A stretch of DNA of 64,000 nt, taken from the IMG/VR virus record IMGVR_UViG_2524614838_000004, positions 20,261 through 84,260 of that record. One strand, written 5' to 3'. This document shows positions 1-64,000 of the stretch, piece after piece. Both the position numbers and the translations under genes were made by a program. Below the pieces are notes generated by a model. It was not told the DNA's origin. It did no database searches and saw only the letters and a list, made by a program, of their open reading frames with translations. How positions within the stretch are numbered: position 1 is the first letter of the stretch; every line of letters begins with the position of its first letter. This stretch comes from a virus. Its lineage: Duplodnaviria > Caudoviricetes.

Positions 1-42
1 CAAGCCAGAAGATCCGGAACCTGTAGATGATGGTGGAGAGGT

Positions 43-2082
43 ATGGCAGTAGGACAGAAAGTATTCAAACCTGATGAAATCCGAAAAACAATCAACGTAC
101 TAAAGCCAGAGGGTGAATTGTTTGAGGTCCGTTGTCTGGAGGCAAATGGCCGGAAAGTATACAGCGGATACTTTAAATCTCAGGAATCCTTGATTGACCA
201 GCTTTGTAGGCTGAATTCTACAGACAGCAATATTTACATAACCCTGGGAAAGGTAAAAGAAGATTGTTATTCACGGGAGCAGCGAGAAAAGTTCGTCATG
301 AATGCTAAGAATACAACGAATGACAATGATGTTGTGGGGTATAAATGGCTTTTCATAGATGTTGATCCTCAACGGCCGGCCGGTGTATCTAGTTCGGACG
401 AGCAGTTACAGGTGGCAAAGGAACGTGGCAATAAGATTTATGTGTTCATGAGGAATCTTGGATTCAATGATCCGGTAACGGCATTGAGCGGTAACGGTAT
501 TCACCTGCTTTATCGGATACAGATTGCCAATAACGAGGAAAACAAGGCTTTGGTTAAAAAGTGCTTAGCGGCGCTGGATATGTTTTTCAGTGATGATGAA
601 CTGAAAATTGATACCACAAACTTTAATCCTTCCCGTATTTGTAAATTGTATGGGACCATGGCCCGTAAGGGTAGTAACACGGAGCAGAATCCCCACAGGC
701 TAAGCCATCTGCTTTCAGAGGGGAGCAGGGAGCCAACAGATAGGATATACCTGGAAAAGCTAGCTTCAATGATTCCAGAGAAGCAGGAAAAGCCTCAGAA
801 GTATAACAATTACAATCCCAGGGAGTTTGATTTAGAGGAGTGGCTACAACGGTATAATATCCGATACAGAAAAGCCAGCTATAGTGACGGGACTAAATTC
901 ATTCTGGACGAATGTCCTTTTGACAGCAACCATAAAGGGAAAGATGCTTGCATTTTTCAGACTCGGTCCGGAGCCATTGGATTTCATTGCTTTCACAATT
1001 CGTGTTCGGATAAGACATGGCAGGACGTGAGAAAACTATTTGAGCCAGATGCTTATGAGAAGCGGCAGCAGGAGTATGAACGGAAGATCTATTCAAGGCT
1101 GCCAGTTCAGCAAAGGCCAGTTCAGAGTATAGTTCCGGTTCTAGGGAATCCGGTTTTCTTCACAGCGAGGAATATTCTGGATTTGCAGGTACCAGAGGAA
1201 CGGTTTGTTAAAAGCGGAATTGCTGACATTGACAAGAAGCTTAGGGGATTGAAGAAAAGCTATGTTACAGTTATGTCTGGTTTGAGAGCCTCCGGCAAAT
1301 CTAGTGTCATATCTGAAATGGCATTGGATGCTGTAGAATCTGGAAATAATGTCGGTATCTTTTCTGGGGAGCTGGCTCCTAAGAATTTCATGAGGTGGAT
1401 GGACCTGCAGGCAGCCGGAAAAGGGTATACGGAGCCTACGCAGTTTGAAGGATATTACAACGTCTCCAGGAAATATAAAGAGCAAATTGCAGAATGGCTA
1501 GGGCAGCATTTCTACCTGTACAACAACGATTACGGCAATGATTACCGGGCGGTGGCAGAACAATTTGAGAAGGCCATTGAGGAAAAGAAACTGGACTTAC
1601 TGATTTTAGATAATCTAATGGCATTCAATATCCTTTGCTTATCAGATAACAAATTTGAAGCACAGACGGCCTTCATTCTGGATATGCAGCGGATTGCTAA
1701 AAAACATAATGTTCATGTGCTATTCGTGGCACACCCAAGAAAAGCAATGGGATTCCTGCGATTAGATGATATTTCCGGAACTGCGGATCTGGGGAATGCC
1801 GTTGACAATGCTTTAATAGTCCACCGGGTAAACAATGATTTTAAGAGACTTGGCAAGCAGATGTTCGGGTGGAAAGATGATAACCCATTATTCAACGCAA
1901 CCAACGTAATAGAAATCGCAAAGGATCGTGATGGTGGTACACAGGATCATTTTGTACCACTGCATTATGAGCAGGAGACCAAGCGACTGAAGAATTATCC
2001 GGCCGAAAATAAAATCTATGGCTGGAATAAATCAGATGATGGGTTCCTGAATGTGGAGCAGGGCGAGATTCCCTTCGATTGA
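43..2082 (+). CDS. Primase-helicase fusion (AEP-like primase/polymerase, Zn-binding linker, DnaB-like SF4 helicase)
   Basis: FIDVD and SGNGIH primase-type motifs; CPFDSNH...HCFHNSC Zn motif; Walker A SGLRASGKSS; Walker B LILDNLM. Confidence 0.85.
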   Translation: MAVGQKVFKPDEIRKTINVLKPEGELFEVRCLEANGRKVYSGYFKSQESLIDQLCRLNSTDSNIYITLGKVKEDCYSREQREKFVMNAKNTTNDNDVVGYKWLFIDVDPQRPAGVSSSDEQLQVAKERGNKIYVFMRNLGFNDPVTALSGNGIHLLYRIQIANNEENKALVKKCLAALDMFFSDDELKIDTTNFNPSRICKLYGTMARKGSNTEQNPHRLSHLLSEGSREPTDRIYLEKLASMIPEKQEKPQKYNNYNPREFDLEEWLQRYNIRYRKASYSDGTKFILDECPFDSNHKGKDACIFQTRSGAIGFHCFHNSCSDKTWQDVRKLFEPDAYEKRQQEYERKIYSRLPVQQRPVQSIVPVLGNPVFFTARNILDLQVPEERFVKSGIADIDKKLRGLKKSYVTVMSGLRASGKSSVISEMALDAVESGNNVGIFSGELAPKNFMRWMDLQAAGKGYTEPTQFEGYYNVSRKYKEQIAEWLGQHFYLYNNDYGNDYRAVAEQFEKAIEEKKLDLLILDNLMAFNILCLSDNKFEAQTAFILDMQRIAKKHNVHVLFVAHPRKAMGFLRLDDISGTADLGNAVDNALIVHRVNNDFKRLGKQMFGWKDDNPLFNATNVIEIAKDRDGGTQDHFVPLHYEQETKRLKNYPAENKIYGWNKSDDGFLNVEQGEIPFD

Positions 2083-2098
2083 GAGGAGAAAGGGTGAT

Positions 2099-2524
2099 TT
2101 GAATACTTACGTAATTACTTTGTCAGGATATGATATGCCGGCAACTGCTTACGGTGAAACACCGGGAAAAGCTAAGTATAATTTTTTCTTAGAAATGGGA
2201 GATTTTTTTGACAGTTTTGCAGAGTTTTTACGATTTGTAAAAAGTATAAGACTGGTCCATAAATTCAGACCATGTGATTTGTTTGGTGACGTTGAACAAT
2301 TTGAGCAAATGAAAGAATACCGTAATATCACGTTTGCGTTCATGGGAATGAAGGTGATTTTGAAATCCAAAAGCAGAGGAAATATTAAAGGAACCATTGT
2401 TGGTTCAAATGACAGTATGAACCTGGATATATGTTTTGATGGAACCTGTCACAAAGAGAATTGTCACCCACATTATGAATTGATTTATTTAGATAATAGT
2501 GGAAACATTATAGCCGAATTTTAA
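2099..2524 (+). CDS. Hypothetical phage protein
   Basis: Long ORF; TTG start after AAAGGGTGA RBS. Confidence 0.6.
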   Translation: MNTYVITLSGYDMPATAYGETPGKAKYNFFLEMGDFFDSFAEFLRFVKSIRLVHKFRPCDLFGDVEQFEQMKEYRNITFAFMGMKVILKSKSRGNIKGTIVGSNDSMNLDICFDGTCHKENCHPHYELIYLDNSGNIIAEF

Positions 2525-2561
2525 TCGAGAATTAAAAATCAGGATAGAGAGGAGTAAAGGT

Positions 2562-2765
2562 ATGACAGAATATTTAGCGGAAAGAACCCTTGCAAATATG
2601 AGATTTGGCTTGTCCATAACAAAGCCGGGAATAAATGCTGTGAAAGAGAAGATGGCCCTTGAAATGGCTATAAGTGCTTTGCAAAAACAGATTCAGGCTC
2701 AGCCAGTAAATGATGGTGCATTCGGGAAATGCCCGGATTGCGGGAAGAAGATTCAAAATTGTTAA
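2562..2765 (+). CDS. Hypothetical protein with C-terminal CxxC
   Basis: RBS GAGGAG; KCPDCG motif. Confidence 0.55.
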   Translation: MTEYLAERTLANMRFGLSITKPGINAVKEKMALEMAISALQKQIQAQPVNDGAFGKCPDCGKKIQNC

Positions 2766-2790
2766 ATTAATATTTTAAGGAGGAACGCAT

Positions 2791-2955
2791 ATGGAAGCTG
2801 ATGAAAAGGTTGTTATAACAAAAGAACAATTAAGAGTATTGAGAGACGGCCTGTGTGTGTGGAATACAATTGTACTAAACAGTTTAACCGAGAGAGGGCG
2901 AACAAAATTGTACGATGCGCAGGACCTAGTGGAAAGGCTGTGGAACAACAAATAG
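2791..2955 (+). CDS. Small hypothetical protein, 54 aa (MEADEKVVITKEQL...)
   Basis: AGGAGG RBS; translated by hand; below the ORF-track cutoff. Confidence 0.55.
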   Translation: MEADEKVVITKEQLRVLRDGLCVWNTIVLNSLTERGRTKLYDAQDLVERLWNNK

Positions 2956-2971
2956 TAGGGAGGAGTGTAAA

Positions 2972-3889
2972 ATGCTTTTCTATGAATATTTTAAAAGTTG
3001 GTTCGAAGCATACAAAGCCGGAACGGTGGCAGAAGTGACATTGTCAAAGTACCGGATGACATATATGCGGCTGAAAGAACTGGCGCCTACACTGGATTTA
3101 AAAGTAATAGGGCGCAGGGAGTATCAGCAATTAATAAATGACTATGCGCTTACGCATGAAAAGCAGACAGTCATGGACTTTCATCGTCAGCTGAAAGCGT
3201 GTCTCCTGGACGCTTACGACGAAAAGTTAATAGAGCGGGACCCTACGCGGAAAGTAGCAATCCGGGGGAAAATGCCGGCAGAAAAGAAAATGAAATATCT
3301 CAACAGAGATGAACTGGAAAAACTGCTGAATGTGTTGCCGCTTCATCCTGATCGGGTCGGATTCGATTGGCTTATATTGCTTCTGGCTAAAACGGGACTA
3401 AGGTTTGCGGAGGGGTTAGCATTAACGCCGAATGATTTTGACTTTGCCAATAAAAAGATAAGGGTAAACAAAACCTGGAATTATAAATCTGCAAATGGAA
3501 GATTCATGCCTACCAAAAATCAATCCTCTGTAAGGGAGGTAACAATAGATTGCGGTTTGGCAGAACAGTTTGAGCAGTTGATCAAAGGATTTCCGGCAGA
3601 TGAACCGTTTTTCTTTGATAAGGCAGACCGGATATTTAATTCTACCTTGAATAATTATCTGGAAAGATATTGCAGAGAGGCAGGCGTGCCGGTGATATCC
3701 GCACATTGTTTAAGACATACACACGCTTCCGTCCTGCTTGCTGCCGGTGTGTCAATTCCGAGCGTTTCTAAAAGATTAGGACATTCGAACGTCACTACAA
3801 CGCAGGATACATATATCCACATCATACGGGAGCTGGAGGAAAAAGATAAGAATAAAGCAATGGACTGCATGTCCAGTTTGTGCGGATAG
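2972..3889 (+). CDS. Tyrosine recombinase/integrase
   Basis: TGLRFAE, HCLRHTHAS, LGHSN and TQDTY catalytic motifs. Confidence 0.9.
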   Translation: MLFYEYFKSWFEAYKAGTVAEVTLSKYRMTYMRLKELAPTLDLKVIGRREYQQLINDYALTHEKQTVMDFHRQLKACLLDAYDEKLIERDPTRKVAIRGKMPAEKKMKYLNRDELEKLLNVLPLHPDRVGFDWLILLLAKTGLRFAEGLALTPNDFDFANKKIRVNKTWNYKSANGRFMPTKNQSSVREVTIDCGLAEQFEQLIKGFPADEPFFFDKADRIFNSTLNNYLERYCREAGVPVISAHCLRHTHASVLLAAGVSIPSVSKRLGHSNVTTTQDTYIHIIRELEEKDKNKAMDCMSSLCG

Positions 3890-3900
3890 GAGGTGGCGGA

Positions 3901-4401
3901 ATGTCGCGTGATGTTTGGGGGACTTATGTTTCTCCTGATGATTACATAAATGCCGCAAAATCGGGAATATGCAGGCAGACGGTTAATTCCAGGATTGCAA
4001 TGGGGTGGAAAGCAAAAGATGCCATTTCTGCCCCTGTAATGGCAACGAGTGAAGAATACAAGATATATAAGCAATTAGCAGAAAAGAATGGGATTGGTGC
4101 AAATACCTACAAGCGGAGAACACAAAGAGGCTGGACGCTGGAGGCCGCAGCAGTTACACCACTGGTCAGCAGAGCGGAAAGCATTGAAAGAACCAGAAAG
4201 ACGAGGCAAAGGGTAATCCCCAAAGACTTGGTAATTCAAGCAGAAAGTAACGGGATATGTTACCACACTCTATACAGCCGCCTGCAGATGGGGATTCCAG
4301 CGGATCAGGCTGCAACAAAACCAGTGGTTACTGCCAAAGACCACCCATGGAGGAAAGCCGAAACTGATAGAATAAACTTAATAATGCAAAAGCAATGCTA
4401 A
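3901..4401 (+). CDS. Protein with three tandem HTH-like repeats (putative DNA-binding regulator)
   Basis: Repeated GI..T...R...G(W/I)....A...P units; RBS GGAGGTG. Confidence 0.6.
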   Translation: MSRDVWGTYVSPDDYINAAKSGICRQTVNSRIAMGWKAKDAISAPVMATSEEYKIYKQLAEKNGIGANTYKRRTQRGWTLEAAAVTPLVSRAESIERTRKTRQRVIPKDLVIQAESNGICYHTLYSRLQMGIPADQAATKPVVTAKDHPWRKAETDRINLIMQKQC

Positions 4402-4449
4402 TAAATAAAGAAAATTGGGATATCCGGCTGAGCCGGAGGAAGGGGGAAC

Positions 4450-4629
4450 ATGGAAAATAATAAAGTTACTGTCCGTTGGTGGGATGGTTATATGGAGGAT
4501 TTTGAAGCTACAGAGGTGAGATTTGGGAGTGATTTATTATTCCTTCGCTTGACAGATGGAAAGAACAGACAAATACCGTTACGTGGTGTAAGGTGGTTCG
4601 GAATGAGCCAGGAAAGTCACCAAAACTGA
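4450..4629 (+). CDS. Small hypothetical protein, 59 aa (MENNKVTVRWWDG...)
   Basis: RBS AGGGGG; translated by hand. Confidence 0.6.
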   Translation: MENNKVTVRWWDGYMEDFEATEVRFGSDLLFLRLTDGKNRQIPLRGVRWFGMSQESHQN

Positions 4630-4646
4630 AATTTGATTTATAAAAA

Positions 4647-4694
4647 GAAAGGAGCCGGAACCTTTCCGGAAAACAGGCGCGCCGGGTTCCTTTC
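4647..4694 (+). promoter_or_regulatory. Structured leader copy 1 (GAAAGGA...TCCTTTC) before the helicase-methyltransferase gene
   Basis: Outer stem pairs the SD-like AAAGGAG; inner TTTCCGGAAA hairpin and GGCGCGCC palindrome; ATG follows after a 6-nt gap. Confidence 0.55.
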
Positions 4695-4700
4695 GAAAAA

Positions 4701-7208
4701 ATGGATTATTTAAAGTTTTTGAAATCCAAGATTGAGATTGCAACAGATACGGGTTTTACAGTAGATCGTAGCAGTATCAACAAGGCATTGAAATTTCATC
4801 AGAGTGACGCAGTTGCATGGGCTCTGAAGGGCGGTTGTCGGGCATTATTTGAAAGTTTCGGATTGGGAAAAACTGTTCAGGAAATAGAATTCTGTTATCA
4901 GGTTATAAGAAAGTTTGGCGGCAAAGCCCTTATTGTTTGTCCATTAGGTGTTAAGCAAGAATTCATAAGGGATGCTCAAAATATTCTCGGTTATGAAAAG
5001 CCAGTATATGTTAGGACTATGAAAGAAGTTGAAGCTGCAGGTGCCGGTATTCTGATTACAAATTATGAACGTGTTCGTGATGGAGATATTGATCCAAGCT
5101 ACTTTACGGCAACGTCTCTTGATGAAGCCAGCGTCCTCCGGAGCTTTGGAAGTAAGACTTATCAAACCTTTTTGGACAAGTTCAAAGAGGTTCCGTATAA
5201 ATTGGTAGCCACGGCTACGCCTAGCCCGAACAAATACAAAGAACTGATACACTACGCAGGATATTTGGGAGTTATGGATACCGGGCAGGCTTTGACAAGG
5301 TTCTTTCAGCGGGATTCTACAAAGGCCAATAATTTAACCCTATACCCGAACATGGAAGATGAGTTCTGGTTATGGGTGAGCAGCTGGGCATTATTTATTA
5401 CAAAGCCTTCTGATGTAAATCCAGATTATTCAGATGCTGGATATATTCTTCCACCTTTAGATGTAAGGTGGCATGAACTTCCTATAAATTACGGAGACAC
5501 AGCAGATAGAGATGGCCAGTTCCAGTTATTTAACGAAGCGGCGGCCGGCCTGAAAGAAGCAGCGCAGGTAAAGCGTGAGAGTATTGATGTTAGAACGGAG
5601 AAGATGAAAGAGATTCTTGAATCTGATCCGGAGGCTCATTTTATTATATGGCATGACCTGGAAGCGGAGAGACTTGCAATTAAGAAAGCGGTACCTGGAG
5701 TTGTTGATATTTATGGTTCCCAGGATTATGAAACCAGGGAACAAAGGGTTATAGACTTTTCAGAGGGCAGTTGCCAGTATTTCGCAACAAAAAAAGAGTT
5801 ATCAGGATCTGGTTGCAATTTCCAGAAACATTGTCACAGAGAAATATTTCTGGGGATCGATTATGAATTTAATGACTTTATCCAGGCTATTCACAGATGT
5901 TTCCGTTTCCTCCAGGATAAGTCGGTAATTATTGATATTATCTACATGGAAAATGAGAGAGAAATAAAAGACGTATTGCTGGAAAAGTGGAAGAATCACA
6001 ATCACATGGTTGAAAAAATGATTGAGATTGTGAGAAAGTATGGATTGTCAGCAGCAGGGAAAGAAAAACGCTTGGAGCGGAAGATGGGAGTTGAAACAGT
6101 GAAGGTCAAAGGGAAGAAGTATACGGCAGTTTACGATGATTGCGTAGAAGAAACAAGGCGTATGGAAAGTAACAGTGTTGGCCTGATTCATACATCAATA
6201 CCTTTCGGAAACCATTACGAATATTCGGCCAATTATAATGATTTCGGGCATAATCAAGATACAGAAAGATTCTTTGAGCAGATGGATTTCCTTACACCGG
6301 AACTTTTTAGAATGCTGCAACCTGGACGAGTGGCCGCTATTCATGTTAAGGACCGTGTGCTTTTCGGAAATGCAACAGGGACCGGAATGCCAACTGTAGA
6401 GCCGTTTCATTCACTTTGTATTAGCCATTATATGAAACATGGCTTTCAGTATTTTGGCATGATTACGATTGTTACAGACGTGGTGAGGGAAAACAATCAA
6501 ACATACCGGCTTGGGTGGACCGAGCAATGCAAAGACGGTTCTAAAATGGGAGCAGGTTGTCCAGAATATATTTTACTCTTTAGAAAACTACCTACTGACA
6601 GATCAACAGCTTATGCAGATGTCCCTGTTCATAAGACCAAAGAAGAATATACCAGGGCGCAATGGCAGATAGACGCTCACGGATTTTGGAGATCTTCAGG
6701 TGACCGCCTTATTAGAAAAGAGGAATTAGAAAATGTTTCAGTAAAGAATCTTCAGGCTATTTATCGAAAATATAGCAGGGACCATGTTTATGATTATAAA
6801 GAGCATGTAGAGCTGGCTAAGAAACTTGATACGGAAGGTAAACTCCCAGCTACATTTATGGTGGTTGCGCCGGGAAGCTGGACATGGGAAGTATGGGACG
6901 ATATTAACCGTATGCGCACCTTAAATACTACACAGAGCCGGAGAAGAGCACAGCTCCATGTATGCCCTTTACAGCTGGATATTGCAGAACGAATTATTAA
7001 CAGATATTCCAACGAAGGCGACCTTGTAGCGGATCCGTTTGCGGGCCTTATGACGGTTCCTATGACTGCTATTAAAATGGGTCGGAGAGGATATGGAATC
7101 GAATTAAATCCGGATTATTTCAGAGATGGCGTTGGATACCTGCAGGCGGCAGAGGACAATATAGATACACCTACATTGTTTGACTTTATGCCAGAAATAA
7201 TTAGTTAA
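4701..7208 (+). CDS. SNF2-like helicase fused to an N4/N6 DNA methyltransferase
   Basis: GLGKT and LDEAS helicase motifs; TSIPF and DPFAGLMT methyltransferase motifs. Confidence 0.85.
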   Translation: MDYLKFLKSKIEIATDTGFTVDRSSINKALKFHQSDAVAWALKGGCRALFESFGLGKTVQEIEFCYQVIRKFGGKALIVCPLGVKQEFIRDAQNILGYEKPVYVRTMKEVEAAGAGILITNYERVRDGDIDPSYFTATSLDEASVLRSFGSKTYQTFLDKFKEVPYKLVATATPSPNKYKELIHYAGYLGVMDTGQALTRFFQRDSTKANNLTLYPNMEDEFWLWVSSWALFITKPSDVNPDYSDAGYILPPLDVRWHELPINYGDTADRDGQFQLFNEAAAGLKEAAQVKRESIDVRTEKMKEILESDPEAHFIIWHDLEAERLAIKKAVPGVVDIYGSQDYETREQRVIDFSEGSCQYFATKKELSGSGCNFQKHCHREIFLGIDYEFNDFIQAIHRCFRFLQDKSVIIDIIYMENEREIKDVLLEKWKNHNHMVEKMIEIVRKYGLSAAGKEKRLERKMGVETVKVKGKKYTAVYDDCVEETRRMESNSVGLIHTSIPFGNHYEYSANYNDFGHNQDTERFFEQMDFLTPELFRMLQPGRVAAIHVKDRVLFGNATGTGMPTVEPFHSLCISHYMKHGFQYFGMITIVTDVVRENNQTYRLGWTEQCKDGSKMGAGCPEYILLFRKLPTDRSTAYADVPVHKTKEEYTRAQWQIDAHGFWRSSGDRLIRKEELENVSVKNLQAIYRKYSRDHVYDYKEHVELAKKLDTEGKLPATFMVVAPGSWTWEVWDDINRMRTLNTTQSRRRAQLHVCPLQLDIAERIINRYSNEGDLVADPFAGLMTVPMTAIKMGRRGYGIELNPDYFRDGVGYLQAAEDNIDTPTLFDFMPEIIS

Positions 7209-7272
7209 AATATTATCCAATATTGAATAATATCCGTATGTGAAGTATAATAAATCAAAATGATGAAGGAGT

Positions 7273-7404
7273 ATGAAAGGAGACAGAAATTTGAAGAATT
7301 GGGTTAAATGGGTGAACGTAGCAGCTGTAGTTTCTATTGGAATTTGTATTACTAAGAATCTTAATTGCTTATGGGCGTTTTTCATTCCGGTTTTCTGTGA
7401 ATAA
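7273..7404 (+). CDS. Small membrane protein, 43 aa
   Basis: RBS GAAGGAG; hydrophobic stretch; upstream TTGAAT...TATAAT promoter-like sequence. Confidence 0.5.
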   Translation: MKGDRNLKNWVKWVNVAAVVSIGICITKNLNCLWAFFIPVFCE

Positions 7405-7420
7405 CGGAGGTATACCGGCT

Positions 7421-7576
7421 ATGAGATATAACTTACATATGTTTTTACGAAAGACAATAATGCGGTGGACCAGGAAGAACTGCGGTACCTGCAAGCATTA
7501 TGACGGAAGATTTGGTGATGAGACCTGCTTTACCTGTGAGCGGAGTATAAAGGCGGTGGGATATGAACGAAGGTGA
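7421..7576 (+). CDS. Small Cys-rich hypothetical protein
   Basis: RBS GGAGG; CGTC...CFTC. Confidence 0.5.
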   Translation: MRYNLHMFLRKTIMRWTRKNCGTCKHYDGRFGDETCFTCERSIKAVGYERR

Positions 7577-7982
7577 ACTTAGGAAATACTGGTCCGCTTA
7601 TACGGACGCTTGGAAACTTATGAAGAATCGTCAGATGGTAAGACCGGAGCATGTAGCACAAATGATAAAGAAGCATGAGAATCCTGTCATGAGTAGGCTG
7701 TTCTGCCTGGTGGTCTGGCAAGAAATAAAAAGGATTAAAGCTGGGGGCACTTCTCTTCTGGATAAGCAGTACGAAGAATGCCTTACCGGAGCATGGAAAC
7801 TGTTTAAGAAGTACAGCGAACCGAATGATACAGATGAATACTGGAATGGTCTTGTTGACATGATTGGAGCCATGTCCAAAGAATATAGCAATTGTAGTTT
7901 TATAAGCAATCTCCTGGTCCATGTTACGCTGGAAGAACTTGAGCGGATTTGGAGAGCCAGTAAGAAAGTAGGTGAAAAATGA
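7563..7982 (+). CDS. Hypothetical protein with an internal duplication
   Basis: TDAWKLMK and TGAWKLFK repeats; overlaps both neighbours. Confidence 0.65.
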   Translation: MNEGELRKYWSAYTDAWKLMKNRQMVRPEHVAQMIKKHENPVMSRLFCLVVWQEIKRIKAGGTSLLDKQYEECLTGAWKLFKKYSEPNDTDEYWNGLVDMIGAMSKEYSNCSFISNLLVHVTLEELERIWRASKKVGEK

Positions 7983-8365
7983 AATTACAGGCCACAGAAC
8001 ATAGTTATTATTGTAGCGAAAGCAATCATTATGTCGGCAATCAGCATGGTGAAAATTTCGGAAGATGCGAATATGATACGTGGGCAGATTTTCAAGAAGA
8101 ATGGCTTGATTCAGACGGCGTAAGCATTGATATTGACTACAATCTATGTTTTCGCTTTGATATTGAGCAGAAACACAATCCAGATACAGATGAGCCGATA
8201 GCTGAATTTGAGCTTTGGTTATTCTTTATGCTACAAAGAAAAGGGATTTATCGCCCGGTATGGATTAAGCATATTGATGAAAAGGACATGCCTGGAATAA
8301 AAGGCTTTTTGGAAAAACAATGGCACTACATACAGTACCAATGGAACGAGTTGATTGAAAAATAA
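7979..8365 (+). CDS. Hypothetical phage protein
   Basis: ATGA overlap with the upstream gene. Confidence 0.65.
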   Translation: MKLQATEHSYYCSESNHYVGNQHGENFGRCEYDTWADFQEEWLDSDGVSIDIDYNLCFRFDIEQKHNPDTDEPIAEFELWLFFMLQRKGIYRPVWIKHIDEKDMPGIKGFLEKQWHYIQYQWNELIEK

Positions 8366-8366
8366 T

Positions 8367-8411
8367 GAAAGGAACCGTTCCCCGGCCGGGAGAGTGTACA
8401 CGGAACCTTTT
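8367..8411 (+). promoter_or_regulatory. Structured leader copy 2 before the C5 methyltransferase gene
   Basis: AAAGG/CCTTT and CCGT/ACGG outer stem; CCCGGCCGGG hairpin; TGTACA palindrome. Confidence 0.55.
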
Positions 8412-8417
8412 TGAAAA

Positions 8418-9806
8418 ATGAAAGATGTAATTATAGACTACTTCTGCGGTGGTGGAGGTGTAAGTGTTGGTGGACAGATGGCCTGGGGGCGTAGCTTCGA
8501 TTTTGCAATTAATCATAGTCCTTCAGCCATATCAATGCACAAATACAATCACCCGTATACGCACCATTTTCCAGAAGATATCATGAGAGTAAAAATTGGA
8601 AAATTTCTTTCATGGGGGCAGAGAGTTAGCTTTGTTTGGGCAAGTCCAGACTGTACCTCGCATTCGAATGCAAAAGGAGATAAGCCCATAGAAAGAGGAT
8701 TGCGAATACTTCCAATGGGTGTCTGGAAGCAATGCAAACTGATTTTAAAAGCAACAGGGAAAGTTCCAGAAGTTATTATGATGGAAAACGTTAAAGAAAT
8801 CCAGAAATGGGGACCTCTAGATAAGAACGGTAAGCCCATTAAGGCCCGTGAAAGTGAGTATTACAATAAATTTATTCGCCTTATGAAAGCTTTTGGGTAT
8901 GAGTTTGAATGCAGGGTTTTAAATTCTGCTGATTATGGAGCGCATACAGCCAGGGTGCGCTGGTATGGACAATTTAGGTGTGATGGTAGGCCGATTGTTT
9001 GGCCGGAGCAGACACATTCTAAAGGTGGTGTAAATGGCCTAAAGCCTTGGGAGCCGATTAGTCAGGATATTGATTTTACGGATTTAGGCAACCCTATATT
9101 TACTAGGAAACGGCCTTTGAAAGATAAGACACTGAGCCGTATCGCAGCCGGGATTAAAAAGTTTGTAATTGATGATCAGAACCGGTTTATTCTTCCGGAC
9201 AAAGTGGCGGCGCCGTTTTTAATACAATATCATTCCGAAACAGTAAAGGGAGAGGTCCGGGGCCAGAGTTTAAAGGAGCCAATACAGACTATTGATACTG
9301 CAAACCGTTATGCTCTTGTAACCTGTTTCCTATCGAAGTTTTATAAGACAGGAACGGGCCAGACAATAAATGAGCCAATCCATACGATAACCACCTCTCC
9401 TGGGCATTTTGCTTTGGTGTCAGCTTTCTTGATTAAATATTACAGCGGAGACATCGGCCAGAGTTTAAACGAGCCAATCCATACGATTGTCACAAAGGAC
9501 CGGTTTGGTCTTGTCCTTGTGGTAATAGATGGAGTAACATACCAAATCATAGATATATGGTTCCGAATGTTGAAGCCTGAAGAACTGAAATTGGGACAGG
9601 GATTTCCAAAGGATTATATCATTGATTTTAAAATGCCGAATGGTAAGCCTTATCCTAAAACAATGCAGGTTGAGAAAATCGGAAACAGCGTTGTCCCCCT
9701 GATGGCAGAGAAGCTTTGTTATACAGCTTGCCCTTATCTAAAGGTGGGGGAACGAATGCCGAACATGAGGATTGATGATAGCCAGGAGCAGCTTAGGTTT
9801 GCTTAA
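8418..9806 (+). CDS. DNA cytosine-5 methyltransferase
   Basis: DYFCGGGG (motif I), SPDC (IV), MENV (VI), GNSV (X); repeated EPIxTI target-recognition segments. Confidence 0.9.
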   Translation: MKDVIIDYFCGGGGVSVGGQMAWGRSFDFAINHSPSAISMHKYNHPYTHHFPEDIMRVKIGKFLSWGQRVSFVWASPDCTSHSNAKGDKPIERGLRILPMGVWKQCKLILKATGKVPEVIMMENVKEIQKWGPLDKNGKPIKARESEYYNKFIRLMKAFGYEFECRVLNSADYGAHTARVRWYGQFRCDGRPIVWPEQTHSKGGVNGLKPWEPISQDIDFTDLGNPIFTRKRPLKDKTLSRIAAGIKKFVIDDQNRFILPDKVAAPFLIQYHSETVKGEVRGQSLKEPIQTIDTANRYALVTCFLSKFYKTGTGQTINEPIHTITTSPGHFALVSAFLIKYYSGDIGQSLNEPIHTIVTKDRFGLVLVVIDGVTYQIIDIWFRMLKPEELKLGQGFPKDYIIDFKMPNGKPYPKTMQVEKIGNSVVPLMAEKLCYTACPYLKVGERMPNMRIDDSQEQLRFA

Positions 9807-9836
9807 TATGATTGAAGAATATCAGGAGGTTGAGAC

Positions 9837-10064
9837 ATGAAATATAAATGTATAAAGCAAATGTGCTTAGAAAAGGTAGATGGGGACGGCTTCAGCATTC
9901 CGAATGAATACGGAATTGTGCCGGTAGGTTCTATCTGGCATGAAGATAAATCAAGCATTATTGGTGGTGAAATTCATCTGGAATGCGCAAGCGGAGCAGA
10001 GGATTTGGGCTGGATAGAAATTTCTAAAAAGGATTTGGAGGAGTTTTTTGAATTAATAAGCTAA
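9837..10064 (+). CDS. Hypothetical protein
   Basis: RBS AGGAGG. Confidence 0.6.
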   Translation: MKYKCIKQMCLEKVDGDGFSIPNEYGIVPVGSIWHEDKSSIIGGEIHLECASGAEDLGWIEISKKDLEEFFELIS

Positions 10065-10084
10065 GGCTTTTGAAGAGGTGAGCT

Positions 10085-10561
10085 ATGAGCAGTAGGCCAG
10101 AGGTTACAAAATTTTTATCATTGTCTATCCAGAAGCACATAAACCCCAATAATGACCCAAGAATTTACTGGGCGGCAGAAGTGACATTTGACTATGCCAC
10201 CAGTAATGCGGTCCGGGTCGATTATATGAAATTTAAACCAGTAAACAATACGGTATCTGGTATTGAAAAGGGGGACTTCTACTGCTTTGAAGTGAAGTCC
10301 TCGGTGGAAGATTTTCATTCAAAGAACGGACATAATTTCTTGGGCGATTTCAATTATTATGTCATGCCTGAGGAAGTATACGAAAAAGTGAAGAATGAAA
10401 TACCGTACAGAATCGGGGTATATGTTCCTGATGGAAAGAATTATCAGGGCGATTGGTATGATTTAAAATCTGTCAAGAAAGCCGTGAGGAAAGACAGGGA
10501 CAGATCGGTACCAGAAATGTTGCTAATGATGTTTCGGTCAGCAACAAGGAGAAGTGTCTAA
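10085..10561 (+). CDS. PD-(D/E)XK nuclease-fold protein (MmcB-like)
   Basis: EV...RVDY...FEVK nuclease motif. Confidence 0.6.
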   Translation: MSSRPEVTKFLSLSIQKHINPNNDPRIYWAAEVTFDYATSNAVRVDYMKFKPVNNTVSGIEKGDFYCFEVKSSVEDFHSKNGHNFLGDFNYYVMPEEVYEKVKNEIPYRIGVYVPDGKNYQGDWYDLKSVKKAVRKDRDRSVPEMLLMMFRSATRRSV

Positions 10562-10598
10562 TCTGGAATTCTCTTAGCAGTGGAAGAAAGGAAGCATT

Positions 10599-10865
10599 AT
10601 GGAAATAGGCGAATTAGATATGCATTGTGGCAACTGTGGTGTAATTGATTATTGCACAGAACCGTTTGAAACGCCAGCTTTATGCTGTGTCAGTGCACTT
10701 GCTGATGTTTCCGAAGAAGATTATATTCAGCTGGCAGAAGAAATAACGTCAGAGGAAATTGAAGAGAAACAGCGGCAGTATGAAGAAAATGGTGTGGGCT
10801 GGACGGACGAGGATAAAGGGGCTATTTGCGATATCGTACTGGAAAAATTGTTTTCAAAAGAATAG
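10599..10865 (+). CDS. Hypothetical protein
   Basis: RBS AAAGGAAG. Confidence 0.6.
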   Translation: MEIGELDMHCGNCGVIDYCTEPFETPALCCVSALADVSEEDYIQLAEEITSEEIEEKQRQYEENGVGWTDEDKGAICDIVLEKLFSKE

Positions 10866-10894
10866 GATTTAAAAGAAATATTGTTCCTTGATAA

Positions 10895-10923
10895 TTGAAT
10901 ATTGATGGTTGGTGGTGTATAAT
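10895..10923 (+). promoter_or_regulatory. SigA-type moron promoter
   Basis: TTGAAT-17 bp-TATAAT; near-identical to 28528-28556. Confidence 0.7.
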
Positions 10924-10957
10924 TATCTTATCAAATTTTATACAAGGGGGATAAGAA

Positions 10958-11329
10958 ATGGAGCAAAGAATTATTAATGGTCAAGCATATGCACACCCGT
11001 TTGAGTACATCATGCGTGACGTATTCCAATGTGACAGAGGCGGAGCTTGCGGAATGGCAGATGCTGATTTTATTAGAAAGCATCCTTATACAGCGGTAGC
11101 AGCAACATGTATGTACATATATGCTAATGCCGACGAGAAGAAAAAAGAAGAAATAGAGAAATTTCTTGAAGATGCCTATTTTCATTTCCAATTTGACTTA
11201 GACACACTTCTCTCATTTGAAACGAATGAGAAAGAAATTGATGGTGGATCATATACTTTGAGTTATGATAACGGAGAAGCAACAATTGAGGCGCTTGAAG
11301 AAAAGTTCAGGAATATTTGTAAGAAATAA
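10958..11329 (+). CDS. Acidic hypothetical protein (moron)
   Basis: Own promoter, RBS GGGGG and terminator. Confidence 0.7.
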   Translation: MEQRIINGQAYAHPFEYIMRDVFQCDRGGACGMADADFIRKHPYTAVAATCMYIYANADEKKKEEIEKFLEDAYFHFQFDLDTLLSFETNEKEIDGGSYTLSYDNGEATIEALEEKFRNICKK

Positions 11330-11335
11330 TTGTAA

Positions 11336-11369
11336 AAACCAACTATCAATATTCGGTAGTTGGTTTTTT
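11336..11369 (+). terminator. Rho-independent terminator
   Basis: ACCAACTA/TAGTTGGT stem followed by a T tract. Confidence 0.75.
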
Positions 11370-11381
11370 GTTACCCAAAAT

Positions 11382-11429
11382 GAAAGGAGGTCGGAGCTTC
11401 TGGCCAGGAGACACGTGTCGGCTCCTTTC
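11382..11429 (+). promoter_or_regulatory. Structured leader copy 3 before the PAPS-reductase-like gene
   Basis: GAAAGGAG/CTCCTTTC outer stem; CTGGCCAG hairpin; ACACGTGT palindrome. Confidence 0.55.
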
Positions 11430-11435
11430 GAGAAA

Positions 11436-12530
11436 ATGTATTTGCTTAAAGAAGGATTGAAATTCCCTAAAACAACGTTTGTCAATATGAAACATATGCC
11501 ATTTGAGATAAAACCATCTTTTAGCGCACAGCGCATAGTACAGTGGCACGAACATTGGGGTGGATTAATTTACATAGCATTTAGCGGAGGTCTTGATAGC
11601 ACGGTGTTGGCTCATTTAGTCTGCATGACTTATCGAGAATATGGACTGACCGGAGAGATACCATTGGTTTTTTGTGATACTGGAGTGGAATTCCCGGAGA
11701 TTAGAAAATTTGTTAAGGAATATGTCGCATGGTTGAAAACCCAATTTCCAGAGCTGACTATTACTTTAAAAATAATGTACCCAAAACATAATTTCAAGTG
11801 GGTGTGTGAGCATAAAGGATTTCCTCTGATCAGCAAAGATACAGCCAGTAAGATTAAAAAGTTAAGACATGGAAAACTAAGCGAGAAGTATCGCAATTAT
11901 CTTCTTAATGGTGATGAACGTGGAAAATTTGGCATGTTGGCTAAAAAGTGGCATTATCTAGCGGATAAACAGATTACAGAAGAGGATATTTCGGACATAT
12001 GCTGTGAGATTCTTAAAAAAGAACCTTTCAAGAGATATGTAAAGGAGACAGGTAGATATCCATTTATCGGGATTACACAGGACGAGGGATTTCGTCGAGA
12101 AAATCAGTACAATCATACGGGGTGCAACGTATATGATGGTACTACCATTAAAAGTCAACCGTTAGGATTCTGGACGAATCAGGATGTTCTACAGTATAAA
12201 ATGGAGAATGAAATTCCCATTTGCTGTGTATATGGAGAGGTAAGAAAGAATCATTGTGGGATATATGAATTAACGGGAGAACAAAGAACTGGTTGTATCA
12301 TATGTGGCTTTGGCTGTCATCTGGAAGCAGAGCCGAATCGCATACAACGCCTGGGAACTTCTTCTATTGATACACATAGAGAAGTATATAATTGGGGAAT
12401 GAGAATTGAGAACAATGGAGTTACTTATCAAGAAGCATTGAAACATTGTGGCGTAGCTACGGAGACCTGGGAATCGATTGGGCAAATGAATCTTGCTGAT
12501 TTTCTGAATGAAGAAAGGAAGGAACTCTGA
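11436..12530 (+). CDS. PAPS reductase-like (PP-loop) protein
   Basis: FSGGLDS PP-loop, CDTGVEFPE, CCEILKK, RTGCIICGF. Confidence 0.85.
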   Translation: MYLLKEGLKFPKTTFVNMKHMPFEIKPSFSAQRIVQWHEHWGGLIYIAFSGGLDSTVLAHLVCMTYREYGLTGEIPLVFCDTGVEFPEIRKFVKEYVAWLKTQFPELTITLKIMYPKHNFKWVCEHKGFPLISKDTASKIKKLRHGKLSEKYRNYLLNGDERGKFGMLAKKWHYLADKQITEEDISDICCEILKKEPFKRYVKETGRYPFIGITQDEGFRRENQYNHTGCNVYDGTTIKSQPLGFWTNQDVLQYKMENEIPICCVYGEVRKNHCGIYELTGEQRTGCIICGFGCHLEAEPNRIQRLGTSSIDTHREVYNWGMRIENNGVTYQEALKHCGVATETWESIGQMNLADFLNEERKEL

Positions 12531-12531
12531 A

Positions 12532-12735
12532 ATGGCACAAGTAAAATGGTTAGATGAAACCTGTAACTGCTGTGGTAAGCCAATTAACAGTTGGGATAAG
12601 CGAATATCAAAGGTCCTGGCCTATAAATATCCTTGCTGTGAGAAATGTATAGCAAAGGAGTATGATGTGGCAGTAGGAGCTCTTAGAAGCCGCATGGAGG
12701 ATTATTTTGGCATTAGGCCATGCATGGGGATATAG
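12532..12735 (+). CDS. Small Cys-rich protein
   Basis: CNCCG and CCEKC motifs. Confidence 0.6.
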   Translation: MAQVKWLDETCNCCGKPINSWDKRISKVLAYKYPCCEKCIAKEYDVAVGALRSRMEDYFGIRPCMGI

Positions 12736-12738
12736 GTA

Positions 12739-13926
12739 ATGGAAAAAGAATATAATTTACTTACCAAAGAGCTTTTGGCGGAGGGATACACGGTTGATAA
12801 TTTCCCTGCTTATGTGAGGATATGCACTTCCAGATTTTCAGGAGACAATCCACTTTTTAATTTGGCAGGCGGATTTGAATATCTTCCATCATACAGAGAT
12901 GAATTTATATATAAAACAGGCTGTGGAATGTATGTAAAAGGGAGCCATGTACTTAGCGATATGAGCTATATGGGTATTGATTGGAGCCATGAAAATAACT
13001 GCCCGGTTATCCGTTGTCCTTATGATAGAGCTGATTGTCCGGATAATAATGAGATTTTACATGGTTTGCAAGGCGGTGGCCTGTGTATCCAATGCTGGTG
13101 TGTCTGTCATAAGACCCAAGAAATATATGATTATGAAAATAGTTTGGAAAAGGCCAATAAAGAACGCAACGATGAAATAGACCGAAAATACAAAGAATAT
13201 GTTGAAACTCACCATGGCAGAGTGTGCCGCAATCACATGGGTTATGATGAGCGAATAAGGACGTGGAGCCAGTATTATGAACCTTCCAGATGTGCTAAAA
13301 TTTGCTATAGTCAGGACGGATATTGCCCTATACTTGGAAAACAGTTAAACAAGAAGCGTGGAAATGTTTATTATGATTTAAAAACCAGTTGTCGCCGGCA
13401 TGATGATACAATCTTCAATGGGGACCATTCGGTCTCAGTCGAAAAAGGTATCCGGTATTTTGACCGTCCTGTTAGTATGGATATTTGTGAGGCATTTATT
13501 AAAGTACAGTCTGGTAATATTTATGAACGCCTAAAACGTAACGTGCGTTCCGAGCAATTTTTTGACAAGAGTTATTCCATAGAGGTCTTGAATATTCGAG
13601 CAGAATCGAAACCCAGCAGAGATTTATTACAAGACTTGCAGGACATAAAAGACGGAATTCAGGTTACTCATGCAACCGATGTGGAAAAGCTTTCTAAGAG
13701 TGCAAAAAGAGAACAGCGCCAGATTACGAAGCAAAAGAAAATTGAGAAATTAGAAAAGAAAATACTTGAGGTCGGATATGAGAATTTTGAAGAGTTTAGC
13801 CTTGATAAGATACATGCTGATAAATGGCTTTCGGAAGAACGAATAGAAGAGTTGGAAAATATACGAAAACAGAAGATAAAAGAAGAACAGGAGAAACCAG
13901 TACAGTTAAGCCTGTTTGATTTGTAA
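12739..13926 (+). CDS. Cys-rich hypothetical protein, 395 aa
   Basis: Long ORF ending in the QLSLFDL motif common in phage proteins. Confidence 0.7.
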   Translation: MEKEYNLLTKELLAEGYTVDNFPAYVRICTSRFSGDNPLFNLAGGFEYLPSYRDEFIYKTGCGMYVKGSHVLSDMSYMGIDWSHENNCPVIRCPYDRADCPDNNEILHGLQGGGLCIQCWCVCHKTQEIYDYENSLEKANKERNDEIDRKYKEYVETHHGRVCRNHMGYDERIRTWSQYYEPSRCAKICYSQDGYCPILGKQLNKKRGNVYYDLKTSCRRHDDTIFNGDHSVSVEKGIRYFDRPVSMDICEAFIKVQSGNIYERLKRNVRSEQFFDKSYSIEVLNIRAESKPSRDLLQDLQDIKDGIQVTHATDVEKLSKSAKREQRQITKQKKIEKLEKKILEVGYENFEEFSLDKIHADKWLSEERIEELENIRKQKIKEEQEKPVQLSLFDL

Positions 13927-13977
13927 ACTTTAAATATATAGCCGGGGCAGAGTCCCCGGTAAAAAAATAACCCGAAA

Positions 13978-13991
13978 AGAACATACATTCG
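13978..13991. promoter_or_regulatory. LexA/DinR (Cheo-type) SOS box
   Basis: AGAACATACATTCG; 13 of 14 bases identical to the box upstream of the Y-family polymerase. Confidence 0.6.
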
Positions 13992-14119
13992 AATCAATAA
14001 CAATAAACAAGCGGCAGAGTCCCCGACCAAAGTTCTTCTACCGCTTTACGCTTAAGGACATTATAAATCAAATTGTCTCCTTAAGCAACTGAAATTTATA
14101 GAAAAGGAGATTACATGTT

Positions 14120-15157
14120 ATGAATGGACAAACTGTTAAAGCACAGGTTATCAATAATATTATTGTTGCTATGGCAGGGCATGTGGCGAAAGATGTTCTG
14201 GATATTCTTCATCAGGTGATTGTAAAAGAATTTGTAAATGTCAATATGGAAGAGATAACAACCCTCCCGGCAGAGTACCAGAATGATACGGATCAGAAGA
14301 ATAAGTATATCATTCAGCTTTTCATCGTCAAGAAGAAAATCAAGGATAATACAAAGGAAGCGTATCTTAGTGCCATTAAGCGTCTGATTACCCTGATTGA
14401 TAAGCCATTGGACCGAATAGAGGAATCCGATATCAGCTATTATCTGTCCTGGTATGAGAAGCGGAATATTAATGCCGGCGGTAAGAAGAATCAGGCCGTG
14501 ACCGTGAATAATGAAAGACGTTTCCTGTCAGCATTCTACACCTGGATGAGGAAGGAAAAGTTAATCAGTGACAATCCTGTGGAGGCAACAGATCCGCTGA
14601 AAACAATTCGAAAGCCGATTGATTATTTTAAACCAGAAGAGATGGCGAAGATGAGGGACGCATGCAAGAATTCTAGAGATCGCGCATTAATTGAAGTGTT
14701 GCGGAGCACCGGGGCCAGAGTGGGAGAGTTGGTTGAGATCACCCTTGACCAGATAGACTGGAATACCGGGGATATTATGATTCAGGGGGAAAAGAATGAC
14801 AGGTATGAGCCTATATTCTTAGATGATGAAGCGCGGTATTATTACAGGCAGTATCTGGATTTAAGGAATGATGAAAGTCCGTTTATGTTTCCACAATGTA
14901 GGGCACCTTATTGGAAAATGTCAACGTCTGGAATCCGGAGCGTTATAAAAACCATTGGCAATCGAGCAAAGTTGAAATGCCGAGTGTATCCTCATAAATT
15001 GCGTAAAACTCTGGGAATGAGCCTTAAAAACAAGGGAGTGGACCTTGGCACCATTCAGGAGATTTTGAGGCATTCCAGTCCGTCAGTAACGGCTATTTAT
15101 TACGCTCAATCTACACCGAATACATTAAGAAGTGTGAGAGAGAGGTGTGCAGGATAA
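14120..15157 (+). CDS. XerC/D-like tyrosine recombinase
   Basis: STGARVGE, HKLRKT, LRHSS, TAIYY motifs; N-terminal SAM-like domain. Confidence 0.9.
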   Translation: MNGQTVKAQVINNIIVAMAGHVAKDVLDILHQVIVKEFVNVNMEEITTLPAEYQNDTDQKNKYIIQLFIVKKKIKDNTKEAYLSAIKRLITLIDKPLDRIEESDISYYLSWYEKRNINAGGKKNQAVTVNNERRFLSAFYTWMRKEKLISDNPVEATDPLKTIRKPIDYFKPEEMAKMRDACKNSRDRALIEVLRSTGARVGELVEITLDQIDWNTGDIMIQGEKNDRYEPIFLDDEARYYYRQYLDLRNDESPFMFPQCRAPYWKMSTSGIRSVIKTIGNRAKLKCRVYPHKLRKTLGMSLKNKGVDLGTIQEILRHSSPSVTAIYYAQSTPNTLRSVRERCAG

Positions 15158-15528
15158 TGGGAAATAATACAAGAAATCAATTAAAAAATCTGGTTACCAT
15201 TAATGCTGCAATCGAAGAAGCAGGGGAAGAAATCCAGATGGTGCAGAAGGAAATGAATATTCATGGCCATGATAAAAAGTATGTTTCTGCTTTGAATGCG
15301 CTGAATCAAAAGATTGTATATTTTCGGTATCAGAAAGTCAAAGTCTGCATGGATTTGTATGATAAAATTGAAGCCATTGAAGATGAACAGGAGAAGCGGT
15401 TGCTTAAGTACCGATATATAAGAGGTTACCGATGGGAGATTATTGCTGATAAGATGGGATATAGTGTCAGGCAGGTTTTCAATATACACAATAAGGCCAT
15501 CAAGTTACTTTGCATAGAAGTGCAGTGA
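15157..15528 (+). CDS. ArpU/DUF1492-like transcriptional activator
   Basis: LLKYRYIRGYRWEIIADKMGYSVRQV sigma-region-4-like HTH. Confidence 0.75.
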   Translation: MGNNTRNQLKNLVTINAAIEEAGEEIQMVQKEMNIHGHDKKYVSALNALNQKIVYFRYQKVKVCMDLYDKIEAIEDEQEKRLLKYRYIRGYRWEIIADKMGYSVRQVFNIHNKAIKLLCIEVQ

Positions 15529-15569
15529 ATCTTTGTGATATGCTCCAAATTATAAAGGAGGCTTATTGC

Positions 15570-16325
15570 ATGAACAGTTTTATTAGTTGGATTGGTGGAA
15601 AGAAGTTATTGAGAAAGCAGATACTGGAACAGTTCCCGGATCAGGATTCCTATAACCGGTATATTGAGGTATTTGGCGGAGCTGGCTGGCTATTATTTTC
15701 AAGAGATAAACATGCTCCTTTGGAAGTCTTTAATGATGTCAACGGGGAATTGATCAATCTATACCGGGTGGTTAAATATCACCCGGAGCCATTGCAGAAA
15801 GAGATGGAATGGTTATTAATGTCTCGCGAGCAATTCTTTGACGAACTGAATCGAAACACCAGAGGAGTGACGGATATACAACGCGCTGCTAGGTACTTCT
15901 GTTTGATTAAGGAAAGTTTTGGAACAGACTGCAGATCATTTGGAGTGAGTTCCAGAGACATACATAAGGCAGTGGATTATTTGAAAGATGTATCAAATCG
16001 ATTGAACCGCGTCGTTATTGAAAACCAGGACTTTGAACGACTGATAAAAACATATGACAGGCCAGATTCGTTATTCTATCTGGATCCTCCATATTACGAA
16101 GCAGAGAAATATTATCCGGACCGGTTCAATCCGGAGGATCATGAAAGGCTGTGTAAATGCCTGAGTGATTTAAAGGGAAGATTCGTTTTATCTTATAACG
16201 ATTGCCAGCAGATACGTGATTTGTATGAGGGATATACTATCATTGAAGTTGACAGAATGAATAATTTGTTGAACAAGGATAGGAGCAGGAGATACAAGGA
16301 GTTGATCATAAAGAATTTCAAATAA
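15570..16325 (+). CDS. dam: DNA adenine methyltransferase (Dam family)
   Basis: WIGGK, EVFGGAG, NDVN and DPPY motifs. Confidence 0.9.
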   Translation: MNSFISWIGGKKLLRKQILEQFPDQDSYNRYIEVFGGAGWLLFSRDKHAPLEVFNDVNGELINLYRVVKYHPEPLQKEMEWLLMSREQFFDELNRNTRGVTDIQRAARYFCLIKESFGTDCRSFGVSSRDIHKAVDYLKDVSNRLNRVVIENQDFERLIKTYDRPDSLFYLDPPYYEAEKYYPDRFNPEDHERLCKCLSDLKGRFVLSYNDCQQIRDLYEGYTIIEVDRMNNLLNKDRSRRYKELIIKNFK

Positions 16326-16956
16326 GGTAAATGATTTTGATACCCCCCGGGTATGCGTTTCTTAATCTGGAATGCTCATTTTGAAACTTTGAAAATTAAC
16401 GTTAAAAATCTGACTTAGATTGTGCTGATATTTTGAAAAAAATCCAGTTCATATCCTTGTGATATTTTGAAAATTTTCAGATTGCTCTTGTAAAGGATTA
16501 TCGTTCTTGCTATGATTATGCAGGCATTACCACATGGCTTAATCCCCAGCCAGGGCCTTGTATTTGCCCCGCAGAGGGCATTAAGATAGCACGTGGTCAC
16601 TTGATCGCATTTAGAGACCCGAACCAATATAAAGGCTATTTGGTGTTATGATATCATATGCCAGTAGAGACTTCAAGGACAAAATCAGAAAGCCAATTGA
16701 ACCGCCAGAATGGTGGCCCGCGTTGCGTAGCTTTATCAAACATAAGCTTGTACCTCCTCACTTAGATTTTTGCATACATCAAGCCGCGCCCGTCCACGTC
16801 CTGCCCCGTGGCTTTGTAGGGCGTAGCCTGATCATATGCGGGGTGCTATCGTGCAACCGTTTAAACGCCGGATTACATCACCGGGGCGGTGTAAGATGGA
16901 TAGTTGCCGGCTTGCGTCAGGCAGTAGGCAGGTACACGCCTTTAGCAAGTGCTTAA

Positions 16957-16996
16957 TGGCCGCCGCCGGAATCGAACCAGCGGTACTCCAACGGCC
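16957..16996 (-). ncRNA. tRNA minihelix (acceptor stem plus T-arm only)
   Basis: Minus strand GGCCGTT-GGAGTACC-GCTGG-TTCGATT-CCGGC-GGCGGCC-A; no D or anticodon arm. Confidence 0.65.
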
Positions 16997-17004
16997 TGCG
17001 AGTG

Positions 17005-17325
17005 CTATTTTTCGATGTATCCAGCTTTTTCGAGTGCTAGAGCCACAGGGTCAGTTATACTGACTATGGCATAGGTGTTCCAACCATTTTCTACTACGGT
17101 GTGGACGATAGCTTCAGCACCCATACGGCGACACCACTTAGCGAAACGTTCGATATTGCTTCGAAAACAACGGGGGTATTTATAGCGCTCAAGGTTAATG
17201 CAGTATAAGTACCCGGCTATGCAACCGGGGTACTTGGCGTAATTTGTTATCTGATGAATTAACGCGACCCTCCTATAACGGCCCTGATATCCAAGTAAGG
17301 TGTCAACATATTTTGGTATGGTCAT
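17005..17325 (-). CDS. Hypothetical protein of the leftward operon
   Basis: ATG after AAGGAAAG; the longer GTG start in the track lies inside an RNA element. Confidence 0.65.
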   Translation of the reverse strand: MTIPKYVDTLLGYQGRYRRVALIHQITNYAKYPGCIAGYLYCINLERYKYPRCFRSNIERFAKWCRRMGAEAIVHTVVENGWNTYAIVSITDPVALALEKAGYIEK

Positions 17326-17369
17326 CTTTCCTTTTTCTTCCCTTATCCCTGGGAGCCGGGAAATAAAAG

Positions 17370-17412
17370 AACGGTGGCGGACTGAACCGCCCACGGCTTA
17401 ACCGTAACCGCC
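17370..17412 (-). ncRNA. Three-way-junction element with CGGTTAAGCCGT hairpin (copy 2)
   Basis: GGCGGT/ACCGTT, ACGG/CCGT and GGCGG-TTCAGT-CCGCC stems. Confidence 0.45.
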
Positions 17413-17539
17413 TAAATTGGATTTACTGGACCATGGTTTTAATAAAATCATCTATGCTGTTATTTGCAGTAAAATAATTTGCTGGGAAGTGCTGATCCAC
17501 TATCTTTTTCAGTGCTGATATTGCGCTTTTTAAGGTTTT

Positions 17540-17857
17540 TTATGGTTTGTATAAAGTCCAGTAGTCTTGATATTCATTTAATAACTCAGAGAAGTAAAAA
17601 TCCTTTTGCATTATCACGTATTGCCCGTCTTGGGATTTTACCATGTAACTGTTCTTTATTTCCTCTTCTCTTTCTTTAAGCATATTCCGATCGCTTTCCT
17701 CTTCAACAATTTCAACAGAATTGCATTTCTGGAGGTTATCAGAAACAATTCCGATATTAAAAACTTTCCCTACGTAATAAGCTGTAGCTTCTTGAACTGT
17801 CCCATTGAAGCGTGTTGTTGTGTTGTCACCGTTTGCATAATTTACTTTAATTGTCAT
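17540..17857 (-). CDS. Hypothetical protein of the leftward operon
   Basis: RBS AGGAGG. Confidence 0.65.
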   Translation of the reverse strand: MTIKVNYANGDNTTTRFNGTVQEATAYYVGKVFNIGIVSDNLQKCNSVEIVEEESDRNMLKEREEEIKNSYMVKSQDGQYVIMQKDFYFSELLNEYQDYWTLYKP

Positions 17858-17884
17858 AGTGTTGTCCTCCTAAAATTTGGTAAT

Positions 17885-17923
17885 CCGGCGGTTGCTTTGA
17901 CGCTACGGCTTGACCGCCGCCGG
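17885..17923 (-). ncRNA. Three-way-junction element with CGGTCAAGCCGT hairpin (copy 1)
   Basis: CCGGCGG/CCGCCGG closing stem. Confidence 0.45.
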
Positions 17924-17928
17924 TTAAA

Positions 17929-18135
17929 TTAGATAATTGCAATTCGCTTGTCTCCACTGTCAAGGGCTTTCTGGAGCTTGTTAGACATACTGGTTAAGTT
18001 CTCCGCTTTGAGATTTAAGAGCCCCTTTTCAATGGTGCTTGCTTCGGGGGACGCGGCGGCATTTGTATTGATTGCCGCATTCCTATCAAGCTCCCCAATA
18101 ATCCATGCAATTTCAGTTGTTGTCAAATTAATCAT
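17929..18135 (-). CDS. Hypothetical protein (MINLTTTEIAW...)
   Basis: ATG after GGAGG; the upstream ATG in the track lies inside the twister ribozyme. Confidence 0.65.
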   Translation of the reverse strand: MINLTTTEIAWIIGELDRNAAINTNAAASPEASTIEKGLLNLKAENLTSMSNKLQKALDSGDKRIAII

Positions 18136-18160
18136 TCTGTTACCTCCGATTTTTTGTTTT

Positions 18161-18220
18161 CCTCCGCTCTGCATTTACCAGGGCTTGTGACCTGCGGAGC
18201 TTGTCCGGCTGCATTAGAGG
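18161..18220 (-). ncRNA. Twister ribozyme, type P1
   Basis: CCTC-TAA-TGCAGC-(CGGA/TCCG)-CAGGTCACAAGCCCTG-GTAAA-TGCAGAG-CG-GAGG matches the twister core; predicted U/A cleavage at 18216/18215. Confidence 0.85.
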
Positions 18221-18235
18221 GGCGGCAGTGGCCGC

Positions 18236-18412
18236 CTAATAAGCGAATTTCGAATTGAAGATGATGGACATGTAATGAGATTTTGAAACTCTTATCGGCC
18301 GGAAGTTCAGGCAACCTACTTGCTGGCCTATGTAGTAGTGGTTGCATTTTGAAATTTTGCAGATCCAAATTTTATTTTGATTCCAGTTATCTACCCTGTG
18401 TTCTGTTTTCAT
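18236..18412 (-). CDS. Small hypothetical protein, 58 aa (MKTEHRVDNWNQNKIW...)
   Basis: RBS AAAGGAG; translated by hand. Confidence 0.6.
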   Translation of the reverse strand: MKTEHRVDNWNQNKIWICKISKCNHYYIGQQVGCLNFRPIRVSKSHYMSIIFNSKFAY

Positions 18413-18427
18413 GTGGAGCTCCTTTCC

Positions 18428-18763
18428 TTAAGCGAATATGAAATTGTGAATCTTATTTTTCATGGTAGCAGGCATTAAGAAAGCGTAACCAGTGCGAACT
18501 CTCCAGCTACAAACTGCACGAGTAGCAATGTAAAGCCGTTTCTGCTGTTCACTATCAAGTTGTAAAACTTCTATAATCGCCTGAACTGCGCTTTGTGCTC
18601 TATCGTGTGACTGATTGGCATATGACAGGTGATCTTTGCGTTTTTTCAAGCCATCAAAATCTCCGTTGTAAAGTGTCTTCCCAGAATAGCAATAATCGTT
18701 ATAACAGGTGTTTTGTTCCTCGACTAAATCAATCAGCCTTTCGATGTCAATGTTCATTTTCAT
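18428..18763 (-). CDS. Hypothetical protein of the leftward operon
   Basis: RBS GAAAGGCGGT. Confidence 0.65.
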   Translation of the reverse strand: MKMNIDIERLIDLVEEQNTCYNDYCYSGKTLYNGDFDGLKKRKDHLSYANQSHDRAQSAVQAIIEVLQLDSEQQKRLYIATRAVCSWRVRTGYAFLMPATMKNKIHNFIFA

Positions 18764-18800
18764 AATTTCTACCGCCTTTCAATGCGACTTGTTTATAAGT

Positions 18801-18855
18801 ATCCCGACCGCCAGCCGGCGGTTTCGTCTTAATTTTCAAAGACTCTTCAGGGGAT
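18801..18855 (-). ncRNA. Hammerhead ribozyme, type I
   Basis: ATCCC-CTGAAGA-GTCTT..AAGAC-GAAA-CCGCC..GGCGG-TC-GGGAT; GUC cleavage at 18806/18805. Confidence 0.9.
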
Positions 18856-19056
18856 TTATTCTCTATTTTCTAATTCTTCTTTTGCTGATTTCAAAATATC
18901 ATCATCATAAACAGAATTGGCAATCTGTATTCTTACTACTTCCATTCCGTAACTTTCAAGGTATTTTTTACACTCTTTGGTGCTTTTAAAATATCTATAG
19001 TCTTTGTAAACTTCCTTGGTGTTTGGATATGTCATAATAAACTCGAATAATTCCAT
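18856..19056 (-). CDS. Hypothetical protein, first gene of the leftward operon
   Basis: RBS GAAAGGCGGT; downstream of a consensus promoter. Confidence 0.65.
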   Translation of the reverse strand: MELFEFIMTYPNTKEVYKDYRYFKSTKECKKYLESYGMEVVRIQIANSVYDDDILKSAKEELENRE

Positions 19057-19106
19057 GATAGTTACCGCCTTTCGATTGACTTATTTGTGTTGCTTGCTAT
19101 GTTTAT

Positions 19107-19135
19107 ACTATATCACTTTAGAAAGTGACTGTCAA
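19107..19135 (-). promoter_or_regulatory. Leftward SigA promoter with a palindromic operator in its spacer
   Basis: TTGACA-17 bp-TATAGT; spacer contains TCACTTT-AG-AAAGTGA (19113-19128). Confidence 0.75.
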
Positions 19136-19144
19136 GCGATTTTA

Positions 19145-19160
19145 TAACTTTCTTAAGTGA
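19145..19160. promoter_or_regulatory. Operator copy 2
   Basis: TAACTTTCTTAAGTGA. Confidence 0.55.
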
Positions 19161-19222
19161 TAAATATGATTTGACTTTTTGTCAAAGATATTTTATACTT
19201 AATTAACTGGAGGAGGTGCGTT

Positions 19223-19465
19223 ATGTTACGATATAAAATAGATGTTGCTGATGCCTTGGAGCGCAAAGGGTTTAATTTGTATAAGGCAAAGACGACAAAG
19301 CTTTTAAGTCAAGACACACTAAAGAAAATTAAGAAAGAGGATACTACTATATCCTTAGAAAGCCTTAACCGGATATGTCTAATATTGGATATGCAACCAA
19401 AGGATTTGATAGAGTTTAAAGCAACTGAAGAAGAAGAGGAAATAAAAAAGAAACATAACTTTTAA
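19223..19465 (+). CDS. Cro/C1-type HTH regulator
   Basis: LSQDTLKKIKKEDTTISLESLNRICLILDMQPKDLIEF. Confidence 0.8.
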   Translation: MLRYKIDVADALERKGFNLYKAKTTKLLSQDTLKKIKKEDTTISLESLNRICLILDMQPKDLIEFKATEEEEEIKKKHNF

Positions 19466-19473
19466 AAAATGTC

Positions 19474-19502
19474 TTGAAAATAACTTTTGGAAGTGATAAT
19501 AT
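19474..19502 (+). promoter_or_regulatory. Rightward promoter with operator copy 3
   Basis: TTGAAA-17 bp-TAATAT; spacer contains TAACTTTTGGAAGTGA. Confidence 0.55.
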
Positions 19503-19553
19503 AGGGGCAACAAATAAAATACCTTGCAAGACAAGGGAGAAAAGAGGAAGATT

Positions 19554-19817
19554 ATGATGACAAGAGAAAGGGCATGGGAGTTAGCAATCGAAGGGATTGA
19601 AAAAGCGTATGAAGAAAAATTCGGGGAACCGTTATGGCAGGCCTTTGGAAACTCCGTAGCCTATCAAACATATCTTCGGCAGATCGAGAACGATAGCGAT
19701 TTCTCAGATCTTGATGAGTATGCAACGGAGGAAGAGTACAAAGATTCTTGGTATAAGTGGTTCATGGATGAAGCCGAAGAGATCACGGATAATGACCGAA
19801 AGGAATATCAGTTATAA
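19554..19817 (+). CDS. Acidic hypothetical protein
   Basis: RBS AGAGGAAG. Confidence 0.6.
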   Translation: MMTRERAWELAIEGIEKAYEEKFGEPLWQAFGNSVAYQTYLRQIENDSDFSDLDEYATEEEYKDSWYKWFMDEAEEITDNDRKEYQL

Positions 19818-19823
19818 TAATTT

Positions 19824-20552
19824 ATGTCTGAATCCAGAAAGGCGGAGGATATGAGGCAAGTGAGAGACTTAACCGGCCAGCGATTCGGCAGGCTTGTAGC
19901 TAAGTATCCCACAGACAAGAGACTCGGTACATCCGTGATTTGGCATTGTGCCTGTGACTGTGGGAAAAGCTGTGAAGTTGCTGCCGTGAATCTTTTGGCA
20001 GGAACTACTAAAAGCTGTGGGTGCTTGCGAAGCGAAGCGGCGAAAGAGCAAATCGATAAAAACAGAAATCCGAAGTATATCGACATCACGGGCAGGACCT
20101 TTGGAGAGCTTACCGCGAAGTATCCCCTCCTGGACGGAAAGCGTGGCAAGGGTATGAGTATGACTTGGCATTGTGAGTGCAGTTGTGGAAAGGCGGTCGA
20201 TGTGCCATATGGCAGTCTAGCAAGTGGGAGTACGACATCATGTGGCCATGTTTGTGTGGACAAGATTAGGGAGCTTTATGTCAACGGTACAGCCCCGTGT
20301 AAATTGACATCCACGATTAGTGCGTCAAATAAATCCGGAGCTACGGGCGTGTATTACAACAAAGTGCGAAAAAAGTGGATAGCCCAAATAATGTTTAAGC
20401 GCAAGAATTATTATCTCGGAGGTTACGATGTTTTAACTGATGCAATGGACGCACGAAAGCAAGCAGAGAAAGAGATTTACGGTCCTTTCTTGGAGTGGTA
20501 CGCAAAAGCATATCCTGATCAGTGGGAAAGATTGCAGAGAAAGAAATGTTAA
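19824..20552 (+). CDS. AP2-domain protein with repeated W.C.C.CG modules (homing-endonuclease-related)
   Basis: DLTGQRFGRL...WHCACDCG repeated twice; C-terminal GVYY...WIAQI...YLGGY AP2 motif. Confidence 0.8.
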   Translation: MSESRKAEDMRQVRDLTGQRFGRLVAKYPTDKRLGTSVIWHCACDCGKSCEVAAVNLLAGTTKSCGCLRSEAAKEQIDKNRNPKYIDITGRTFGELTAKYPLLDGKRGKGMSMTWHCECSCGKAVDVPYGSLASGSTTSCGHVCVDKIRELYVNGTAPCKLTSTISASNKSGATGVYYNKVRKKWIAQIMFKRKNYYLGGYDVLTDAMDARKQAEKEIYGPFLEWYAKAYPDQWERLQRKKC

Positions 20553-20862
20553 GGACCGGCGGTTGTTGGCTCTTTTCGTATACATTTTGATTCCAATTTG
20601 TACACAAAATGTTTCCACAGATTTAGATATAGATATATAAATACATTGCGCAAAAACATGATCATTGCATCATATGCAAGGCCGGACTTCTCCAAAAACT
20701 CTATAATGATTAATAAATAAAAGTTATTGACAGATATTGGATATTCTGTTATCGTAAAGATAATTGAAAGAAGGCCGTATATAGCCACGTTAATATATAC
20801 ATTTTCGGAGGATAGGGATATATAGATTTTATATATTACTCCTTCACCCTGGTAGCTCTAGG

Positions 20863-20910
20863 AGCCGTGACCCGTTGCATAACGTACTTGCAACAGGTGG
20901 CGGCTTTTTT
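20863..20910 (+). terminator. Long hairpin with T tract
   Basis: AGCCG/CGGCT and GTTGCA/TGCAAC stems followed by TTTTT. Confidence 0.65.
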
Positions 20911-21075
20911 ATTTGGCCGTAAATCGATTTTAAGGAGGTAGACGAGAAAATGTCCGCGGAAGAGATTGGAAACGGCGTAAGATGGCAATATGAACGCTAA
21001 AACAGCATTTGATCTATAGGTTATAGTACAACTAGAACAAATTCAGAATGAATCTAAAATTGAGGGGTGAGGCAG

Positions 21076-21246
21076 ATGAAAGGAATGAGTGATAAATGTG
21101 ATCGGAAAAGTTGCCGGTTTTGTGAGACCGGTAAATGCACAGATCAGGAGCAACGGAACGAATGCTTAGGCCTACTCTTTCAAATCCTCCCCGATCCTGA
21201 TGACCGGATAACATTTGCCCTGGTAGACCAGGTTGTAAAAAATTAA
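21076..21246 (+). CDS. Small Cys-rich protein, 56 aa
   Basis: RBS GGGGTGAGG; CDRKSCRFC. Confidence 0.5.
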   Translation: MKGMSDKCDRKSCRFCETGKCTDQEQRNECLGLLFQILPDPDDRITFALVDQVVKN

Positions 21247-21366
21247 ATAAACCTACTGGGATATCAATGATAAGTACCCAGATGTTAAATATATAAAGCT
21301 TTTATATGTATCTGTATGATGTATATATGATACCCGTATAAGAGCCAGAAAGGAGTTATAAATATT

Positions 21367-22011
21367 ATGCCTAAGTCAGATGAGTATACAGTAGATGGCT
21401 TTGATATAGAGCTTGATACAGATGATAAAGATACAGACGATAGAGATTATATTAATAATATTACAGCTACAATTATGGATATATCTAATGAGTTTATAAA
21501 GAGGCATAGTAATATTAATCTATGTTCTTCTCAAGGATTATCTGAGTTATTAAAGGATATAGGACGTAAATATAAAGTTGGATTTAATACAGTCACTAAA
21601 GAGTATGATATCAAAGAACTAAATATATTATGGGACATCTATACAGTTATCTGTTGTACATGTAGGATTAAGCCCACACTGCTCCGCTTTAGTATGATGG
21701 CGGGTATTAACAAGGACACGATAAACAGCTGGTTAAAAGGTGAATTTGATGGGCGGGTCGCTTCCGGCCATTCCGTTTCGGCACAAAAATGGAAATCGGA
21801 ATGCGAGTCAACTTTGTACGATGAGGTAATCCAAACCGGCAATATCGGCTGTATGTTCGCCCTAAAAGCCAATTATGGATACCGGGATAATGTCCAGATC
21901 ATAGCCTACGATGATAAGGCCGGGAAACCGGAATACACCCGGTCGGAGATTGAGGACAGAGCAAAAACAGTGGACCTGCTGCCGGGATCGGCTGACGAAC
22001 TACCGGATTAA
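21367..22011 (+). CDS. Probable terminase small subunit (DNA-packaging protein)
   Basis: HTH region followed by IGCMFALKANYGYRD, a C-terminal motif typical of gp3-like small terminases. Confidence 0.6.
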   Translation: MPKSDEYTVDGFDIELDTDDKDTDDRDYINNITATIMDISNEFIKRHSNINLCSSQGLSELLKDIGRKYKVGFNTVTKEYDIKELNILWDIYTVICCTCRIKPTLLRFSMMAGINKDTINSWLKGEFDGRVASGHSVSAQKWKSECESTLYDEVIQTGNIGCMFALKANYGYRDNVQIIAYDDKAGKPEYTRSEIEDRAKTVDLLPGSADELPD

Positions 22012-22049
22012 AGGCAAAAGAAAAGCCCCGGCGAATGCCAGGGCAGATG

Positions 22050-22628
22050 TTAAATCAAGAATAAATGTTTCTGTATTGCTTCTTCGACTTGTTTCGGTTG
22101 TATACCGATATATCTTTGAGTAACGGCGGTACTTGAATGTTGCAGGAGTTGCCGAACGATTTCAATGTTGTAGCCATTGCTGTTATAAATGTCGGTAGCA
22201 TAATACTTGCGGAAGCTGTGAGAACCGATATTTTCAAGGCCTAGAGATTCACAAGCCAGTTTTAAATGCTTTTGTATGGCTCTTTCGCTTATGTCAAACA
22301 GCTTTGCACGGCTTGAAATGCCGTTATCAAGCGCATATTGCAAGATGTAATTATACAGTTCGACCGGTACAGTAAAATTCCTTTGCTTTTTAGTTTTCCC
22401 CTCTGTGATGTCAAGGCGATAGCGTTCGCCGTCTTTGATTATGTCACAGGCATGGAGCCGCAGCACATCGCCTATACGTAAGCCCAGGTTGGCTTCCAGC
22501 ACTAAGGCAGTAGCGATCCGGTTGTTTGGCTTACAGATGGTTCCGTCCTTGGCCGTAAAGCCGGACCGGATAGTGTCAATGATAAGCTGATATGTTTCTC
22601 TGGTTAGTGCAACTGTTTTTTTATTCAT
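22050..22628 (-). CDS. Small catalytic-domain-only tyrosine recombinase (resolvase/invertase-like)
   Basis: LGLRIGD, HSFRK, LQHSS, TQRY; 192 aa with no arm-binding domain. Confidence 0.9.
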   Translation of the reverse strand: MNKKTVALTRETYQLIIDTIRSGFTAKDGTICKPNNRIATALVLEANLGLRIGDVLRLHACDIIKDGERYRLDITEGKTKKQRNFTVPVELYNYILQYALDNGISSRAKLFDISERAIQKHLKLACESLGLENIGSHSFRKYYATDIYNSNGYNIEIVRQLLQHSSTAVTQRYIGIQPKQVEEAIQKHLFLI

Positions 22629-22641
22629 TCTGTACTCCTCC

Positions 22642-22756
22642 TTAAAAGTTCGTAAAACACCTATTAAAAGTTCGTATAATCTATTGATACCATAATACCA
22701 TATGATGAAACCATTGTAAATACGTAATAGTTCGTAATTTGATTATTTTACGAACT
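22642..22756. repeat. AGTTCGTA repeats: two direct copies and one 28-bp inverted pair
   Basis: TTAAAAGTTCGTA at 22642 and 22664; AGTTCGTAA...TTACGAACT at 22729-22756. Confidence 0.7.
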
Positions 22757-22905
22757 TTGAAAACGCAAGCAAATAAGACACCCGGCAGGGGGGGTCTATA
22801 GGAATTGATTTTTAGGCGTAGTTGGGTCCCGAAGTAACGAAAAAATCAAAAAAGGCTTTTTATCAAAGTCAAGAATCTGATCAAGAAAGTAAAGAGGTAT
22901 TCATC

Positions 22906-23364
22906 ATGGTAGACCTTACAGGAAAATTTATAACCACTACGACAAATGAAGAAAGTGAAAGATTGCTTAGAATGGCTTCTGCACGAGGATATAGAACAGA
23001 TATTGGATTGAAAGCAATGGTCAACAATAGATTATTCTATTTCTCTGAATTTCCTAAGTGGATATCTACTCCGGCTTATTTTCATTCACCAGATAATGCT
23101 TATACATACCAGGAATTATTTGGTGAAGAAGATGAGGAAATGAGCAGGATACTATCTGATTCATTGCGCTTCTGCCGGGCTCATGGATATAGCATTTTCA
23201 GGATTTATGTTGATGAAGAAACCATGGCATTTAAGGGCAAGGCGATAGCCAAAGGAATTTCAGGAGATCGTAAAGAAATTGATATGAGCATTGGGAAACC
23301 TATTAAGCTTTCAAAAGCTGATATTGAACTGCTTGTAGGCTGTCCTGTTGAAATCGTTTCTTAG
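22906..23364 (+). CDS. Hypothetical protein
   Basis: RBS AAGAGGT. Confidence 0.65.
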   Translation: MVDLTGKFITTTTNEESERLLRMASARGYRTDIGLKAMVNNRLFYFSEFPKWISTPAYFHSPDNAYTYQELFGEEDEEMSRILSDSLRFCRAHGYSIFRIYVDEETMAFKGKAIAKGISGDRKEIDMSIGKPIKLSKADIELLVGCPVEIVS

Positions 23365-23424
23365 AAAAGTGATTCTCAAATTTTTAAAAAATATAAAAAG
23401 GCCTTTTCCCGGGAGGATACATAA

Positions 23425-23871
23425 ATGTTCAATCGAAAATTATTGTTTGCCAAAAGGCATAGAGGAACTTTCCTGTTTGCTTTTGTAAATTTCAAAACTC
23501 AGGAATGCTATGAATGGTATATCCAGTTCTCTTTAAAAGATCCTTGGTGGGTTCCCAAATATGATCCGTACTACCTCAATGGAAAATGCCCATTAGCCGG
23601 CTGGTTATTTTTCTACTTTGGCAGACATACAAGAGGAGCTGTTATTCCTTGTCAGGAAAGTGATATTCATGAGGGCGAGAAACCTATAATTGATAAGGCC
23701 GGGAATCTGTATATGATTTATAATCTGCCAGATGAAGAACTGGCCAGAAAGTTCCGGCGGACGATTCTCCGGTATAACTGTGATGTTGAAATCGAGAAAG
23801 ATGGCGATAACGTGACACTTGTTAATCGGGTCCGGTCCAGAAGATGGATTTCAATTTTTCTTAAAAAATAA
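23425..23871 (+). CDS. Hypothetical protein
   Basis: RBS GGAGG. Confidence 0.65.
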   Translation: MFNRKLLFAKRHRGTFLFAFVNFKTQECYEWYIQFSLKDPWWVPKYDPYYLNGKCPLAGWLFFYFGRHTRGAVIPCQESDIHEGEKPIIDKAGNLYMIYNLPDEELARKFRRTILRYNCDVEIEKDGDNVTLVNRVRSRRWISIFLKK

Positions 23872-23891
23872 AAAAGGGGTTGTAGGAAGTC

Positions 23892-24017
23892 ATGATTAAT
23901 ATAGCAGCAATAATAGCGTCACAGACAGCAATGCGTGCCGCAACGCAATTTACTTTGAATCAGGCAAAAAGGAGACGTGAAGAGGAAGCAAAAAGAAAAG
24001 ATAAGCCTAAAAAGTAA
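23892..24017 (+). CDS. Small basic protein, 41 aa
   Basis: RBS AGGAAG; translated by hand. Confidence 0.45.
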   Translation: MINIAAIIASQTAMRAATQFTLNQAKRRREEEAKRKDKPKK

Positions 24018-24121
24018 ATCTACGGGTTCCGGCGTGCATGGGAAGCCAGATTAAATGCGGTCAATCAGGTGGCGGCACCTGGGCGTAAAGTAGCCCGTAA
24101 CTGGAATATGAGGTAAATATA

Positions 24122-24424
24122 ATGAGTGTAAGTAATGATTCGTATTATAAGCCAGAGGAAGCGTTACAGGAATTAATGCTTCAAGAGCGTATTCTTTGTA
24201 CTGCTATTGATATTCAGGCGCTACTTGGCCTTTTGGTGGATAAAGGGATTATTTCGAAGGAAGAGATTGATATGTTTAGAGACAGGGTTCGAAATCTTCC
24301 GAAGTACAAAAACTCTATTGAGGAAATAGAGCGGTTGAAAAAGGGATTTTCAGTTGCTAAAGATAATCCAGAAGCATATTTGAAAGCAATTTTAAATGCA
24401 AAGATGAGTGGCAAAATAAAATGA
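24122..24424 (+). CDS. Hypothetical protein
   Basis: RBS GAGGT. Confidence 0.65.
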   Translation: MSVSNDSYYKPEEALQELMLQERILCTAIDIQALLGLLVDKGIISKEEIDMFRDRVRNLPKYKNSIEEIERLKKGFSVAKDNPEAYLKAILNAKMSGKIK

Positions 24425-24449
24425 ATTATTGAATTGGGGAGGTTATGAA

Positions 24450-25406
24450 ATGTCAAAAGTAGAAATCAAAAACGATAAAGTAAATAATTCAGTGTTATTG
24501 AATGGAACAGATATAAGCAATCTCTTATCTGGGGTTGATTTGAGGATAGAAGCTGGGTGCTACCCAAATTTAACTCTTTATGCTCCGTTGGTGCCATCAG
24601 CAGCTATATTGCTGAACAATGCAGAGGTTAAGATTGATAATAAATTACTCCAGATTGCAGCAGAAATCATGCGAACTGAATTTATGCAGAAAGGTGACTG
24701 GTACAATGCTCTGGTAGATTCCATTGCACAGTATTTGAGAGCCATTCCAGCCAATGAAGGTTTATACAGCGTAGCGGAGGGACTTGCAGACCGTATTGTT
24801 GGTGCAGAATCGGACCGGGACAGCATTGACAATCTGGACCTTACTGTCAGGACATATAACTGTCTGAAACGTGCAGGTGTGGAAACAGTGAGCCAGCTTC
24901 GTCAGATGTCAGCAGTTGATTTTGCGAATGTAAAAAACTTCAGTCAGCGGTGCTTTGAAGAAGTTTTGGAAAAGCAAAAAATTATAAGTGCTGAGAAAGG
25001 GGACTCCATGGACAAGAAAGAATTGGCAAAGCTCATTGATGGGTATGAATACAGATCCGAACCTGAACCGTTTAGTAGTGTTAGGCAGGCAGCGAAAGAA
25101 GCTGGTTTGGTTATTGTTAGCGGAGCTTCAGATGATCTAATGATTTTTGATGGGGCCATTTATGATGAGGGTGGCTGCTTTGACGGTGGAAAGGTATTCT
25201 TTGACCGGAATGGCGTATCACAAGATGATTCAGAGCGTGCAAACTGCATTGAAGCTTTCTGGTGCGATAAGTCCGCAATAGATGAATATGGGAATGTCAT
25301 TACCTGGACATATAAAACGGATATTCCACACGAAACATTCATGATGTATGAGGACGGGCAGCCGTATTGCCGGGGTATTGTGTTTGATTTGGCAGATGTG
25401 AAATAG
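24450..25406 (+). CDS. Multidomain protein with an RNA polymerase alpha-CTD-like domain
   Basis: SIDNLDLTVRTYNCLKRAGVETVSQL matches the alpha-CTD signature; internal RBS plus ATG at MDKKEL. Confidence 0.7.
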   Translation: MSKVEIKNDKVNNSVLLNGTDISNLLSGVDLRIEAGCYPNLTLYAPLVPSAAILLNNAEVKIDNKLLQIAAEIMRTEFMQKGDWYNALVDSIAQYLRAIPANEGLYSVAEGLADRIVGAESDRDSIDNLDLTVRTYNCLKRAGVETVSQLRQMSAVDFANVKNFSQRCFEEVLEKQKIISAEKGDSMDKKELAKLIDGYEYRSEPEPFSSVRQAAKEAGLVIVSGASDDLMIFDGAIYDEGGCFDGGKVFFDRNGVSQDDSERANCIEAFWCDKSAIDEYGNVITWTYKTDIPHETFMMYEDGQPYCRGIVFDLADVK

Positions 25407-25417
25407 GGGTGAGAGAA

Positions 25418-25582
25418 TTGGAAGCATTGAAGTGGATTGTTACGGTTTGGAATGTATTTATGGTGATTTTTATTCTTTGGTTTTCCAGGGGACTGATCTG
25501 GAAGAGAGATAAGGCAGCAACAGTCGGATTTGGTGTTATGGCAATCATGTATATTCTGGCTTTGCCGCTAATATGGAGGTAA
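25418..25582 (+). CDS. Small two-helix membrane protein, 54 aa
   Basis: TTG start after GGGGTGAG; two hydrophobic segments. Confidence 0.55.
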   Translation: MEALKWIVTVWNVFMVIFILWFSRGLIWKRDKAATVGFGVMAIMYILALPLIWR

Positions 25583-25587
25583 CTGAT

Positions 25588-25893
25588 ATGATTTGTTTCT
25601 CAGAGCAACAGAAACAGGAAATAGTACATACAGGAATACTGGTAATTGAGTTCAAGAGGTCAATTGTAAAGGTCTTTGAATCCCTAAAAGACGTGATTGT
25701 GATTGTAAACGATGTATTGCTACAGTTTGCAGATAGAATCCTCAAAAGTGTACAGATAATTTGTAAAGAATACCAAAGTATGCCACCAAAGGAAAAATAT
25801 AAGGGGGTCCGCGGGCTGGACAAGTGTGGATACACTGAAAAAGAAATTAACTTGATGGTAGGGGGAACATACCACTGCCGCAATAATTGTTAG
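25588..25893 (+). CDS. Hypothetical protein
   Basis: RBS GGAGGT. Confidence 0.55.
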   Translation: MICFSEQQKQEIVHTGILVIEFKRSIVKVFESLKDVIVIVNDVLLQFADRILKSVQIICKEYQSMPPKEKYKGVRGLDKCGYTEKEINLMVGGTYHCRNNC

Positions 25894-25907
25894 GGAGGAT
25901 ATTGGAA

Positions 25908-26450
25908 ATGAAGAATTGGAAAGTGTTTGTAATTGGAGCTGCTGCAGTATTTGCAGTGATTTTAATGGGAGTGTTTGGAATCCAGGGAAGCCAGAATAAG
26001 GCAATCTACCTGGAAGAATCCATTCAGACGGCTCAGTCAGATATTAAGGTGCAAGAAAAGCGCCGGGTAGATTTGGTTTATAACCTTGCGGATTGCGTAA
26101 AGCAGTATGATAAGCACGAGGCAGATACCCTGACAGCGATTGTAGAGGGGCGGGGCAGTACTGGAGATATTGAGAATGTGACAACGGCAATAACGGCGGT
26201 ATCTGAAGCTTATCCGGAATTAAAGAGTAATGAGAATTATAAGCAGCTCATGACTGAATTAGCCACAACCGAAAATCTGATGGCACAGTACCGGGAGAAT
26301 TATAACCGGCAGGTGGGTGCATATAATCGTTATGTTAAAGGATTCCCAGCCAGAGTTTATCTTGATTGGTGCGGATATGAACGTCAGGATTACCAGCGAT
26401 TGGATTACAATGCCCCGTCAGATGCTCCTCAGAATTTGTTTAAAGAATAG
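25908..26450 (+). CDS. lemA: LemA family membrane protein
   Basis: N-terminal TM helix; RRVDLVYNL...VKQY and AVSEAYPELKSNENY...YN..V..YN...FPA. Confidence 0.9.
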   Translation: MKNWKVFVIGAAAVFAVILMGVFGIQGSQNKAIYLEESIQTAQSDIKVQEKRRVDLVYNLADCVKQYDKHEADTLTAIVEGRGSTGDIENVTTAITAVSEAYPELKSNENYKQLMTELATTENLMAQYRENYNRQVGAYNRYVKGFPARVYLDWCGYERQDYQRLDYNAPSDAPQNLFKE

Positions 26451-26461
26451 GAGGACGATTC

Positions 26462-26656
26462 ATGGAAGAATTAAAGATGTCCATAGATGAGATGATTTCA
26501 ACACTTGATGGTGCAAGCGGACGGTTAACCGTTGAAGCGCTTAAGAACCCGGTAATCAGGGAAGCAAAGGAAATGGTTATGAAAGTCAGCATAGCCCTTG
26601 GAGAATTAGCAGAGGAATTGGAAGAATCTGCTTACCTTGAAATTGACGAAGATTAA
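26462..26656 (+). CDS. Small acidic protein
   Basis: RBS GGAGG. Confidence 0.6.
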   Translation: MEELKMSIDEMISTLDGASGRLTVEALKNPVIREAKEMVMKVSIALGELAEELEESAYLEIDED

Positions 26657-26668
26657 AGAGGACTTGAT

Positions 26669-27409
26669 ATGAAAAGGTCATGGGATTTTGGAGATTTTGA
26701 AATCACATTACGAGAAGTCATAGCCAGCGTTACCATTGTTGCTGTTATGTTCCTGATTGGATTTGTGATAGCTGGGAAAATAGAAGCTTACCAGATGGAT
26801 AAGAACGCTGAATATAATAAGGCGGTACATATTACGGACACAGAAATGTTCCGTTATGGCATGGACACAAGCCTTGGGAATGCTTTTGTTTATGGGAACC
26901 TGCAAGCAGTTGATCCGGTGACATACCCTGAAATTGGCGGAGAGTACTTATATGTAGAAAAAGTGAAAGAAAGATATACAAGACATACCAGAACAGTTCA
27001 TCATTCGAATGGAAAAACTTCATGGACAACAACTGAAACATATTGGACATGGGATAAGGTCGGATCAGAAAATATACATTCGAACAATATACGGTTTTTG
27101 GAAATTGAATTTCCCTATGGAAAAGTAGTTATTCCACATAGTGAGTACATGGAAACAATTAAAGAATCAAACAAGATCAGATATAAATATTATGGTTGCC
27201 CGAAAGAACACACCGGATCCATATATACATTTCTGAAAGATGGCACCATAGCAGACAATACGGAATTCTTTAAAAATATGAATATTGAAGAAGCGTTGAA
27301 TCAAAAGACTTCTGGAATTGGATTATGGCTGTTTTGGATATTCTGGATTGCTTTAACTGGTGTCGTGATGTTCGGATTCTATTACCTGGATAACGGATGG
27401 TTAGAGTAA
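26669..27409 (+). CDS. Two-TM membrane protein with a large extracytoplasmic loop
   Basis: Hydrophobic segments at both termini. Confidence 0.75.
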   Translation: MKRSWDFGDFEITLREVIASVTIVAVMFLIGFVIAGKIEAYQMDKNAEYNKAVHITDTEMFRYGMDTSLGNAFVYGNLQAVDPVTYPEIGGEYLYVEKVKERYTRHTRTVHHSNGKTSWTTTETYWTWDKVGSENIHSNNIRFLEIEFPYGKVVIPHSEYMETIKESNKIRYKYYGCPKEHTGSIYTFLKDGTIADNTEFFKNMNIEEALNQKTSGIGLWLFWIFWIALTGVVMFGFYYLDNGWLE

Positions 27410-27532
27410 AAATTTTCTCCTCATAGCTGTTTGCTGTTAAGGCGGAGCGAATCTGCCGTGAGGTTTTTATCCTTGTCTCCACTTAGTGGGATTTTCTGCA
27501 TAAAGTCCTGTCGATGGGAGATGTATGGATAG

Positions 27533-27643
27533 CAGGTATTAGTTTTATGATGGTTAAAACAGGCAGAAGCGTATGTGAAGACATGCAGGTTGACAGACAT
27601 ACGTCAGGAAGCAAGACATGCGGTTCGAATCCGCATATACCTG
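27533..27643 (+). ncRNA. Expanded tRNA-like RNA without a canonical anticodon arm
   Basis: CAGGTAT/ATACCTG acceptor; GTTTT/AAAAC D-like arm; CGTATGT/ACATACG long arm; TGCGG-TTCGAAT-CCGCA T-arm. Confidence 0.55.
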
Positions 27644-27645
27644 TT

Positions 27646-27822
27646 GGGAATGATCTGGCTTAGCCAGTCAGAGAATTTCAAGTAAGAGGTTGCAAACTTT
27701 TGCGTGATTGCGGTGGTGGTTCAAATCCACAATCCCGTTATATGAGTATGTGTGAGGCTAACATTGAAAGTATGGCAGGTAAGGCGTAGGGATAATCGCA
27801 GGTTCGATTCCTGCCACCGCAA
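27646..27822 (+). ncRNA. Overlapping tRNA-like elements (Cys-like anticodon arm; element with two T-loops)
   Basis: AGAGG-TTGCAAA-CTTTT; TGCGGTG/CACCGCA acceptor enclosing GTGG-TTCAAAT-CCAC and GCAGG-TTCGATT-CCTGC. Confidence 0.45.
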
Positions 27823-27841
27823 TTTATAAAATTGTTTAAGA

Positions 27842-27914
27842 GGGGAATAAGCTAATCTGGTGAAAGCGCCTGCCTGAAGAGCAGGAGAGATAGGGTCGGA
27901 ACCTATACTTCCCA
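27842..27914 (+). tRNA. tRNA-Phe(GAA) with a degenerate T-loop (possible pseudo-tRNA)
   Basis: Cloverleaf; CCTGC-CTGAAGA-GCAGG; T-loop reads GTCGGAA; one acceptor mismatch. Confidence 0.65.
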
Positions 27915-27934
27915 TTTGCTTCTTTTTTTCATTC

Positions 27935-28189
27935 ACAGCCGAAAGCGACAACCTAATGGAGCAGGTGCAGGGTCTAATAGGATTGTGGTTGTGTCTAAGA
28001 GTTGCATCATAACTAAGGAAGCAAGCGTTGCCGAATAGCTATCGGCTGATGTGAGAGTGAGCGCAACGCCTTACAGAGAATGACAATGCCTGCTGAAAGC
28101 GCCCGGAGCGTATTCGTGCACAAGTACGCTTGCGAAATCTCCATAAGAGGGTGAGTAGACGGTATGATAATCTAAGCGGGCCGTGCTTA
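27935..28189 (+). ncRNA. Unassigned multi-stem structured RNA between tRNAs
   Basis: Several nested helices and GAAA-containing loops; no ORF with an RBS. Confidence 0.4.
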
Positions 28190-28262
28190 GGACCCTTAGC
28201 TCAGAGGTCAGAGCCTCCGGCTTCTAACCGGAATGTCCTGGGTTCGAATCCCAAAGGGTCCA
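28190..28262 (+). tRNA. tRNA-Arg(TCT)
   Basis: GGACCCT/AGGGTCC; TCCGG-CTTCTAA-CCGGA; TTCGAAT T-loop. Confidence 0.85.
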
Positions 28263-28440
28263 TTGGTGGCTGAAAGTTTAGTGTGAACGTAATAAGCCAA
28301 ATTCCTCATGTGAGAAAACACATGGGAACTCATGAATATGGGTGAATGGCATTTGGAAAATCCTTATTTCTGTTCTTAGTAGCCAGTAAGTGAACGTGCT
28401 TCATGCAAGTGGTTTGCGTGGATATGGTTCTACCCCACGA

Positions 28441-28512
28441 TGGGCTATTGCCAAACGGTAAGGCACAGGATTTTGATTCCTGCATTTCCCGGTTCGAATC
28501 CGGGTAGCCTGA
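28441..28512 (+). tRNA. tRNA-Gln(TTG)
   Basis: TGGGCTA acceptor; CAGGA-TTTTGAT-TCCTG; CCCGG-TTCGAAT-CCGGG. Confidence 0.9.
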
Positions 28513-28527
28513 TTTGCACATTGGAAA

Positions 28528-28556
28528 TTGAATATTGATGGTTGGTGTGGTATAAT
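28528..28556 (+). promoter_or_regulatory. SigA-type moron promoter
   Basis: TTGAAT-17 bp-TATAAT with extended TG. Confidence 0.7.
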
Positions 28557-28587
28557 TTTTCTATTACAAATGATGAGGGGGGTTATT

Positions 28588-29622
28588 ATGGATAAACGAT
28601 ATCAGGTTTTTGTTAGTTCAACATATAAAGATTTACAAGATGAGCGTAAAGAAGTTATGCAAGCATTACTTGAATTAGACTGCATACCGGCTGGAATGGA
28701 ACTTTTTCCAGCTTCGAATGATGACCAATGGACTTTAATAAAAAAAGTTATTGATGACTGTGACTATTATATTTTGATTTTAGCAGGTAGATATGGTTCT
28801 GTTAATGAAGATGGTATGGGTTATACTGAAATGGAATATCGATATGCTTTGGCGGCGAATAAGCCTATAATAGCTTTTCTGCATAAAAATCCAGGAGATA
28901 TATCATCAGCTAAAACTGAGGATACGCAAGAAGGTAAGGAAAGATTAAATCTATTTAGGGATTTGGCCCAAAAAAAGATGACTAAATATTGGACTAACCC
29001 TTACGATCTAGGAAGCGTAGTTTCAAGGAGTATGATTACTCTTATTAAAACATTTCCTGCTACAGGGTGGGTCAAAGCTGATAATATAACAGATGAAAAT
29101 ACGATGAAAGAATTACTTAGACTTCAAAAAGAAAACAAAGAATTAAAAGAACAACTGGAGTTAAGTAATATTCAAGCACCTGATGGAGCGGAAAATTTCT
29201 CACAAGGTGAAGATACAATTGTATTGAATTTCGTGTATAGGTATTTTGATAAACAAAACAATAGATATTCAAGCTCAATGGATTTTGTGTTTACATGGAA
29301 TGAATTATTTAAAGTTGTAGCTCCTTATTTGGTTAATGAATGTGACGAGGTAGATATGACAGAGGTTATTACAACCTACATGAAAGAAAAATGTCATGAT
29401 GAAATAATAATTTTAAAGTCAGAAATGAAAATACGGTCATTTGATAAAATTCAATTAAAAGTTGGTCATTTTCAAATAATCAAAGTACAATTTCAAGCAC
29501 TTGGATTGATACAGAAAAGTATCAAGAATAGAAGTGTTAAAGATAACTTAACATACTGGAAATTAACCCCATATGGAGAGAGGATAATGACTCAATTAGT
29601 CGCAATTAAAAAAGAAAAATAA
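28588..29622 (+). CDS. DUF4062 (TIR-like) domain protein, moron
   Basis: YQVFVSSTYKDLQDER...PAGME.FPA...CDYYILILAGRYGS...YTEMEY signature. Confidence 0.85.
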   Translation: MDKRYQVFVSSTYKDLQDERKEVMQALLELDCIPAGMELFPASNDDQWTLIKKVIDDCDYYILILAGRYGSVNEDGMGYTEMEYRYALAANKPIIAFLHKNPGDISSAKTEDTQEGKERLNLFRDLAQKKMTKYWTNPYDLGSVVSRSMITLIKTFPATGWVKADNITDENTMKELLRLQKENKELKEQLELSNIQAPDGAENFSQGEDTIVLNFVYRYFDKQNNRYSSSMDFVFTWNELFKVVAPYLVNECDEVDMTEVITTYMKEKCHDEIIILKSEMKIRSFDKIQLKVGHFQIIKVQFQALGLIQKSIKNRSVKDNLTYWKLTPYGERIMTQLVAIKKEK

Positions 29623-29630
29623 GATTTCGC

Positions 29631-29665
29631 TACCAACTATCAATATTCGGTTGGTAGTTTTTTTA
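29631..29665 (+). terminator. Rho-independent terminator
   Basis: TACCAACT/GGTTGGTA stem followed by a T tract. Confidence 0.75.
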
Positions 29666-29685
29666 TGGGAAAATGAGGTGGGAAC

Positions 29686-29823
29686 ATGAGTAACGTTGAA
29701 ATAGTATTTATGGTGATTAAATTCGTAGTATTTTTATACGCAGCTTGGAAGTTTGTAACTGGAGATAAGGAAAAGATAAGTACGTTATGGTATGGAATAT
29801 TCCTGATAGGTTTATTGCTGTGA
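29686..29823 (+). CDS. Small membrane protein, 45 aa
   Basis: RBS GAGGTGG; two hydrophobic segments. Confidence 0.55.
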   Translation: MSNVEIVFMVIKFVVFLYAAWKFVTGDKEKISTLWYGIFLIGLLL

Positions 29824-29831
29824 GGTGGATT

Positions 29832-30014
29832 ATGGACGGATTCCAGCTTTGCTTACGTAACTTTTGCTCTTACTGCCCGGATTTTGAGCCGGAGGTCGAT
29901 AAAGAGGATTGTACCTTGATCGGGGATTCTTCTTCCAAAGTCATGAATATTATCCGGTGCCAGAATGAGGGCCGGTGTATCAATATTGTGGAAAATTTGG
30001 AAGGTAGGGTATGA
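29832..30014 (+). CDS. Small Cys-containing protein
   Basis: RBS GAGGTGG; CSYC motif. Confidence 0.55.
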   Translation: MDGFQLCLRNFCSYCPDFEPEVDKEDCTLIGDSSSKVMNIIRCQNEGRCINIVENLEGRV

Positions 30015-30310
30015 CTATGCCGCCGAAATGGAATGAAAGCCCGGAAACGGTATATATGCGTGGTACTGATGGCACGGAGATCCCTGTAAGTGATATTCCA
30101 GTGCTTGATTTTAAAATGGACCAAGATGAAGAACTGCAAAAGGCCATAGACGAATTTAAGAAGCCTGTTTCCTTGGATTTCTCAATGGCTGTGTTATTAC
30201 CACCGGGAGAATTGGCCGCTGTCATATGTGGTTTATGTACCTTGGAGCAGGTCCAGCAGAATAATTGGCGGCGGCTTCATGGCATGCCTATGAAAAGGAG
30301 GACGAAATGA
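30011..30310 (+). CDS. Hypothetical protein
   Basis: Overlap-coupled ORF. Confidence 0.6.
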   Translation: MTMPPKWNESPETVYMRGTDGTEIPVSDIPVLDFKMDQDEELQKAIDEFKKPVSLDFSMAVLLPPGELAAVICGLCTLEQVQQNNWRRLHGMPMKRRTK

Positions 30311-30693
30311 GATTAAGAGATGTTTTGGCAGTTATTGATGATAATGAAACGGTTGCTATCAGCCTTGATTATAAGAGCCTAAAGAGCTGTGAAAAATTAA
30401 GAAGAGAGCATTTAATTGATCTGCTTGATATGACGGTAAAGGGTGTTAAGACTGAAAGTTGCTCAATGCTGTTTATCACAGGAGAAGCAACGATTACAAG
30501 TGATACAACCAACCTACATGCAGATGAGATTGAGCATTTTTTACGGGTAGAGATTGAAGTTTCAAGGAATCGTATTGAAAGTAAAGAGGAAATTAGAGCC
30601 TTTAATGGTGTAGGGGTTGGACCTGAAGCCGCAAAAGAATTGAATAAACGGCATATTGCGTTTTGCCAGCAGCTATTAGATATGATTCATTAA
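30307..30693 (+). CDS. Hypothetical protein
   Basis: RBS AGGAGG; ATGA overlap. Confidence 0.55.
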   Translation: MRLRDVLAVIDDNETVAISLDYKSLKSCEKLRREHLIDLLDMTVKGVKTESCSMLFITGEATITSDTTNLHADEIEHFLRVEIEVSRNRIESKEEIRAFNGVGVGPEAAKELNKRHIAFCQQLLDMIH

Positions 30694-30717
30694 AACCTGT
30701 AGGAGGTTGGGGAAATT

Positions 30718-30924
30718 ATGGAAAAGAGTAATCCAGTTGTAATATATCGTTGCCGCCGGTGCGGTAAAGAATTTCAAGAGACAGGTGTTATAAGAGGAAG
30801 CATGCAAACTAATGGTGTTGATGTGCCTGTTGGTCCAGTTTATTTGTATCATCTTTGTGATGATGGCATATTTGGACTGGATGATTTAATCGGAGGATAT
30901 GAGGTGAAAACAAAAAATGGATAG
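30718..30924 (+). CDS. Zn-ribbon-like small protein
   Basis: YRCRRCG...HLC. Confidence 0.55.
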   Translation: MEKSNPVVIYRCRRCGKEFQETGVIRGSMQTNGVDVPVGPVYLYHLCDDGIFGLDDLIGGYEVKTKNG

Positions 30925-31189
30925 AGGCTATACAGCTAAAGAGGGATTAGAAATGGGGGAAAGCATAATGGCAGGTTTTATAAGTGGTTTTAAAAAATCC
31001 ATGAATCCTCCGGAAGATGGATTTGACGGGCAAGCGGATATAAGAATCTTACCAGATGGAAGCCGTTGGGCAGTTTGTCCTTATTGTGGAAAAAAGGCAG
31101 TAAAGATTTTGCCAGAAACAAAAATACATATGATGCCGTATAAATGCAAGAACAGCAAGTGCCAAAGTGATTTTATTGTAAATGTATAA
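30917..31189 (+). CDS. Cys-rich Zn-ribbon protein
   Basis: CPYCG...KCKNSKC. Confidence 0.6.
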   Translation: MDRGYTAKEGLEMGESIMAGFISGFKKSMNPPEDGFDGQADIRILPDGSRWAVCPYCGKKAVKILPETKIHMMPYKCKNSKCQSDFIVNV

Positions 31190-31272
31190 AGTGATTTTTA
31201 AAGTCTGATTTAAACCAGTGCCTTGTGAGCCTTCGGACCTTTGTTAATAACAGAGGAAGGAGGCTTTTTTCT

Positions 31273-32940
31273 ATGGATTTCCAGGAACACCGGGAAATAA
31301 TCAAAAAATTAAAGCGGCAGATTGAATCACCGCCTTCTTACGACATTCTAAACATTCTGTTATCAGAACTCCAATATACAATGCAGGATAATCCGGATTT
31401 GCCCGTTGAGGAACGGGATTTCATCATGACCTATTCCGGGTTTATCAAGAAATGGGCCGTCACTAGATTTGTCCAGACAATGGATACCTGTTGGGATGAT
31501 CTGTACTGGAAAACATTGCATTTTGAGGCTCCGTATTTATTCGAATCGTATCTGATTTATCTGGAGAAGAATCGGGAAGCGAAGGATCGCTTTTATTTAC
31601 CGAAACGCAAGCAGCTGAATAAGCATGGATTGATTCAGGCCATGCAGGATCTGGAAGATGATAGGCTGGATATCTTAAGCATATCAATGCCACCTGGGAC
31701 GCAGAAAACGACCTTGGAGAAGTTCTTTGCCTCATGGGTAATTGGCAAGCACCCAGATGATTTCAGTTTGTTCTATTCCCATAGTGGCGATATTACCAGA
31801 ATGTTCTATGACGGTATTTATGACATCACTACAAATTCAGATGAATACACCTGGAGCGAAATATTCCCAGACGTGAGACTTGAAAGTACGAATGCCAAGA
31901 CTGAGACAATAAATTTTAATAAATACAAACCTTTCCCCAACATACAGTGTACGTCCATTGGCTCAAAGAATGCCGGTAAAGTTAGGTGTAACCGGTACCT
32001 GTATTGTGATGATCTTATTGGCGGCATTGAAGAAGCTCTGAATAAGGTTCGGTTAGATAAACTTTGGTCCCTATACAGTGTGGACGGTAAACAGAGAAAA
32101 ATGGACGGCTGTAAAGAGATTCACATAGCGACGAGGTGGTCTGTCCATGATGTGATTGGACGAATAAAAAACCTATATCAAAAAAGCGACAGAGTGAGAT
32201 TTATTGAGGTTCCAGATATTGATCCAGTGACTGAGGAATCAAACTTTGACTATGAATACAATGGCTTTTCAGTAGCTTTCTTTAATGATCAGGCACTGGC
32301 TATGGACGAAATTTCTTATAAGTGTCTTTATAAAAGCCAGCCTATTGAACGTGAGGGTCTGCTATATCATGAAGATGAATTAAGACGATACTTTACACTT
32401 CCGCAGGGAGAACCTGATGCCTTACTTGGAATATGTGATACGAAGGACAAAGGAACAGACTTTATGTTTCTTCCTTGCGTGGCTCAGTACGGAAGTGATT
32501 ATTACTGCCTGGATTGTGTTTGTGATGATAATTCTGACTATGGAATTCAATACGAAAGGTGCTCCCAAATAATAGTGGATAATAAGCTGCAGCAGTGCCA
32601 GTTCGAAAGCAATAATGGCGGTAGCCGGGTAGGGTACGAAGTGAATAAACTGGTGGAGCAAAAGAATGGCCGTTGTAACATCACCACTAAATTCACTGAT
32701 AGCAATAAGGAAACAAAGATTATCGTAAATGCGGACTGGGTAAAGAAACATGTTTTATTCAAAGATTCTTCTCTTTACAAAGCCAAAAGTGATTATGGGG
32801 TTATGATGAGTTTTCTGCTTAGTTATTCAGTGAAAGGTAAGAACGTTCATGATGATGTACCCGATGGCTGGGCGCAGTTTGCATTGTTCACACAAAATAT
32901 GGGTGGCGCTAAAGTCACAGTTTTCCAGAGACCGTGTTAA
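31273..32940 (+). CDS. terL: Terminase large subunit
   Basis: SMPPGTQKT Walker A; YCDDLI Walker B; CDTKDKGTD and HDDVPD nuclease motifs. Confidence 0.92.
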   Translation: MDFQEHREIIKKLKRQIESPPSYDILNILLSELQYTMQDNPDLPVEERDFIMTYSGFIKKWAVTRFVQTMDTCWDDLYWKTLHFEAPYLFESYLIYLEKNREAKDRFYLPKRKQLNKHGLIQAMQDLEDDRLDILSISMPPGTQKTTLEKFFASWVIGKHPDDFSLFYSHSGDITRMFYDGIYDITTNSDEYTWSEIFPDVRLESTNAKTETINFNKYKPFPNIQCTSIGSKNAGKVRCNRYLYCDDLIGGIEEALNKVRLDKLWSLYSVDGKQRKMDGCKEIHIATRWSVHDVIGRIKNLYQKSDRVRFIEVPDIDPVTEESNFDYEYNGFSVAFFNDQALAMDEISYKCLYKSQPIEREGLLYHEDELRRYFTLPQGEPDALLGICDTKDKGTDFMFLPCVAQYGSDYYCLDCVCDDNSDYGIQYERCSQIIVDNKLQQCQFESNNGGSRVGYEVNKLVEQKNGRCNITTKFTDSNKETKIIVNADWVKKHVLFKDSSLYKAKSDYGVMMSFLLSYSVKGKNVHDDVPDGWAQFALFTQNMGGAKVTVFQRPC

Positions 32941-32954
32941 GGAGGTTTTACTAT

Positions 32955-33542
32955 ATGGCAAAAACATTGAGGAATCCAAAGAAAGAAAACTTAAGTCTAT
33001 GGAATTCTTATCATAGCATGAAAAAACGCTGTTTAAATCCTAATTGCAAGCGCTATAAAGACTACGGTGGAAGAGGAATCAAGATATGTGAAGAATGGCT
33101 TAAAGGCTTTGATGCATTTGCAGATTGGGCAAAAGCAAATGGATACAGGAACGGATTGACCATAGAGCGAAAAGATGTGAATGGCAATTACGAGCCGGAT
33201 AACTGTATATGGATCACAAAGCAACAGCAGGCTTTTAATAAAAGGGATTCAATATTTGTCACTTATCGAGGACGGACAAAAGATTTAATGGTGTGGTGTA
33301 ATGAATTAGGGCTGACGTATGATACATTTCATAACCGTATTACTTGTGGGTGGTCCCCTGAAAAGGCATTTGAAAGCCCTGCTAACGGAAAATCTTTTGC
33401 TCAAGTGTGTAGGGAGCATGGTTTAAAACCAGCAACGGTTAGAGATAGAGTTTACAAATTGGGTTGGGACTTAGAAGTTGCATTGAATACGCCAAGTGCA
33501 GGCCTGGGAGCCAATCAGCAGACTTATATGGGGAGGATTTGA
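32955..33542 (+). CDS. HNH homing-endonuclease-like protein
   Basis: MKKRC.NP...Y..YGGRGI.IC.EW...LTIERKD.NG.Y.PDNC.W. Confidence 0.8.
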   Translation: MAKTLRNPKKENLSLWNSYHSMKKRCLNPNCKRYKDYGGRGIKICEEWLKGFDAFADWAKANGYRNGLTIERKDVNGNYEPDNCIWITKQQQAFNKRDSIFVTYRGRTKDLMVWCNELGLTYDTFHNRITCGWSPEKAFESPANGKSFAQVCREHGLKPATVRDRVYKLGWDLEVALNTPSAGLGANQQTYMGRI

Positions 33543-33544
33543 TT

Positions 33545-33976
33545 ATGAAATTAACGAGAGAATATTTAGCGACTTATACATATCTGGAATCCGAAATTAA
33601 GCGTCTTAGGCGCAGGATAAAATACTATGAAAATAATCCATTGACTTCTGAATATGGGATTGTGAAAGGATCTTTAAAGCAGTTCCCATTTACGGAATGT
33701 CATTTTGTAGTTTCAGGGGCAAACGTGAAATCGAATGAAGAAAGGGAAAAGGCGGTTCGGCAGCTCCTAATAGATTTGAAAGGTAACGAGCAGCTTTTTG
33801 AAGATATGAAATTGGAGATAGAATGTTTTCTTGAAAAGTTGGGTCCGGAGCAGGTGGAAATTAAGCAGATCCTGTATTATAGATATGTTGAACACTGGCC
33901 TTATGACGAGATTGCAAAGAAATTGAATTATGATAGGACAACCATTCAAAAGAAGATTGAAAAGTTTTTGAATTAG
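33545..33976 (+). CDS. ArpU/RinA-like late transcription activator
   Basis: ILYYRYVEHWPYDEIAKKLNYDRTTI HTH; position after terminase. Confidence 0.75.
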   Translation: MKLTREYLATYTYLESEIKRLRRRIKYYENNPLTSEYGIVKGSLKQFPFTECHFVVSGANVKSNEEREKAVRQLLIDLKGNEQLFEDMKLEIECFLEKLGPEQVEIKQILYYRYVEHWPYDEIAKKLNYDRTTIQKKIEKFLN

Positions 33977-34101
33977 TTACAATAGAAATAGAATTTTATT
34001 GAATATCGTTGCAATTAGGTATGAATTGATATAATATTTTTATATAACTTGAATGAACTAATCTGTTTACTATTTAGAAAAAACATTAATGGAGAATTAA
34101 T

Positions 34102-35034
34102 ATGAAAAAACCAAAGGTATTAGGAAAAAACAATATAAGAGGAACAATATACGTTGATGATTTTAAATTTAGTAGTGGTCATAGCGCACCAATTTACGAA
34201 GTTTTTGACTGTCATGGATTAAATAAAATTATTGGTTATGCCAAACTTTTAAATCAGGAATATGGAAAAGTTTATTACAGAGGACAATGTAATTTATATG
34301 AATCGTTGTTGCCCAGTTTATTTCACGAAAAAACAAATAAAAGTGGAATGAAAATTTCTAAACTAAAAAAAATTATCAATGCTTCTTTAAATGATAAAAA
34401 ATTTTCAAAAGAAATACATTTAAACAAGGATAACAAAAATTCATATGATATTATTGAAGGTATGTTGCAGCATTATGGGATTAATACTCGCTGCATTGAT
34501 GCGGTAGATAATCATTGGATTGCATTATGGTTTGGTTTAAATAAATATTACTGTCAAAGTATAGGGAAAATTACCTACGCAACATATATTAATAGAATTA
34601 AAAATAATTATAGTTCTGAAATGATAACGAGAATATTAAAAGGCGATGATCCGTTAAGGTATCAATATGTTATGTTAATTGCGGCAGATAGTAATGAAGC
34701 AATTAATGGTGTTGAAAACGGAAATGATATAATAACAATTGACTTAAGAATTGCATTACCTTCAACTTTTTTAAGACCACATGCACAACATGCAATTATA
34801 CTAAAAAAAAGATTACATGATAATTCTTGTGATTATGATATCTCTAGAAATGTCGTAGGCATATTGAAGGTTCGAAATGATATAGTCTATTCTTGGTTGG
34901 GGGATGGAGAACTTGTAAAATTCAATAATCTTTTCCCCTCTCCATTTTATGACAATGCATATAGAATTTTGTTACAAAGAGATGATTTATTTAATGATGG
35001 GAAAAATTCGATTGTGCGGTATACTTATGACTAA
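34102..35034 (+). CDS. FRG domain protein (moron)
   Basis: YYRGQ...LLPSLF...LQHYGINTR.ID.V.N..IALWF; AT-rich; own promoter. Confidence 0.85.
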   Translation: MKKPKVLGKNNIRGTIYVDDFKFSSGHSAPIYEVFDCHGLNKIIGYAKLLNQEYGKVYYRGQCNLYESLLPSLFHEKTNKSGMKISKLKKIINASLNDKKFSKEIHLNKDNKNSYDIIEGMLQHYGINTRCIDAVDNHWIALWFGLNKYYCQSIGKITYATYINRIKNNYSSEMITRILKGDDPLRYQYVMLIAADSNEAINGVENGNDIITIDLRIALPSTFLRPHAQHAIILKKRLHDNSCDYDISRNVVGILKVRNDIVYSWLGDGELVKFNNLFPSPFYDNAYRILLQRDDLFNDGKNSIVRYTYD

Positions 35035-35042
35035 AAGAAAAT

Positions 35043-35095
35043 TTCCCACATTTCCCATTTCATATATGTTAAAATGATATTGTGGTATAGAATGA
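35043..35095 (+). promoter_or_regulatory. Putative late promoter/activator site, copy 1
   Basis: TTCCCACATTTCCCATT followed by a TAAAAT -10-like element; repeated at 50355. Confidence 0.6.
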
Positions 35096-35149
35096 AAAGA
35101 AAGCGTTATCCTAGAGATGGCGCTTTTTGTTATGTCTGGAGGTGGGGAT

Positions 35150-35548
35150 TTGGCATTTGAAGGCTGGCTATTAAAAATAAATGGAACAGTGTTTCCAACT
35201 GAATTGATTGCGCTGGAATCCTATAAATGTATACCAGATCAGATAATGGACCTGGACCCCTACAGAGATGGAAGTGGGGAGTTACATCGTAACGTATTGC
35301 CACATACAGCTACGTCCATGGAATTCTCCACCACGCATCTGCGATTGAGAGATGTTGACAGACTAAACGCCTTTGTCCCCCATGGTAACAGGGTAAAATG
35401 TGAAATAGAATATTGGAATCCCAATACGTCCTCGTATAAGTCGGGGGCGTTTTATATTTCCGATATTCCGTATGAAATTGTAAATATTGATGAGAAAAGA
35501 AAGGATATACTATACAAGCCTATTAAGATAACAATAACCGAGTATTAA
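35150..35548 (+). CDS. Distal tail (Dit-like) protein
   Basis: LLKING...Y...RDGSG.LHR..L; lies before the baseplate gene. Confidence 0.65.
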   Translation: MAFEGWLLKINGTVFPTELIALESYKCIPDQIMDLDPYRDGSGELHRNVLPHTATSMEFSTTHLRLRDVDRLNAFVPHGNRVKCEIEYWNPNTSSYKSGAFYISDIPYEIVNIDEKRKDILYKPIKITITEY

Positions 35549-35561
35549 GGAGGCTAGATCT

Positions 35562-37559
35562 ATGCTGAATATCCCAGAAGAAATAAAAGAACTGTTTCGG
35601 GCAGATAATGCCCGGTCAGAAACTGTAAAGCATTTGAAACTTCGTTTTTATGATGAGGAGATAAGGCTACTTTTTCCAGAAGATACACTCTTCCCATCAG
35701 ATGACTTATTTCCAGTTGATCAGGAACCGGTCTATGTGATAGATAACAGTCAGATTTATTCTGAATCACTGGCAATAGAGGAAAATCTATGCGCAAGTCA
35801 AGACTTGGCATTTGGAGAATGTAATTCATCACAGTTTGAGATAACGGTGGCTGATGTTTTGATGGACCTGACTGGAAAAGAATTTATGGCCACTGTTGAA
35901 ATCGGTGGTTATGAAATGGCGTTGGGTATTTATAGGGTAGATAGTTTTGAGCGTCAGGCTGATAGACGAATGAAAAAGATTGTTGCTTATGACAGAATGC
36001 TGAAATTTGATATTGATGTAGCGGATTGGTATCGGGGACTTACCTTTCCTATGACTTTGAAGCAGTTCCGGGATTCGTTATGCGCTCATGTGGGAGTTAC
36101 ACAAATCACGGCTACTTTACCTATGGACGATATGCAGTTGACTAAAACTATTGATCCAGAGCAATTGAATGGCCGTAAGGTTTTAATGGCTATATGCGAA
36201 ATAAATGGGTGCTTTGGAAATATTGATAAGACTGGCAGGCTTACATATAAATTCCTTGGAACTTCCGGTTTGTTTCCATCTGAAACCTTATTTCCTGATG
36301 ATGAATTATTTCCCGCTGAGATGACTAATGCGGAAACTTTATCCTACTACAAGCAATCGGAAACACATTATGAAGACTATTTGGTCAATCCTATTGACAA
36401 GGTGCAGATCAGACAGGAGGAAGGTGACGTTGGGGCTTCCTATGGACCGGGAAGTAACTGCTATGTAATCCAGGGGAATTTCCTGGCATATGGGAAGTCA
36501 GCTGAACAGCTTCTTGCGATTGCTTCCACGGTTTATGATCAGGTTTCCGGAAGGATTTATAGGCCGTGTCAAATCGTTGGCCCGGCCCTTCCTTGGGTGG
36601 AAGTTGGGGACGGCATTATCTGCTATACTACTGATGATGTGATTGAAACCTATTGTCTTAAGCGGACAACGAAAGGTATTCAGGGTATGATGGATACTTA
36701 CGAGGCTAGCGGCAATATTGAACAGGAGCAGAGAACCGGCCTAAGTGATCAGATTATTCAATTGGAAGGTAAGACAGCTGTCATCAAGAAATCAGTTGAA
36801 GAAGTATCTGTTAGGGTAACAGATCTGAAGGAATATACCGAAGCGCAATTTAAGGTGACAGCTGACCAGATCCTTGCGGAAGTTACCAGGGCAAAACAAG
36901 CCGAAGCATCATTGAGTATTCGCGCTGATCAGATTGCTACATCGGTAACGAATCTTGCCAATGATACCAATTCCCGATTTACGCAGACGGCAAATCAGAT
37001 TGCCCTGAAGGTAAGCAAGGGTGATGTTTCTTCACAGCTTTCAGTAGAGAGTGATAAGGTAACGATATCCAGCAATAGGCTCATTGTAAACAGTACAAAC
37101 TTTCAACTTGATGGAAATGGAAATGCCACATTTAGTGGAAGAGTACAAGGAGCTCAGGTGATTGGTTCTTCCATAAGTGGCGGCTCCATCAATATAGGCA
37201 ACGGTACTTTCTGGGTGGATTCAGGAGGGAATGCTGCTATTAATGCGGGAAATATTGATCTGGGACCTATAAGTATTAATTCTAATTATACAGATTTGGG
37301 AGCGTTTAGAGTATCCGGAAATCAATATGGGGCCTTTTTTAGTCAGAATGATGAAATATGGCTCTATACGAGTGCATGGCCGCTTGGTAACGGTCCAGCC
37401 CTTGAATTTAAAAGGGGAGGGACCGTTACAACAAGAATTGGATGGGGTGGAATGAATACTCAACAAATTAATTGCAATGATATATATTTAGACGATCCCT
37501 GGGTTGCTGGTTGGAGTCTCGTGGATATGCTGAAAGATATTTATAACAGATTACCATGA
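35562..37559 (+). CDS. Baseplate hub/tail spike (Tal-like) protein
   Basis: FGECNSSQF.ITV, AYD.M.KFD, ICEING.FG.ID; coiled-coil followed by Gly-rich beta repeats. Confidence 0.8.
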   Translation: MLNIPEEIKELFRADNARSETVKHLKLRFYDEEIRLLFPEDTLFPSDDLFPVDQEPVYVIDNSQIYSESLAIEENLCASQDLAFGECNSSQFEITVADVLMDLTGKEFMATVEIGGYEMALGIYRVDSFERQADRRMKKIVAYDRMLKFDIDVADWYRGLTFPMTLKQFRDSLCAHVGVTQITATLPMDDMQLTKTIDPEQLNGRKVLMAICEINGCFGNIDKTGRLTYKFLGTSGLFPSETLFPDDELFPAEMTNAETLSYYKQSETHYEDYLVNPIDKVQIRQEEGDVGASYGPGSNCYVIQGNFLAYGKSAEQLLAIASTVYDQVSGRIYRPCQIVGPALPWVEVGDGIICYTTDDVIETYCLKRTTKGIQGMMDTYEASGNIEQEQRTGLSDQIIQLEGKTAVIKKSVEEVSVRVTDLKEYTEAQFKVTADQILAEVTRAKQAEASLSIRADQIATSVTNLANDTNSRFTQTANQIALKVSKGDVSSQLSVESDKVTISSNRLIVNSTNFQLDGNGNATFSGRVQGAQVIGSSISGGSINIGNGTFWVDSGGNAAINAGNIDLGPISINSNYTDLGAFRVSGNQYGAFFSQNDEIWLYTSAWPLGNGPALEFKRGGTVTTRIGWGGMNTQQINCNDIYLDDPWVAGWSLVDMLKDIYNRLP

Positions 37560-37645
37560 TGGCCTTAAATATTCATATTTCATAAGAAATAGGAAGGAGG
37601 GTTGATTTAAAAGAAAATAGTGGATATAATACAGATAAGGAGGTA

Positions 37646-38167
37646 ATGTCAATGAAAAGAATAAAAATAGTATCTATATTAGCTGTATTATTTATCACCT
37701 TATTTTCTTTTAATGCTTTTGCCATGGGGAAAGAATATAGAGAACCTGAACGCCCATCACCACTAAACGAAGAACTTGGTAAAGGGTGGACATGGTTAAG
37801 CGATGATACTTGCGCACAATTTAAAATGTCAGAAGACATTAAAATAAGTAACATCAAAAGAATGTTTGACCTTGGAATGGTGCGTGGTTGGCAAGGTATA
37901 CAGAACCGTGACACTTATTCCGGAAAATGGTCCCAGTCTTCAGAAGGAATCTGGTCATTCGAGTTTGACGATAAAACAATTCCGGTGGGAGTAACTAAGA
38001 TTGACGGCGTTCTATATGCCTTTACAGGCTATGGAGAACTGAAGGCCGATTATGAGTACTATGATGGCCTTAAGACTGGTGCAGATGGCCTTGTGACGGC
38101 TGACAGTGCAGAGTTTAAGGACTGGCTTGCAACGCAGTACCTTCCTGAATGTACAAGCCACGAATAA
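37646..38167 (+). CDS. Secreted protein with cell-wall-binding-like repeats (moron)
   Basis: Signal peptide ending NAFA; GKW.QSSEGIWSF...IDGVLYAF; own promoter and terminator. Confidence 0.7.
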   Translation: MSMKRIKIVSILAVLFITLFSFNAFAMGKEYREPERPSPLNEELGKGWTWLSDDTCAQFKMSEDIKISNIKRMFDLGMVRGWQGIQNRDTYSGKWSQSSEGIWSFEFDDKTIPVGVTKIDGVLYAFTGYGELKADYEYYDGLKTGADGLVTADSAEFKDWLATQYLPECTSHE

Positions 38168-38239
38168 TTTAATAAAAACTATTACAGAGAGCGAGGATTA
38201 TTCCCCGCTCTTTTTGTGTGCCGAAAGGAGTAAGAAGCA

Positions 38240-38599
38240 ATGGAAATACATAGTTTGGAAATCGACATCGATGTTGGCGTTTTAAAGATCAACGGAAGAG
38301 ATTATAAAGAAAAACCTATTGTTGTTACGCTCCCGGGTCCGGAAGGCTGGCCGTTGGTGAGACTTTTTAATGCTGAAAAAGCAACTGGAATTCCGGGAGC
38401 GTGTGATGAGTTAACAGTATCCTACGTGGAAAAAGTGGAGGTGAAGGAGATGTCAGAAGAACAGAAAAGATTAGAAAAGGCGCTATTAGATTTCATTGAA
38501 AGAGTTTCAAGTAATGCTGCTTCTGAGAAAGAAGTAGAGATTATCCCAGAAGCAGCATTGGCCTTGATTGAATTATGGAAGATTACGAGATCATTCTGA
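38240..38599 (+). CDS. Hypothetical protein (possible fusion of two small ORFs)
   Basis: RBS AAAGGAG; internal GAAGGAG-ATG. Confidence 0.6.
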   Translation: MEIHSLEIDIDVGVLKINGRDYKEKPIVVTLPGPEGWPLVRLFNAEKATGIPGACDELTVSYVEKVEVKEMSEEQKRLEKALLDFIERVSSNAASEKEVEIIPEAALALIELWKITRSF

Positions 38600-38773
38600 T
38601 TCGTATGTATCTTCAAGTAATTCTACAAACTCATTGTAAATTTCACGCATAAATAAGGCCACGTTCTTTCCGGTCTTTTCTTCCATCGTGATAACTGAGT
38701 TTGACAATTTGGCTACCATCAATTCTTTGGTGTAGTCTACAGCAACTTTTTTGATTCTAGGATCCAAAGCCAT
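38591..38773 (-). CDS. Small antisense-oriented protein, 60 aa (MALDPRIKK...)
   Basis: RBS AAAGGAG before ATG 38773. Confidence 0.6.
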   Translation of the reverse strand: MALDPRIKKVAVDYTKELMVAKLSNSVITMEEKTGKNVALFMREIYNEFVELLEDTYESE

Positions 38774-38875
38774 GTTATTTTTCTCCTTTCTTCTGTACTT
38801 GGCCGGGCATGACCTGTAATCACAGTATAGAAGATTTGGGAGAATATGGCAATTCACTTTAAGAAAGGAGAGTCT

Positions 38876-39196
38876 ATGAATAAAGTAATTACTTTTACAG
38901 AGGAGCAGGTGCTGCAAATTCAATACATGCTGAATGCTGTCACAGTGACCGGGATCCAGAATGCCAAGCAGATAGCGGCCATTGCGCAAATGTTGGAGCT
39001 GGGAACGCCGGGTGAAATTAAGGAACCTGAAAAGAAAGAAAATCATTATTCCTCGGATGATTGGGAGAATCCGCCTGAACAAAAGACCAGTGTTAGTGAT
39101 ACTCCCTCTAAAAGGCCTGTCCATAGTAAATGGGAAAAGTTATCCGACATTGATGCTAGGGTCAATGAGGAGGAAAAGAAAGAGGGTGAAGGTTAA
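38876..39196 (+). CDS. Hypothetical tail-region protein
   Basis: RBS AAAGGAG. Confidence 0.6.
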   Translation: MNKVITFTEEQVLQIQYMLNAVTVTGIQNAKQIAAIAQMLELGTPGEIKEPEKKENHYSSDDWENPPEQKTSVSDTPSKRPVHSKWEKLSDIDARVNEEEKKEGEG

Positions 39197-40311
39197 TGGC
39201 ATTGCAACCATTTTACACCGTTACAGATTGGCAGAACTTGCCATCGCAGAAAACAGCACTAAATCGGACTAATTTACTTCACACGGAAAATGGAGTAAAG
39301 GAACTGGATAACAGGACCGTACAGCTGGACGCAAGCAAGGCAGATAAATCCCTGGTTAATGCTTTGGTAAAAGACATTACGGTGGACGCTGACACCGGAA
39401 TATTAACAATAACCTATCAAAATGGTACGGTTAAGACTTATGATCTGGATATTGAAAAGGTAGTAACAAACTTTGATATCAACGATGATAATGAGTTAGT
39501 GCTTACCCTGGCAGACGGTACGCAGAAGATCATTGATCTTACCAGATTTGTTTATTCGGTAGCAAGTACGGCCACTATCTCCATGACGATCACTGACCGA
39601 GTCATGCGGGCGACTATTGTTGATGGTTCCGTAACCATGGCAAAATTAGATGCTGCTATTCAGACAGAATTCCGGCAGTATATGCTTGACGCTCAGGCCG
39701 CCCGTGATGCCGCCCTTCAGTATCAATTATTTGCTAAGCGGTACACGCTTGGAGATCAGAGTTTTCCAGGGAGTGAAATAGATAATGCTAAATATTATTA
39801 CGAGCAGACGAAAACCGCAGAGGAAAATGTAATCCAGAATGCTCAATCCGCTGCAGAGAGTGCCGGCACGGCTACGGAGCAGGCCACGATTGCAACGCAA
39901 AAAGCCACAGCTGCTACAGCTGCCACGAATACGGCAACCGCAGCGGCACAAACGGCTACGGAGAAAGCCAACGCAGCAGCAGCCAGTGAGCAGGTGGCAA
40001 CACAGAAAGCGGCAGCTGCAGGGGCCAGCCAAATAGCGGCAGCTCAGAGCGCCACTGAAACCTCTGATAGTGCGTTACAGGCCAAACGATATGCAATAGG
40101 CGGCGTGGTGCCGGAAGATCCGGAAGATAATGCAAAATGGTATTATCAACAAACAAAGAATCTGAAAGAACAGGTGGACGCGGCGGCTAAGATATCGGTT
40201 CCACATTTTTATGTGGATCCTGTCACTATGCAGCTCATGAGTGATACGGAAGCCAAGGGTATGAGGTTTTGGTACAATAATGGAAAGTTTTATGGGGAGG
40301 TGACAGCATAA
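39196..40311 (+). CDS. Tail fibre/baseplate upper protein with Ala/Thr-rich repeats
   Basis: A(T/A)EQA/ATQKA heptad repeats; DNAKYY motif present twice. Confidence 0.7.
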   Translation: MALQPFYTVTDWQNLPSQKTALNRTNLLHTENGVKELDNRTVQLDASKADKSLVNALVKDITVDADTGILTITYQNGTVKTYDLDIEKVVTNFDINDDNELVLTLADGTQKIIDLTRFVYSVASTATISMTITDRVMRATIVDGSVTMAKLDAAIQTEFRQYMLDAQAARDAALQYQLFAKRYTLGDQSFPGSEIDNAKYYYEQTKTAEENVIQNAQSAAESAGTATEQATIATQKATAATAATNTATAAAQTATEKANAAAASEQVATQKAAAAGASQIAAAQSATETSDSALQAKRYAIGGVVPEDPEDNAKWYYQQTKNLKEQVDAAAKISVPHFYVDPVTMQLMSDTEAKGMRFWYNNGKFYGEVTA

Positions 40312-41183
40312 TGGCTGAAATATATGGAACAATCGGGATCCGCCCTATGGGGGAATATAATCCTGATACAAAATATGAATTGTTGAATTTAGTCAATTAT
40401 GACGGTAGCAGCTATGTAGCTCATACAGAACCGCCGTTGGGAACTCTGCCATCGAATACGGCATACTGGCAGGTATCAGCCCAGGGAACCAGTAAAGCTA
40501 CGGCTGACAGCGTAGGAACGGTAAAGCCGGACGGAGTAACAACGGAGGTTAGCGCTGATGGTACATTGAGTGCTAAAACTGCCTCGCAATCCACTGCTGG
40601 TATGGTGAAGGGTAGCCAAGGTATTACGGTAGGGACGGGCGGCGCAATTGATGTGAATACGGCCTTTACGCAGGCCACAGAACTGGCCAATATTATAGCC
40701 GGGGAAGCAATTGCGCAGGTGCTGGGGAAAATATCTAAGGCTATTGCAACAACAATGAACTTAGATCAAAACGCCTTACTTAAGAACATGCTGACTAATA
40801 TGGATGCCAATGATCAGAATAAGATCAATACCGCTGCATATGTACATACTCTTACGGAGCGCATTGGCATGAGTACAGAGCTGACTGCAGGTGCCAATTT
40901 AACCGCAGCCCTTAATGCACTAAATAGCAATTTACCGAACCTAATCATAGCACAATCACAAACGCTTCCGGAAACAGCGGTACCGGCTAATGGTTATGTT
41001 GATATTTCGTACACCCCTACGCCCATAAACGGATATACTCCATTTCAGTATTCGCTTTGGTCTGGAGGGAATCCCTCTGTCGGTATTGTGGCTATCACAT
41101 CCAGTTTGGTCAGGTTACGTAATTTTTCTGGTGCATCAATAAATGCCACACCAATTATATCGGTGACATATAAAAGGGCCTAA
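40311..41183 (+). CDS. Tail fibre/receptor-binding protein with an exchangeable C-terminus (cassette A expressed)
   Basis: LNSNL junction encoded by the recombination site at 40918-40934. Confidence 0.8.
   Translation: MAEIYGTIGIRPMGEYNPDTKYELLNLVNYDGSSYVAHTEPPLGTLPSNTAYWQVSAQGTSKATADSVGTVKPDGVTTEVSADGTLSAKTASQSTAGMVKGSQGITVGTGGAIDVNTAFTQATELANIIAGEAIAQVLGKISKAIATTMNLDQNALLKNMLTNMDANDQNKINTAAYVHTLTERIGMSTELTAGANLTAALNALNSNLPNLIIAQSQTLPETAVPANGYVDISYTPTPINGYTPFQYSLWSGGNPSVGIVAITSSLVRLRNFSGASINATPIISVTYKRA
40918..40934 (+). repeat. Shufflon site 1, CACTAAATAGCAATTTA
   Basis: Perfect 17-bp inverted repeat of 41449-41465. Confidence 0.9.
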
Positions 41184-41187
41184 ATGC

Positions 41188-41465
41188 TCATTTTTCGACC
41201 CAAGATCCCCATGTATTGACCCTCGTTCTTATCCAAAATCTAGGGGCCACCTCTAATGAGGTAAATTTTTGGATCGCGAAAGATGATGAGTCAATAAACA
41301 TTGTTTCTACAATGCCGTGGAACGCAGCAGGAAGATTAGTGCAACTACTTGCTGCCCTGTATACAGAAAGAACATTGATGATGGTTGGAATTTCATTCAG
41401 ATTTCCAGCATACTCACCTCTGTTTACTACCTTTGCGGAAATATTGTTTAAATTGCTATTTAGTG
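41188..41465 (-). other. Silent tail-fibre tip cassette B (pyocin-knob-like) with site 2
   Basis: Start-less open frame LNSNLNNISAKVVNRGEYAGNLNEI...FWIRTRVNTWGSWVEK*. Confidence 0.85.
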
Positions 41466-41537
41466 AAGAAAAGAAACTTGTAAATCACAGTCCCATAAGG
41501 GGCTTATTTTTATGCTCATCTGAGCGGAAAGGAAATT

Positions 41538-41948
41538 ATGAGTAATATAAGAATCGAAAGAATTAAGTTTGGTACTCAGGAATTCGATCTGATCGCAGCC
41601 GGGGTTAATCTTGGAGAAAGTGGTGGAACCATTGCCTTTTTGAAAGGGTCCGCTTCTTTCGAGTCCATCGAAGCTGCCTTGAAAGAAAATGGAAGCATAG
41701 TACAGATCGGATTATCCGGAGAGCCGGACTGGACCCGGTCTGACTTAGTTTATGCGGGCAAGCTGGCAAAACAGTCCGATCAGGTTATCGGCACGGCAGA
41801 AGATGGTGTGACCTCCATCACAGCAGATGTCATAACCGCCACTTTTCGCACACCGGATCTGACCGAAACCGTAAAGGAACAGGCTGCAGAGATCAAATCA
41901 TTAAGAGCAACTGTTGACACATTAGTATTATCAAGTTTGGAGGGATAA
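41538..41948 (+). CDS. Tail-associated hypothetical protein
   Basis: RBS AAAGGAAA; C-terminal coiled-coil LRATVDTL. Confidence 0.7.
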   Translation: MSNIRIERIKFGTQEFDLIAAGVNLGESGGTIAFLKGSASFESIEAALKENGSIVQIGLSGEPDWTRSDLVYAGKLAKQSDQVIGTAEDGVTSITADVITATFRTPDLTETVKEQAAEIKSLRATVDTLVLSSLEG

Positions 41949-41950
41949 GC

Positions 41951-42079
41951 ATGTTTGATACATTAATGAGATTATTTGATAGCGGCAAGGGCCCGCTGAC
42001 AACTGCAATGTTGGCGAATGCAGTCATTAAGAAATGGATTACCGAAGAACAGAAACAGGAGATCCTTGCATCTAAATAA
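41951..42079 (+). CDS. XkdX-like small protein, 42 aa
   Basis: AVIKKWITEEQKQEI motif. Confidence 0.7.
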   Translation: MFDTLMRLFDSGKGPLTTAMLANAVIKKWITEEQKQEILASK

Positions 42080-42098
42080 ATGAAACGGAGGTGCTGCC

Positions 42099-42425
42099 AT
42101 GACTGAAACGGAGGTTGCGGTTAGATTGGAAGCCCATGAGCATGAAATAAAGTCTTTGAAACACCGAATGGAAGATCAGGAAGAACAGAGCAAATCTATA
42201 CAGGACCTGGTTCTATCGGTAAAGGAATTAGCTCTTAATATGCAGGCAATGCTTAAGGAGCAGGGGAGCCAGGGGGAAAGGTTGGCTAAATTGGAGGCAG
42301 CTCCAGGAGAAACATGGAATAACATGAAACGGACGTTTGCAAACAGATTTATTGATATCATTGCCGGGGCGCTTGCTACCGGCATTATTGTTATGATAAT
42401 TCAAAATTTAAAAATAGGAGGATAA
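42099..42425 (+). CDS. XhlA-like membrane protein
   Basis: Coiled-coil plus C-terminal TM helix. Confidence 0.7.
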   Translation: MTETEVAVRLEAHEHEIKSLKHRMEDQEEQSKSIQDLVLSVKELALNMQAMLKEQGSQGERLAKLEAAPGETWNNMKRTFANRFIDIIAGALATGIIVMIIQNLKIGG

Positions 42426-42429
42426 TATC

Positions 42430-42633
42430 ATGAACAAAGATTATATGGTAAAGTGGGCAAAGGCAGCAGGAGTAAGAGCGGTAAAGACGATGGCGCAGAC
42501 AGCTATTGCAACAATCGGGACAACGGCGGTAATGTCCGGTGTAGATTGGATTATGGTGGGATCAGCAACAGCACTGGCCGGGATCCTTTCCGTACTTACA
42601 TCGGTAGCTGGACTGCCGGAGCTAAAAGAATAA
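42430..42633 (+). CDS. Holin (r1t type)
   Basis: KAAGVRAVKTMAQTAIATIG...SVLTSVAGLPE. Confidence 0.9.
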   Translation: MNKDYMVKWAKAAGVRAVKTMAQTAIATIGTTAVMSGVDWIMVGSATALAGILSVLTSVAGLPELKE

Positions 42634-42703
42634 CAAGTTGTAACGTCACAACTTTTCGGGCCTGGGATCTCCCGGGCCTTTTCTTTTTGATTGGAGGATT
42701 ATC

Positions 42704-43564
42704 ATGGAGATTAAAAAACTACTTACACCGTATAACCATAATATCGGCACTCTGGATCGTATCAAGTACATCGTGATCCATTATGTTGGGGCCCTGGGAG
42801 GTGCAGAAGCAAACTGTAAATACTACGCGTCCCAATACATTGGAGCCAGCGCTCATTATTATGTCGGGTTTGATGGGGGAGTTTGGCAGTCTGTTGAGGA
42901 TCAGAACATAGCATGGCATTGCGGAGCAAAAACCTATACTCACCCGGAATGCCGGAATGCAAACAGCCTGGGGATCGAGCTCTGTGTTAGGAATAAGGGG
43001 AGTCAGGCGGATACAAGCTGGGATTGGTATTTTGAGGAGGCTACGGTGCAGGCAGCCATTGAACTGACCAAGGAACTGATGGCGAAGTACAACATCTCTG
43101 CAGATCATGTAATACGGCACTATGATGTGACCGGGAAGATTTGTCCCAATCCTTATGTTTATAATCACACACAGCATACTTGGGAGGCATTTAAGACGGC
43201 TCTGACGGCTACACCGGAAAAGAAATTCGGCTGGCTCCAGGAGGACGGCGGATGGAGATTCTACAACGGTGATACCGGCGAGTATGTCCGTAATGATTGG
43301 CACCAGGATCCTGATGGTAAATGGTACTGGTTTGATGGTGCCGGTATGATGGTCTCAAACGTCTGGTATCAGCACAAGGGCGCATGGTACTACCTGGGAC
43401 CAGACGGCGTTATGTGTGCTTCACAACTTGTAGAAAATTCCGGAAAGATTTATGCGGTAGATGCGGATGGTAAAATGGTTACTGAACCTGTAATGTTAAC
43501 TCCTGATGCTGATGGTGCATTGCAGTATCCGGGGTTAGCTAACCAATTATTTACCAACCTTTAA
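42704..43564 (+). CDS. Endolysin: N-acetylmuramoyl-L-alanine amidase with cell-wall-binding repeats
   Basis: IVIHY, SAHYY, AWHCG, IGIE-like SLGIEL, RHYDVTGKICP; GW/WY repeats. Confidence 0.92.
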   Translation: MEIKKLLTPYNHNIGTLDRIKYIVIHYVGALGGAEANCKYYASQYIGASAHYYVGFDGGVWQSVEDQNIAWHCGAKTYTHPECRNANSLGIELCVRNKGSQADTSWDWYFEEATVQAAIELTKELMAKYNISADHVIRHYDVTGKICPNPYVYNHTQHTWEAFKTALTATPEKKFGWLQEDGGWRFYNGDTGEYVRNDWHQDPDGKWYWFDGAGMMVSNVWYQHKGAWYYLGPDGVMCASQLVENSGKIYAVDADGKMVTEPVMLTPDADGALQYPGLANQLFTNL

Positions 43565-43669
43565 ATTGTAAGTATATTTGAAATGAAGTTAGGTGAAGAT
43601 AATTGTAAAATATGGATGAAATAGAAAGGAAAGTGTGGTATAATGGCAATCAATGGGGGGTACATAGAT

Positions 43670-45730
43670 GTGAAGAATGAAAATGCATTAATTGCTTTAG
43701 CCTATATAAAAGAAACAGATAATCCATTAACAGTATTTTGCAATTATGTTTTGATATGCTTAATCATAACACCGGCCTCTTCGTTGAGGCATGACGAATT
43801 ATCTGATAAAATTTCGGAGCAATTTGGCTTAAAAATGCCACAGCACATGCTAAAAATGTGTTGTCGAATCTTAGAAAAAGACAAAAAGATTGAAAGACTT
43901 TCAAAAGGTGCAGGATATTTACTTAAAGATTTTTCTTTTGATTTAAGTGGTTTTGAAGTAAAGAAAACTCAATTGCAAGATAAAGAACGCTTATTAGTTA
44001 ATGGACTAATGTCTTATGCTGAGGATTATAAATTAAATTGGAACTATCAACAGGCTAGAGAATATTTAACGAATTTTTTATTGGTTCGTGGAAATGCTGT
44101 TGCAATATTTGCAGAAAAAGCAGTTAAAGAAGTTGAAAAAGAAAAATTTGTGTCCAATGATTGGTATGTTGGAAAATATGTATCCCATTTACTTGAATGT
44201 AATGATGCAAGAACAGAATATCTTATTGATATAGTAAATGGAATGATGATTTATATTGGATTGTATGAAACAAATGACTATAATCAGGACCGTAACCAAA
44301 AGTTTAAAGGAACGAATTTTTACTTTGATACTAAATTAATTTTACGGTTAATGGGATATTCATGGACGCTGGAAATTGAGTCTACGAAAGAATTATCAGA
44401 TTTAATTGAAAAAGAATATGGTGGAAATATTTGTGTTTTTGAGCATACAGTTGGAGAAATTGAATCTGCCTTATATAATGCAGCTGAAACCTTAAAAAGG
44501 GGTGAGGTTATTGCAGATTATGAGTTAAGAATGTATGTAGAGTTAAACAAATGTACTGATTACGATTTAAGATTGCAAAGCCAATCTGCAAGAGCAACCA
44601 TAGAAAGAAAATTGGGATTTAGAGTACAACCTTCTGTCGATTGGGAAGAAAAGAAGAATTATAAGAATAATTTAGACTCGGAGGCATTAATACAGTTTGT
44701 TAAGTGCAAGCATTTACGATGGAAAGAAAGAGCAATAGAAAATGATATTGATTCAATAAATTATATTAATATATTGCGAAAGGGTGATTATTCAGTCAAA
44801 TATGGAGGACGTAAAAAATTGCCTGTTTTTATCACAACCAATACAGCTCTGGTTTGGGATATTAAAGAATATATCCACAGGTTTGGAGCAGATGATAAAG
44901 GGGTTGCTATGTGGAATCCTAATGCATTACCGATTATTTCAGACAATATGCTTATGTGTCGATTATGGTTGCCAAAAGCACAGAATTCAACAACTATTCC
45001 GTTGTTGACTTTAGCTAGGAATGCTTATGCTGCACAGCAGGCCAATACTGCCTTTTTTGAAAAATTAAGAACCTCTGCCAAAGAATTAAAACAGAAGCAT
45101 AACATTGATGTAATTGATATTTCTATTGCTAGAAAAGAAAAGCTGGAAGAATTATTGATAAAAAACACAGCTGGAGATATGGAAGAAATATCAGTTGAAA
45201 TGCTGGCTACGTCAGTTGAAGAAATGATTAAGCTTGAAACGATGAGTCTCCAAAAATCAGTTGAAAAATTAGAGACAGAAAAGGATATTCAAGTTCTCAT
45301 TAATGAGAGTAATAGGAAAAATATTATACGATCGGCAGTTAAAAGGTATAAAAATAAATTGGGACTAAAAAGAATATTAATTTATGTTGCCAGATCATAC
45401 TGGATATGTTTAACTATAGTTTTTGGATTTTTAAGTTTGGGCCTTTCAAAAGCCAAAGGATTACAGATAACAAGTGAATTACCTTATTTTGGGATTATAT
45501 ATGTTTTTATTTTCCTTTTGCTAAAAGTATTGGAAAAGGCAACGAATAAAGGATTTGTTGGAGAACTGTTTTTATCAACGGCAATAAAATATGTTTGGAA
45601 AAAGTATTCGGAAGAAGTGAAAATGGGGTTATTGGATTTTGAAAAAGGAGATGAAAGTGAAATTCTTTTGGCTTGTATTGATGAGACTCCCATATTAAAT
45701 AAATATCGAAAATATTATGAATTAAATTAG
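43670..45730 (+). CDS. PIN-like domain protein with two C-terminal TM helices (moron)
   Basis: YFDTKLI...EHTVGEI...ENDIDS...FITTN acidic pattern; AT-rich; own -10 element. Confidence 0.6.
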   Translation: MKNENALIALAYIKETDNPLTVFCNYVLICLIITPASSLRHDELSDKISEQFGLKMPQHMLKMCCRILEKDKKIERLSKGAGYLLKDFSFDLSGFEVKKTQLQDKERLLVNGLMSYAEDYKLNWNYQQAREYLTNFLLVRGNAVAIFAEKAVKEVEKEKFVSNDWYVGKYVSHLLECNDARTEYLIDIVNGMMIYIGLYETNDYNQDRNQKFKGTNFYFDTKLILRLMGYSWTLEIESTKELSDLIEKEYGGNICVFEHTVGEIESALYNAAETLKRGEVIADYELRMYVELNKCTDYDLRLQSQSARATIERKLGFRVQPSVDWEEKKNYKNNLDSEALIQFVKCKHLRWKERAIENDIDSINYINILRKGDYSVKYGGRKKLPVFITTNTALVWDIKEYIHRFGADDKGVAMWNPNALPIISDNMLMCRLWLPKAQNSTTIPLLTLARNAYAAQQANTAFFEKLRTSAKELKQKHNIDVIDISIARKEKLEELLIKNTAGDMEEISVEMLATSVEEMIKLETMSLQKSVEKLETEKDIQVLINESNRKNIIRSAVKRYKNKLGLKRILIYVARSYWICLTIVFGFLSLGLSKAKGLQITSELPYFGIIYVFIFLLLKVLEKATNKGFVGELFLSTAIKYVWKKYSEEVKMGLLDFEKGDESEILLACIDETPILNKYRKYYELN

Positions 45731-45839
45731 GTTTAAACACATAGGCGAAAGCATAATTTAGGATCTATGAAAAGCATTATCATAAAGATAGTGCTTTTTT
45801 GCGATTTTTTAAGAAGCTCATCTCAGCTTATATAAAAAC

Positions 45840-45858
45840 GTTAGTCAAATGTTAGTCA
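45840..45858. repeat. Tandem GTTAGTCA repeats (arm-site-like)
   Basis: Two copies at 45840 and 45851, next to the tRNA fragment. Confidence 0.45.
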
Positions 45859-45939
45859 TTTGGATGAAATTAAATTTTCTTAAAACTAATTTAATCTCTT
45901 AAAATAAGAAAAAACCCCGCAAACACGAGGTTTTACATA

Positions 45940-45981
45940 AGCTCCCGGGGGGACTCGAACCCCCGACCCACGCATTACGAA
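45940..45981 (-). pseudogene. 3' half of tRNA-Thr(CGT), att-core-like
   Basis: TTCGTAA-TGCGT-GGGTC-GGGGG-TTCGAGT-CCCCC-CGGGAGC-T; the 5' half (needs ACGCA) is absent. Confidence 0.8.
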
Positions 45982-46127
45982 GAATCAATATTTTGGAGAA
46001 TGCATTGAATTACATAGACGATAGAGCTGACTACTCCAGATCCGGATTGAGCTTTGAGATATCCAGAATTAGCTGAGTAAAACGATAGGCGGACTTCCGG
46101 TTTATTACGGTAGTTCGCCTTTTTGTG

Positions 46128-46685
46128 TCATACTGATTTGTACTTAACCTCATTTATAGCTTTGCTCATTGTACTTACAGGATCGTGACCATTAAACCAC
46201 TCATCATGACATGCTTTCGGAAGAATCACCGGCATTCTATCATGAATAAAGGAAATACCTGACCAAGCCGGACGTGTCAGAATAACGAAAAGAGATTCCC
46301 CGGTTTTAGAATCAATCTTTGAAAGTCCGGCCATCCACACGGGAGAATTATCAGGTGCTGCCAGTGAATATTTTATTTTTTTAGAACCTTGTTTTTCCCA
46401 TTCATAGTACCAACTTGCCGGTACCAGGCAGCGACCTTCCATCATTGGGCGACGGAACGTATTCTTTTCTGCGGCGGTTTCACTTCTTGCATTAATAATT
46501 TCACCTTTGCCATCGAACTTTGGAAACCCCCAACGCATTGCCGCCATGGTTCCATTTGGAGATAAAACAGGAGCAGTGTTTGTTGGATATATTTCTCCGG
46601 TTTTTATTGCATTTTTATTTTCTACGGCAGCAATAATGGATTGTAATTCAACGTTGTCTATCTCAATATAATATCTTCCACACAT
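46128..46685 (-). CDS. SOS response-associated peptidase (SRAP/YedK/HMCES family)
   Basis: N-terminal MCGRY; INARSET; WYYEW; IHDRMPVIL. Confidence 0.92.
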   Translation of the reverse strand: MCGRYYIEIDNVELQSIIAAVENKNAIKTGEIYPTNTAPVLSPNGTMAAMRWGFPKFDGKGEIINARSETAAEKNTFRRPMMEGRCLVPASWYYEWEKQGSKKIKYSLAAPDNSPVWMAGLSKIDSKTGESLFVILTRPAWSGISFIHDRMPVILPKACHDEWFNGHDPVSTMSKAINEVKYKSV

Positions 46686-46743
46686 ATCATTTGAACGCCT
46701 TTCATGTTATTTAATTTATGGTAGTATTACACTTGTTGCAATA

Positions 46744-47055
46744 TTATATTACCATAACCCATTTACAAGAGTCCATGAAATACACTAGTTTAAATTCATG
46801 ACATATGCCGCCGATAATGGCCTCACAGAGAAACTCCTTTGAAGGAATCCCATTATAATTTTTATCTTCGGTGCATTTTATTGTTATATTAGATATTGTT
46901 TGTATTATACCGTCATCACCCTCAAACTTAATGCTTAGCGGTCTGAGACTACAAGTGGATGTAAACCACGCCTTACAAGCGATGTGATACATTTTACCTC
47001 TAATTTCTCCGCTATCAATTTGATTGTTATTTGATCCGATTCCAAATGTCCCCAT
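46744..47055 (-). CDS. Small accessory protein of the Y-polymerase operon
   Basis: Lies between the polymerase and SRAP genes; RBS AGGTGA. Confidence 0.65.
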   Translation of the reverse strand: MGTFGIGSNNNQIDSGEIRGKMYHIACKAWFTSTCSLRPLSIKFEGDDGIIQTISNITIKCTEDKNYNGIPSKEFLCEAIIGGICHEFKLVYFMDSCKWVMVI

Positions 47056-47063
47056 AATATCAC

Positions 47064-48326
47064 CTACAACACATTCTGTTTATTATAGTCCACAGTCCTT
47101 TTCTCCCTGCTAATTCCACCACTCATATGATCTATGGATTTACTTTTCACAAAGCTTGCGCGCTTTATAGAATCCATTCCAAAGCGATTTCTAATTTCAT
47201 CTACTGCTTTATCCAGCAGCTCCAGTTTTTCATAGTCTACTTTATCAAATATATTTAATTGTCGGCTGCTTTCAGTTGACACGTGATTTGTGTGTATGCC
47301 CAAATGACGGATAGGGATCTTATTCCACGCATCATCAAAAATCTGACAGGCTACTTCGTAAATCTCACGTGTGATGTTTGTTGGAGTATCAATGGTCATT
47401 TGGTGCCCGTAGTACTCCAGGTTATAATCTCTTATTCCTACGGATATTACGCTAATTTTAACATTATCCGCTCGTAGTCTGGCGCTTAATGTTTCCGCGA
47501 GAGACAGCAACACCAGATGAGCCGTTTCCCGGTCTATCACATCAAATGATATAGTTGTGCTATTGCCATATCCTTTGTTTGGAGGCGGGGTTGGCTCTAC
47601 AGATGTTAAATCAATACCATTTGCAAATGCCCATATAATTTCACCATGCTTGCCGAAATGAGCTTTGATTATTGTTAGATCGGTCTGGGCTAATTCTCCT
47701 ATAGTTTTAATTCCAATACCATATAACTTTTTTGTAGTTGCGCGGCCAACAAAAAATAAATCAGATACAGGCAATGGCCACATTTTATCCTTTATTTCAT
47801 GTGCCCATAAGGTATGTGTCTTGTTCGGTTTGGAGAAATCCGAAGCCATTTTTGCCAGGATCTTGTTACTGGATACACCGATATTTACCGTAAATCCAAG
47901 TTCTCCGAAAACGCGGTCCTTAATTTGATTGGCAACTTCCTCAGGTTCTCCAAATAAAGACTCAGTACCAGTCATGTCCATAAAAGCTTCGTCGATAGAG
48001 TACTGTTCTACAGTAGGGCTATATTCTTTGAGCATATTAAGAAACGCATCAGAGGATCGTTGGTAAAGATTATAGTTAGGCGGGACCAGAACAAGATCAG
48101 GACATTTGCGCAAAGCATCTGTTACTGGCTCACCAGTCTTTATATTATATTTTTTAGCAGGAATGCTTTTAGCAAGTATAATACCATGGCGTTTTGTTAC
48201 GTCACCACCAACAGCCGAGGGTATATCTCTCAAGTCTAACTTGCCACCAAGATGATACAATCTATATACAGCCTCCCAGCTTAGAAATGCCGAATTCACA
48301 TCGATATGAAATATAACTCTGTTCAT
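47064..48326 (-). CDS. dinB: Y-family DNA polymerase (DinB/UmuC-like)
   Basis: FHIDVNSAF, YSIDEAFMD, NKILAKMASD.SKP motifs. Confidence 0.92.
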   Translation of the reverse strand: MNRVIFHIDVNSAFLSWEAVYRLYHLGGKLDLRDIPSAVGGDVTKRHGIILAKSIPAKKYNIKTGEPVTDALRKCPDLVLVPPNYNLYQRSSDAFLNMLKEYSPTVEQYSIDEAFMDMTGTESLFGEPEEVANQIKDRVFGELGFTVNIGVSSNKILAKMASDFSKPNKTHTLWAHEIKDKMWPLPVSDLFFVGRATTKKLYGIGIKTIGELAQTDLTIIKAHFGKHGEIIWAFANGIDLTSVEPTPPPNKGYGNSTTISFDVIDRETAHLVLLSLAETLSARLRADNVKISVISVGIRDYNLEYYGHQMTIDTPTNITREIYEVACQIFDDAWNKIPIRHLGIHTNHVSTESSRQLNIFDKVDYEKLELLDKAVDEIRNRFGMDSIKRASFVKSKSIDHMSGGISREKRTVDYNKQNVL

Positions 48327-48361
48327 TTTATCACCCCTACATATATTTATTACAGTATAGT

Positions 48362-48375
48362 CGAATGTATGTTCG
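48362..48375. promoter_or_regulatory. LexA/DinR SOS box
   Basis: CGAACATACATTCG on the minus strand, next to a TATACT -10. Confidence 0.8.
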
Positions 48376-48738
48376 AATAATAGTGGAAATTTCAGGGAAA
48401 ATGTAGGGAGATGTTCCGGGTCTGCATTAAAAACTACTTTGCATGCTTCCCGGGGCATGATATAATAGGCATGTAGAGTGGCAGAAAGGATAGCCACATG
48501 GACGATAATCTTAAAGCAATCAATATAATTCACTTCGGCGGCAAATCAATTTATCTAAATGATACGTGTATTTCGCACACAATTTTCAAACAAGGGCAAG
48601 TTTTAGAAGCAGCGATTTATGGAAATATGATAGTTATAAGACCCGCTTTGTCATCAGAAACGCTTAAGAACTAAATAATGTAAATGGTCACTCTACAAAA
48701 AAAGAGGTAGGGACATTTATGTCTTTACCTCTAATATT

Positions 48739-48954
48739 TTATCCATGAGCGAGCATTCCGCATTCTTCACAATATAACCAAGTAGACTTATTACGAACTT
48801 TATTAGGCGTTTTAATTCTTTTAGCATTGGCATTATCATAACCACATACAGGACATATAAATTTGGTTTCGCCATACCAGCCTATTTTTTCTAAAGCATT
48901 TAATCCGGATTCAATAAAAACGAAACATTCATCTTTTTTAAATTGTTTTTCCAT
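48739..48954 (-). CDS. Zn-ribbon small protein
   Basis: CPVCG...CEECG; RBS GGAG. Confidence 0.6.
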   Translation of the reverse strand: MEKQFKKDECFVFIESGLNALEKIGWYGETKFICPVCGYDNANAKRIKTPNKVRNKSTWLYCEECGMLAHG

Positions 48955-49011
48955 AGCAATTTCTCCTTGGTCTCTTTTCAAAAATAGTATAACATATTTA
49001 GAAAAATAAAT

Positions 49012-49025
49012 CAAACATATGTTCG
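49012..49025. promoter_or_regulatory. Probable SOS box between divergent genes
   Basis: CAAACATATGTTCG. Confidence 0.5.
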
Positions 49026-49105
49026 TAAAATGCTTATAATGGATATTTGTTGAAGTTGAGTTTGAATGTGCTATAATAAATATATCTTAGGAGTGATGAT
49101 TAAAT

Positions 49106-49681
49106 ATGAAAAGAAAGTATTTATTTATAATTATATTTATTATTTTTTTATTATTAAGCTTTACTGTCTTTAAAAAGGCAAATAAAACAGATGAAAGCAA
49201 ATATCTTAATAGTGGGAATCAGATTGATACATATGCGAAAAATTTTATGCCGGCCATTGAAGATTTACCCACATCTCAAGCTATAACATACGAATACAAT
49301 CGTGCTTCAATAATATTGTTTGAGACAGAAACATTAATGCTTGTCGTCAAGTATGATGAGGAAATATATAAAAAGGAAAAAGAAAAATTAACAGAGAAGT
49401 ATAAGTTTTTAGACCATAAAGTGGTTTCAGATTTTGATAAAGAAAAATATTATATTCCCGAGTATCAATTCTCAATAAATAACTACGAGCTTAAAGTTGT
49501 AAACGGAAGTGACAGTTATAAAGCAGAATATCCCAAGTCATTTGGTATGATTGGAATATCTGATAAAAAAAAGAGTATAGCATATTTATATTTCTATGAT
49601 TATGATTTAGACTATATCCAATGTGATGATGAAAGCCCGATGGCTGGTTTTGTTAATAAGTATTTTAAATATGATTTTTAG
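49106..49681 (+). CDS. Membrane-anchored hypothetical protein
   Basis: N-terminal TM/signal segment; RBS AGGAG. Confidence 0.75.
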   Translation: MKRKYLFIIIFIIFLLLSFTVFKKANKTDESKYLNSGNQIDTYAKNFMPAIEDLPTSQAITYEYNRASIILFETETLMLVVKYDEEIYKKEKEKLTEKYKFLDHKVVSDFDKEKYYIPEYQFSINNYELKVVNGSDSYKAEYPKSFGMIGISDKKKSIAYLYFYDYDLDYIQCDDESPMAGFVNKYFKYDF

Positions 49682-49684
49682 GCA

Positions 49685-49994
49685 AAATAGCAATTTAAAT
49701 AACAGAGGTGTCGTGACTCAGATTGCAGTTATTACAGCAACAGGAGCTACAACCGTACCGAATATGTCAGCTTACAAGTACATCTATGCCTGCGGTATGC
49801 AGGGTACAAACAATGCAGTATGTTCAGTTTTTGCTCCTTACAGCGTGTTTAAAGGAGATGCTTTACTGTACGCATCTTTTTATGACGGCAGTACAGTACG
49901 ACAATTTTCCATAAGAGCCACAAATGACACAACGGTTAATATTGGTGTTATCACTAACTGTTCCAACGGAGTAACGATCTATGGAATTAAATGA
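49685..49994 (+). other. Silent tail-fibre tip cassette C with site 3
   Basis: AAATAGCAATTTA then open frame NSNLNNRGVVTQ...TIYGIK*; no RBS of its own. Confidence 0.8.
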
Positions 49995-50003
49995 TCATTG
50001 TGT

Positions 50004-50338
50004 TTATTGACAAATATAACTCGTGGATAGCATGTAATCTGTAGACGTTTTCATTGCACCTGCTTTGAATATTCTACCCTCTGGATCAAGCTCAAACTGT
50101 ACAACTTCGGTTCCCCATGTATTTATACATAATCCATAAAGCCTTCTTGGTGGTTTGAGCGCATTTGGAAACTGAATCACTCTAAGTGAAGCATCAATTG
50201 TTGCATTTGTTGTAAATCTTAATTGCACAAACGCAATATTACCAGATTTAATTGCATAACAATAATCTGTGTTCAATATAGCCTGCTGTGCTGAAAAGTC
50301 TGCCGCTAAATATGTTTTGTTGTTTAAATTGCTATTTA
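50004..50338 (-). other. Silent tail-fibre tip cassette D with site 4
   Basis: TAAATAGCAATTTA then open frame NSNLNNKTY...STSYICQ*. Confidence 0.8.
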
Positions 50339-50354
50339 CGAACATATTTTAAGA

Positions 50355-50400
50355 TTCCCACATTTCCCATTCATAATATGATAATATGGTATCAGTGAAA
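50355..50400 (+). promoter_or_regulatory. Putative late promoter/activator site, copy 2
   Basis: TTCCCACATTTCCCATT identical to 35043-35059; TGATAAT -10-like element. Confidence 0.6.
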
Positions 50401-50454
50401 AGTATATCAACATGCGCTTGGCTTCGGCTGGGCGCATTTTTCGTGGGTGGAATT

Positions 50455-50586
50455 ATGGAAAAGAAAACTGAAAAATCAGAACAGAATAAAAAAGAATCTA
50501 TTTGGAGAGATAGAAATTCACAACACCCGAAATGGAAGTGTGCTAGTGGAATGACTTTTAAGCCAAAGAAGGTGAGAAGCGGATGA
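50455..50586 (+). CDS. Small basic protein before the portal gene
   Basis: ATGA overlap with the portal start. Confidence 0.45.
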   Translation: MEKKTEKSEQNKKESIWRDRNSQHPKWKCASGMTFKPKKVRSG

Positions 50587-52034
50587 ATAAGCTCAATTAT
50601 ATAGATATTTGCAAGGGTGCATTTGGACGCAAGGTAGCGTATACCGGTGTTTCCACCATTACTTCCGAAAATATCTTGAAAGTGGTTGGCAGAGCAGTCA
50701 GTGTTCTGAATTACAATAGGCCGTTCATTCGGTATCTCCATGATTATTACATGGGTGATCAGCCAATTTTATACAGAGAAAAGGCGGTCCGTCCAGAAAT
50801 CAATAATAAAACGGTTGAAAATCATGCCTTAGAGATTGTCCGTTTTAAGGCGGGTCAGACATATGGAGAACCGATCCAATATGTAAGCCGAAGAAAAGAT
50901 GAGAACATCAATAAGGCTGTTGACGCTCTTAATGATTATATGAGAGACGCTCATAAACAGGCAAGAGACATTGAACTTGGCACATGGCAAAGTTCCGTAG
51001 GGACTGCTTATAAGGCAACCTTAAAGGCCGGTAAGAACGATCCAGTTCCTTTCCGAATTCACATTCCTACGCCGCTAAATACGATTGTAGTATATTCACA
51101 GGAAGATGGCCGGGATATGCTTTCGATTCAGCAGTTGAAAGACGAAAATGAGCAACAGTATTATCTTTGTTTTTCAGAGGATAAATACTTCATAATTAAG
51201 AATGGACAGGTTACAGTGACTAATATTAACGGATTCGGCGGAATTCCGATAACCGAATATCCTAACAATCCAGACCGATTGTCTGATATTGAGGTTGTCA
51301 TTACAGCTTTGGATCAGATAAACAAAATGCAGTCTGATCGAATGAATGGCATTGAGCAGTTTATCCAGGCATTTATGCTTTTTAAAAACTGTGAGATTAC
51401 GTCAGATGAATTTATAAAGATGTGTCAATTAGGTGCGATAACGGTTAAGGATGCCAGTCAGACTAATAATTCAGATGTAAAGCTCATGACGGAACAACTG
51501 GATCAGGAGCAGACACAGGTCGCCAAAGATGATGTATACCGGCAAGTGCTTGTGGTTGAGGGAATGCCGGATCGTCAGCAGAATACCGGCGGTGATACTG
51601 GGCAAGCAGTCTATCTTCGGAATGGTTGGGATTTTGCAGAGCAACGGGCAAAACTTGATGAACCATTCATTATTGAAGCAGAAAAGAAACATTGCCAAAT
51701 CGTGCTTAATCTCATCAAACAGGCCACTAATGATGTTCCGTTAACTGTTCGGGATTTTGATGTGAAAATAACCCGTAATTCCACTGATAATATGCTTGTA
51801 AAAGCACAGTCATTGGAATACCTTTTGAGAAATAAAATACACCCATTAATAGCACTTACAACATGTGGATTGTTTGGAGATCCGGAAAAAGTATGGTTGA
51901 TGAGTCAGCCTTATATGGACACAGTATTTAAAACTCAAGAGCAGTTAGATGTCGAGGTTGAAAAAGCAAGAGCAAATGAATTGCTAAAGAGCCAATCAAA
52001 TAATTCAGCAGTTAAAACAGGGGAAGCCGAATAG
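50583..52034 (+). CDS. Portal protein (SPP1 gp6-like)
   Basis: LHDYYMGDQPILYR...INNKTVENHA.EIV; FGGIPITEYPNN. Confidence 0.9.
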   Translation: MNKLNYIDICKGAFGRKVAYTGVSTITSENILKVVGRAVSVLNYNRPFIRYLHDYYMGDQPILYREKAVRPEINNKTVENHALEIVRFKAGQTYGEPIQYVSRRKDENINKAVDALNDYMRDAHKQARDIELGTWQSSVGTAYKATLKAGKNDPVPFRIHIPTPLNTIVVYSQEDGRDMLSIQQLKDENEQQYYLCFSEDKYFIIKNGQVTVTNINGFGGIPITEYPNNPDRLSDIEVVITALDQINKMQSDRMNGIEQFIQAFMLFKNCEITSDEFIKMCQLGAITVKDASQTNNSDVKLMTEQLDQEQTQVAKDDVYRQVLVVEGMPDRQQNTGGDTGQAVYLRNGWDFAEQRAKLDEPFIIEAEKKHCQIVLNLIKQATNDVPLTVRDFDVKITRNSTDNMLVKAQSLEYLLRNKIHPLIALTTCGLFGDPEKVWLMSQPYMDTVFKTQEQLDVEVEKARANELLKSQSNNSAVKTGEAE

Positions 52035-52129
52035 CTTTTCTTTTTTATTTTGGAGCTATCCGTCAAATAGCAGAATCCAGCAGGTGCGACCTGCGTTATC
52101 AAAAGCGTGGATTAAAGGAGGATATTATT

Positions 52130-52759
52130 ATGACCAGAGAACAGGCCAAAAAGTATTTAATTGATTTGGGAATTGAACAGCCGACAGATGACCAGGTAAC
52201 AAAATACCTTAATTCGTTTGGTGGTGAAGTTCAGAAAGCAGAGAAAAAGGCGGAAGCCAATAAGGAAGAATTGGAGCGGCTAAAGGCTATTGAAGAAGAA
52301 TTGGAACTTGAAAAAGAGAAGAATCTTTCAGCCGAAGAAAAGGCAAAGAAAGCTGAGGAGGCGGTCCAGAAAGCTTTAAATGCTGCACAGCTTAAAGAAG
52401 CAGAATTTGCGAAAAAAATAAGCCGATTAAGTGTAGAAAGCATTCTTAAGGAGGCTGGATTGACAGAAGATGATTGGTCCGGCTTCATTGATGGTTTCGT
52501 ACATGAAGATGAAGAAGTCTCCAAGAATATGGCTACAAATTTTATCAACATACATACTGGGAAATTAAATAGCCAAAAAGAAGAGCTGCAGGCAAATTTT
52601 GAAAAGCAGATCCTTGAACATACACCAAATCCAAATGGAGCTGGTGGCGGTGGGGAGGGACAGAAGTCAAAAGCCGAGGAAATGGCTGTAAGTCTGGCCA
52701 AGAAAGGCTCTGCAACAAATAACAATTCAGTGATTAGTCACTATTTAGGAGGTAATTAA
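52130..52759 (+). CDS. Capsid scaffold protein
   Basis: Glu/Lys-rich coiled-coil; TPNPNGAGGG near the C-terminus; position. Confidence 0.8.
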   Translation: MTREQAKKYLIDLGIEQPTDDQVTKYLNSFGGEVQKAEKKAEANKEELERLKAIEEELELEKEKNLSAEEKAKKAEEAVQKALNAAQLKEAEFAKKISRLSVESILKEAGLTEDDWSGFIDGFVHEDEEVSKNMATNFINIHTGKLNSQKEELQANFEKQILEHTPNPNGAGGGGEGQKSKAEEMAVSLAKKGSATNNNSVISHYLGGN

Positions 52760-52760
52760 T

Positions 52761-53099
52761 ATGCCAATGCAATTTGAATCAGTAACATTTGGAGCAAAAG
52801 TGGAAATTCTCAATCGTGCTGAATTTGAGGGTGTTCCTGTAACGCTGGATTTTACTGCTGTTACAGCTACGGAAAATGGAAGAAAAGTTGTTAAGGCTGG
52901 TACCCCAATCGGCGTAGATGGCGTTTCTGATAACACAGAAGCGGTTAAGGGGATCCTGTTGTGGGACGTGTATGAGGATAGACCTATTGGAACTATTTTA
53001 AAGAAAGCATATGTTAACACAACAAGAGCACAGGCTCATTCCGGCGTAACCATTTCGGCAGAGGCAAAAGCCGCTCTTCCTATGGTTGTATTTGAATAA
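52761..53099 (+). CDS. Head decoration protein
   Basis: VVKAGTPI...GILL.DV. Confidence 0.7.
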   Translation: MPMQFESVTFGAKVEILNRAEFEGVPVTLDFTAVTATENGRKVVKAGTPIGVDGVSDNTEAVKGILLWDVYEDRPIGTILKKAYVNTTRAQAHSGVTISAEAKAALPMVVFE

Positions 53100-53113
53100 G
53101 AGAGGAGACTATT

Positions 53114-54187
53114 ATGCAGTTATCTGAAATTTTTAATTCAAGAGCAGTTGCCTTGAATCGTACAGAGGGAGAAAGCAATAAAATCCCATATCTTGGGATG
53201 CAGTTTTTCCCCAATAAAAAGAAAATGGGGATCGACCTTAAGTGGATCAAGATTCACAAAGGGCTTGGAGTTACGTTAAAGGCTTCCAGCTTTGATGCAA
53301 AGCCCACCATTAGAAGCCGAGAGGGATTCAAGATCGAAAAGACGCAGATGGCGTTTTTCCGTGAGTCCATGATTGTTAAAGAAGAGGACATGATTGAAAT
53401 TATGCGTATTAGGGAAAGCGATGACCCTTATGTGGAATCTGTTCTGCAGAGTATCTATGATGATACAAATAACTTGGTTGATGGTGCGGATATTGTTGCA
53501 GAACGAATGAGAATGCAGCTTCTGGCAACAGATGATGGTTCTCCAAAGATTTATCTGGAGGCTGATAATACTACATATGAGTACAATTACGATCCAGATG
53601 GTTCCTATAAGGCAAATCATTATTTGAAACTTTCCGGTGACGCTACATGGGATAATCCTGCCACATCAAAACCACTAAATGATTTCAGGCAGGCAAAAAA
53701 GGCTTTGAAGTCAATTGGAGTTACACCAAAGTATGCTTTGATGACTTCTGCTACATTTGACTATTTGCTTGAAAGTGAGCAGATTAAGTCAGCGATACTG
53801 GCCCAGAATGCTACTGCCAATATTTTCTTAGATGATGAAATGTTGGCTGATTTCTTCACGAAGAAGACGAAACTGATCCCATTGCTTTACGATAAAATGT
53901 ACATTAAAGAGGACGGGGTGACCCAGGAGAATTTCTATCCGGATAATAAGGTCACACTTTTGCCATCGGAAGATTCTATGCTTGGCAATACATGGTATGG
54001 AACTACCCCGGAAGAAAGAACCTTGATTGGAGACAGCAAAGTGGATGTCACAATCCTTGATAGAGGTGTCGCCATTGCAGTCAAAACGGATCCCGGCCCT
54101 CCAGTTGCGGTTTCAACATCTGTATCGCAGATTGTTCTTCCTTCTTACGAGGGAATGGATTCAACCTTTGTGTTAGAAGTTGCGTAA
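53114..54187 (+). CDS. Major capsid protein (lambda gpE-like)
   Basis: FFPNKK..G; GADIVAERMRMQLLA; VLPSYE. Confidence 0.88.
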   Translation: MQLSEIFNSRAVALNRTEGESNKIPYLGMQFFPNKKKMGIDLKWIKIHKGLGVTLKASSFDAKPTIRSREGFKIEKTQMAFFRESMIVKEEDMIEIMRIRESDDPYVESVLQSIYDDTNNLVDGADIVAERMRMQLLATDDGSPKIYLEADNTTYEYNYDPDGSYKANHYLKLSGDATWDNPATSKPLNDFRQAKKALKSIGVTPKYALMTSATFDYLLESEQIKSAILAQNATANIFLDDEMLADFFTKKTKLIPLLYDKMYIKEDGVTQENFYPDNKVTLLPSEDSMLGNTWYGTTPEERTLIGDSKVDVTILDRGVAIAVKTDPGPPVAVSTSVSQIVLPSYEGMDSTFVLEVA

Positions 54188-54202
54188 GGGGGATAAGGTG
54201 AT

Positions 54203-54469
54203 ATGAGATTCCCATATATGGTAAATCATAATGGCATATATTATAAAGCCGGTGAAGATGTCCCAATGGAGATACCGGAAATGACAGACAATGTCCCAGA
54301 TGGGGCATTGGAGACAAATTCTGATGAGAGTATAAACACATATGATGAGGGCGGTAATCTTTCTGGAAAGATAGATGCCGAAACAGCAGACAAGGCTATT
54401 CAAAAGGCTATGGAAACTGTTGGTGAAAACGATAAGCCGAAGCGTGGAAGACCTGCAAAGGCTGAATAA
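54203..54469 (+). CDS. Hypothetical head-region protein
   Basis: VNHNGIYYKAGEDVP; C-terminal KRGRPAK. Confidence 0.65.
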   Translation: MRFPYMVNHNGIYYKAGEDVPMEIPEMTDNVPDGALETNSDESINTYDEGGNLSGKIDAETADKAIQKAMETVGENDKPKRGRPAKAE

Positions 54470-54484
54470 AGGGCGGTGAGATGA

Positions 54485-54805
54485 GTGGAAATAGATATTC
54501 TGGCTGATGTGCGTACATATCTTGGTGACGAAGTGAGCGAACAGGATAATCCGGTTCTGCTCATTCTCATTAACCGAGCAATCCGTAAAGTATGCTCTAA
54601 GCGTTATCCGTATGGGTATACTGACGCAGAAAAAGAAACGGCGGTTTCAAGGTACCGAGATGTGGTATTTGATGCCGCCGTTTATTATTGGTCTAAACAG
54701 GGAAGTGAAGGCCAGAGTTCTCATTCTGAAAACGGGATTTCCCGTGGATATCAGAGTGAAGATGACCTTTACTTTGATGTGGTGCCTATGGCAAAAACTT
54801 TGTAA
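54485..54805 (+). CDS. Head-tail connector (adaptor)
   Basis: KQGSEGQSSHSENGISRGY motif. Confidence 0.85.
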   Translation: MEIDILADVRTYLGDEVSEQDNPVLLILINRAIRKVCSKRYPYGYTDAEKETAVSRYRDVVFDAAVYYWSKQGSEGQSSHSENGISRGYQSEDDLYFDVVPMAKTL

Positions 54806-54852
54806 GTGTCGAATATGCCACTTTAACTATTTGAAAACAGGAGGATTTTATC

Positions 54853-55074
54853 ATGATTTATGATTATAAAAATGCAGTTATTAAAGCTGAAAGTCCAGCT
54901 GAAGATATTTATCATAAGAAACATATGGCAGAGTATGGTCCGGCTACTGGTAAGTCGCACCCTGATGACTGCCCCTATTGTGCGGCTAGAGGCTGGAAAA
55001 CGTTCCCTGGAACTTCCTTTGAGGAAGAGTGTGCAAAGTACAGGGAAGAACACCCGGAAGAGTTTGAAAAATAA
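54853..55074 (+). CDS. Hypothetical protein
   Basis: RBS AGGAGG; HPDDCPYC. Confidence 0.55.
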   Translation: MIYDYKNAVIKAESPAEDIYHKKHMAEYGPATGKSHPDDCPYCAARGWKTFPGTSFEEECAKYREEHPEEFEK

Positions 55075-55094
55075 GATCTGATTTTTAAGACGGT

Positions 55095-55162
55095 GCGTGT
55101 CTGGCTAACCTCCCGGCCGGACGCAGGGTGCATATCAGAATAATGGTGGTGGGCAGGTATGC
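55095..55162 (+). ncRNA. Two-hairpin element with a possible pseudoknot
   Basis: GCGT..CTGGC/GCCGG.ACGC and GCATATC/GGTATGC stems; loop ACCTCC complementary to loop GGTGGT with one mismatch. Confidence 0.35.
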
Positions 55163-55249
55163 TTATAATGTCTGGGAGAATTTGTTAAATCATTAATTCC
55201 AATAACTTCCTTTTTGTCGTATAATGGAGATGAAAGGGGAGTGAATATA

Positions 55250-55879
55250 ATGTTACCTACATTAAAAAGTATAAGTAAGTTACTCAATAATGAAAATGCT
55301 CCAATAAAGTATTATGATTTATCGGATAGAAATAAAAAAAGTGAATTGCTCTATCTTTTATCGATAAGTCATGAAAAAAGGCATGAGTATGAAGCATTAA
55401 TAGAGGAAGAAAAGAAGAAATATATAAGTGATTCGGCCATAATATATATTCCGTTGTTAAATGTTGATCAGTTATATGATTTACATCACATCGAGAACTC
55501 TTTGAGTTATGATTACGATGGGACCATTCAGATGATAAATAAAACTGTCAAAGTAACAACGAAAAATGAAAAGGTGCTTTTTGCTACATTTTTGATATTA
55601 CATGAGTTTGGGCATTGGCATGATTTTAACGAAAAAGGTAAGGTCCCTTATTTCTATAATGTACCAGAGGAGAAAGAACGTCGTCAAGTATTTGAGTTAA
55701 AACAAGATATAATGCAAAAGCTAGACGGAAAATCACGATTTACTTATAAAGATAAGCAATTGCTTATAAGGTATTTTACAGAATATCATGCAATACCTAG
55801 TGAAAAATATGCAGATGCATATGCTGTGAATCACTTGAACGATGCATATGAGAGAATCAAACAAACTGATATTTTATAA
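55250..55879 (+). CDS. ImmA/IrrE-like zinc metallopeptidase-fold protein (moron)
   Basis: LILHEFGHWHD (HExxH) and downstream SEKYADAYA; AT-rich. Confidence 0.65.
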   Translation: MLPTLKSISKLLNNENAPIKYYDLSDRNKKSELLYLLSISHEKRHEYEALIEEEKKKYISDSAIIYIPLLNVDQLYDLHHIENSLSYDYDGTIQMINKTVKVTTKNEKVLFATFLILHEFGHWHDFNEKGKVPYFYNVPEEKERRQVFELKQDIMQKLDGKSRFTYKDKQLLIRYFTEYHAIPSEKYADAYAVNHLNDAYERIKQTDIL

Positions 55880-55926
55880 AAAGTAAGGCAACTAATAAAA
55901 TTAGCTGTTTTTCTTTTGGAGGAAAC

Positions 55927-56343
55927 ATGCGAGGGTTAAAACGCAATAAAAAGGCACTTTGGTATCAGCTCTACAGTAATCATATTCCGGTCTATGAAAC
56001 TGATCTGGACGGTAACATCATCTATGACCCGGTGACAGACGAACCGCTTCTGACAGGTGATTATGCGGTTGGATATGCAGACCCGGTAAAGTTCCGGGCG
56101 AATGTGTCCCCGGCCCGGTCCGAAGCCCAAACGGAGCCTTTCGGAGTGAATACGGATTATGATAAAGTGATTTGTTCCTGTGACCTTACGTTGCCGATTG
56201 ATGAACTGTCACAAGTATTTGTTGACCGGAAGCCAGAGGGCGGTAAAGGAGCAGATTATAAGGTTGTTAAAGTAGCACGGAGTATTAATTCCGTGCTTTT
56301 TGCTATTAAACAGTTGCCAGACGGAGGTGCAGCGAATGGCTAA
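55927..56343 (+). CDS. Head closure/stopper protein
   Basis: MRGLKRNK...Y..PV.FRANVSPARSEA....FG...DYDKVI. Confidence 0.75.
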   Translation: MRGLKRNKKALWYQLYSNHIPVYETDLDGNIIYDPVTDEPLLTGDYAVGYADPVKFRANVSPARSEAQTEPFGVNTDYDKVICSCDLTLPIDELSQVFVDRKPEGGKGADYKVVKVARSINSVLFAIKQLPDGGAANG

Positions 56344-56635
56344 ATACAGAAAGAAACCTGTTGAGATTGAAGCATTTGAATTTTGCAAAGATTTTATGAA
56401 AGTCGGAGCAAACTGTAAAGGTGTTCCAGATTGGGGCATATCTGCTTATGATGATGGCGTAATTTATTTTGATGATAAGGACGAGTGCTTTATTAAGACT
56501 TTGGAGGGCGACCATCACGTTAGCGTAGGCGATTACATCATTCAAGGTGTAAAGGGTGAATTATACCCGTGCAAGCCTGATATCTTCGAAGCAACATATG
56601 AAAAAGTCGGGCCATTGTCTCCTCTATTGGAATAA
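56336..56635 (+). CDS. Conserved phage protein (KKPVEIEA...GDYII.GVKGE.YPCKPDIF)
   Basis: Recognisable motif; RBS GGAGGTG. Confidence 0.75.
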   Translation: MAKYRKKPVEIEAFEFCKDFMKVGANCKGVPDWGISAYDDGVIYFDDKDECFIKTLEGDHHVSVGDYIIQGVKGELYPCKPDIFEATYEKVGPLSPLLE

Positions 56636-56638
56636 ATC

Positions 56639-57172
56639 ATGAGCAAGAAAGTAATCCGAGGAAACTTCTCATCAAAAGGAATCCAGGATATTATCAATCA
56701 GTTGGAACAGTATAAAGCAGACTTGCACAGGAAAGCCGAACTACTATGTCAGCGTCTGGCAGAAGCCGGCCAGACTGTGGCCCTACAAAGTATCAGCGAA
56801 TCCCCCTTAGGTAAAACAATTACTCTTCGGGTGGAAATGGAGCCTAGGACAGACGGTTGCAAAGCTATTCTTGTAGCCACCGGACAAACGAAGTCCAATG
56901 ACTACGGAACCATAAACACCTTGCTCCTCGTTGAATTTGGGAGTGGCATACACTACAATCATACTGAAAATCCCAAAGCACCAGAATTTGGTATGGGCGT
57001 AGGTACATTTCCAGGACAGAAGTGGGCTTTTAATGAATCTGGTTGGTGGTACTTTGGAGAGGATAACGAATGGCATCATTCATATGGTGTCAAAGCTACG
57101 ATGCCAATGTATTCAGCGTCAGTTGAGATAAGAGAAAAAATAAAGGTAGTAGCTAAAGAAATCTTTGGCTAA
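56639..57172 (+). CDS. Tail completion protein (HK97 gp10-like)
   Basis: LLVEFGSG...GW.Y...WHHSYG..ATMPMY. Confidence 0.75.
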   Translation: MSKKVIRGNFSSKGIQDIINQLEQYKADLHRKAELLCQRLAEAGQTVALQSISESPLGKTITLRVEMEPRTDGCKAILVATGQTKSNDYGTINTLLLVEFGSGIHYNHTENPKAPEFGMGVGTFPGQKWAFNESGWWYFGEDNEWHHSYGVKATMPMYSASVEIREKIKVVAKEIFG

Positions 57173-57227
57173 GAAAATGAAGAAACATCAGGGTGTACCC
57201 TTGATGTCCTTTTTTTGTTAAGACACG

Positions 57228-57731
57228 GTGAAATGTCGTGTCTTATTTTTATATAAGGAGATGTGGTGTTTGGGTAAAAATGTATTAGGGCTTACTTCTG
57301 TGGATTATGAGAAATTATACAATGTGTGGAAAAATATGAAGCAAAGGTGCTATGACAAAAAGTCGGAAAGATATTATACATATGGTGCCAGAGGAATTGG
57401 GGTTTGTGATGAATGGATAGACAATTTTAAGGCCTTTGCAAAATGGGCATATGAAAATGGATGGAATCCTCAGTTGAGTATTGAGAGAAGAAACCTAAAT
57501 GAAAGTTATAGCCCAGATAATTGTATGTTTATTACAATGAAAGAACAGGCAAGAAATAAAACCAGCAATGTAAGGATCATAATAAACGGCGTAGATAAAT
57601 GTCTTGCGGAATGGTGTGAGATATATGGAGTCCCTTATAAGCGAGTGCATAGGCGATATTCATTTTATGGAATTAGAGAGCCGAGTGATTTGTTTTATGA
57701 TGGTGATTTAAGAAGTCTTCATCACGCATAA
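57228..57731 (+). CDS. HNH homing-endonuclease-like protein
   Basis: MKQRC...Y..YGARGI.VC.EW...LSIERRN.N..YSPDNC; paralogue of 32955. Confidence 0.75.
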   Translation: MKCRVLFLYKEMWCLGKNVLGLTSVDYEKLYNVWKNMKQRCYDKKSERYYTYGARGIGVCDEWIDNFKAFAKWAYENGWNPQLSIERRNLNESYSPDNCMFITMKEQARNKTSNVRIIINGVDKCLAEWCEIYGVPYKRVHRRYSFYGIREPSDLFYDGDLRSLHHA

Positions 57732-57746
57732 GGAGGTGTTCCAGTA

Positions 57747-58130
57747 ATGCTTGATATTTCTTCTCTGGTTTATACCCGGTTGGTGAGTGATGAGAAAATA
57801 AAAAAATACATCAAAGAGAGTGGCACAACAAAAAATGAGAAGCCGTCCGCTTTTCCCTATCTTTATTTCAAAAGCCTGGGACAGCCGACAACAAGCAGCT
57901 CCCTACAGAATAAGCAGTGTGCCATATCTGCTGATTTTGAAATTACCATTTATGATTCCGGTTCTTCCAGTAAGGCAAAGCAATTGATCTTCCTTGCCGC
58001 TGACATTATGATGGAACTAGGATTCATTTTGAAGTATGGTCCTTTGGAAGTAGACCGATCAAGCACATCAGAAGCCTATCGTTGGATTGCAAGGTTCCAT
58101 AGGACCTATTGCGAGGGCGATTTGATATAA
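57747..58130 (+). CDS. Tail terminator protein
   Basis: SAFPYLYF; position before the tail tube gene. Confidence 0.7.
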   Translation: MLDISSLVYTRLVSDEKIKKYIKESGTTKNEKPSAFPYLYFKSLGQPTTSSSLQNKQCAISADFEITIYDSGSSSKAKQLIFLAADIMMELGFILKYGPLEVDRSSTSEAYRWIARFHRTYCEGDLI

Positions 58131-58203
58131 AAATATGAGCAATTATCTTTGAGCTTCGTCTAATGGCGAGGTTCTTTTTTATGCAAAAAGGAGGATATGA
58201 CCT

Positions 58204-58695
58204 ATGGCAAAAGCTGTAGATTTATCAACTGCTGGTATCCATGTCGGATATGGGATCGAAACAACAGCTGGAACAAAGCCCACAGCCTTTACTGATCTGC
58301 CGAATCCCAAAAGTATCCCTGACTTTAATCCGGAAGTGGGCAGCTATGATGTAACATCTTTAAACGATACCATCTGGAAACGGTATATTGATGGACTGAA
58401 AGATCCGGGCGGAGCTCTTGCAATCACGTTTGGTATGTCGCAGGTGTTCCTGGATATGTGGGAAGATCTTTGTGATGAGTACGATACGGCTCAAGAATCA
58501 AATAAGCGTATGTGGCTGGAGTTTTATCACCCGAGACTGACAAAGGCTTTTTACTTTACTTGCGTGCCAGCAAGATTAGGTTGGGCGGCTTCCGACGTTG
58601 ACAATGCTTGGGATACCAGTGTATCTGTTACGCCAACCGGAGAAATCGGGTGGGATGATCCTATTGTACCAACTGAACCTTCGGAAGAACCTTAA
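58204..58695 (+). CDS. Major tail (tube) protein
   Basis: YDVTSLND..WKRYIDGLKDPGG. Confidence 0.85.
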   Translation: MAKAVDLSTAGIHVGYGIETTAGTKPTAFTDLPNPKSIPDFNPEVGSYDVTSLNDTIWKRYIDGLKDPGGALAITFGMSQVFLDMWEDLCDEYDTAQESNKRMWLEFYHPRLTKAFYFTCVPARLGWAASDVDNAWDTSVSVTPTGEIGWDDPIVPTEPSEEP

Positions 58696-58721
58696 TAAAT
58701 AAGTATGGGAGGTATTAAAAT

Positions 58722-59219
58722 ATGAGGATTTTAACGATTGGCGGTAAGGACTATAAAGTGGAATTTTCCTTTGAAGCTGCAGAGTATAAAGATTGTGTGG
58801 ACAGTATATTTAAAGTCATTTCTGGCAGTTACATTATGAAGAATGGTCCAACTGATGAGAATGAAAAGATATCCGTTGCAACGGCCATTTTGAATGGAAC
58901 ATCTGATATGGTTTCAGACATTCCCAAAATCGCTGTTACGGCTCTTTATGCCGGCTTGCTGGAAAACAATCCGGTGGAAAACGAACAGGCAGCCAAAGCC
59001 CTATTTAAGCAGTTTGTCAAGGAGAATCCAGATGATGAGTGTGCTTCATTCTGGGGAATGTATGATTTCCTGAGAGACTGCATGGAAGAAGATGGTTTTT
59101 TCAAACTCACCGGAATGGACAAGGTAATTGCTCAGATGAGCGAAGCGGCGGAAGAACAGAAGTCCAAATCCGGGAAGATTCCACAGGATCACAAAAGGAA
59201 ATCAACTTCCACAAAATAA
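58722..59219 (+). CDS. Tail assembly chaperone (G-like)
   Basis: Position between tube and tape measure genes; contains a slippery site. Confidence 0.8.
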   Translation: MRILTIGGKDYKVEFSFEAAEYKDCVDSIFKVISGSYIMKNGPTDENEKISVATAILNGTSDMVSDIPKIAVTALYAGLLENNPVENEQAAKALFKQFVKENPDDECASFWGMYDFLRDCMEEDGFFKLTGMDKVIAQMSEAAEEQKSKSGKIPQDHKRKSTSTK

Positions 59220-59578
59220 TCTGGGAACAGTATTTGCCAGAAGCATTAAATATGGGAGTTCCGTATGATTTATTCTGGCGGTTAAATCCTCGGAAGCTTC
59301 TGCCATTTGTAGAGGCCTTTCGAAGAAAGCGGCAACAACGTAGTGACGAAATGTGGCTCATGGGCCAGTATGTTGCTTCAGCTTTGGACGCTACTGTATG
59401 TAATGCAATGCCATTTATTAAAAGAAAGCGGAAAGGTAAGTATTTTGAAGAACCGATACGTGTAACACCAAAGACAGAAGAGGAAAAGCGGTCAGAAAGT
59501 GAAAAAGCCTTACAAGGCTTCATTTTTGCTGCTGGAACAATGGAAAATGATATGAAACGTAAAAAGAAGGGCGAGTGA
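59096..59578 (+). CDS. Tail assembly chaperone -1 frameshift extension (GT-like)
   Basis: T TTT TTC at 59096-59102; the -1 frame is open from there through ...KEINFHKIIWEQYLPEALN... to 59578. Confidence 0.75.
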   Translation, partial: FFQTHRNGQGNCSDERSGGRTEVQIREDSTGSQKEINFHKIIWEQYLPEALNMGVPYDLFWRLNPRKLLPFVEAFRRKRQQRSDEMWLMGQYVASALDATVCNAMPFIKRKRKGKYFEEPIRVTPKTEEEKRSESEKALQGFIFAAGTMENDMKRKKKGE

Positions 59579-59629
59579 TGGACGAAAATTCACTCGCCTT
59601 TTTTTGTATGTGTAAAGGGCGGTGAAACC

Positions 59630-62600
59630 ATGGCTGATGTAATTGACGATCTGAAAGTCCAAATAGATGCCAGTACGACCAGTGCTGACGCTAAAATAGA
59701 CAAATTCATACAAAAGATGTTGAGCCTGCAATCTGCTTTATCCGGGATAGAAATGTCCGGAGCGAGTCAGGTGGCCTCTGGAATAAATCAGATTGCTTCA
59801 TCTATCCAAGGCTTTAATGAGCGGACTAAAACTGCGGATTTTTCCAGAGTGACCAGTGGCCTTAATAAACTGGCGGCGGTTGATGTTCAAGGAGTAAGCA
59901 ATACGGCTCACGCTATGGAAAGCTTTTCAAATAGTATAAATGGTATTGGAAATCTTAAATTTGATACGGAAACTCTGACTAATGTTGCAAATTCCATTTC
60001 AAAGCTGGGACGTGCTTCGGTCACGGAAGCAACGCAGAATCTGGAGTTTTTAAAAACCAGTATGGCCGATTTTGTTTCTGGAATGAACAATGTTGGTAGT
60101 CTGAACTTTAATCCGGATTCTCTCTATAAACTGGTATCCTCAATAAGCAGATTAGGTGGTGTAAATGCCACACAGGCAGTACAGAACCTTCCACAGATTT
60201 CAACTTCTCTGCACAGTTTTGTATCCAGTATGAATTCCGTTGGTAGTGTTTCGTTTAATATCGAGGGACTGAATAATCTTGTAAACAATATTAGCCGTCT
60301 TGGCGGCACAAAGGCCACACAGGCCGCAGCAAACCTTAAGCCAATTAAAGATCAGCTTTTAAGGTTTGTAAGTGGCATGAACGGGATAGGTGCGCTCAGT
60401 TTTGATACAAGTGGGCTGGCAAATCTCGTTTCTTCAATAACAAAACTAGGAGGAAAGACAGCTACAGCGGCTATACCAAATATTCAGCAATTAGGCACAG
60501 CCTTGTCACAGTTGATGGCAACATTATCCCGTGCACCAGTGGTTAGCCAAAACCTTATCCTAATGACCAATGCACTGGCCAACTTGGCTTCCAATGGTTC
60601 TAAGGTATCAAGTGCAAGTCGCGCAATGGTAAACGGTCTAAATACTTATTCTCGAAGTGCAGGAAGGGCAGGGAAAAGCACAAAAGGACTCGTTTCTCAG
60701 ATTGGCCTGTTTTATGCGAAATGGTTCATGATAATTCGAGGAATGAAAAGCCTATGGAAAGCCACAGAATCATCTATGGATTACATAGAAACCCTAAACT
60801 ATTTCGATGCCGCGTGGGGACAAGTTGCCGACGCTGGAGTAAAAAGTTGGGAGAAGTTCGGCTATGAATCAGCAGAAGCTTATGCCGCTTCATTTAGTAA
60901 ACGTGCACAGGAGTTAACTGGGAAAATGTCCGGCTTCATGGCAGATGAGAATGGGAATTTGAAATCTACCGGCGCAGTTAGTCTTGGTATTGATCCAGAA
61001 AGGCTTATGAATTATCAAGCTACTTTTGGACAGATGGCTTCCTCTATGGGTGTTGCCTCTGAAACGGCCCTGCAGCTATCAAACGCTCTATCTATGATAG
61101 GAGCTGACCTTGCATCTGTACGAAATATGAAGTTTGAAGATGTATGGGAAGATATGGCTTCCGGCATGGTCGGTATGAGTCGGACTCTAGATAAATACGG
61201 TGTTAATATTCGTAATGTAAATCTACAAGAGAAATTATCTGATCTCGGTATTAATGCAAAAATAACTGCTTTAAATCAGCAGGATAAGGCATTATTGAGA
61301 GGAATTATATTACTGGATTCCACCCGTTACGCCTGGGGAGACTTGGCAAATACACTTGATGCGCCCTCGAATCAGTTACGACTTCTGCAATCTAATTTTG
61401 CAAACCTTGCAAGGACGATAGGCAACTTGTTCCTGCCTATTGTTGCGAAAGTACTTCCTTATATTAATGCCTTGGTAATAGCTGTACAGCGGTTATTTTC
61501 ATGGATAGGAGGTCTTCTAGGAATCAAGGTTGGAGATTTTAGTTCTTCTATTGGTTCGGCGGCTACAGATTTAAGTGGCATGGAGGACGCAGCTGACGGC
61601 ATTGCAGACAGCACAGGTGATGCCGCAAAGAACACAAAGAAGATGGCCGATAACCTTCAGGGGTTTGATGATTTGAATGTTGTAAGCTCAGGTAATGCTG
61701 GAAGTGGTGGTTCTGGAGGTTCCGGCGGAGCAGGGGGCAATCTTTTAGATGACGCTTTCCTGGACGCGTTTTCTGAATACCAGAAAGCATGGGATGTTGC
61801 TTTTGCTAATGTGGAAAACAATGCACAGGCTATGGCAGACAGGATTGTAAATGCGTTCAAGTCTGGTGATTATTTTGGCATAGGCAAATATATTAGCGAT
61901 GGTTTGACCGGAGCATTAGAAAACATAAACTGGCCGGCTGTTTATTCTATTGCCAGTGGCTTCGGTACAGGGCTTGCAGAGTTCTTTAACGGCCTTATTA
62001 CACCAGAACTGTTTGGAGCTGTAGGTAAGACGATTGCCGGGGCTTTAAATACTGCCTTGTACGCGGCACTTGCTTTTGGAATAGCCTTTGACTGGACGAA
62101 CCTGGGCAATTCAATTGCCAGTGGGATTAACAATTTCTTTACTACGTTTGATTTTGCCTCTGCCGGGTCCACTTTAAATGTCTGGGCCAAAGGTCTATTA
62201 GACGCATTAATAGCAGCACTGGATAATACAGATTGGTCTCTAATAGGGATTAAGATAGGTACATTCCTTGAATCCATTGATTTTCTTGAAATCGGTGGCA
62301 AAGTAGGAGAAGCCATATGGAAAGCTATAGGAGCTGGAATTGATCTCTGGAAAGGATCTTTTAGTGCAGCACCAGTTGAAACAACAATTCTTACGACTTT
62401 TGGACTTTTACAATTTACGGGGCTTGGAAAGTTACTGTCTGCAAAGATAATGACTTCTATCAGTAAAGGATTGACTTTTTCCGGTATTGGGAAATTACTG
62501 GCCAAGGCATTTCCAAGCAGTGCCATTATAACCACGATAACTACAACTATGGCTGAAACAGGGGCTTCTTTGCCGTCTGTATTAATGGGGTTAATTTGGG

Positions 62601-64000
62601 TTCCCATAAAGACATTTTTTACAACAACAATACCTGGATTAATAGTTGGAGCAATAAGTGGGTTAGGAACAGCCATAGTAAGCGGAGTTGTTGCCCTTGC
62701 GTCAGCACTTGGGATAAGTGTAGCTGCGGCTGGTGCTCTTGTAGTTGCGGCTGTGGCAGCAGTAGTAGCTGGAGTCGTTTACACGGTCACTCATTGGGAT
62801 GAAATAAAAGAGTTTTGGACGCAGACAGTTCCGGCGTGGTGGAATGATACTGTAATTCCGTTTTTTGAATCTATTCCAGAAAAGCTTTCCTCTGTATGGG
62901 AACTTGTAAAAACTACTGCTTCAAGTAAGTGGGATGGTTTTATCGAATATTTGACTGGCCTGCCAGAAAAAGTGGGCAGTGTCATTGAAGATATCGCTGA
63001 TTGGTTTAACGAATTGCCGGAGAAGCTTGGATATGCGTTAGGATATGCTTTAGGAACTGTGACAAGATGGGGAGTGGATTTATTCACCTATTTATCAAAG
63101 AAAATACCTGAAATTATAGCTTCTGTGGTGAAATGGTTTTCAGAGATGCCAGGGAAAATCTATTCTGGAATTTCTACATTTATAACCAAAGTTGCAACAT
63201 GGGGGACTGAAACTTACAATGTATTTAACCAGAAAGTATCAGAAGTAATTGCCGGCACTGTGAAATGGTTCTCTGAAATGCCGGGTAAGATATATGATAC
63301 GATAATAAAAATAAAAGAGAAAATATCTACATGGTCTACCAATACCATATCATACTTTAAGACAGAGGTCCCAACTATCATTGACAAGGTAATAGAGTTT
63401 TTTGGAGAATTACCGAAGAAAATGATTACTGTGGGTGAAAACGTCATTAAAGGTCTATGGGAAGGCATTACGAATTTGACGGACTGGTTAGGAACTGGCA
63501 TTGCTACTTTTGCCCAAGGTGTAATAGATGGGTTTAAAAAAGGATTTGATGAGCACTCACCGTCAAAAAAGGCGTTTCAGATTGGTGACTACTTTACTGT
63601 AGGACTAATGAATGGTATTATAGATAAATTTGGTGTCATATATTCAAAAGTAGGTTCTTTTGCTGACAAACTGACAGATTATGATATATCTCTGCCATCA
63701 ATAGATACCAACGTACAAGTCAGCAGGGAATTCTTTGACATGGTAGATACAAAAGCCTCTGTTTCCTACGATACCCCTTCTTATGATTTTAAGGCCGGTA
63801 TATCTGCAGAGTTGAATGCAGCATTATCCGGAATCATTGATTATGAGAAGATGGCAAATACTATGGCACCTATTGTGGCAAAAGCATTGGAGAATGCAGA
63901 TATTAAAGCTAAAATTGGTCAACAAGATGTATGGAAAAGTACAGAAGATAGTTGGAATAAAAAATATAACATGACTGGTAAATCGCCATTACCAGTTTAA
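59630..64000 (+). CDS. Tail tape measure protein (runs off the window)
   Basis: At least 1456 aa, Ala/Gly/Ser-rich helical repeats, periodic W/F residues, TM stretch. Confidence 0.92.
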   Translation: MADVIDDLKVQIDASTTSADAKIDKFIQKMLSLQSALSGIEMSGASQVASGINQIASSIQGFNERTKTADFSRVTSGLNKLAAVDVQGVSNTAHAMESFSNSINGIGNLKFDTETLTNVANSISKLGRASVTEATQNLEFLKTSMADFVSGMNNVGSLNFNPDSLYKLVSSISRLGGVNATQAVQNLPQISTSLHSFVSSMNSVGSVSFNIEGLNNLVNNISRLGGTKATQAAANLKPIKDQLLRFVSGMNGIGALSFDTSGLANLVSSITKLGGKTATAAIPNIQQLGTALSQLMATLSRAPVVSQNLILMTNALANLASNGSKVSSASRAMVNGLNTYSRSAGRAGKSTKGLVSQIGLFYAKWFMIIRGMKSLWKATESSMDYIETLNYFDAAWGQVADAGVKSWEKFGYESAEAYAASFSKRAQELTGKMSGFMADENGNLKSTGAVSLGIDPERLMNYQATFGQMASSMGVASETALQLSNALSMIGADLASVRNMKFEDVWEDMASGMVGMSRTLDKYGVNIRNVNLQEKLSDLGINAKITALNQQDKALLRGIILLDSTRYAWGDLANTLDAPSNQLRLLQSNFANLARTIGNLFLPIVAKVLPYINALVIAVQRLFSWIGGLLGIKVGDFSSSIGSAATDLSGMEDAADGIADSTGDAAKNTKKMADNLQGFDDLNVVSSGNAGSGGSGGSGGAGGNLLDDAFLDAFSEYQKAWDVAFANVENNAQAMADRIVNAFKSGDYFGIGKYISDGLTGALENINWPAVYSIASGFGTGLAEFFNGLITPELFGAVGKTIAGALNTALYAALAFGIAFDWTNLGNSIASGINNFFTTFDFASAGSTLNVWAKGLLDALIAALDNTDWSLIGIKIGTFLESIDFLEIGGKVGEAIWKAIGAGIDLWKGSFSAAPVETTILTTFGLLQFTGLGKLLSAKIMTSISKGLTFSGIGKLLAKAFPSSAIITTITTTMAETGASLPSVLMGLIWVPIKTFFTTTIPGLIVGAISGLGTAIVSGVVALASALGISVAAAGALVVAAVAAVVAGVVYTVTHWDEIKEFWTQTVPAWWNDTVIPFFESIPEKLSSVWELVKTTASSKWDGFIEYLTGLPEKVGSVIEDIADWFNELPEKLGYALGYALGTVTRWGVDLFTYLSKKIPEIIASVVKWFSEMPGKIYSGISTFITKVATWGTETYNVFNQKVSEVIAGTVKWFSEMPGKIYDTIIKIKEKISTWSTNTISYFKTEVPTIIDKVIEFFGELPKKMITVGENVIKGLWEGITNLTDWLGTGIATFAQGVIDGFKKGFDEHSPSKKAFQIGDYFTVGLMNGIIDKFGVIYSKVGSFADKLTDYDISLPSIDTNVQVSREFFDMVDTKASVSYDTPSYDFKAGISAELNAALSGIIDYEKMANTMAPIVAKALENADIKAKIGQQDVWKSTEDSWNKKYNMTGKSPLPV

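Follow-up and report, generated by a model that had tools for sequence, protein, structure and literature searches.

What self-cleaving ribozymes do between small phage genes has been a question since 2011, and the present locus raises it in a particular form, with RNA modules of four different kinds occupying equivalent slots in a single operon. The window (the whole 64,000-nt stretch of viral DNA analysed here) has a phage context, with integrase-like, methyltransferase and terminase matches, and contains a cluster of six small minus-strand genes with DNA-modification genes on one side and packaging genes on the other. A sequence-only reading had proposed that this cluster is transcribed as one message, which is cut by several chemistries at structured RNAs in the gaps between the ORFs. 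The hammerhead, the twister, the two junctions and the minihelix that it named were all found on the coding strand. The best explanation, and probably the right one, is that the cluster is an accessory or early region of a prophage in a 6.4-Mb genome, and that two predicted self-cleaving ribozymes punctuate its transcript while a related punctuating role falls to three more conserved RNA modules. We infer the role of the junction motif and the minihelix in this punctuation; neither matches a known ribozyme.

A promoter scan identified a sigma-70-type site, TTGACA-17-TATAGT with a TG extension (19107–19135, minus strand; 11/12 matches), as the only strong minus-strand match upstream of the cluster, confirming, as a near-consensus site, the promoter that had been placed ahead of the six ORFs. 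A 15-nt inverted repeat read from the sequence (19112–19161, arms 19161–19147 and 19126–19112) brackets the −35 box and appears operator-like. The same repeat was also matched as a hairpin by miRNA models, by chance. Next to it lies a divergent gene for an 80-aa Cro/C1-type HTH protein (19223–19465, plus strand; PF13443, E 2.4e-9), which has a promoter-like site of its own at 19171–19199. The cluster would then be transcribed leftward from one strong promoter, bracketed by the operator-like repeat and beside the divergent HTH regulator gene.

All six genes lie on the minus strand, and searches of the cluster ORFs against Pfam, PHROGs and a protein atlas returned nothing more than 'phage hypothetical'. 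ORF1 (66 aa, 18856–19056) is without a family match, ORF2 (111 aa, 18428–18763) is a phage hypothetical protein, and ORF3 (58 aa, 18236–18412) is kept in the two relatives L002 and G401. ORF4 (17929–18135) has 68 aa when counted from the ATG behind GGAGG. ORF5 (105 aa, 17540–17857) ends at an in-frame TAA (17542–17540) where L002 has TAC; the frame beyond it is open and conserved up to about 17422, and the L002 protein has 144 aa. ORF6 (107 aa, 17005–17328) belongs to phrog_32618, of unknown function, and neither viral contigs nor the 400 family genomes searched yielded a relative of it.

The first module is a type I hammerhead ribozyme with an intact core and three stems (18801–18855, minus strand), whose first base is the base after the TAA stop of ORF1. 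With the core defined as C3-U4-G5-A6-N7-G8-A9, G12-A13-A14 and an N-U-H cleavage triplet, it was complete (CUGAAGA at 18850–18844, GAAA at 18825–18822 and GUC at 18808–18806), and the pairs 10.1–11.1, 15.1–16.1 and 1.1–2.1 were present around it. The minimum-free-energy fold gave stem I as AUCCC/GGGAU, stem II as GUCUU/AAGAC and stem III as ACCGCC/GGCGGU, with stem I open. An Rfam scan, proposed with the sequence-only reading, matched both the hammerhead and the twister below their gathering thresholds and left the junctions without a match. The hammerhead scored 19.3 versus 34 bits for Hammerhead_1 and 29 versus 56.3 bits for RAGATH-1-hammerhead, its long loop II and stem III lowering the score. 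More than 117 IMG/VR viral contigs carry a subfamily with the same core, stem II and loop II, in which 105 of 123 copies fold as a full type I hammerhead with a GUH triplet. Stems I and III covary extensively in this subfamily, with 84 distinct stem I/stem III combinations (GUC 68, GUU 13 and GUA 3). The complete core, the three stems and the covariation thus bear out the hammerhead. Its predicted cut falls between 18806 (C17) and 18805, at its own 3′ side, so that the ORF1 message would retain the folded ribozyme as its 3′ cap, and the ORF2 message would begin with a 42-nt leader.

About 600 nt away on the same strand, behind ORF3, is a type-P1 twister ribozyme (RF03160; 18161–18220, minus strand; 62.4 bits, E 5e-13). 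The match spans model positions 1–68 of 68 and lies 4.8 bits under the curated gathering score of 67.2 because P3 is short. All conserved segments were aligned at top posterior probability, namely the UAA cleavage site, GCC, the CAAGCCC loop, UAAA and the pseudoknot-forming 3′ GAG-G. A P0 hairpin, GGCGGC-CACU-GCCGCC (18221–18236, minus strand), abuts the twister 5′ end and takes in the final base of the stop codon of ORF3. Both L002 and Clostridium sp. E02 conserve the ribozyme, and the aligned segments, the hairpin and this conservation together uphold its identification. The predicted cut, between U18216 and A18215, is near the 5′ side of the twister, so that P0 would cap the ORF2–3 message while the twister itself would cap the 5′ end of the ORF4 message. 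P0/L0 is a described auxiliary stem-loop of twisters; 94% of the natural candidates tested were active, and those with P0 cleaved less completely on average (0.40 versus 0.85) (McKinley et al. 2024, PMC11662667), suggesting that cutting by the window's twister may be partial. Judged from their sequences, putative self-cleavage by the hammerhead and the twister is well founded.

The next slot holds the first copy of a three-way-junction motif (17885–17923, minus strand), 5 nt beyond the ORF4 stop and with 27 nt left to the ORF5 AUG. It consists of P1 (CCGGCGG/CCGCCGG), P2 (CGG-UCAAG-CCG), UA, P3 (GC-GUCAAA-GC) and AA. A divergent second copy (17370–17412, minus strand) has UUA as J1/2, UG, a 5-bp P3 and a U-rich tract after it. 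The two copies have CGGTYAAGCCGT in common on the coding strand (two matches versus 0.18 expected), and each folds as drawn in the minimum-free-energy fold, as expected of the two related junctions that had been read there; the same holds for all the small modules, whose folds have z-scores between −2.3 and −2.9. The motif has matches in more than 114 viral contigs, its loops are invariant from Clostridia-type to Neisseriaceae-type phages, and the family extends over phages of two bacterial phyla. The 7-bp P1 occurs in eight distinct, covarying versions, P2 shows one fully compensated change (CGG/CCG to CAU/AUG), and the support for P3 consists of wobble changes only. In the alignment, whose rows were picked partly for closing P1, 99.4% of cells were paired versus 85% after shuffling and 19–55% with partners slid, and double changes were seen in 7 of 12 pairs. 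Three loci (L184, L219 and L056) were excluded from this count and described by hand, as MAFFT misplaces a one-base length difference in J3/1. The G-U pairs of the motif are compatible with the coding strand only.

We then asked what such a motif might be. It has no match in Rfam 15 and matches none of the RAGATH families. Models of twister-sister, pistol, hatchet, HDV-like and hairpin ribozymes gave nothing at E ≤ 10 at the junctions (621-nt search, lax filters) and no match in 16 other motif-bearing loci. Its sequence strings occur in no relevant paper, and a literature search on new phage ribozyme classes turned up nothing that matches it. Tight linkage of the motif to ribozymes was tested and not found: none at gathering threshold occurred in twelve motif-bearing loci (142 kb), and the motif did not occur in 1 Mb of hammerhead-bearing loci. 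Of 28 motif-bearing loci, L036 and the window's own relatives are the only ones that have a known ribozyme close by. The motif is invariably 25–45 nt upstream of a start codon, and in Proteobacteria-type phages it lies within a long promoter-proximal leader and not between genes. The rarity near ribozymes and this leader position argue for a leader or regulatory role over cutting. We consider it very unlikely that the ~40-nt junction, with its 7-bp covarying P1, invariant UYAAG P2 loop, UA and GC-closed P3, is a new small self-cleaving ribozyme class, or a universal tag cut by a nuclease common to Firmicutes and Proteobacteria, and swapped freely with hammerhead and twister for phage transcript punctuation. 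Most likely it would serve the downstream message as a recognised 5′ module, being either a stability or processing signal or a factor-binding site.

This leads to an alternative that is less than probable but deserves serious weight, in which only the hammerhead and the twister cut, and the junction motif and the minihelix act in leaders as binding sites for a conserved factor of the host or the phage. This factor might be RNA polymerase, the ribosome, an enzyme that handles tRNA or an RNA-binding protein of the phage, and once bound it would determine how the next gene is translated, antiterminated or stabilised. The constant spacing to the start codon, followed by an A/U-rich linker, fits such elements, as does the scarcity of ribozymes nearby; invariant loops in phages of such different types are what a binding surface would be expected to show; and in L219, L189, L184 and L352 the motif sits in a long leader behind a second covarying hairpin. 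On the other hand, the flanking genes are unrelated between loci, which points to no gene-specific regulon, and P1 is clear of the ribosome-binding site with no terminator after copy 1, which leaves no obvious expression platform. Moreover, copy 1 in the window occupies a ribozyme-like intergenic slot directly 3′ of a stop codon.

Copy 2 bears on whether there is one message at all. A terminator scan flagged GGCGG-UUCAGU-CCGCC (17391–17376) with its U-rich tail, the closing stem leads into a U tract in all three relatives, and the gene after copy 2 is a swapped, moron-like cassette. Copy 2 could accordingly be read as a plain intrinsic terminator that closes an ORF1–5 operon, leaving ORF6, the minihelix and the peptide unit described below as separate transcription units. 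We regard this as doubtful, since copy 2 has the topology and the 12-nt P2 core of copy 1, its U tract is interrupted (UUCUUUUAUUU) and begins after a branched rather than a simple hairpin, and the promoter scan found no promoter-like site with ≥10/12 matches on the minus strand at 18098–16682. Copy 2 may double as a leaky terminator; with its U tract it may end most transcripts, so that ORF6 and the peptide unit may need read-through. Of the proposal that one transcript is cut by several chemistries, the single strong promoter and the two ribozyme classes directly 3′ of stop codons on the coding strand were retained, while its continuity past copy 2 was weakened by the terminator-like features.

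Behind ORF6 lies a tRNA-like bulged minihelix (16957–16996, minus strand), composed of GGCCG, UUGGAGUA, CCGCUGG-UUCGAUU-CCGGCGG, CGGCC and A. In its minimum-free-energy fold an 8-nt bulge separates 5 bp from a further 7 bp that end in a UUCGAUU loop, equivalent to a 12-bp coaxial acceptor/T-type helix with a T-loop (UUCRANY) followed by A16957 as discriminator base. The element was found again in four other loci with compensatory changes; G401 and L355/L356 differ on both sides of inner-stem pairs, with an invariant loop and bulge. It was not called as a tRNA by ARAGORN or the Rfam tRNA model, and D and anticodon arms are absent. The tRNA minihelix that had been suggested here is thus substantiated by its 5 + 7 bp, T-loop and discriminator base and by pairs kept through double changes. 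We considered and rejected the minihelix as an attachment site, because no host tRNA contained its 3′ half at ≤3 mismatches and its position is mid-prophage. With 12 bp, a T-loop and a GG-containing bulge, it is a plausible entry site for RNase P or RNase Z, and would in that case separate ORF6 from the last unit.

This last unit begins with a conserved stretch (16744–16956, minus strand), about 115 nt of which are identical to L002. It had been taken for a GC-rich structured block and a further processing element. The conservation was confirmed, but the folding energy was no better than that of shuffled sequence (z −0.81), so that the label 'structured' goes back to conservation only. RNAalifold found no compensatory pairs in three sequences, because these are nearly identical. 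Instead of a processing element, we found the block to be the leader of a small peptide gene (16654–16743, minus strand; 29 aa in the window versus 35 aa in both L002 and G401), which shows synonymous changes inside a conserved QRGPP. The 5′ segment GUACCUGCCUACU of the leader is able to pair with the SD region AGUGAGGAGGUAC of the gene, suggesting a leader that would sequester the ribosome-binding site ahead of the 35-aa peptide gene.

Comparison with the relatives showed that genes are exchanged while RNA modules are kept. ORF1 is exchanged for another gene in L002 and G401, ORF1 and the hammerhead are exchanged as one unit, and relatives are without the hammerhead altogether. In L002 and G401 other genes take the place of ORF6, either together with the minihelix or leaving it in place. 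The modules thus seem to act independently of their cargo and to serve the transcript, not a particular gene. The same pattern might be explained if the modules were mainly recombination landmarks, common linkers for cassette exchange whose conservation reflects exchange and not RNA processing. Module borders are exactly where the window, L002 and G401 cease to be homologous: ORF1 is replaced together with the hammerhead, ORF6 is replaced with or without the minihelix, and copy 2 is a 79-nt homology island in G401 between non-homologous genes. Nevertheless, we think this explanation unlikely, as the pair-keeping covariation and the one-strand fit of the G-U pairs point to selection on RNA structure, the RNA function of hammerhead and twister cores is established, and the junction motif is kept in phages of different phyla with nothing common in the flanks. 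The two ideas, landmarks and RNA processing, are not mutually exclusive.

The ribozyme layout of such operons has been known since 2011; what is new here is the junction motif and the minihelix, RNA families absent from Rfam. Should one of them undergo cleavage, whether unaided or through RNase P or RNase Z, the known natural ways to punctuate mRNA would increase in number. If neither does, phages would have in them new leader elements whose recognition surfaces are strongly conserved.

Several known systems resemble parts of this arrangement. At the RNase III processing sites between phage T7 early genes, a host nuclease cuts a polycistronic transcript at structured signals, and in the tRNA punctuation of mitochondrial transcripts and in MALAT1 mascRNA a tRNA-like fold is the signal for RNase P or RNase Z. 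The window shares with these the structured signals between genes and the tRNA-like fold, its cleavage being putative. Unlike tRNA- or mascRNA-type signals, the minihelix has no D arm, anticodon arm or encoded CCA, and in the junction motif it is the 5′ side that carries the continuous strand, a mirror image of the acceptor/T stack of tRNA. Different ribozyme classes and other structured RNAs, among them the RAGATH candidate motifs, were reportedly found in common phage-like neighbourhoods in Clostridia by Weinberg et al. in 2015 in Nat Chem Biol; the junction motif differs from RAGATH motifs in family and in lying mostly without known ribozymes nearby. The twister resembles twister-P1 ribozymes with P0 (RF03160; PMC11662667) in its full-length match, all conserved segments, the UA cleavage site and the abutting P0, and differs in a score under the curated cut-off, owing to its short P3. 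A further parallel is the clustered hammerheads that flank single genes or short blocks in prophages, which were proposed to cut long transcripts into gene-length mRNAs, with in vitro cleavage demonstrated for Clostridium scindens, Azorhizobium and Agrobacterium clusters (Perreault et al. 2011, PMC3088659). With a hammerhead after ORF1 and a twister after ORF3 on the same strand in a phage context, the cluster in the window fits a ribozyme-punctuated prophage operon of this kind, with coding-strand ribozymes amid small unrelated genes and inferred processing to gene-length mRNAs. Unlike those clusters, it has a single hammerhead, and its other slots are filled by a twister, two junction copies and a minihelix.

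The genome containing the window is a single contig of 6.38 Mb, and PHROG matches around the cluster (DNA methyltransferases, integrase-like recombinases, a regulator, an HNH endonuclease and a large terminase) revealed a prophage setting. Nearly all prophage genes were on the plus strand, and the ribozyme cluster formed a minus-strand island bordered by a methyltransferase gene (15570-16325) on one side and a divergent Cro/C1-type HTH gene (19223-19465, plus strand; PF13443, E 2.4e-9) on the other. A promoter scan recovered the leftward consensus promoter that the sequence-only reading had proposed, a near-consensus TTGACA-17-TATAGT with a TG extension (19135-19107, minus strand; 11 of 12 matches). 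The arms of a 15-nt inverted repeat, at 19161-19147 and at 19126-19112, flanked its -35 box, and the scanned promoter of the HTH gene (10 of 12 matches) was back to back with it. The layout at 19101-19199, with back-to-back promoters, the inverted repeat around the leftward -35 box and an adjacent small HTH gene, is that of an autoregulated (Aca-like) switch ahead of small accessory genes. The six small ORFs predicted downstream (ORF1-ORF6, numbered from the promoter leftward) were all present, and no informative family was found for any of them. ORF5 ended at an in-frame TAA (17542-17540), where the close relative L002 has TAC; either the TAA arose by recent nonsense mutation or it is read through. 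Because the frame stayed open and conserved for 39 further codons (17422-17542, minus strand), the gap from ORF5 to the next RNA element is really about 10 nt. Elsewhere in the window, the Rfam tRNA model detected a third tRNA-like gene (27842-27914, plus strand; 44.8 bits), adjoining tRNA-Arg and tRNA-Gln and without an ARAGORN call.

Both self-cleaving ribozymes suspected in the operon are regarded as genuine members of their classes. In a permissive Rfam search, the twister at 18220-18161 matched the whole twister-P1 model with all conserved segments aligned (62.4 bits, E 5e-13); its short P3 left the score 4.8 bits under the curated cut-off. A GC hairpin (18236-18221) directly abutting its 5′ end corresponds to P0, a stem reported in some 10% of twisters (PMC11662667). 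The twister was retained by L002 (64 bits) and by a second relative, Clostridium sp. E02 (55.5 bits). The hammerhead (18855-18801) had low Rfam scores (19.3 and 29 bits); its core was complete and its three stems formed the minimum-free-energy fold. More than 117 IMG/VR contigs carried the exact core together with this stem II and loop II, and BLAST located the core in Agathobaculum and crAss-like phages as well. Full type I hammerheads were formed by 105 of 123 copies, with 84 different stem I/stem III combinations and GUC, GUU or GUA as the cleavage triplet. Judged from sequence, self-cleavage at these two sites appears well founded. The geometry suggests that the hammerhead would be cut on its 3′ side (18806/18805) and remain on the ORF1 message, and the twister near its 5′ side (18216/18215), so that P0 would cap the upstream message and the twister the downstream one. 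The hammerhead subfamily with invariant stem II and loop II (GUCUUUGAAAAUUAAGAC) was also seen in the viral contigs L252, L253, L263, L283 and L324, where two to three copies were separated by a few hundred bases, an arrangement that resembles further punctuated operons.

The two related three-way junctions, copy 1 (17923-17885) and copy 2 (17412-17370), were likewise recovered and have CGGTYAAGCCGT in common (2 matches versus 0.18 expected). A 621-nt Rfam search gave no family for either junction, even at E ≤ 10. A pattern built from both copies matched at least 114 viral contigs, the majority being gut phages about 77 kb long. Relaxed patterns added versions with other P1 helices, one in a Neisseriaceae MAG (P1 CCCCUACU/GGUAGGGG) and another in Clostridium sp. 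E02, and leaving P2 free recovered the phage locus L352 (P2 CAU/AUG versus CGG/CCG). Across 13 distinct rows and 12 base pairs, 99.4% of cells paired, compared with 85% in shuffles and 19-55% with partners slid. Changes on both sides occurred in 7 of the 12 pairs, support for P3 came from wobbles only, and the G-U pairs were consistent with the gene strand only. Invariant across phyla were the P2 loop UYAAG, the UA and a GC-closed P3.

The genes flanking the junction motif varied between loci, and the motif was always 25-45 nt upstream of a start codon. In Proteobacteria-type phages, a long leader carried a second hairpin, with a covarying stem (AACAGC/GCUGUU, AACGCU/AGCGUU, AAUCCU/AGGAUU) and a conserved 17-nt loop, followed by the junction motif; the two make up a composite leader some 100 nt long (L219:4030-4200; L189:417-540, minus strand; L184:4130-4250; L352:120-234). 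The motif was not tightly linked to ribozymes: the window's relatives carry the twister along with it and in the phage locus L036 a type II hammerhead precedes it by 800 nt, no ribozyme was found near it in 12 other loci (142 kb), and one megabase of hammerhead-bearing loci yielded no junction motif. Processing at the RNA modules other than the ribozymes is one of several possibilities, and a role as leader or binding elements is about as likely. Copy 2 was divergent (3-nt J1/2, UG replacing UA, 5-bp P3) and was followed by a U-rich tract; a terminator scan flagged this copy, and transcription may terminate there. In Clostridium sp. E02, copy 2 was a 79-nt homology island with unrelated genes on both sides. 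In the phage locus L189, a weak tRNA match (L189:622-693, minus strand; 35 bits) preceded that locus's junction motif, on the same strand, by about 165 nt.

The proposed tRNA minihelix (16996-16957) held up as a fold, occupying 82% of the ensemble (5 bp, the 8-nt bulge UUGGAGUA, 7 bp, a UUCGAUU loop, then A); tRNA finders made no call. Its 12 bp and T-loop match a tRNA top half in size, and GG in the bulge could dock onto that loop like G18/G19 in tRNA; no host tRNA with its 3′ half was found. The minihelix recurred in Clostridium sp. E02, the locus L357 and two unrelated environmental phage contigs, with identical loop and bulge and inner-stem pairs altered on both sides (G-C to A-U, C-G to A-U and U-G to G-C). 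Motif B, another bulged hairpin built in the same way, was found in L036 and Clostridium sp. E02, with sites at L036:4140-4190 (minus strand) and L228:852-893 (plus strand). Its outer stem of 5 bp covaries, its 5′ bulge GCAAG(A)GCGnA is conserved, and CCGGGG-AGCAUUU-CCCCGG follows; it lies in gaps between genes in two unrelated phage operons and had no Rfam match.

The GC-rich block after the last gene, previously taken as structured, had no folding advantage over shuffled sequence (z -0.81). About 115 nt of it were identical to L002 in a region otherwise 84% identical, and its identity to Clostridium sp. E02 was still about 95%. Its 5′ part is predicted to base-pair with a small ORF's Shine-Dalgarno region; this ORF encodes 35 aa in the relatives versus 29 aa here, shortened by a TGA, and has synonymous changes in its conserved core. 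We read the block as the putative leader of this peptide gene (16654-16956, minus strand, including about 200 nt of leader) and not as a processing element.

When the window was compared with L002 and Clostridium sp. E02, unrelated genes were found to replace ORF1 plus the hammerhead, ORF5 and ORF6. The twister, both junctions and the leader persisted through this replacement, and the minihelix persisted in two of the three relatives. The ribozyme-punctuated prophage operon is a known arrangement (PMC3088659), and the window cluster has the same arrangement; new here are the mixed RNA classes in one operon and a pair of uncatalogued, recurrent RNA modules that occupy equivalent slots.

Follow-up and report, generated by a model that had tools for sequence, protein, structure and literature searches.

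Six tail-fibre tip cassettes in three dispersed pairs of a Lacrimispora-type prophage: a putative site-specific switching system with remote silent reservoirs

In the R64 shufflon (Rci, sfx, pilV), a tyrosine recombinase carries out multiple inversion at short, asymmetric and partly conserved sites; the product is the pilus adhesin of a plasmid, the segments are contiguous, and rci lies adjacent to them. We know of no R64 pairs that break at their tails, nor of a second site type in that system. The Gin, Cin and Min systems depend on an adjacent serine invertase and on 26-bp sites, which consist of two 12-bp half-sites and a 2-bp crossover centre. By inversion, Min (plasmid-prophage p15B), Gin (Mu) and Cin (P1) swap tail-fibre C-termini, and the several crossover sites of Min give rise to many isomers, as summarized in PMC6109161. 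The Rin shufflon of Bifidobacterium prophages uses 11-bp asymmetric rix repeats that are rare elsewhere in the genome; its cassettes form one contiguous array beside rin, the recombinase being Xer-like without an arm-binding domain (PMC6109161). Also, the fibre shufflon of BV01-like Phocaeicola phages is a compact 1.7-kb array flanked by a recombinase, all configurations of which are present in reads, with directional motifs of ~10 bp plus extensions separating unrelated cassettes that overlap the end of the fibre gene (PMC13596623). For the R64 shufflon, PMC9881135 cites Komano 1999.

The locus presented here lies in a window of 64,000 nucleotides, the whole stretch of DNA that was analysed, from a large prophage (85 kb) of a Lacrimispora-type gut clostridium (genome 6.38 Mb). 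It has the broad features of a shufflon: inverted short repeats, the six S sites, bound alternative C-terminal segments, and a single N-terminus is accompanied by sites that all read NSNL in the cassette frame, with N-C, N-E and N-B-like fusions in relatives. The contiguity and the adjacent recombinase of shufflons are absent here and present in a relative (provirus L053). With moderate confidence, we propose that the receptor-binding tip of the fibre is switched by a programmed, site-specific exchange of cassettes, for which the remote pairs would serve as silent reservoirs.

The fibre gene and its cassettes

The features of the locus are the following, positions past 64,000 being window-equivalent:

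40311..40920, plus strand: constant N-terminal part of the fibre, 203 codons preceding NSNL
40923..41183, plus strand: cassette A, the expressed tip, 86 codons and stop
41188..41460, minus strand: cassette B, its silent partner, 90 codons and stop
41463..49683, unstranded: segment between pairs 1 and 2
49686..49994, plus strand: cassette C, silent, 102 codons and stop, with an in-frame ATG at 49671
50004..50336, minus strand: cassette D, silent, 110 codons and stop; the ORF 50004-50345 begins MFV-NSNL
50339..64000, plus strand: segment between pairs 2 and 3, with portal, scaffold and major head protein through to tape measure (59630-64000)
64961 to 65486, outside the window: pair 3, from S5 to S6, cassettes E (87 codons) and F (88 codons)

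The fibre gene is the last structural gene, preceded by the genes of DUF6711/Dit, a 665-aa tail protein and a 371-aa fibre-like protein and followed by the lysis genes, and its N-terminus is single copy in the whole genome by tblastn. A comparison of 1120 fibre homologues reveals conservation that runs to ...NALNSNL and unrelated sequences beyond, the break between constant and variable parts being exactly at S. The assignment made in the preliminary description, a last tail gene with a constant N-terminus and a hypervariable tip, is borne out. Moreover, the AF2 model of cassette B has a pLDDT of 91 and is matched by the knobs found in fibres of phages and R-type pyocins; in the comparison with R2/R1 pyocin fibre knobs and phage RBPs, the TM is 0.66 and the probability 1.0, at an E value of only 2e-3. 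The predicted fold of cassette B is that of a pyocin/phage-fibre knob, and the monomer model of the whole fibre is poor. Its location as the final gene of the tail module, together with this fibre-knob tip, places the gene with phage tail-fibre and receptor-binding proteins.

The six cassettes (86-110 codons) form three tail-to-tail pairs at three places, separated by 8.2 and 14.6 kb and spanning 24.6 kb. The preliminary description had counted four cassettes in two pairs; the pair E/F lies outside the window, 1 kb past its edge, and only 50 bp separate it from the end of the prophage. Host DNA starts again at 65549. Its statement that each site encodes NSNL in frame and is followed by a different stop-free domain holds for A to D at the lengths listed. 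The other two frames of these four close within 0-6 codons, all five silent cassettes are open in the NSNL frame only, and each open frame would arise by chance with a probability of 0.2-0.7%. B and C had been said to have no start of their own, which is correct for B but not for C, where the ATG five codons upstream (MIFRQ) overlaps the stop of a 191-aa gene; cassette D also has an ATG three codons upstream, leaving B as the only strictly startless cassette among A-D.

The segment between pairs 1 and 2 contains a 136-aa conserved gene, an XhlA-like gene, a holin, an amidase endolysin, a 695-aa unknown gene, a tRNA 3' fragment (45902-45981), SRAP and a Y-family polymerase (both minus strand), and a 191-aa membrane-type ORF; its XhlA-like/holin, endolysin, tRNA fragment, SRAP and polymerase genes agree with the preliminary description of the segment. 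Each of the three pairs marks a border between modules (fibre/lysis, cargo/portal and tape measure/prophage end), and in G401 a pair precedes TerL. At least four further Lacrimispora genomes have kept the pair that precedes the portal, in some cases with cassettes that are decayed or with cores not matching pair 1. As a separate observation, the late-gene order is non-canonical but conserved in the lineage, the portal-to-tape-measure block being downstream of the lysis genes.

Head and tail sites

The sites that delimit the cassettes are, in order:

40921..40934, plus strand: head site S1, TAAATAGCAATTTA, exact 14-mer in the expressed position
41181..41194, unstranded: tail site T1, TAAATGCTCATTTT, degenerate copy of TAAATGATCATTTA containing the stops of A and B
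41449..41462, minus strand: head site S2, exact 14-mer, inverted relative to S1
49684..49697, plus strand: head site S3, AAAATAGCAATTTA, 13/14 match
49988..50001, unstranded: tail site T2, TAAATGATCATTGT, junction of pair 2
50325..50338, minus strand: head site S4, exact 14-mer
64961, plus strand, and 65486, minus strand: head sites S5 and S6, just past the window
65224: tail site T3, junction of pair 3

In site S, TAAATAGCAATTTA, the arms TAAAT and ATTTA flank an asymmetric core, AGCA. The four sites of the preliminary description (S1 to S4) are confirmed; the position 40918 that it gave for the first is the start of a perfect 17-bp inverted repeat shared by S1 and S2 (CACTAAATAGCAATTTA, 40918-40934 and 41449-41465). 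Allowing up to two mismatches, seven matches to S are observed against 1.9 expected, and the S 13-mer occurs 11 times in the 6.38-Mb genome against 0 for the reversed control. The 85-kb prophage has no S-like sequence other than the six S sites; these sites alternate between plus and minus, and every one opens a different cassette.

A comparison with relatives places breakpoints at these same sites. At S1, their homology switches from the fibre to cassette C or E exactly there; the homology with G419 (95%) stops at 49698, that is at S3, a different cassette coming next in G419; and the region preceding the portal that is conserved among many Lacrimispora genomes starts directly after S4. Among 144 possible codings of NSNL, the relatives' sites use nearly always AAT AGC AAT TTA. 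The arms are invariant across genomes, whereas the central 4 bp differ (AGCA, AGCG, ATCA, AGTA or AGTG), and in the pairs with a variant core both sites carry the identical variant (4/4). Fixed arms around a variable centre that is matched within the pair are what is expected of a recombinase core site. Partner sites share only 14-17 bp, of the form TAAAT-N4-ATTTA. It is highly probable, in our view, that the tip is switched by site-specific recombination at S, although the length of S, 14 bp with a 4-bp centre, is shorter than textbook core sites of tyrosine or serine recombinases and counts against this.

The tail site T, a palindrome TAAATGATCATTTA at each tail-to-tail junction, combines the arms of S with a GATC core, and this core also provides stop codons for both strands. 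Three of the four T-like sequences in the 85-kb prophage are tail junctions. Also, the T 12-mer AAATGATCATTT is perfect in ~10/17 tail junctions from many genomes and has three occurrences in this whole genome. The T sites of this genome are imperfect (12-13/14), which counts against the main reading. Cassette homology breaks exactly at S and T, and these breakpoints suggest that the T sites would be recombined as well.

Cassette traffic and alternative readings

In relatives, cassettes that this genome keeps silent serve as expressed tips: C in P0004/L012, E (98.6%) in P0005/L013-L022, a B-like tip in P0124, a fibre homologue among the 58 relatives of cassette B, and an F-like tip in P0078. 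For example, in the Logan contig L012, C (99.7% nt) is joined at S to a fibre N-terminus that is 93.8% nt identical. The constant part is only 94% identical in C carriers and 85% in E carriers, and because C and E are far closer than the constant parts of their fibres, recent traffic between remote and expression positions is suggested. Moreover, pair-2 cassettes of other genomes match expressed tips, and P0123 has a B-like cassette at the pair-2 position. Relatives joining this N-terminus to B, C or D, whose absence would have spoken against the preliminary description, exist for C, exactly at S, and for a B-like tip, whereas a search for relatives of D found none on any fibre and, in the Atlas, only look-alikes from phages and Bacillota, which counts against the main reading. 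The sole relative found for cassette A is weak (P0110, 32% identity).

A comparison of P0005 with P0006, two configurations of a relative phage from different samples, shows an N-terminus 100% identical over 208 aa and flanks 100% and 99.9% identical, with an inner segment that takes the form [E><G] or [G><H] and breaks at S and T; the expressed position and the silent one are occupied by different cassettes in the two configurations. The partner of E is F in this genome and G in that phage. Also, a comparison of L013 with L048 shows the replacement of a single cassette with unchanged flanks. The exchange unit, formerly taken to be the pair, is revised here to one cassette with S at its head and a palindromic T at its tail, and with such a unit routes besides nested inversions become possible.

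We infer that one expression site, the constant N-terminus ending in S1, would be served by six unrelated tips stored as three pairs. A recombinase, probably of the Xer-like tyrosine type and supplied in trans, would bind the arms and exchange strands only between matching cores. Recombination of S1 with S2 would flip pair 1 and put B on the fibre. The remote cassettes could be reached by larger inversions of S1 with S4 or S6, by nested re-inversions as proposed earlier, S1 with S4 and afterwards S2 with S3, or by paired S-S and T-T exchanges replacing one cassette; for the first route, the inversion would turn over 9-25 kb including lysis or head genes, which counts against it. As for the A/B swap by inversion, the anatomy is that of an invertible segment, but only N-A is seen: no switching was observed between the genome and an independent short-read assembly (ERR105105), which show 100% identity over 30311-43049 and share the N-A fusion, and the assembled contig crosses pair 1 without a break.

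The participation of the remote pairs is favoured only slightly. It is conceivable, although unlikely, that only pair 1 works, as an A/B two-state switch, and that pairs 2 and 3 remain as inactive remnants of past recombination or inter-phage module exchange, which persist only because they are recent. Relatives with truncated remote cassettes (15-57-codon stumps and 136-781 bp insertions in L023, L037, L038 and L039) fit such decay, G424 and G419 have pair 2 and no homologue of this fibre, and pairs 1 and 2 of G426 have different cores and should therefore not cross-recombine; the disturbance of late genes by large inversions and the absence of heterogeneity between the two assemblies point the same way. 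However, all four remote cassettes are intact here, with a joint chance of open frames <1e-9, the remote S sites match S1, at least four further genomes have pair 2 at the same, conserved position, and the identities of C and E indicate recent traffic.

Exchange without a dedicated recombinase, in which S and T would be linkers where rare homologous or microhomology recombination of co-infecting phages swaps tips, giving mosaicism and not phase variation, is improbable. It would agree with the absence of an adjacent recombinase, with cassettes far more alike between phages than their flanks, as horizontal exchange would give, and with a tail/fibre/lysis module common to phages with unrelated head modules. 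Nonetheless, 14 bp is too short for RecA-type exchange, the tail-to-tail anatomy of inverted sites occurs in every carrier, the sites have the pattern of recombinase core sites, L053 has a recombinase between its pairs, and cassettes that are never expressed remain open. In conversion systems such as pilE/pilS, transfer from silent loci is non-reciprocal and RecA-dependent. That the silent cassettes are donors for conversion of this or the vlsE type, S and T being short anchors, is very improbable, since the anchors are very short, conversion needs neither inverted pairing nor core agreement within a pair, and accessory elements of known conversion systems were not noticed, in a search that was not systematic, even if a single expression locus with a constant part, remote promoterless partial cassettes with conserved head and tail motifs, and the L013/L048 replacement would fit.

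Recombinase candidates and comparison with described systems

Under the switching reading, the enzyme would act from a distance. The preliminary description had noted no adjacent recombinase, and indeed the nearest genes are these:

22050..22628, minus strand: tyrosine recombinase, 192 aa, catalytic domain only, second candidate
14120..15157, plus strand: Xer-like tyrosine recombinase, 345 aa, in the early region, 26 kb away
2972..3889, plus strand: tyrosine recombinase, 305 aa, third candidate

The 345-aa enzyme is the best in-cis candidate. It is conserved with the phage lineage (G401, 82% nt; G405, 85% aa and syntenic; G426, 85%), and because the prophage ends resemble serine-integrase att sites, it need not be the integrase. 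In L053, two pairs 1.7 kb apart enclose an Xer-like tyrosine recombinase, 16 bp from a site, whose best match in this genome is the 345-aa enzyme (25% identity, E 3e-29); both are Xer-like and, as in Rin, have no arm-binding domain. Homologues of the 192-aa protein are present in G426 and G414 and were not found in G401 or G405, and for the 305-aa protein the related G401 element yielded no DNA homologue. No recombinase co-occurs with the sites in every carrier, and one provirus, rated 100% complete, contains a single pair and an integrase as its only recombinase; together with the lack of an adjacent recombinase here, this counts against the switching reading. In a PF00239 scan of the genome, the sole hit was a large serine recombinase of 551 aa, encoded at the extreme left of the prophage; a small serine invertase was found neither in this genome nor in three related proviruses.

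In engineered cassette exchange with heterospecific lox or FRT sites, arms are shared, spacers differ, and like recombines only with like. The resemblance of the present locus to this laboratory design is functional only. It is a tentative possibility that each tip is a natural cassette-exchange unit with heterospecific sites, TAAAT-AGCA-ATTTA and TAAAT-GATC-ATTTA, the central 4 bp setting compatibility groups, and that the recombinase might permute modules. If so, pairs would be coupled (here, all AGCA) or insulated (G426) by these 4 bp; the same recombinase might turn or permute whole genome modules, since the pairs sit at module borders, and such permutation could underlie the late-gene order of the lineage.

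A comparison with the Din family (Gin/Cin/Pin/Min) shows neither an adjacent small serine invertase nor 26-bp sites here; unlike Min, Gin and Cin, the sole serine recombinase of this prophage is large, of the integrase type and at the far left, and the sites differ. With the R64 shufflon, the locus shares short, asymmetric and partly conserved sites, a constant N-terminus and tail-to-tail cassette pairs within segments, but it belongs to a phage fibre, its pairs are dispersed, and T is a second site type. Like the BV01-like shufflon, it is found in a gut temperate phage and has directional motifs between unrelated fibre-end cassettes; in this case, however, the cassettes are dispersed and their switching is putative. 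The Rin shufflon also belongs to a temperate phage of a Gram-positive gut bacterium, joins a constant RBP N-terminus to alternative C-terminal cassettes and has short, asymmetric repeats that are seldom found elsewhere in the genome. The present locus differs from it in its three dispersed pairs, which cover 24.6 kb and have no recombinase close by, in the palindromic site at the tail of every cassette, and in a fibre and sites whose sequences show no relation to their Rin counterparts. The best reading of the locus is a scattered variant of the Min/Rin/R64 kind, the dispersed layout being what is new.

Head sites, cassettes and the fibre gene

The most plausible interpretation of the region is a shufflon of tail-fibre tips whose cassettes are dispersed and bounded by head and tail sites. 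The head sites (S) that the preliminary description had placed in the fibre gene and about 8 kb away from it are real, being three exact 14-mers and one copy matching at 13 of 14 positions. Likewise, the four cassettes it had described in two pairs are all present, each opened by NSNL (S read in frame); the total, however, is six cassettes in three pairs.

Head sites of the prophage (window-equivalent positions extend the numbering of the window beyond its ends)
40921, plus strand: S1, exact 14-mer TAAATAGCAATTTA
41449, minus strand: S2, exact 14-mer TAAATAGCAATTTA
49684, plus strand: S3, 13/14 matches to TAAATAGCAATTTA
50325, minus strand: S4, exact 14-mer TAAATAGCAATTTA
Window-equivalent 64961 (plus) and 65486 (minus): S5 and S6, third inverted pair, just beyond the window end

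S1 and S2 form a perfect inverted repeat of 17 bp. The S 13-mer is found 11 times in the whole 6.38-Mb genome versus 0 times for the reversed control, and S-like sequences in the 85-kb prophage are restricted to the six sites. Isolated exact S 14-mers are observed elsewhere in the genome, at window-equivalent 164711, 167645 (with an NSNL frame of 40 codons) and 488598.

The cassettes A (86 codons) and B (90) of pair 1, C (102) and D (110) of pair 2, and E (87) and F (88) of pair 3 show no mutual resemblance, and NSNL is encoded at every site. Their alternative two frames are closed within 0-6 codons, the chance per open frame being 0.2-0.7%. Upstream of cassette C, a low-GC ORF of 191 aa (49106-49697) with a signal or membrane-type start has a stop that overlaps the ATG of MIFRQ-NSNL-cassette C; this gene is present in genome G419 at 95% identity, without the MIFRQ start. 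Because the database protein P0123 starts likewise, cassette C may in addition be translated independently. P0123 has the MIFRQNSNL start of the S3 context followed by B-like domains, and therefore represents a B-type cassette at the pair-2 position in a relative.

The constant N-terminal part of the fibre gene (N) is present as a single copy in the genome (40311-40920). Upstream of the fibre gene lie DUF6711/Dit and the genes for a tail protein of 665 aa and a fibre-like protein of 371 aa; downstream come a conserved gene of 136 aa, the XhlA-like and holin genes and the gene for an amidase endolysin. The 1120 homologues of the fibre gene come from Lacrimispora, Hungatella, Clostridium and metagenomes, with a conservation that reaches ...NLTAxxNALNSNL and unrelated sequences beyond. 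When each genus of the family was sampled by one genome, 1 weak match in 400 was obtained, and neither 24 kb of DNA nor the fibre protein had a match in a phage collection. Cassette B has 58 relatives, part on fibres of the same family and part as tandem domains within large proteins. Its AlphaFold model (pLDDT 91) is closest to the knob found in R2/R1 pyocin fibres and in phage receptor-binding proteins (TM 0.66, probability 1.0, with a weak E-value of 2e-3). In this model the match on fold is clear, so that cassette B is predicted to be fibre-knob-like; the whole-fibre AlphaFold monomer is poor (pLDDT 54).

Tail sites, matched centres and probable cassette exchange among relatives

A second site, T (TAAATGATCATTTA), is a perfect 14-bp palindrome located at tail-to-tail junctions, where it carries stops in two frames per strand. 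T has the same arms as S (TAAAT...ATTTA), the center being GATC in T versus AGCA in S. Of 17 junctions, taken from many genomes, about 10 contain a perfect copy of its 12-mer core, which has only three copies in this genome. Moreover, three of the four T-like sequences in the 85-kb prophage are tail junctions.

Tail sites of the prophage, all imperfect copies of T
41181: pair 1, TAAATGCTCATTTT
49988: pair 2, TAAATGATCATTGT
65224 (window-equivalent): pair 3, TAAATGATCATTTC

Across genomes, the arms of S are constant and the central 4 bp vary, with both sites alike in each of the four variant pairs.

Centers of S
AGCA: all six sites of this prophage
AGCG: pair 1 of genome G426
ATCA: pair 2 of genome G426
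AGTA: pair 2 of genome G419
AGTG: second prophage of the genome that carries the window (3,235,308/3,235,952), different 39-aa N-terminus

Judged from these sequences, fixed arms with matched centers would be the signature of a recombinase core site in which strand exchange needs matching centers, and the differing centers would make S and T heterospecific. In the second prophage (genome C1:3235308-3235965), the inverted pair combines the core variant TAAATAGTGATTTA with a tail motif similar to T; of its cassettes, one is similar to that preceding the portal gene in L. xylanisolvens.

One relative phage is represented in two configurations by the proteins P0005 and P0006, which do not differ in their first 208 residues (100% identity). 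The contigs carrying them agree in their flanks, at 100% on the left (2108 bp) and 99.9% on the right (1044 bp); between the sites, one contig has [E><G] and the other [G><H], where G and H are further cassettes. Inverting a fixed pair once cannot convert one arrangement into the other; pairs must be broken at their tails. Also, the partner of E is F in this genome and G in the relative phage, and when genomes are compared, C, E and G lose their homology at S and T. If the sites work as inferred, T would make the single cassette the unit of exchange. For this strain, an independent assembly from short reads is identical to the complete genome throughout pair 1, and both have N fused to A.

The preliminary description had proposed looking for B, C or D on this fibre in related phages. 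C is found in Logan contig L012, in which the fibre is 93.8% identical in nucleotides up to S and is followed by cassette C at 99.7%, and a B-like tip is carried by the fibre homologue P0124; no relative of D was found. Similarly, eleven contigs (L013-L022) have the fibre at 85% identity and then cassette E at 98.6%, and in these as in L012 the switch falls within the 13-14-bp site. F-like tips are present on P0078 and others, and silent cassettes of other genomes also match expressed tips of other fibres. No relatives of B and D were detected among representative genomes, nor any of D among longer proteins; for D, Atlas returned unnamed look-alikes only.

Prophage borders, recombinases and gene order

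In the phage-free relatives G404, G418 and G425, window-equivalent -19369 is joined directly to 65549, the junction lying in a ymxH/ylmC-like gene (MRICDLKQKEV...), inside its 5' end; the insert is therefore 85 kb.

Extent of the prophage
Window-equivalent -19369 to 65549 (genome C1:4538552-4623469): 85-kb insert containing the whole window

Early genes occupy window 1-20000, a large serine recombinase of 551 aa lies near the left end, pair 3 is 50 bp from the right end, and both ends have imperfect inverted arms (ACTGATAyCAwTTTAG). The sequence ATATCAATTTA beside the right end was considered as a relic S site and dropped; it is an imperfect inverted repeat of the left-end arm and is better read as one arm of a putative serine-integrase att site. 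Direct repeats marking a tyrosine-integrase att site were sought at the right end and none was found. Directly after S4, TATGATAATATGGTATCAGT (50366-50396) matches the left-end arm (window-equivalent ~-19365) at 17 of 20 bases, and the 11-mer they have in common has only 7 copies in the genome. G405 carries the region preceding the portal gene a second time, after the tape measure.

As previously described, no recombinase lies beside the cassettes. The prophage encodes the three tyrosine recombinases (2972, 14120 and 22050) of which one was suggested to act in trans, and the serine integrase; apart from this left-end enzyme, no serine invertase or IS110-type recombinase was found in it. In provirus L053, with two pairs 1.7 kb apart, an Xer-like tyrosine recombinase lies between them, 16 bp from a site. 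In this genome its best match (25% identity) is the Xer-like gene for 345 aa at 14120, which lies inside the prophage and is conserved in the lineage. In G401 and G405, the sites are not accompanied by the 192-aa recombinase (22050). The G443 provirus, rated complete, has one pair and its integrase as sole recombinase, so a trans-acting or host enzyme is possible.

The late region is arranged as TerL, HNH, Dit, tail, fibre, pair 1, lysis, cargo, pair 2, portal to tape measure, and pair 3. This order is non-canonical (31225-35560 and 50339-64000): Dit and the tail tip directly follow TerL/HNH, and the portal-to-tape-measure block lies beyond lysis and cargo, whereas the canonical order, represented by Lacrimispora sinapis JR3, has the tape measure next to Dit. 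The odd order, with a cassette pair upstream of the portal gene, is common to G401 (L. xylanisolvens, portal decayed), G405 and G426; G401 has an additional pair upstream of TerL. In G424 the same pair directly precedes the homologous block, and neither there nor in G419, which also has pair 2, was this fibre found. Certain remote cassettes are decayed in relatives. A derivation of the displaced block from the canonical order via S/T recombination is unsupported, because no S-like or T-like relic was found at the TerL/Dit junction and the left block is never site-bounded.

Other features of these modules were observed. The 80 bp of a tRNA gene 3' fragment (45902-45981, minus strand) recur with 100% identity at ~5.287 Mb. 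With G414, identity is 100% over 43600-45981 and breaks off exactly at this fragment, which therefore marks a module or element border inside the prophage. The shared stretch includes, past the endolysin, a low-GC ORF of 695 aa (43643-45730), 100% identical in G414 and with no family match in Pfam, PHROGs or NCBIfam. In L. xylanisolvens, the portal homologue has six stops and internal deletions, and the TerL homologue (94-95% aa) is in two parts separated by ~2.4 kb (L026/L027, G401 C1:476557-480717), which could be an intron or homing element. The match of the DnaB-like helicase (43-2082) to its family is split between residues 1-132 and ~384-655, which suggests an inserted element such as an intein.

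Significance and comparison with known systems

Fibre tips set phage host range. To our knowledge, shufflon-type tip switching is known in few phage groups only, namely Mu/P1/p15B, bifidophages and BV01-like phages; the present system adds a widespread Lachnospiraceae family, with prophages of Lacrimispora, Hungatella and Clostridium and human-gut contigs. If the sites work as inferred, fixed arms with variable 4-bp centers would constitute a naturally occurring collection of orthogonal recombination sites of only 14 bp, and the system would also offer a direct handle on gut prophages tracking host-surface variation. The system is akin to Min, Rin, R64 and BV01 as a variant (PMC6109161, PMC13596623, PMC9881135), being unusual in its silent cassette stores scattered over the prophage, its second, tail site and its lack of a linked recombinase.
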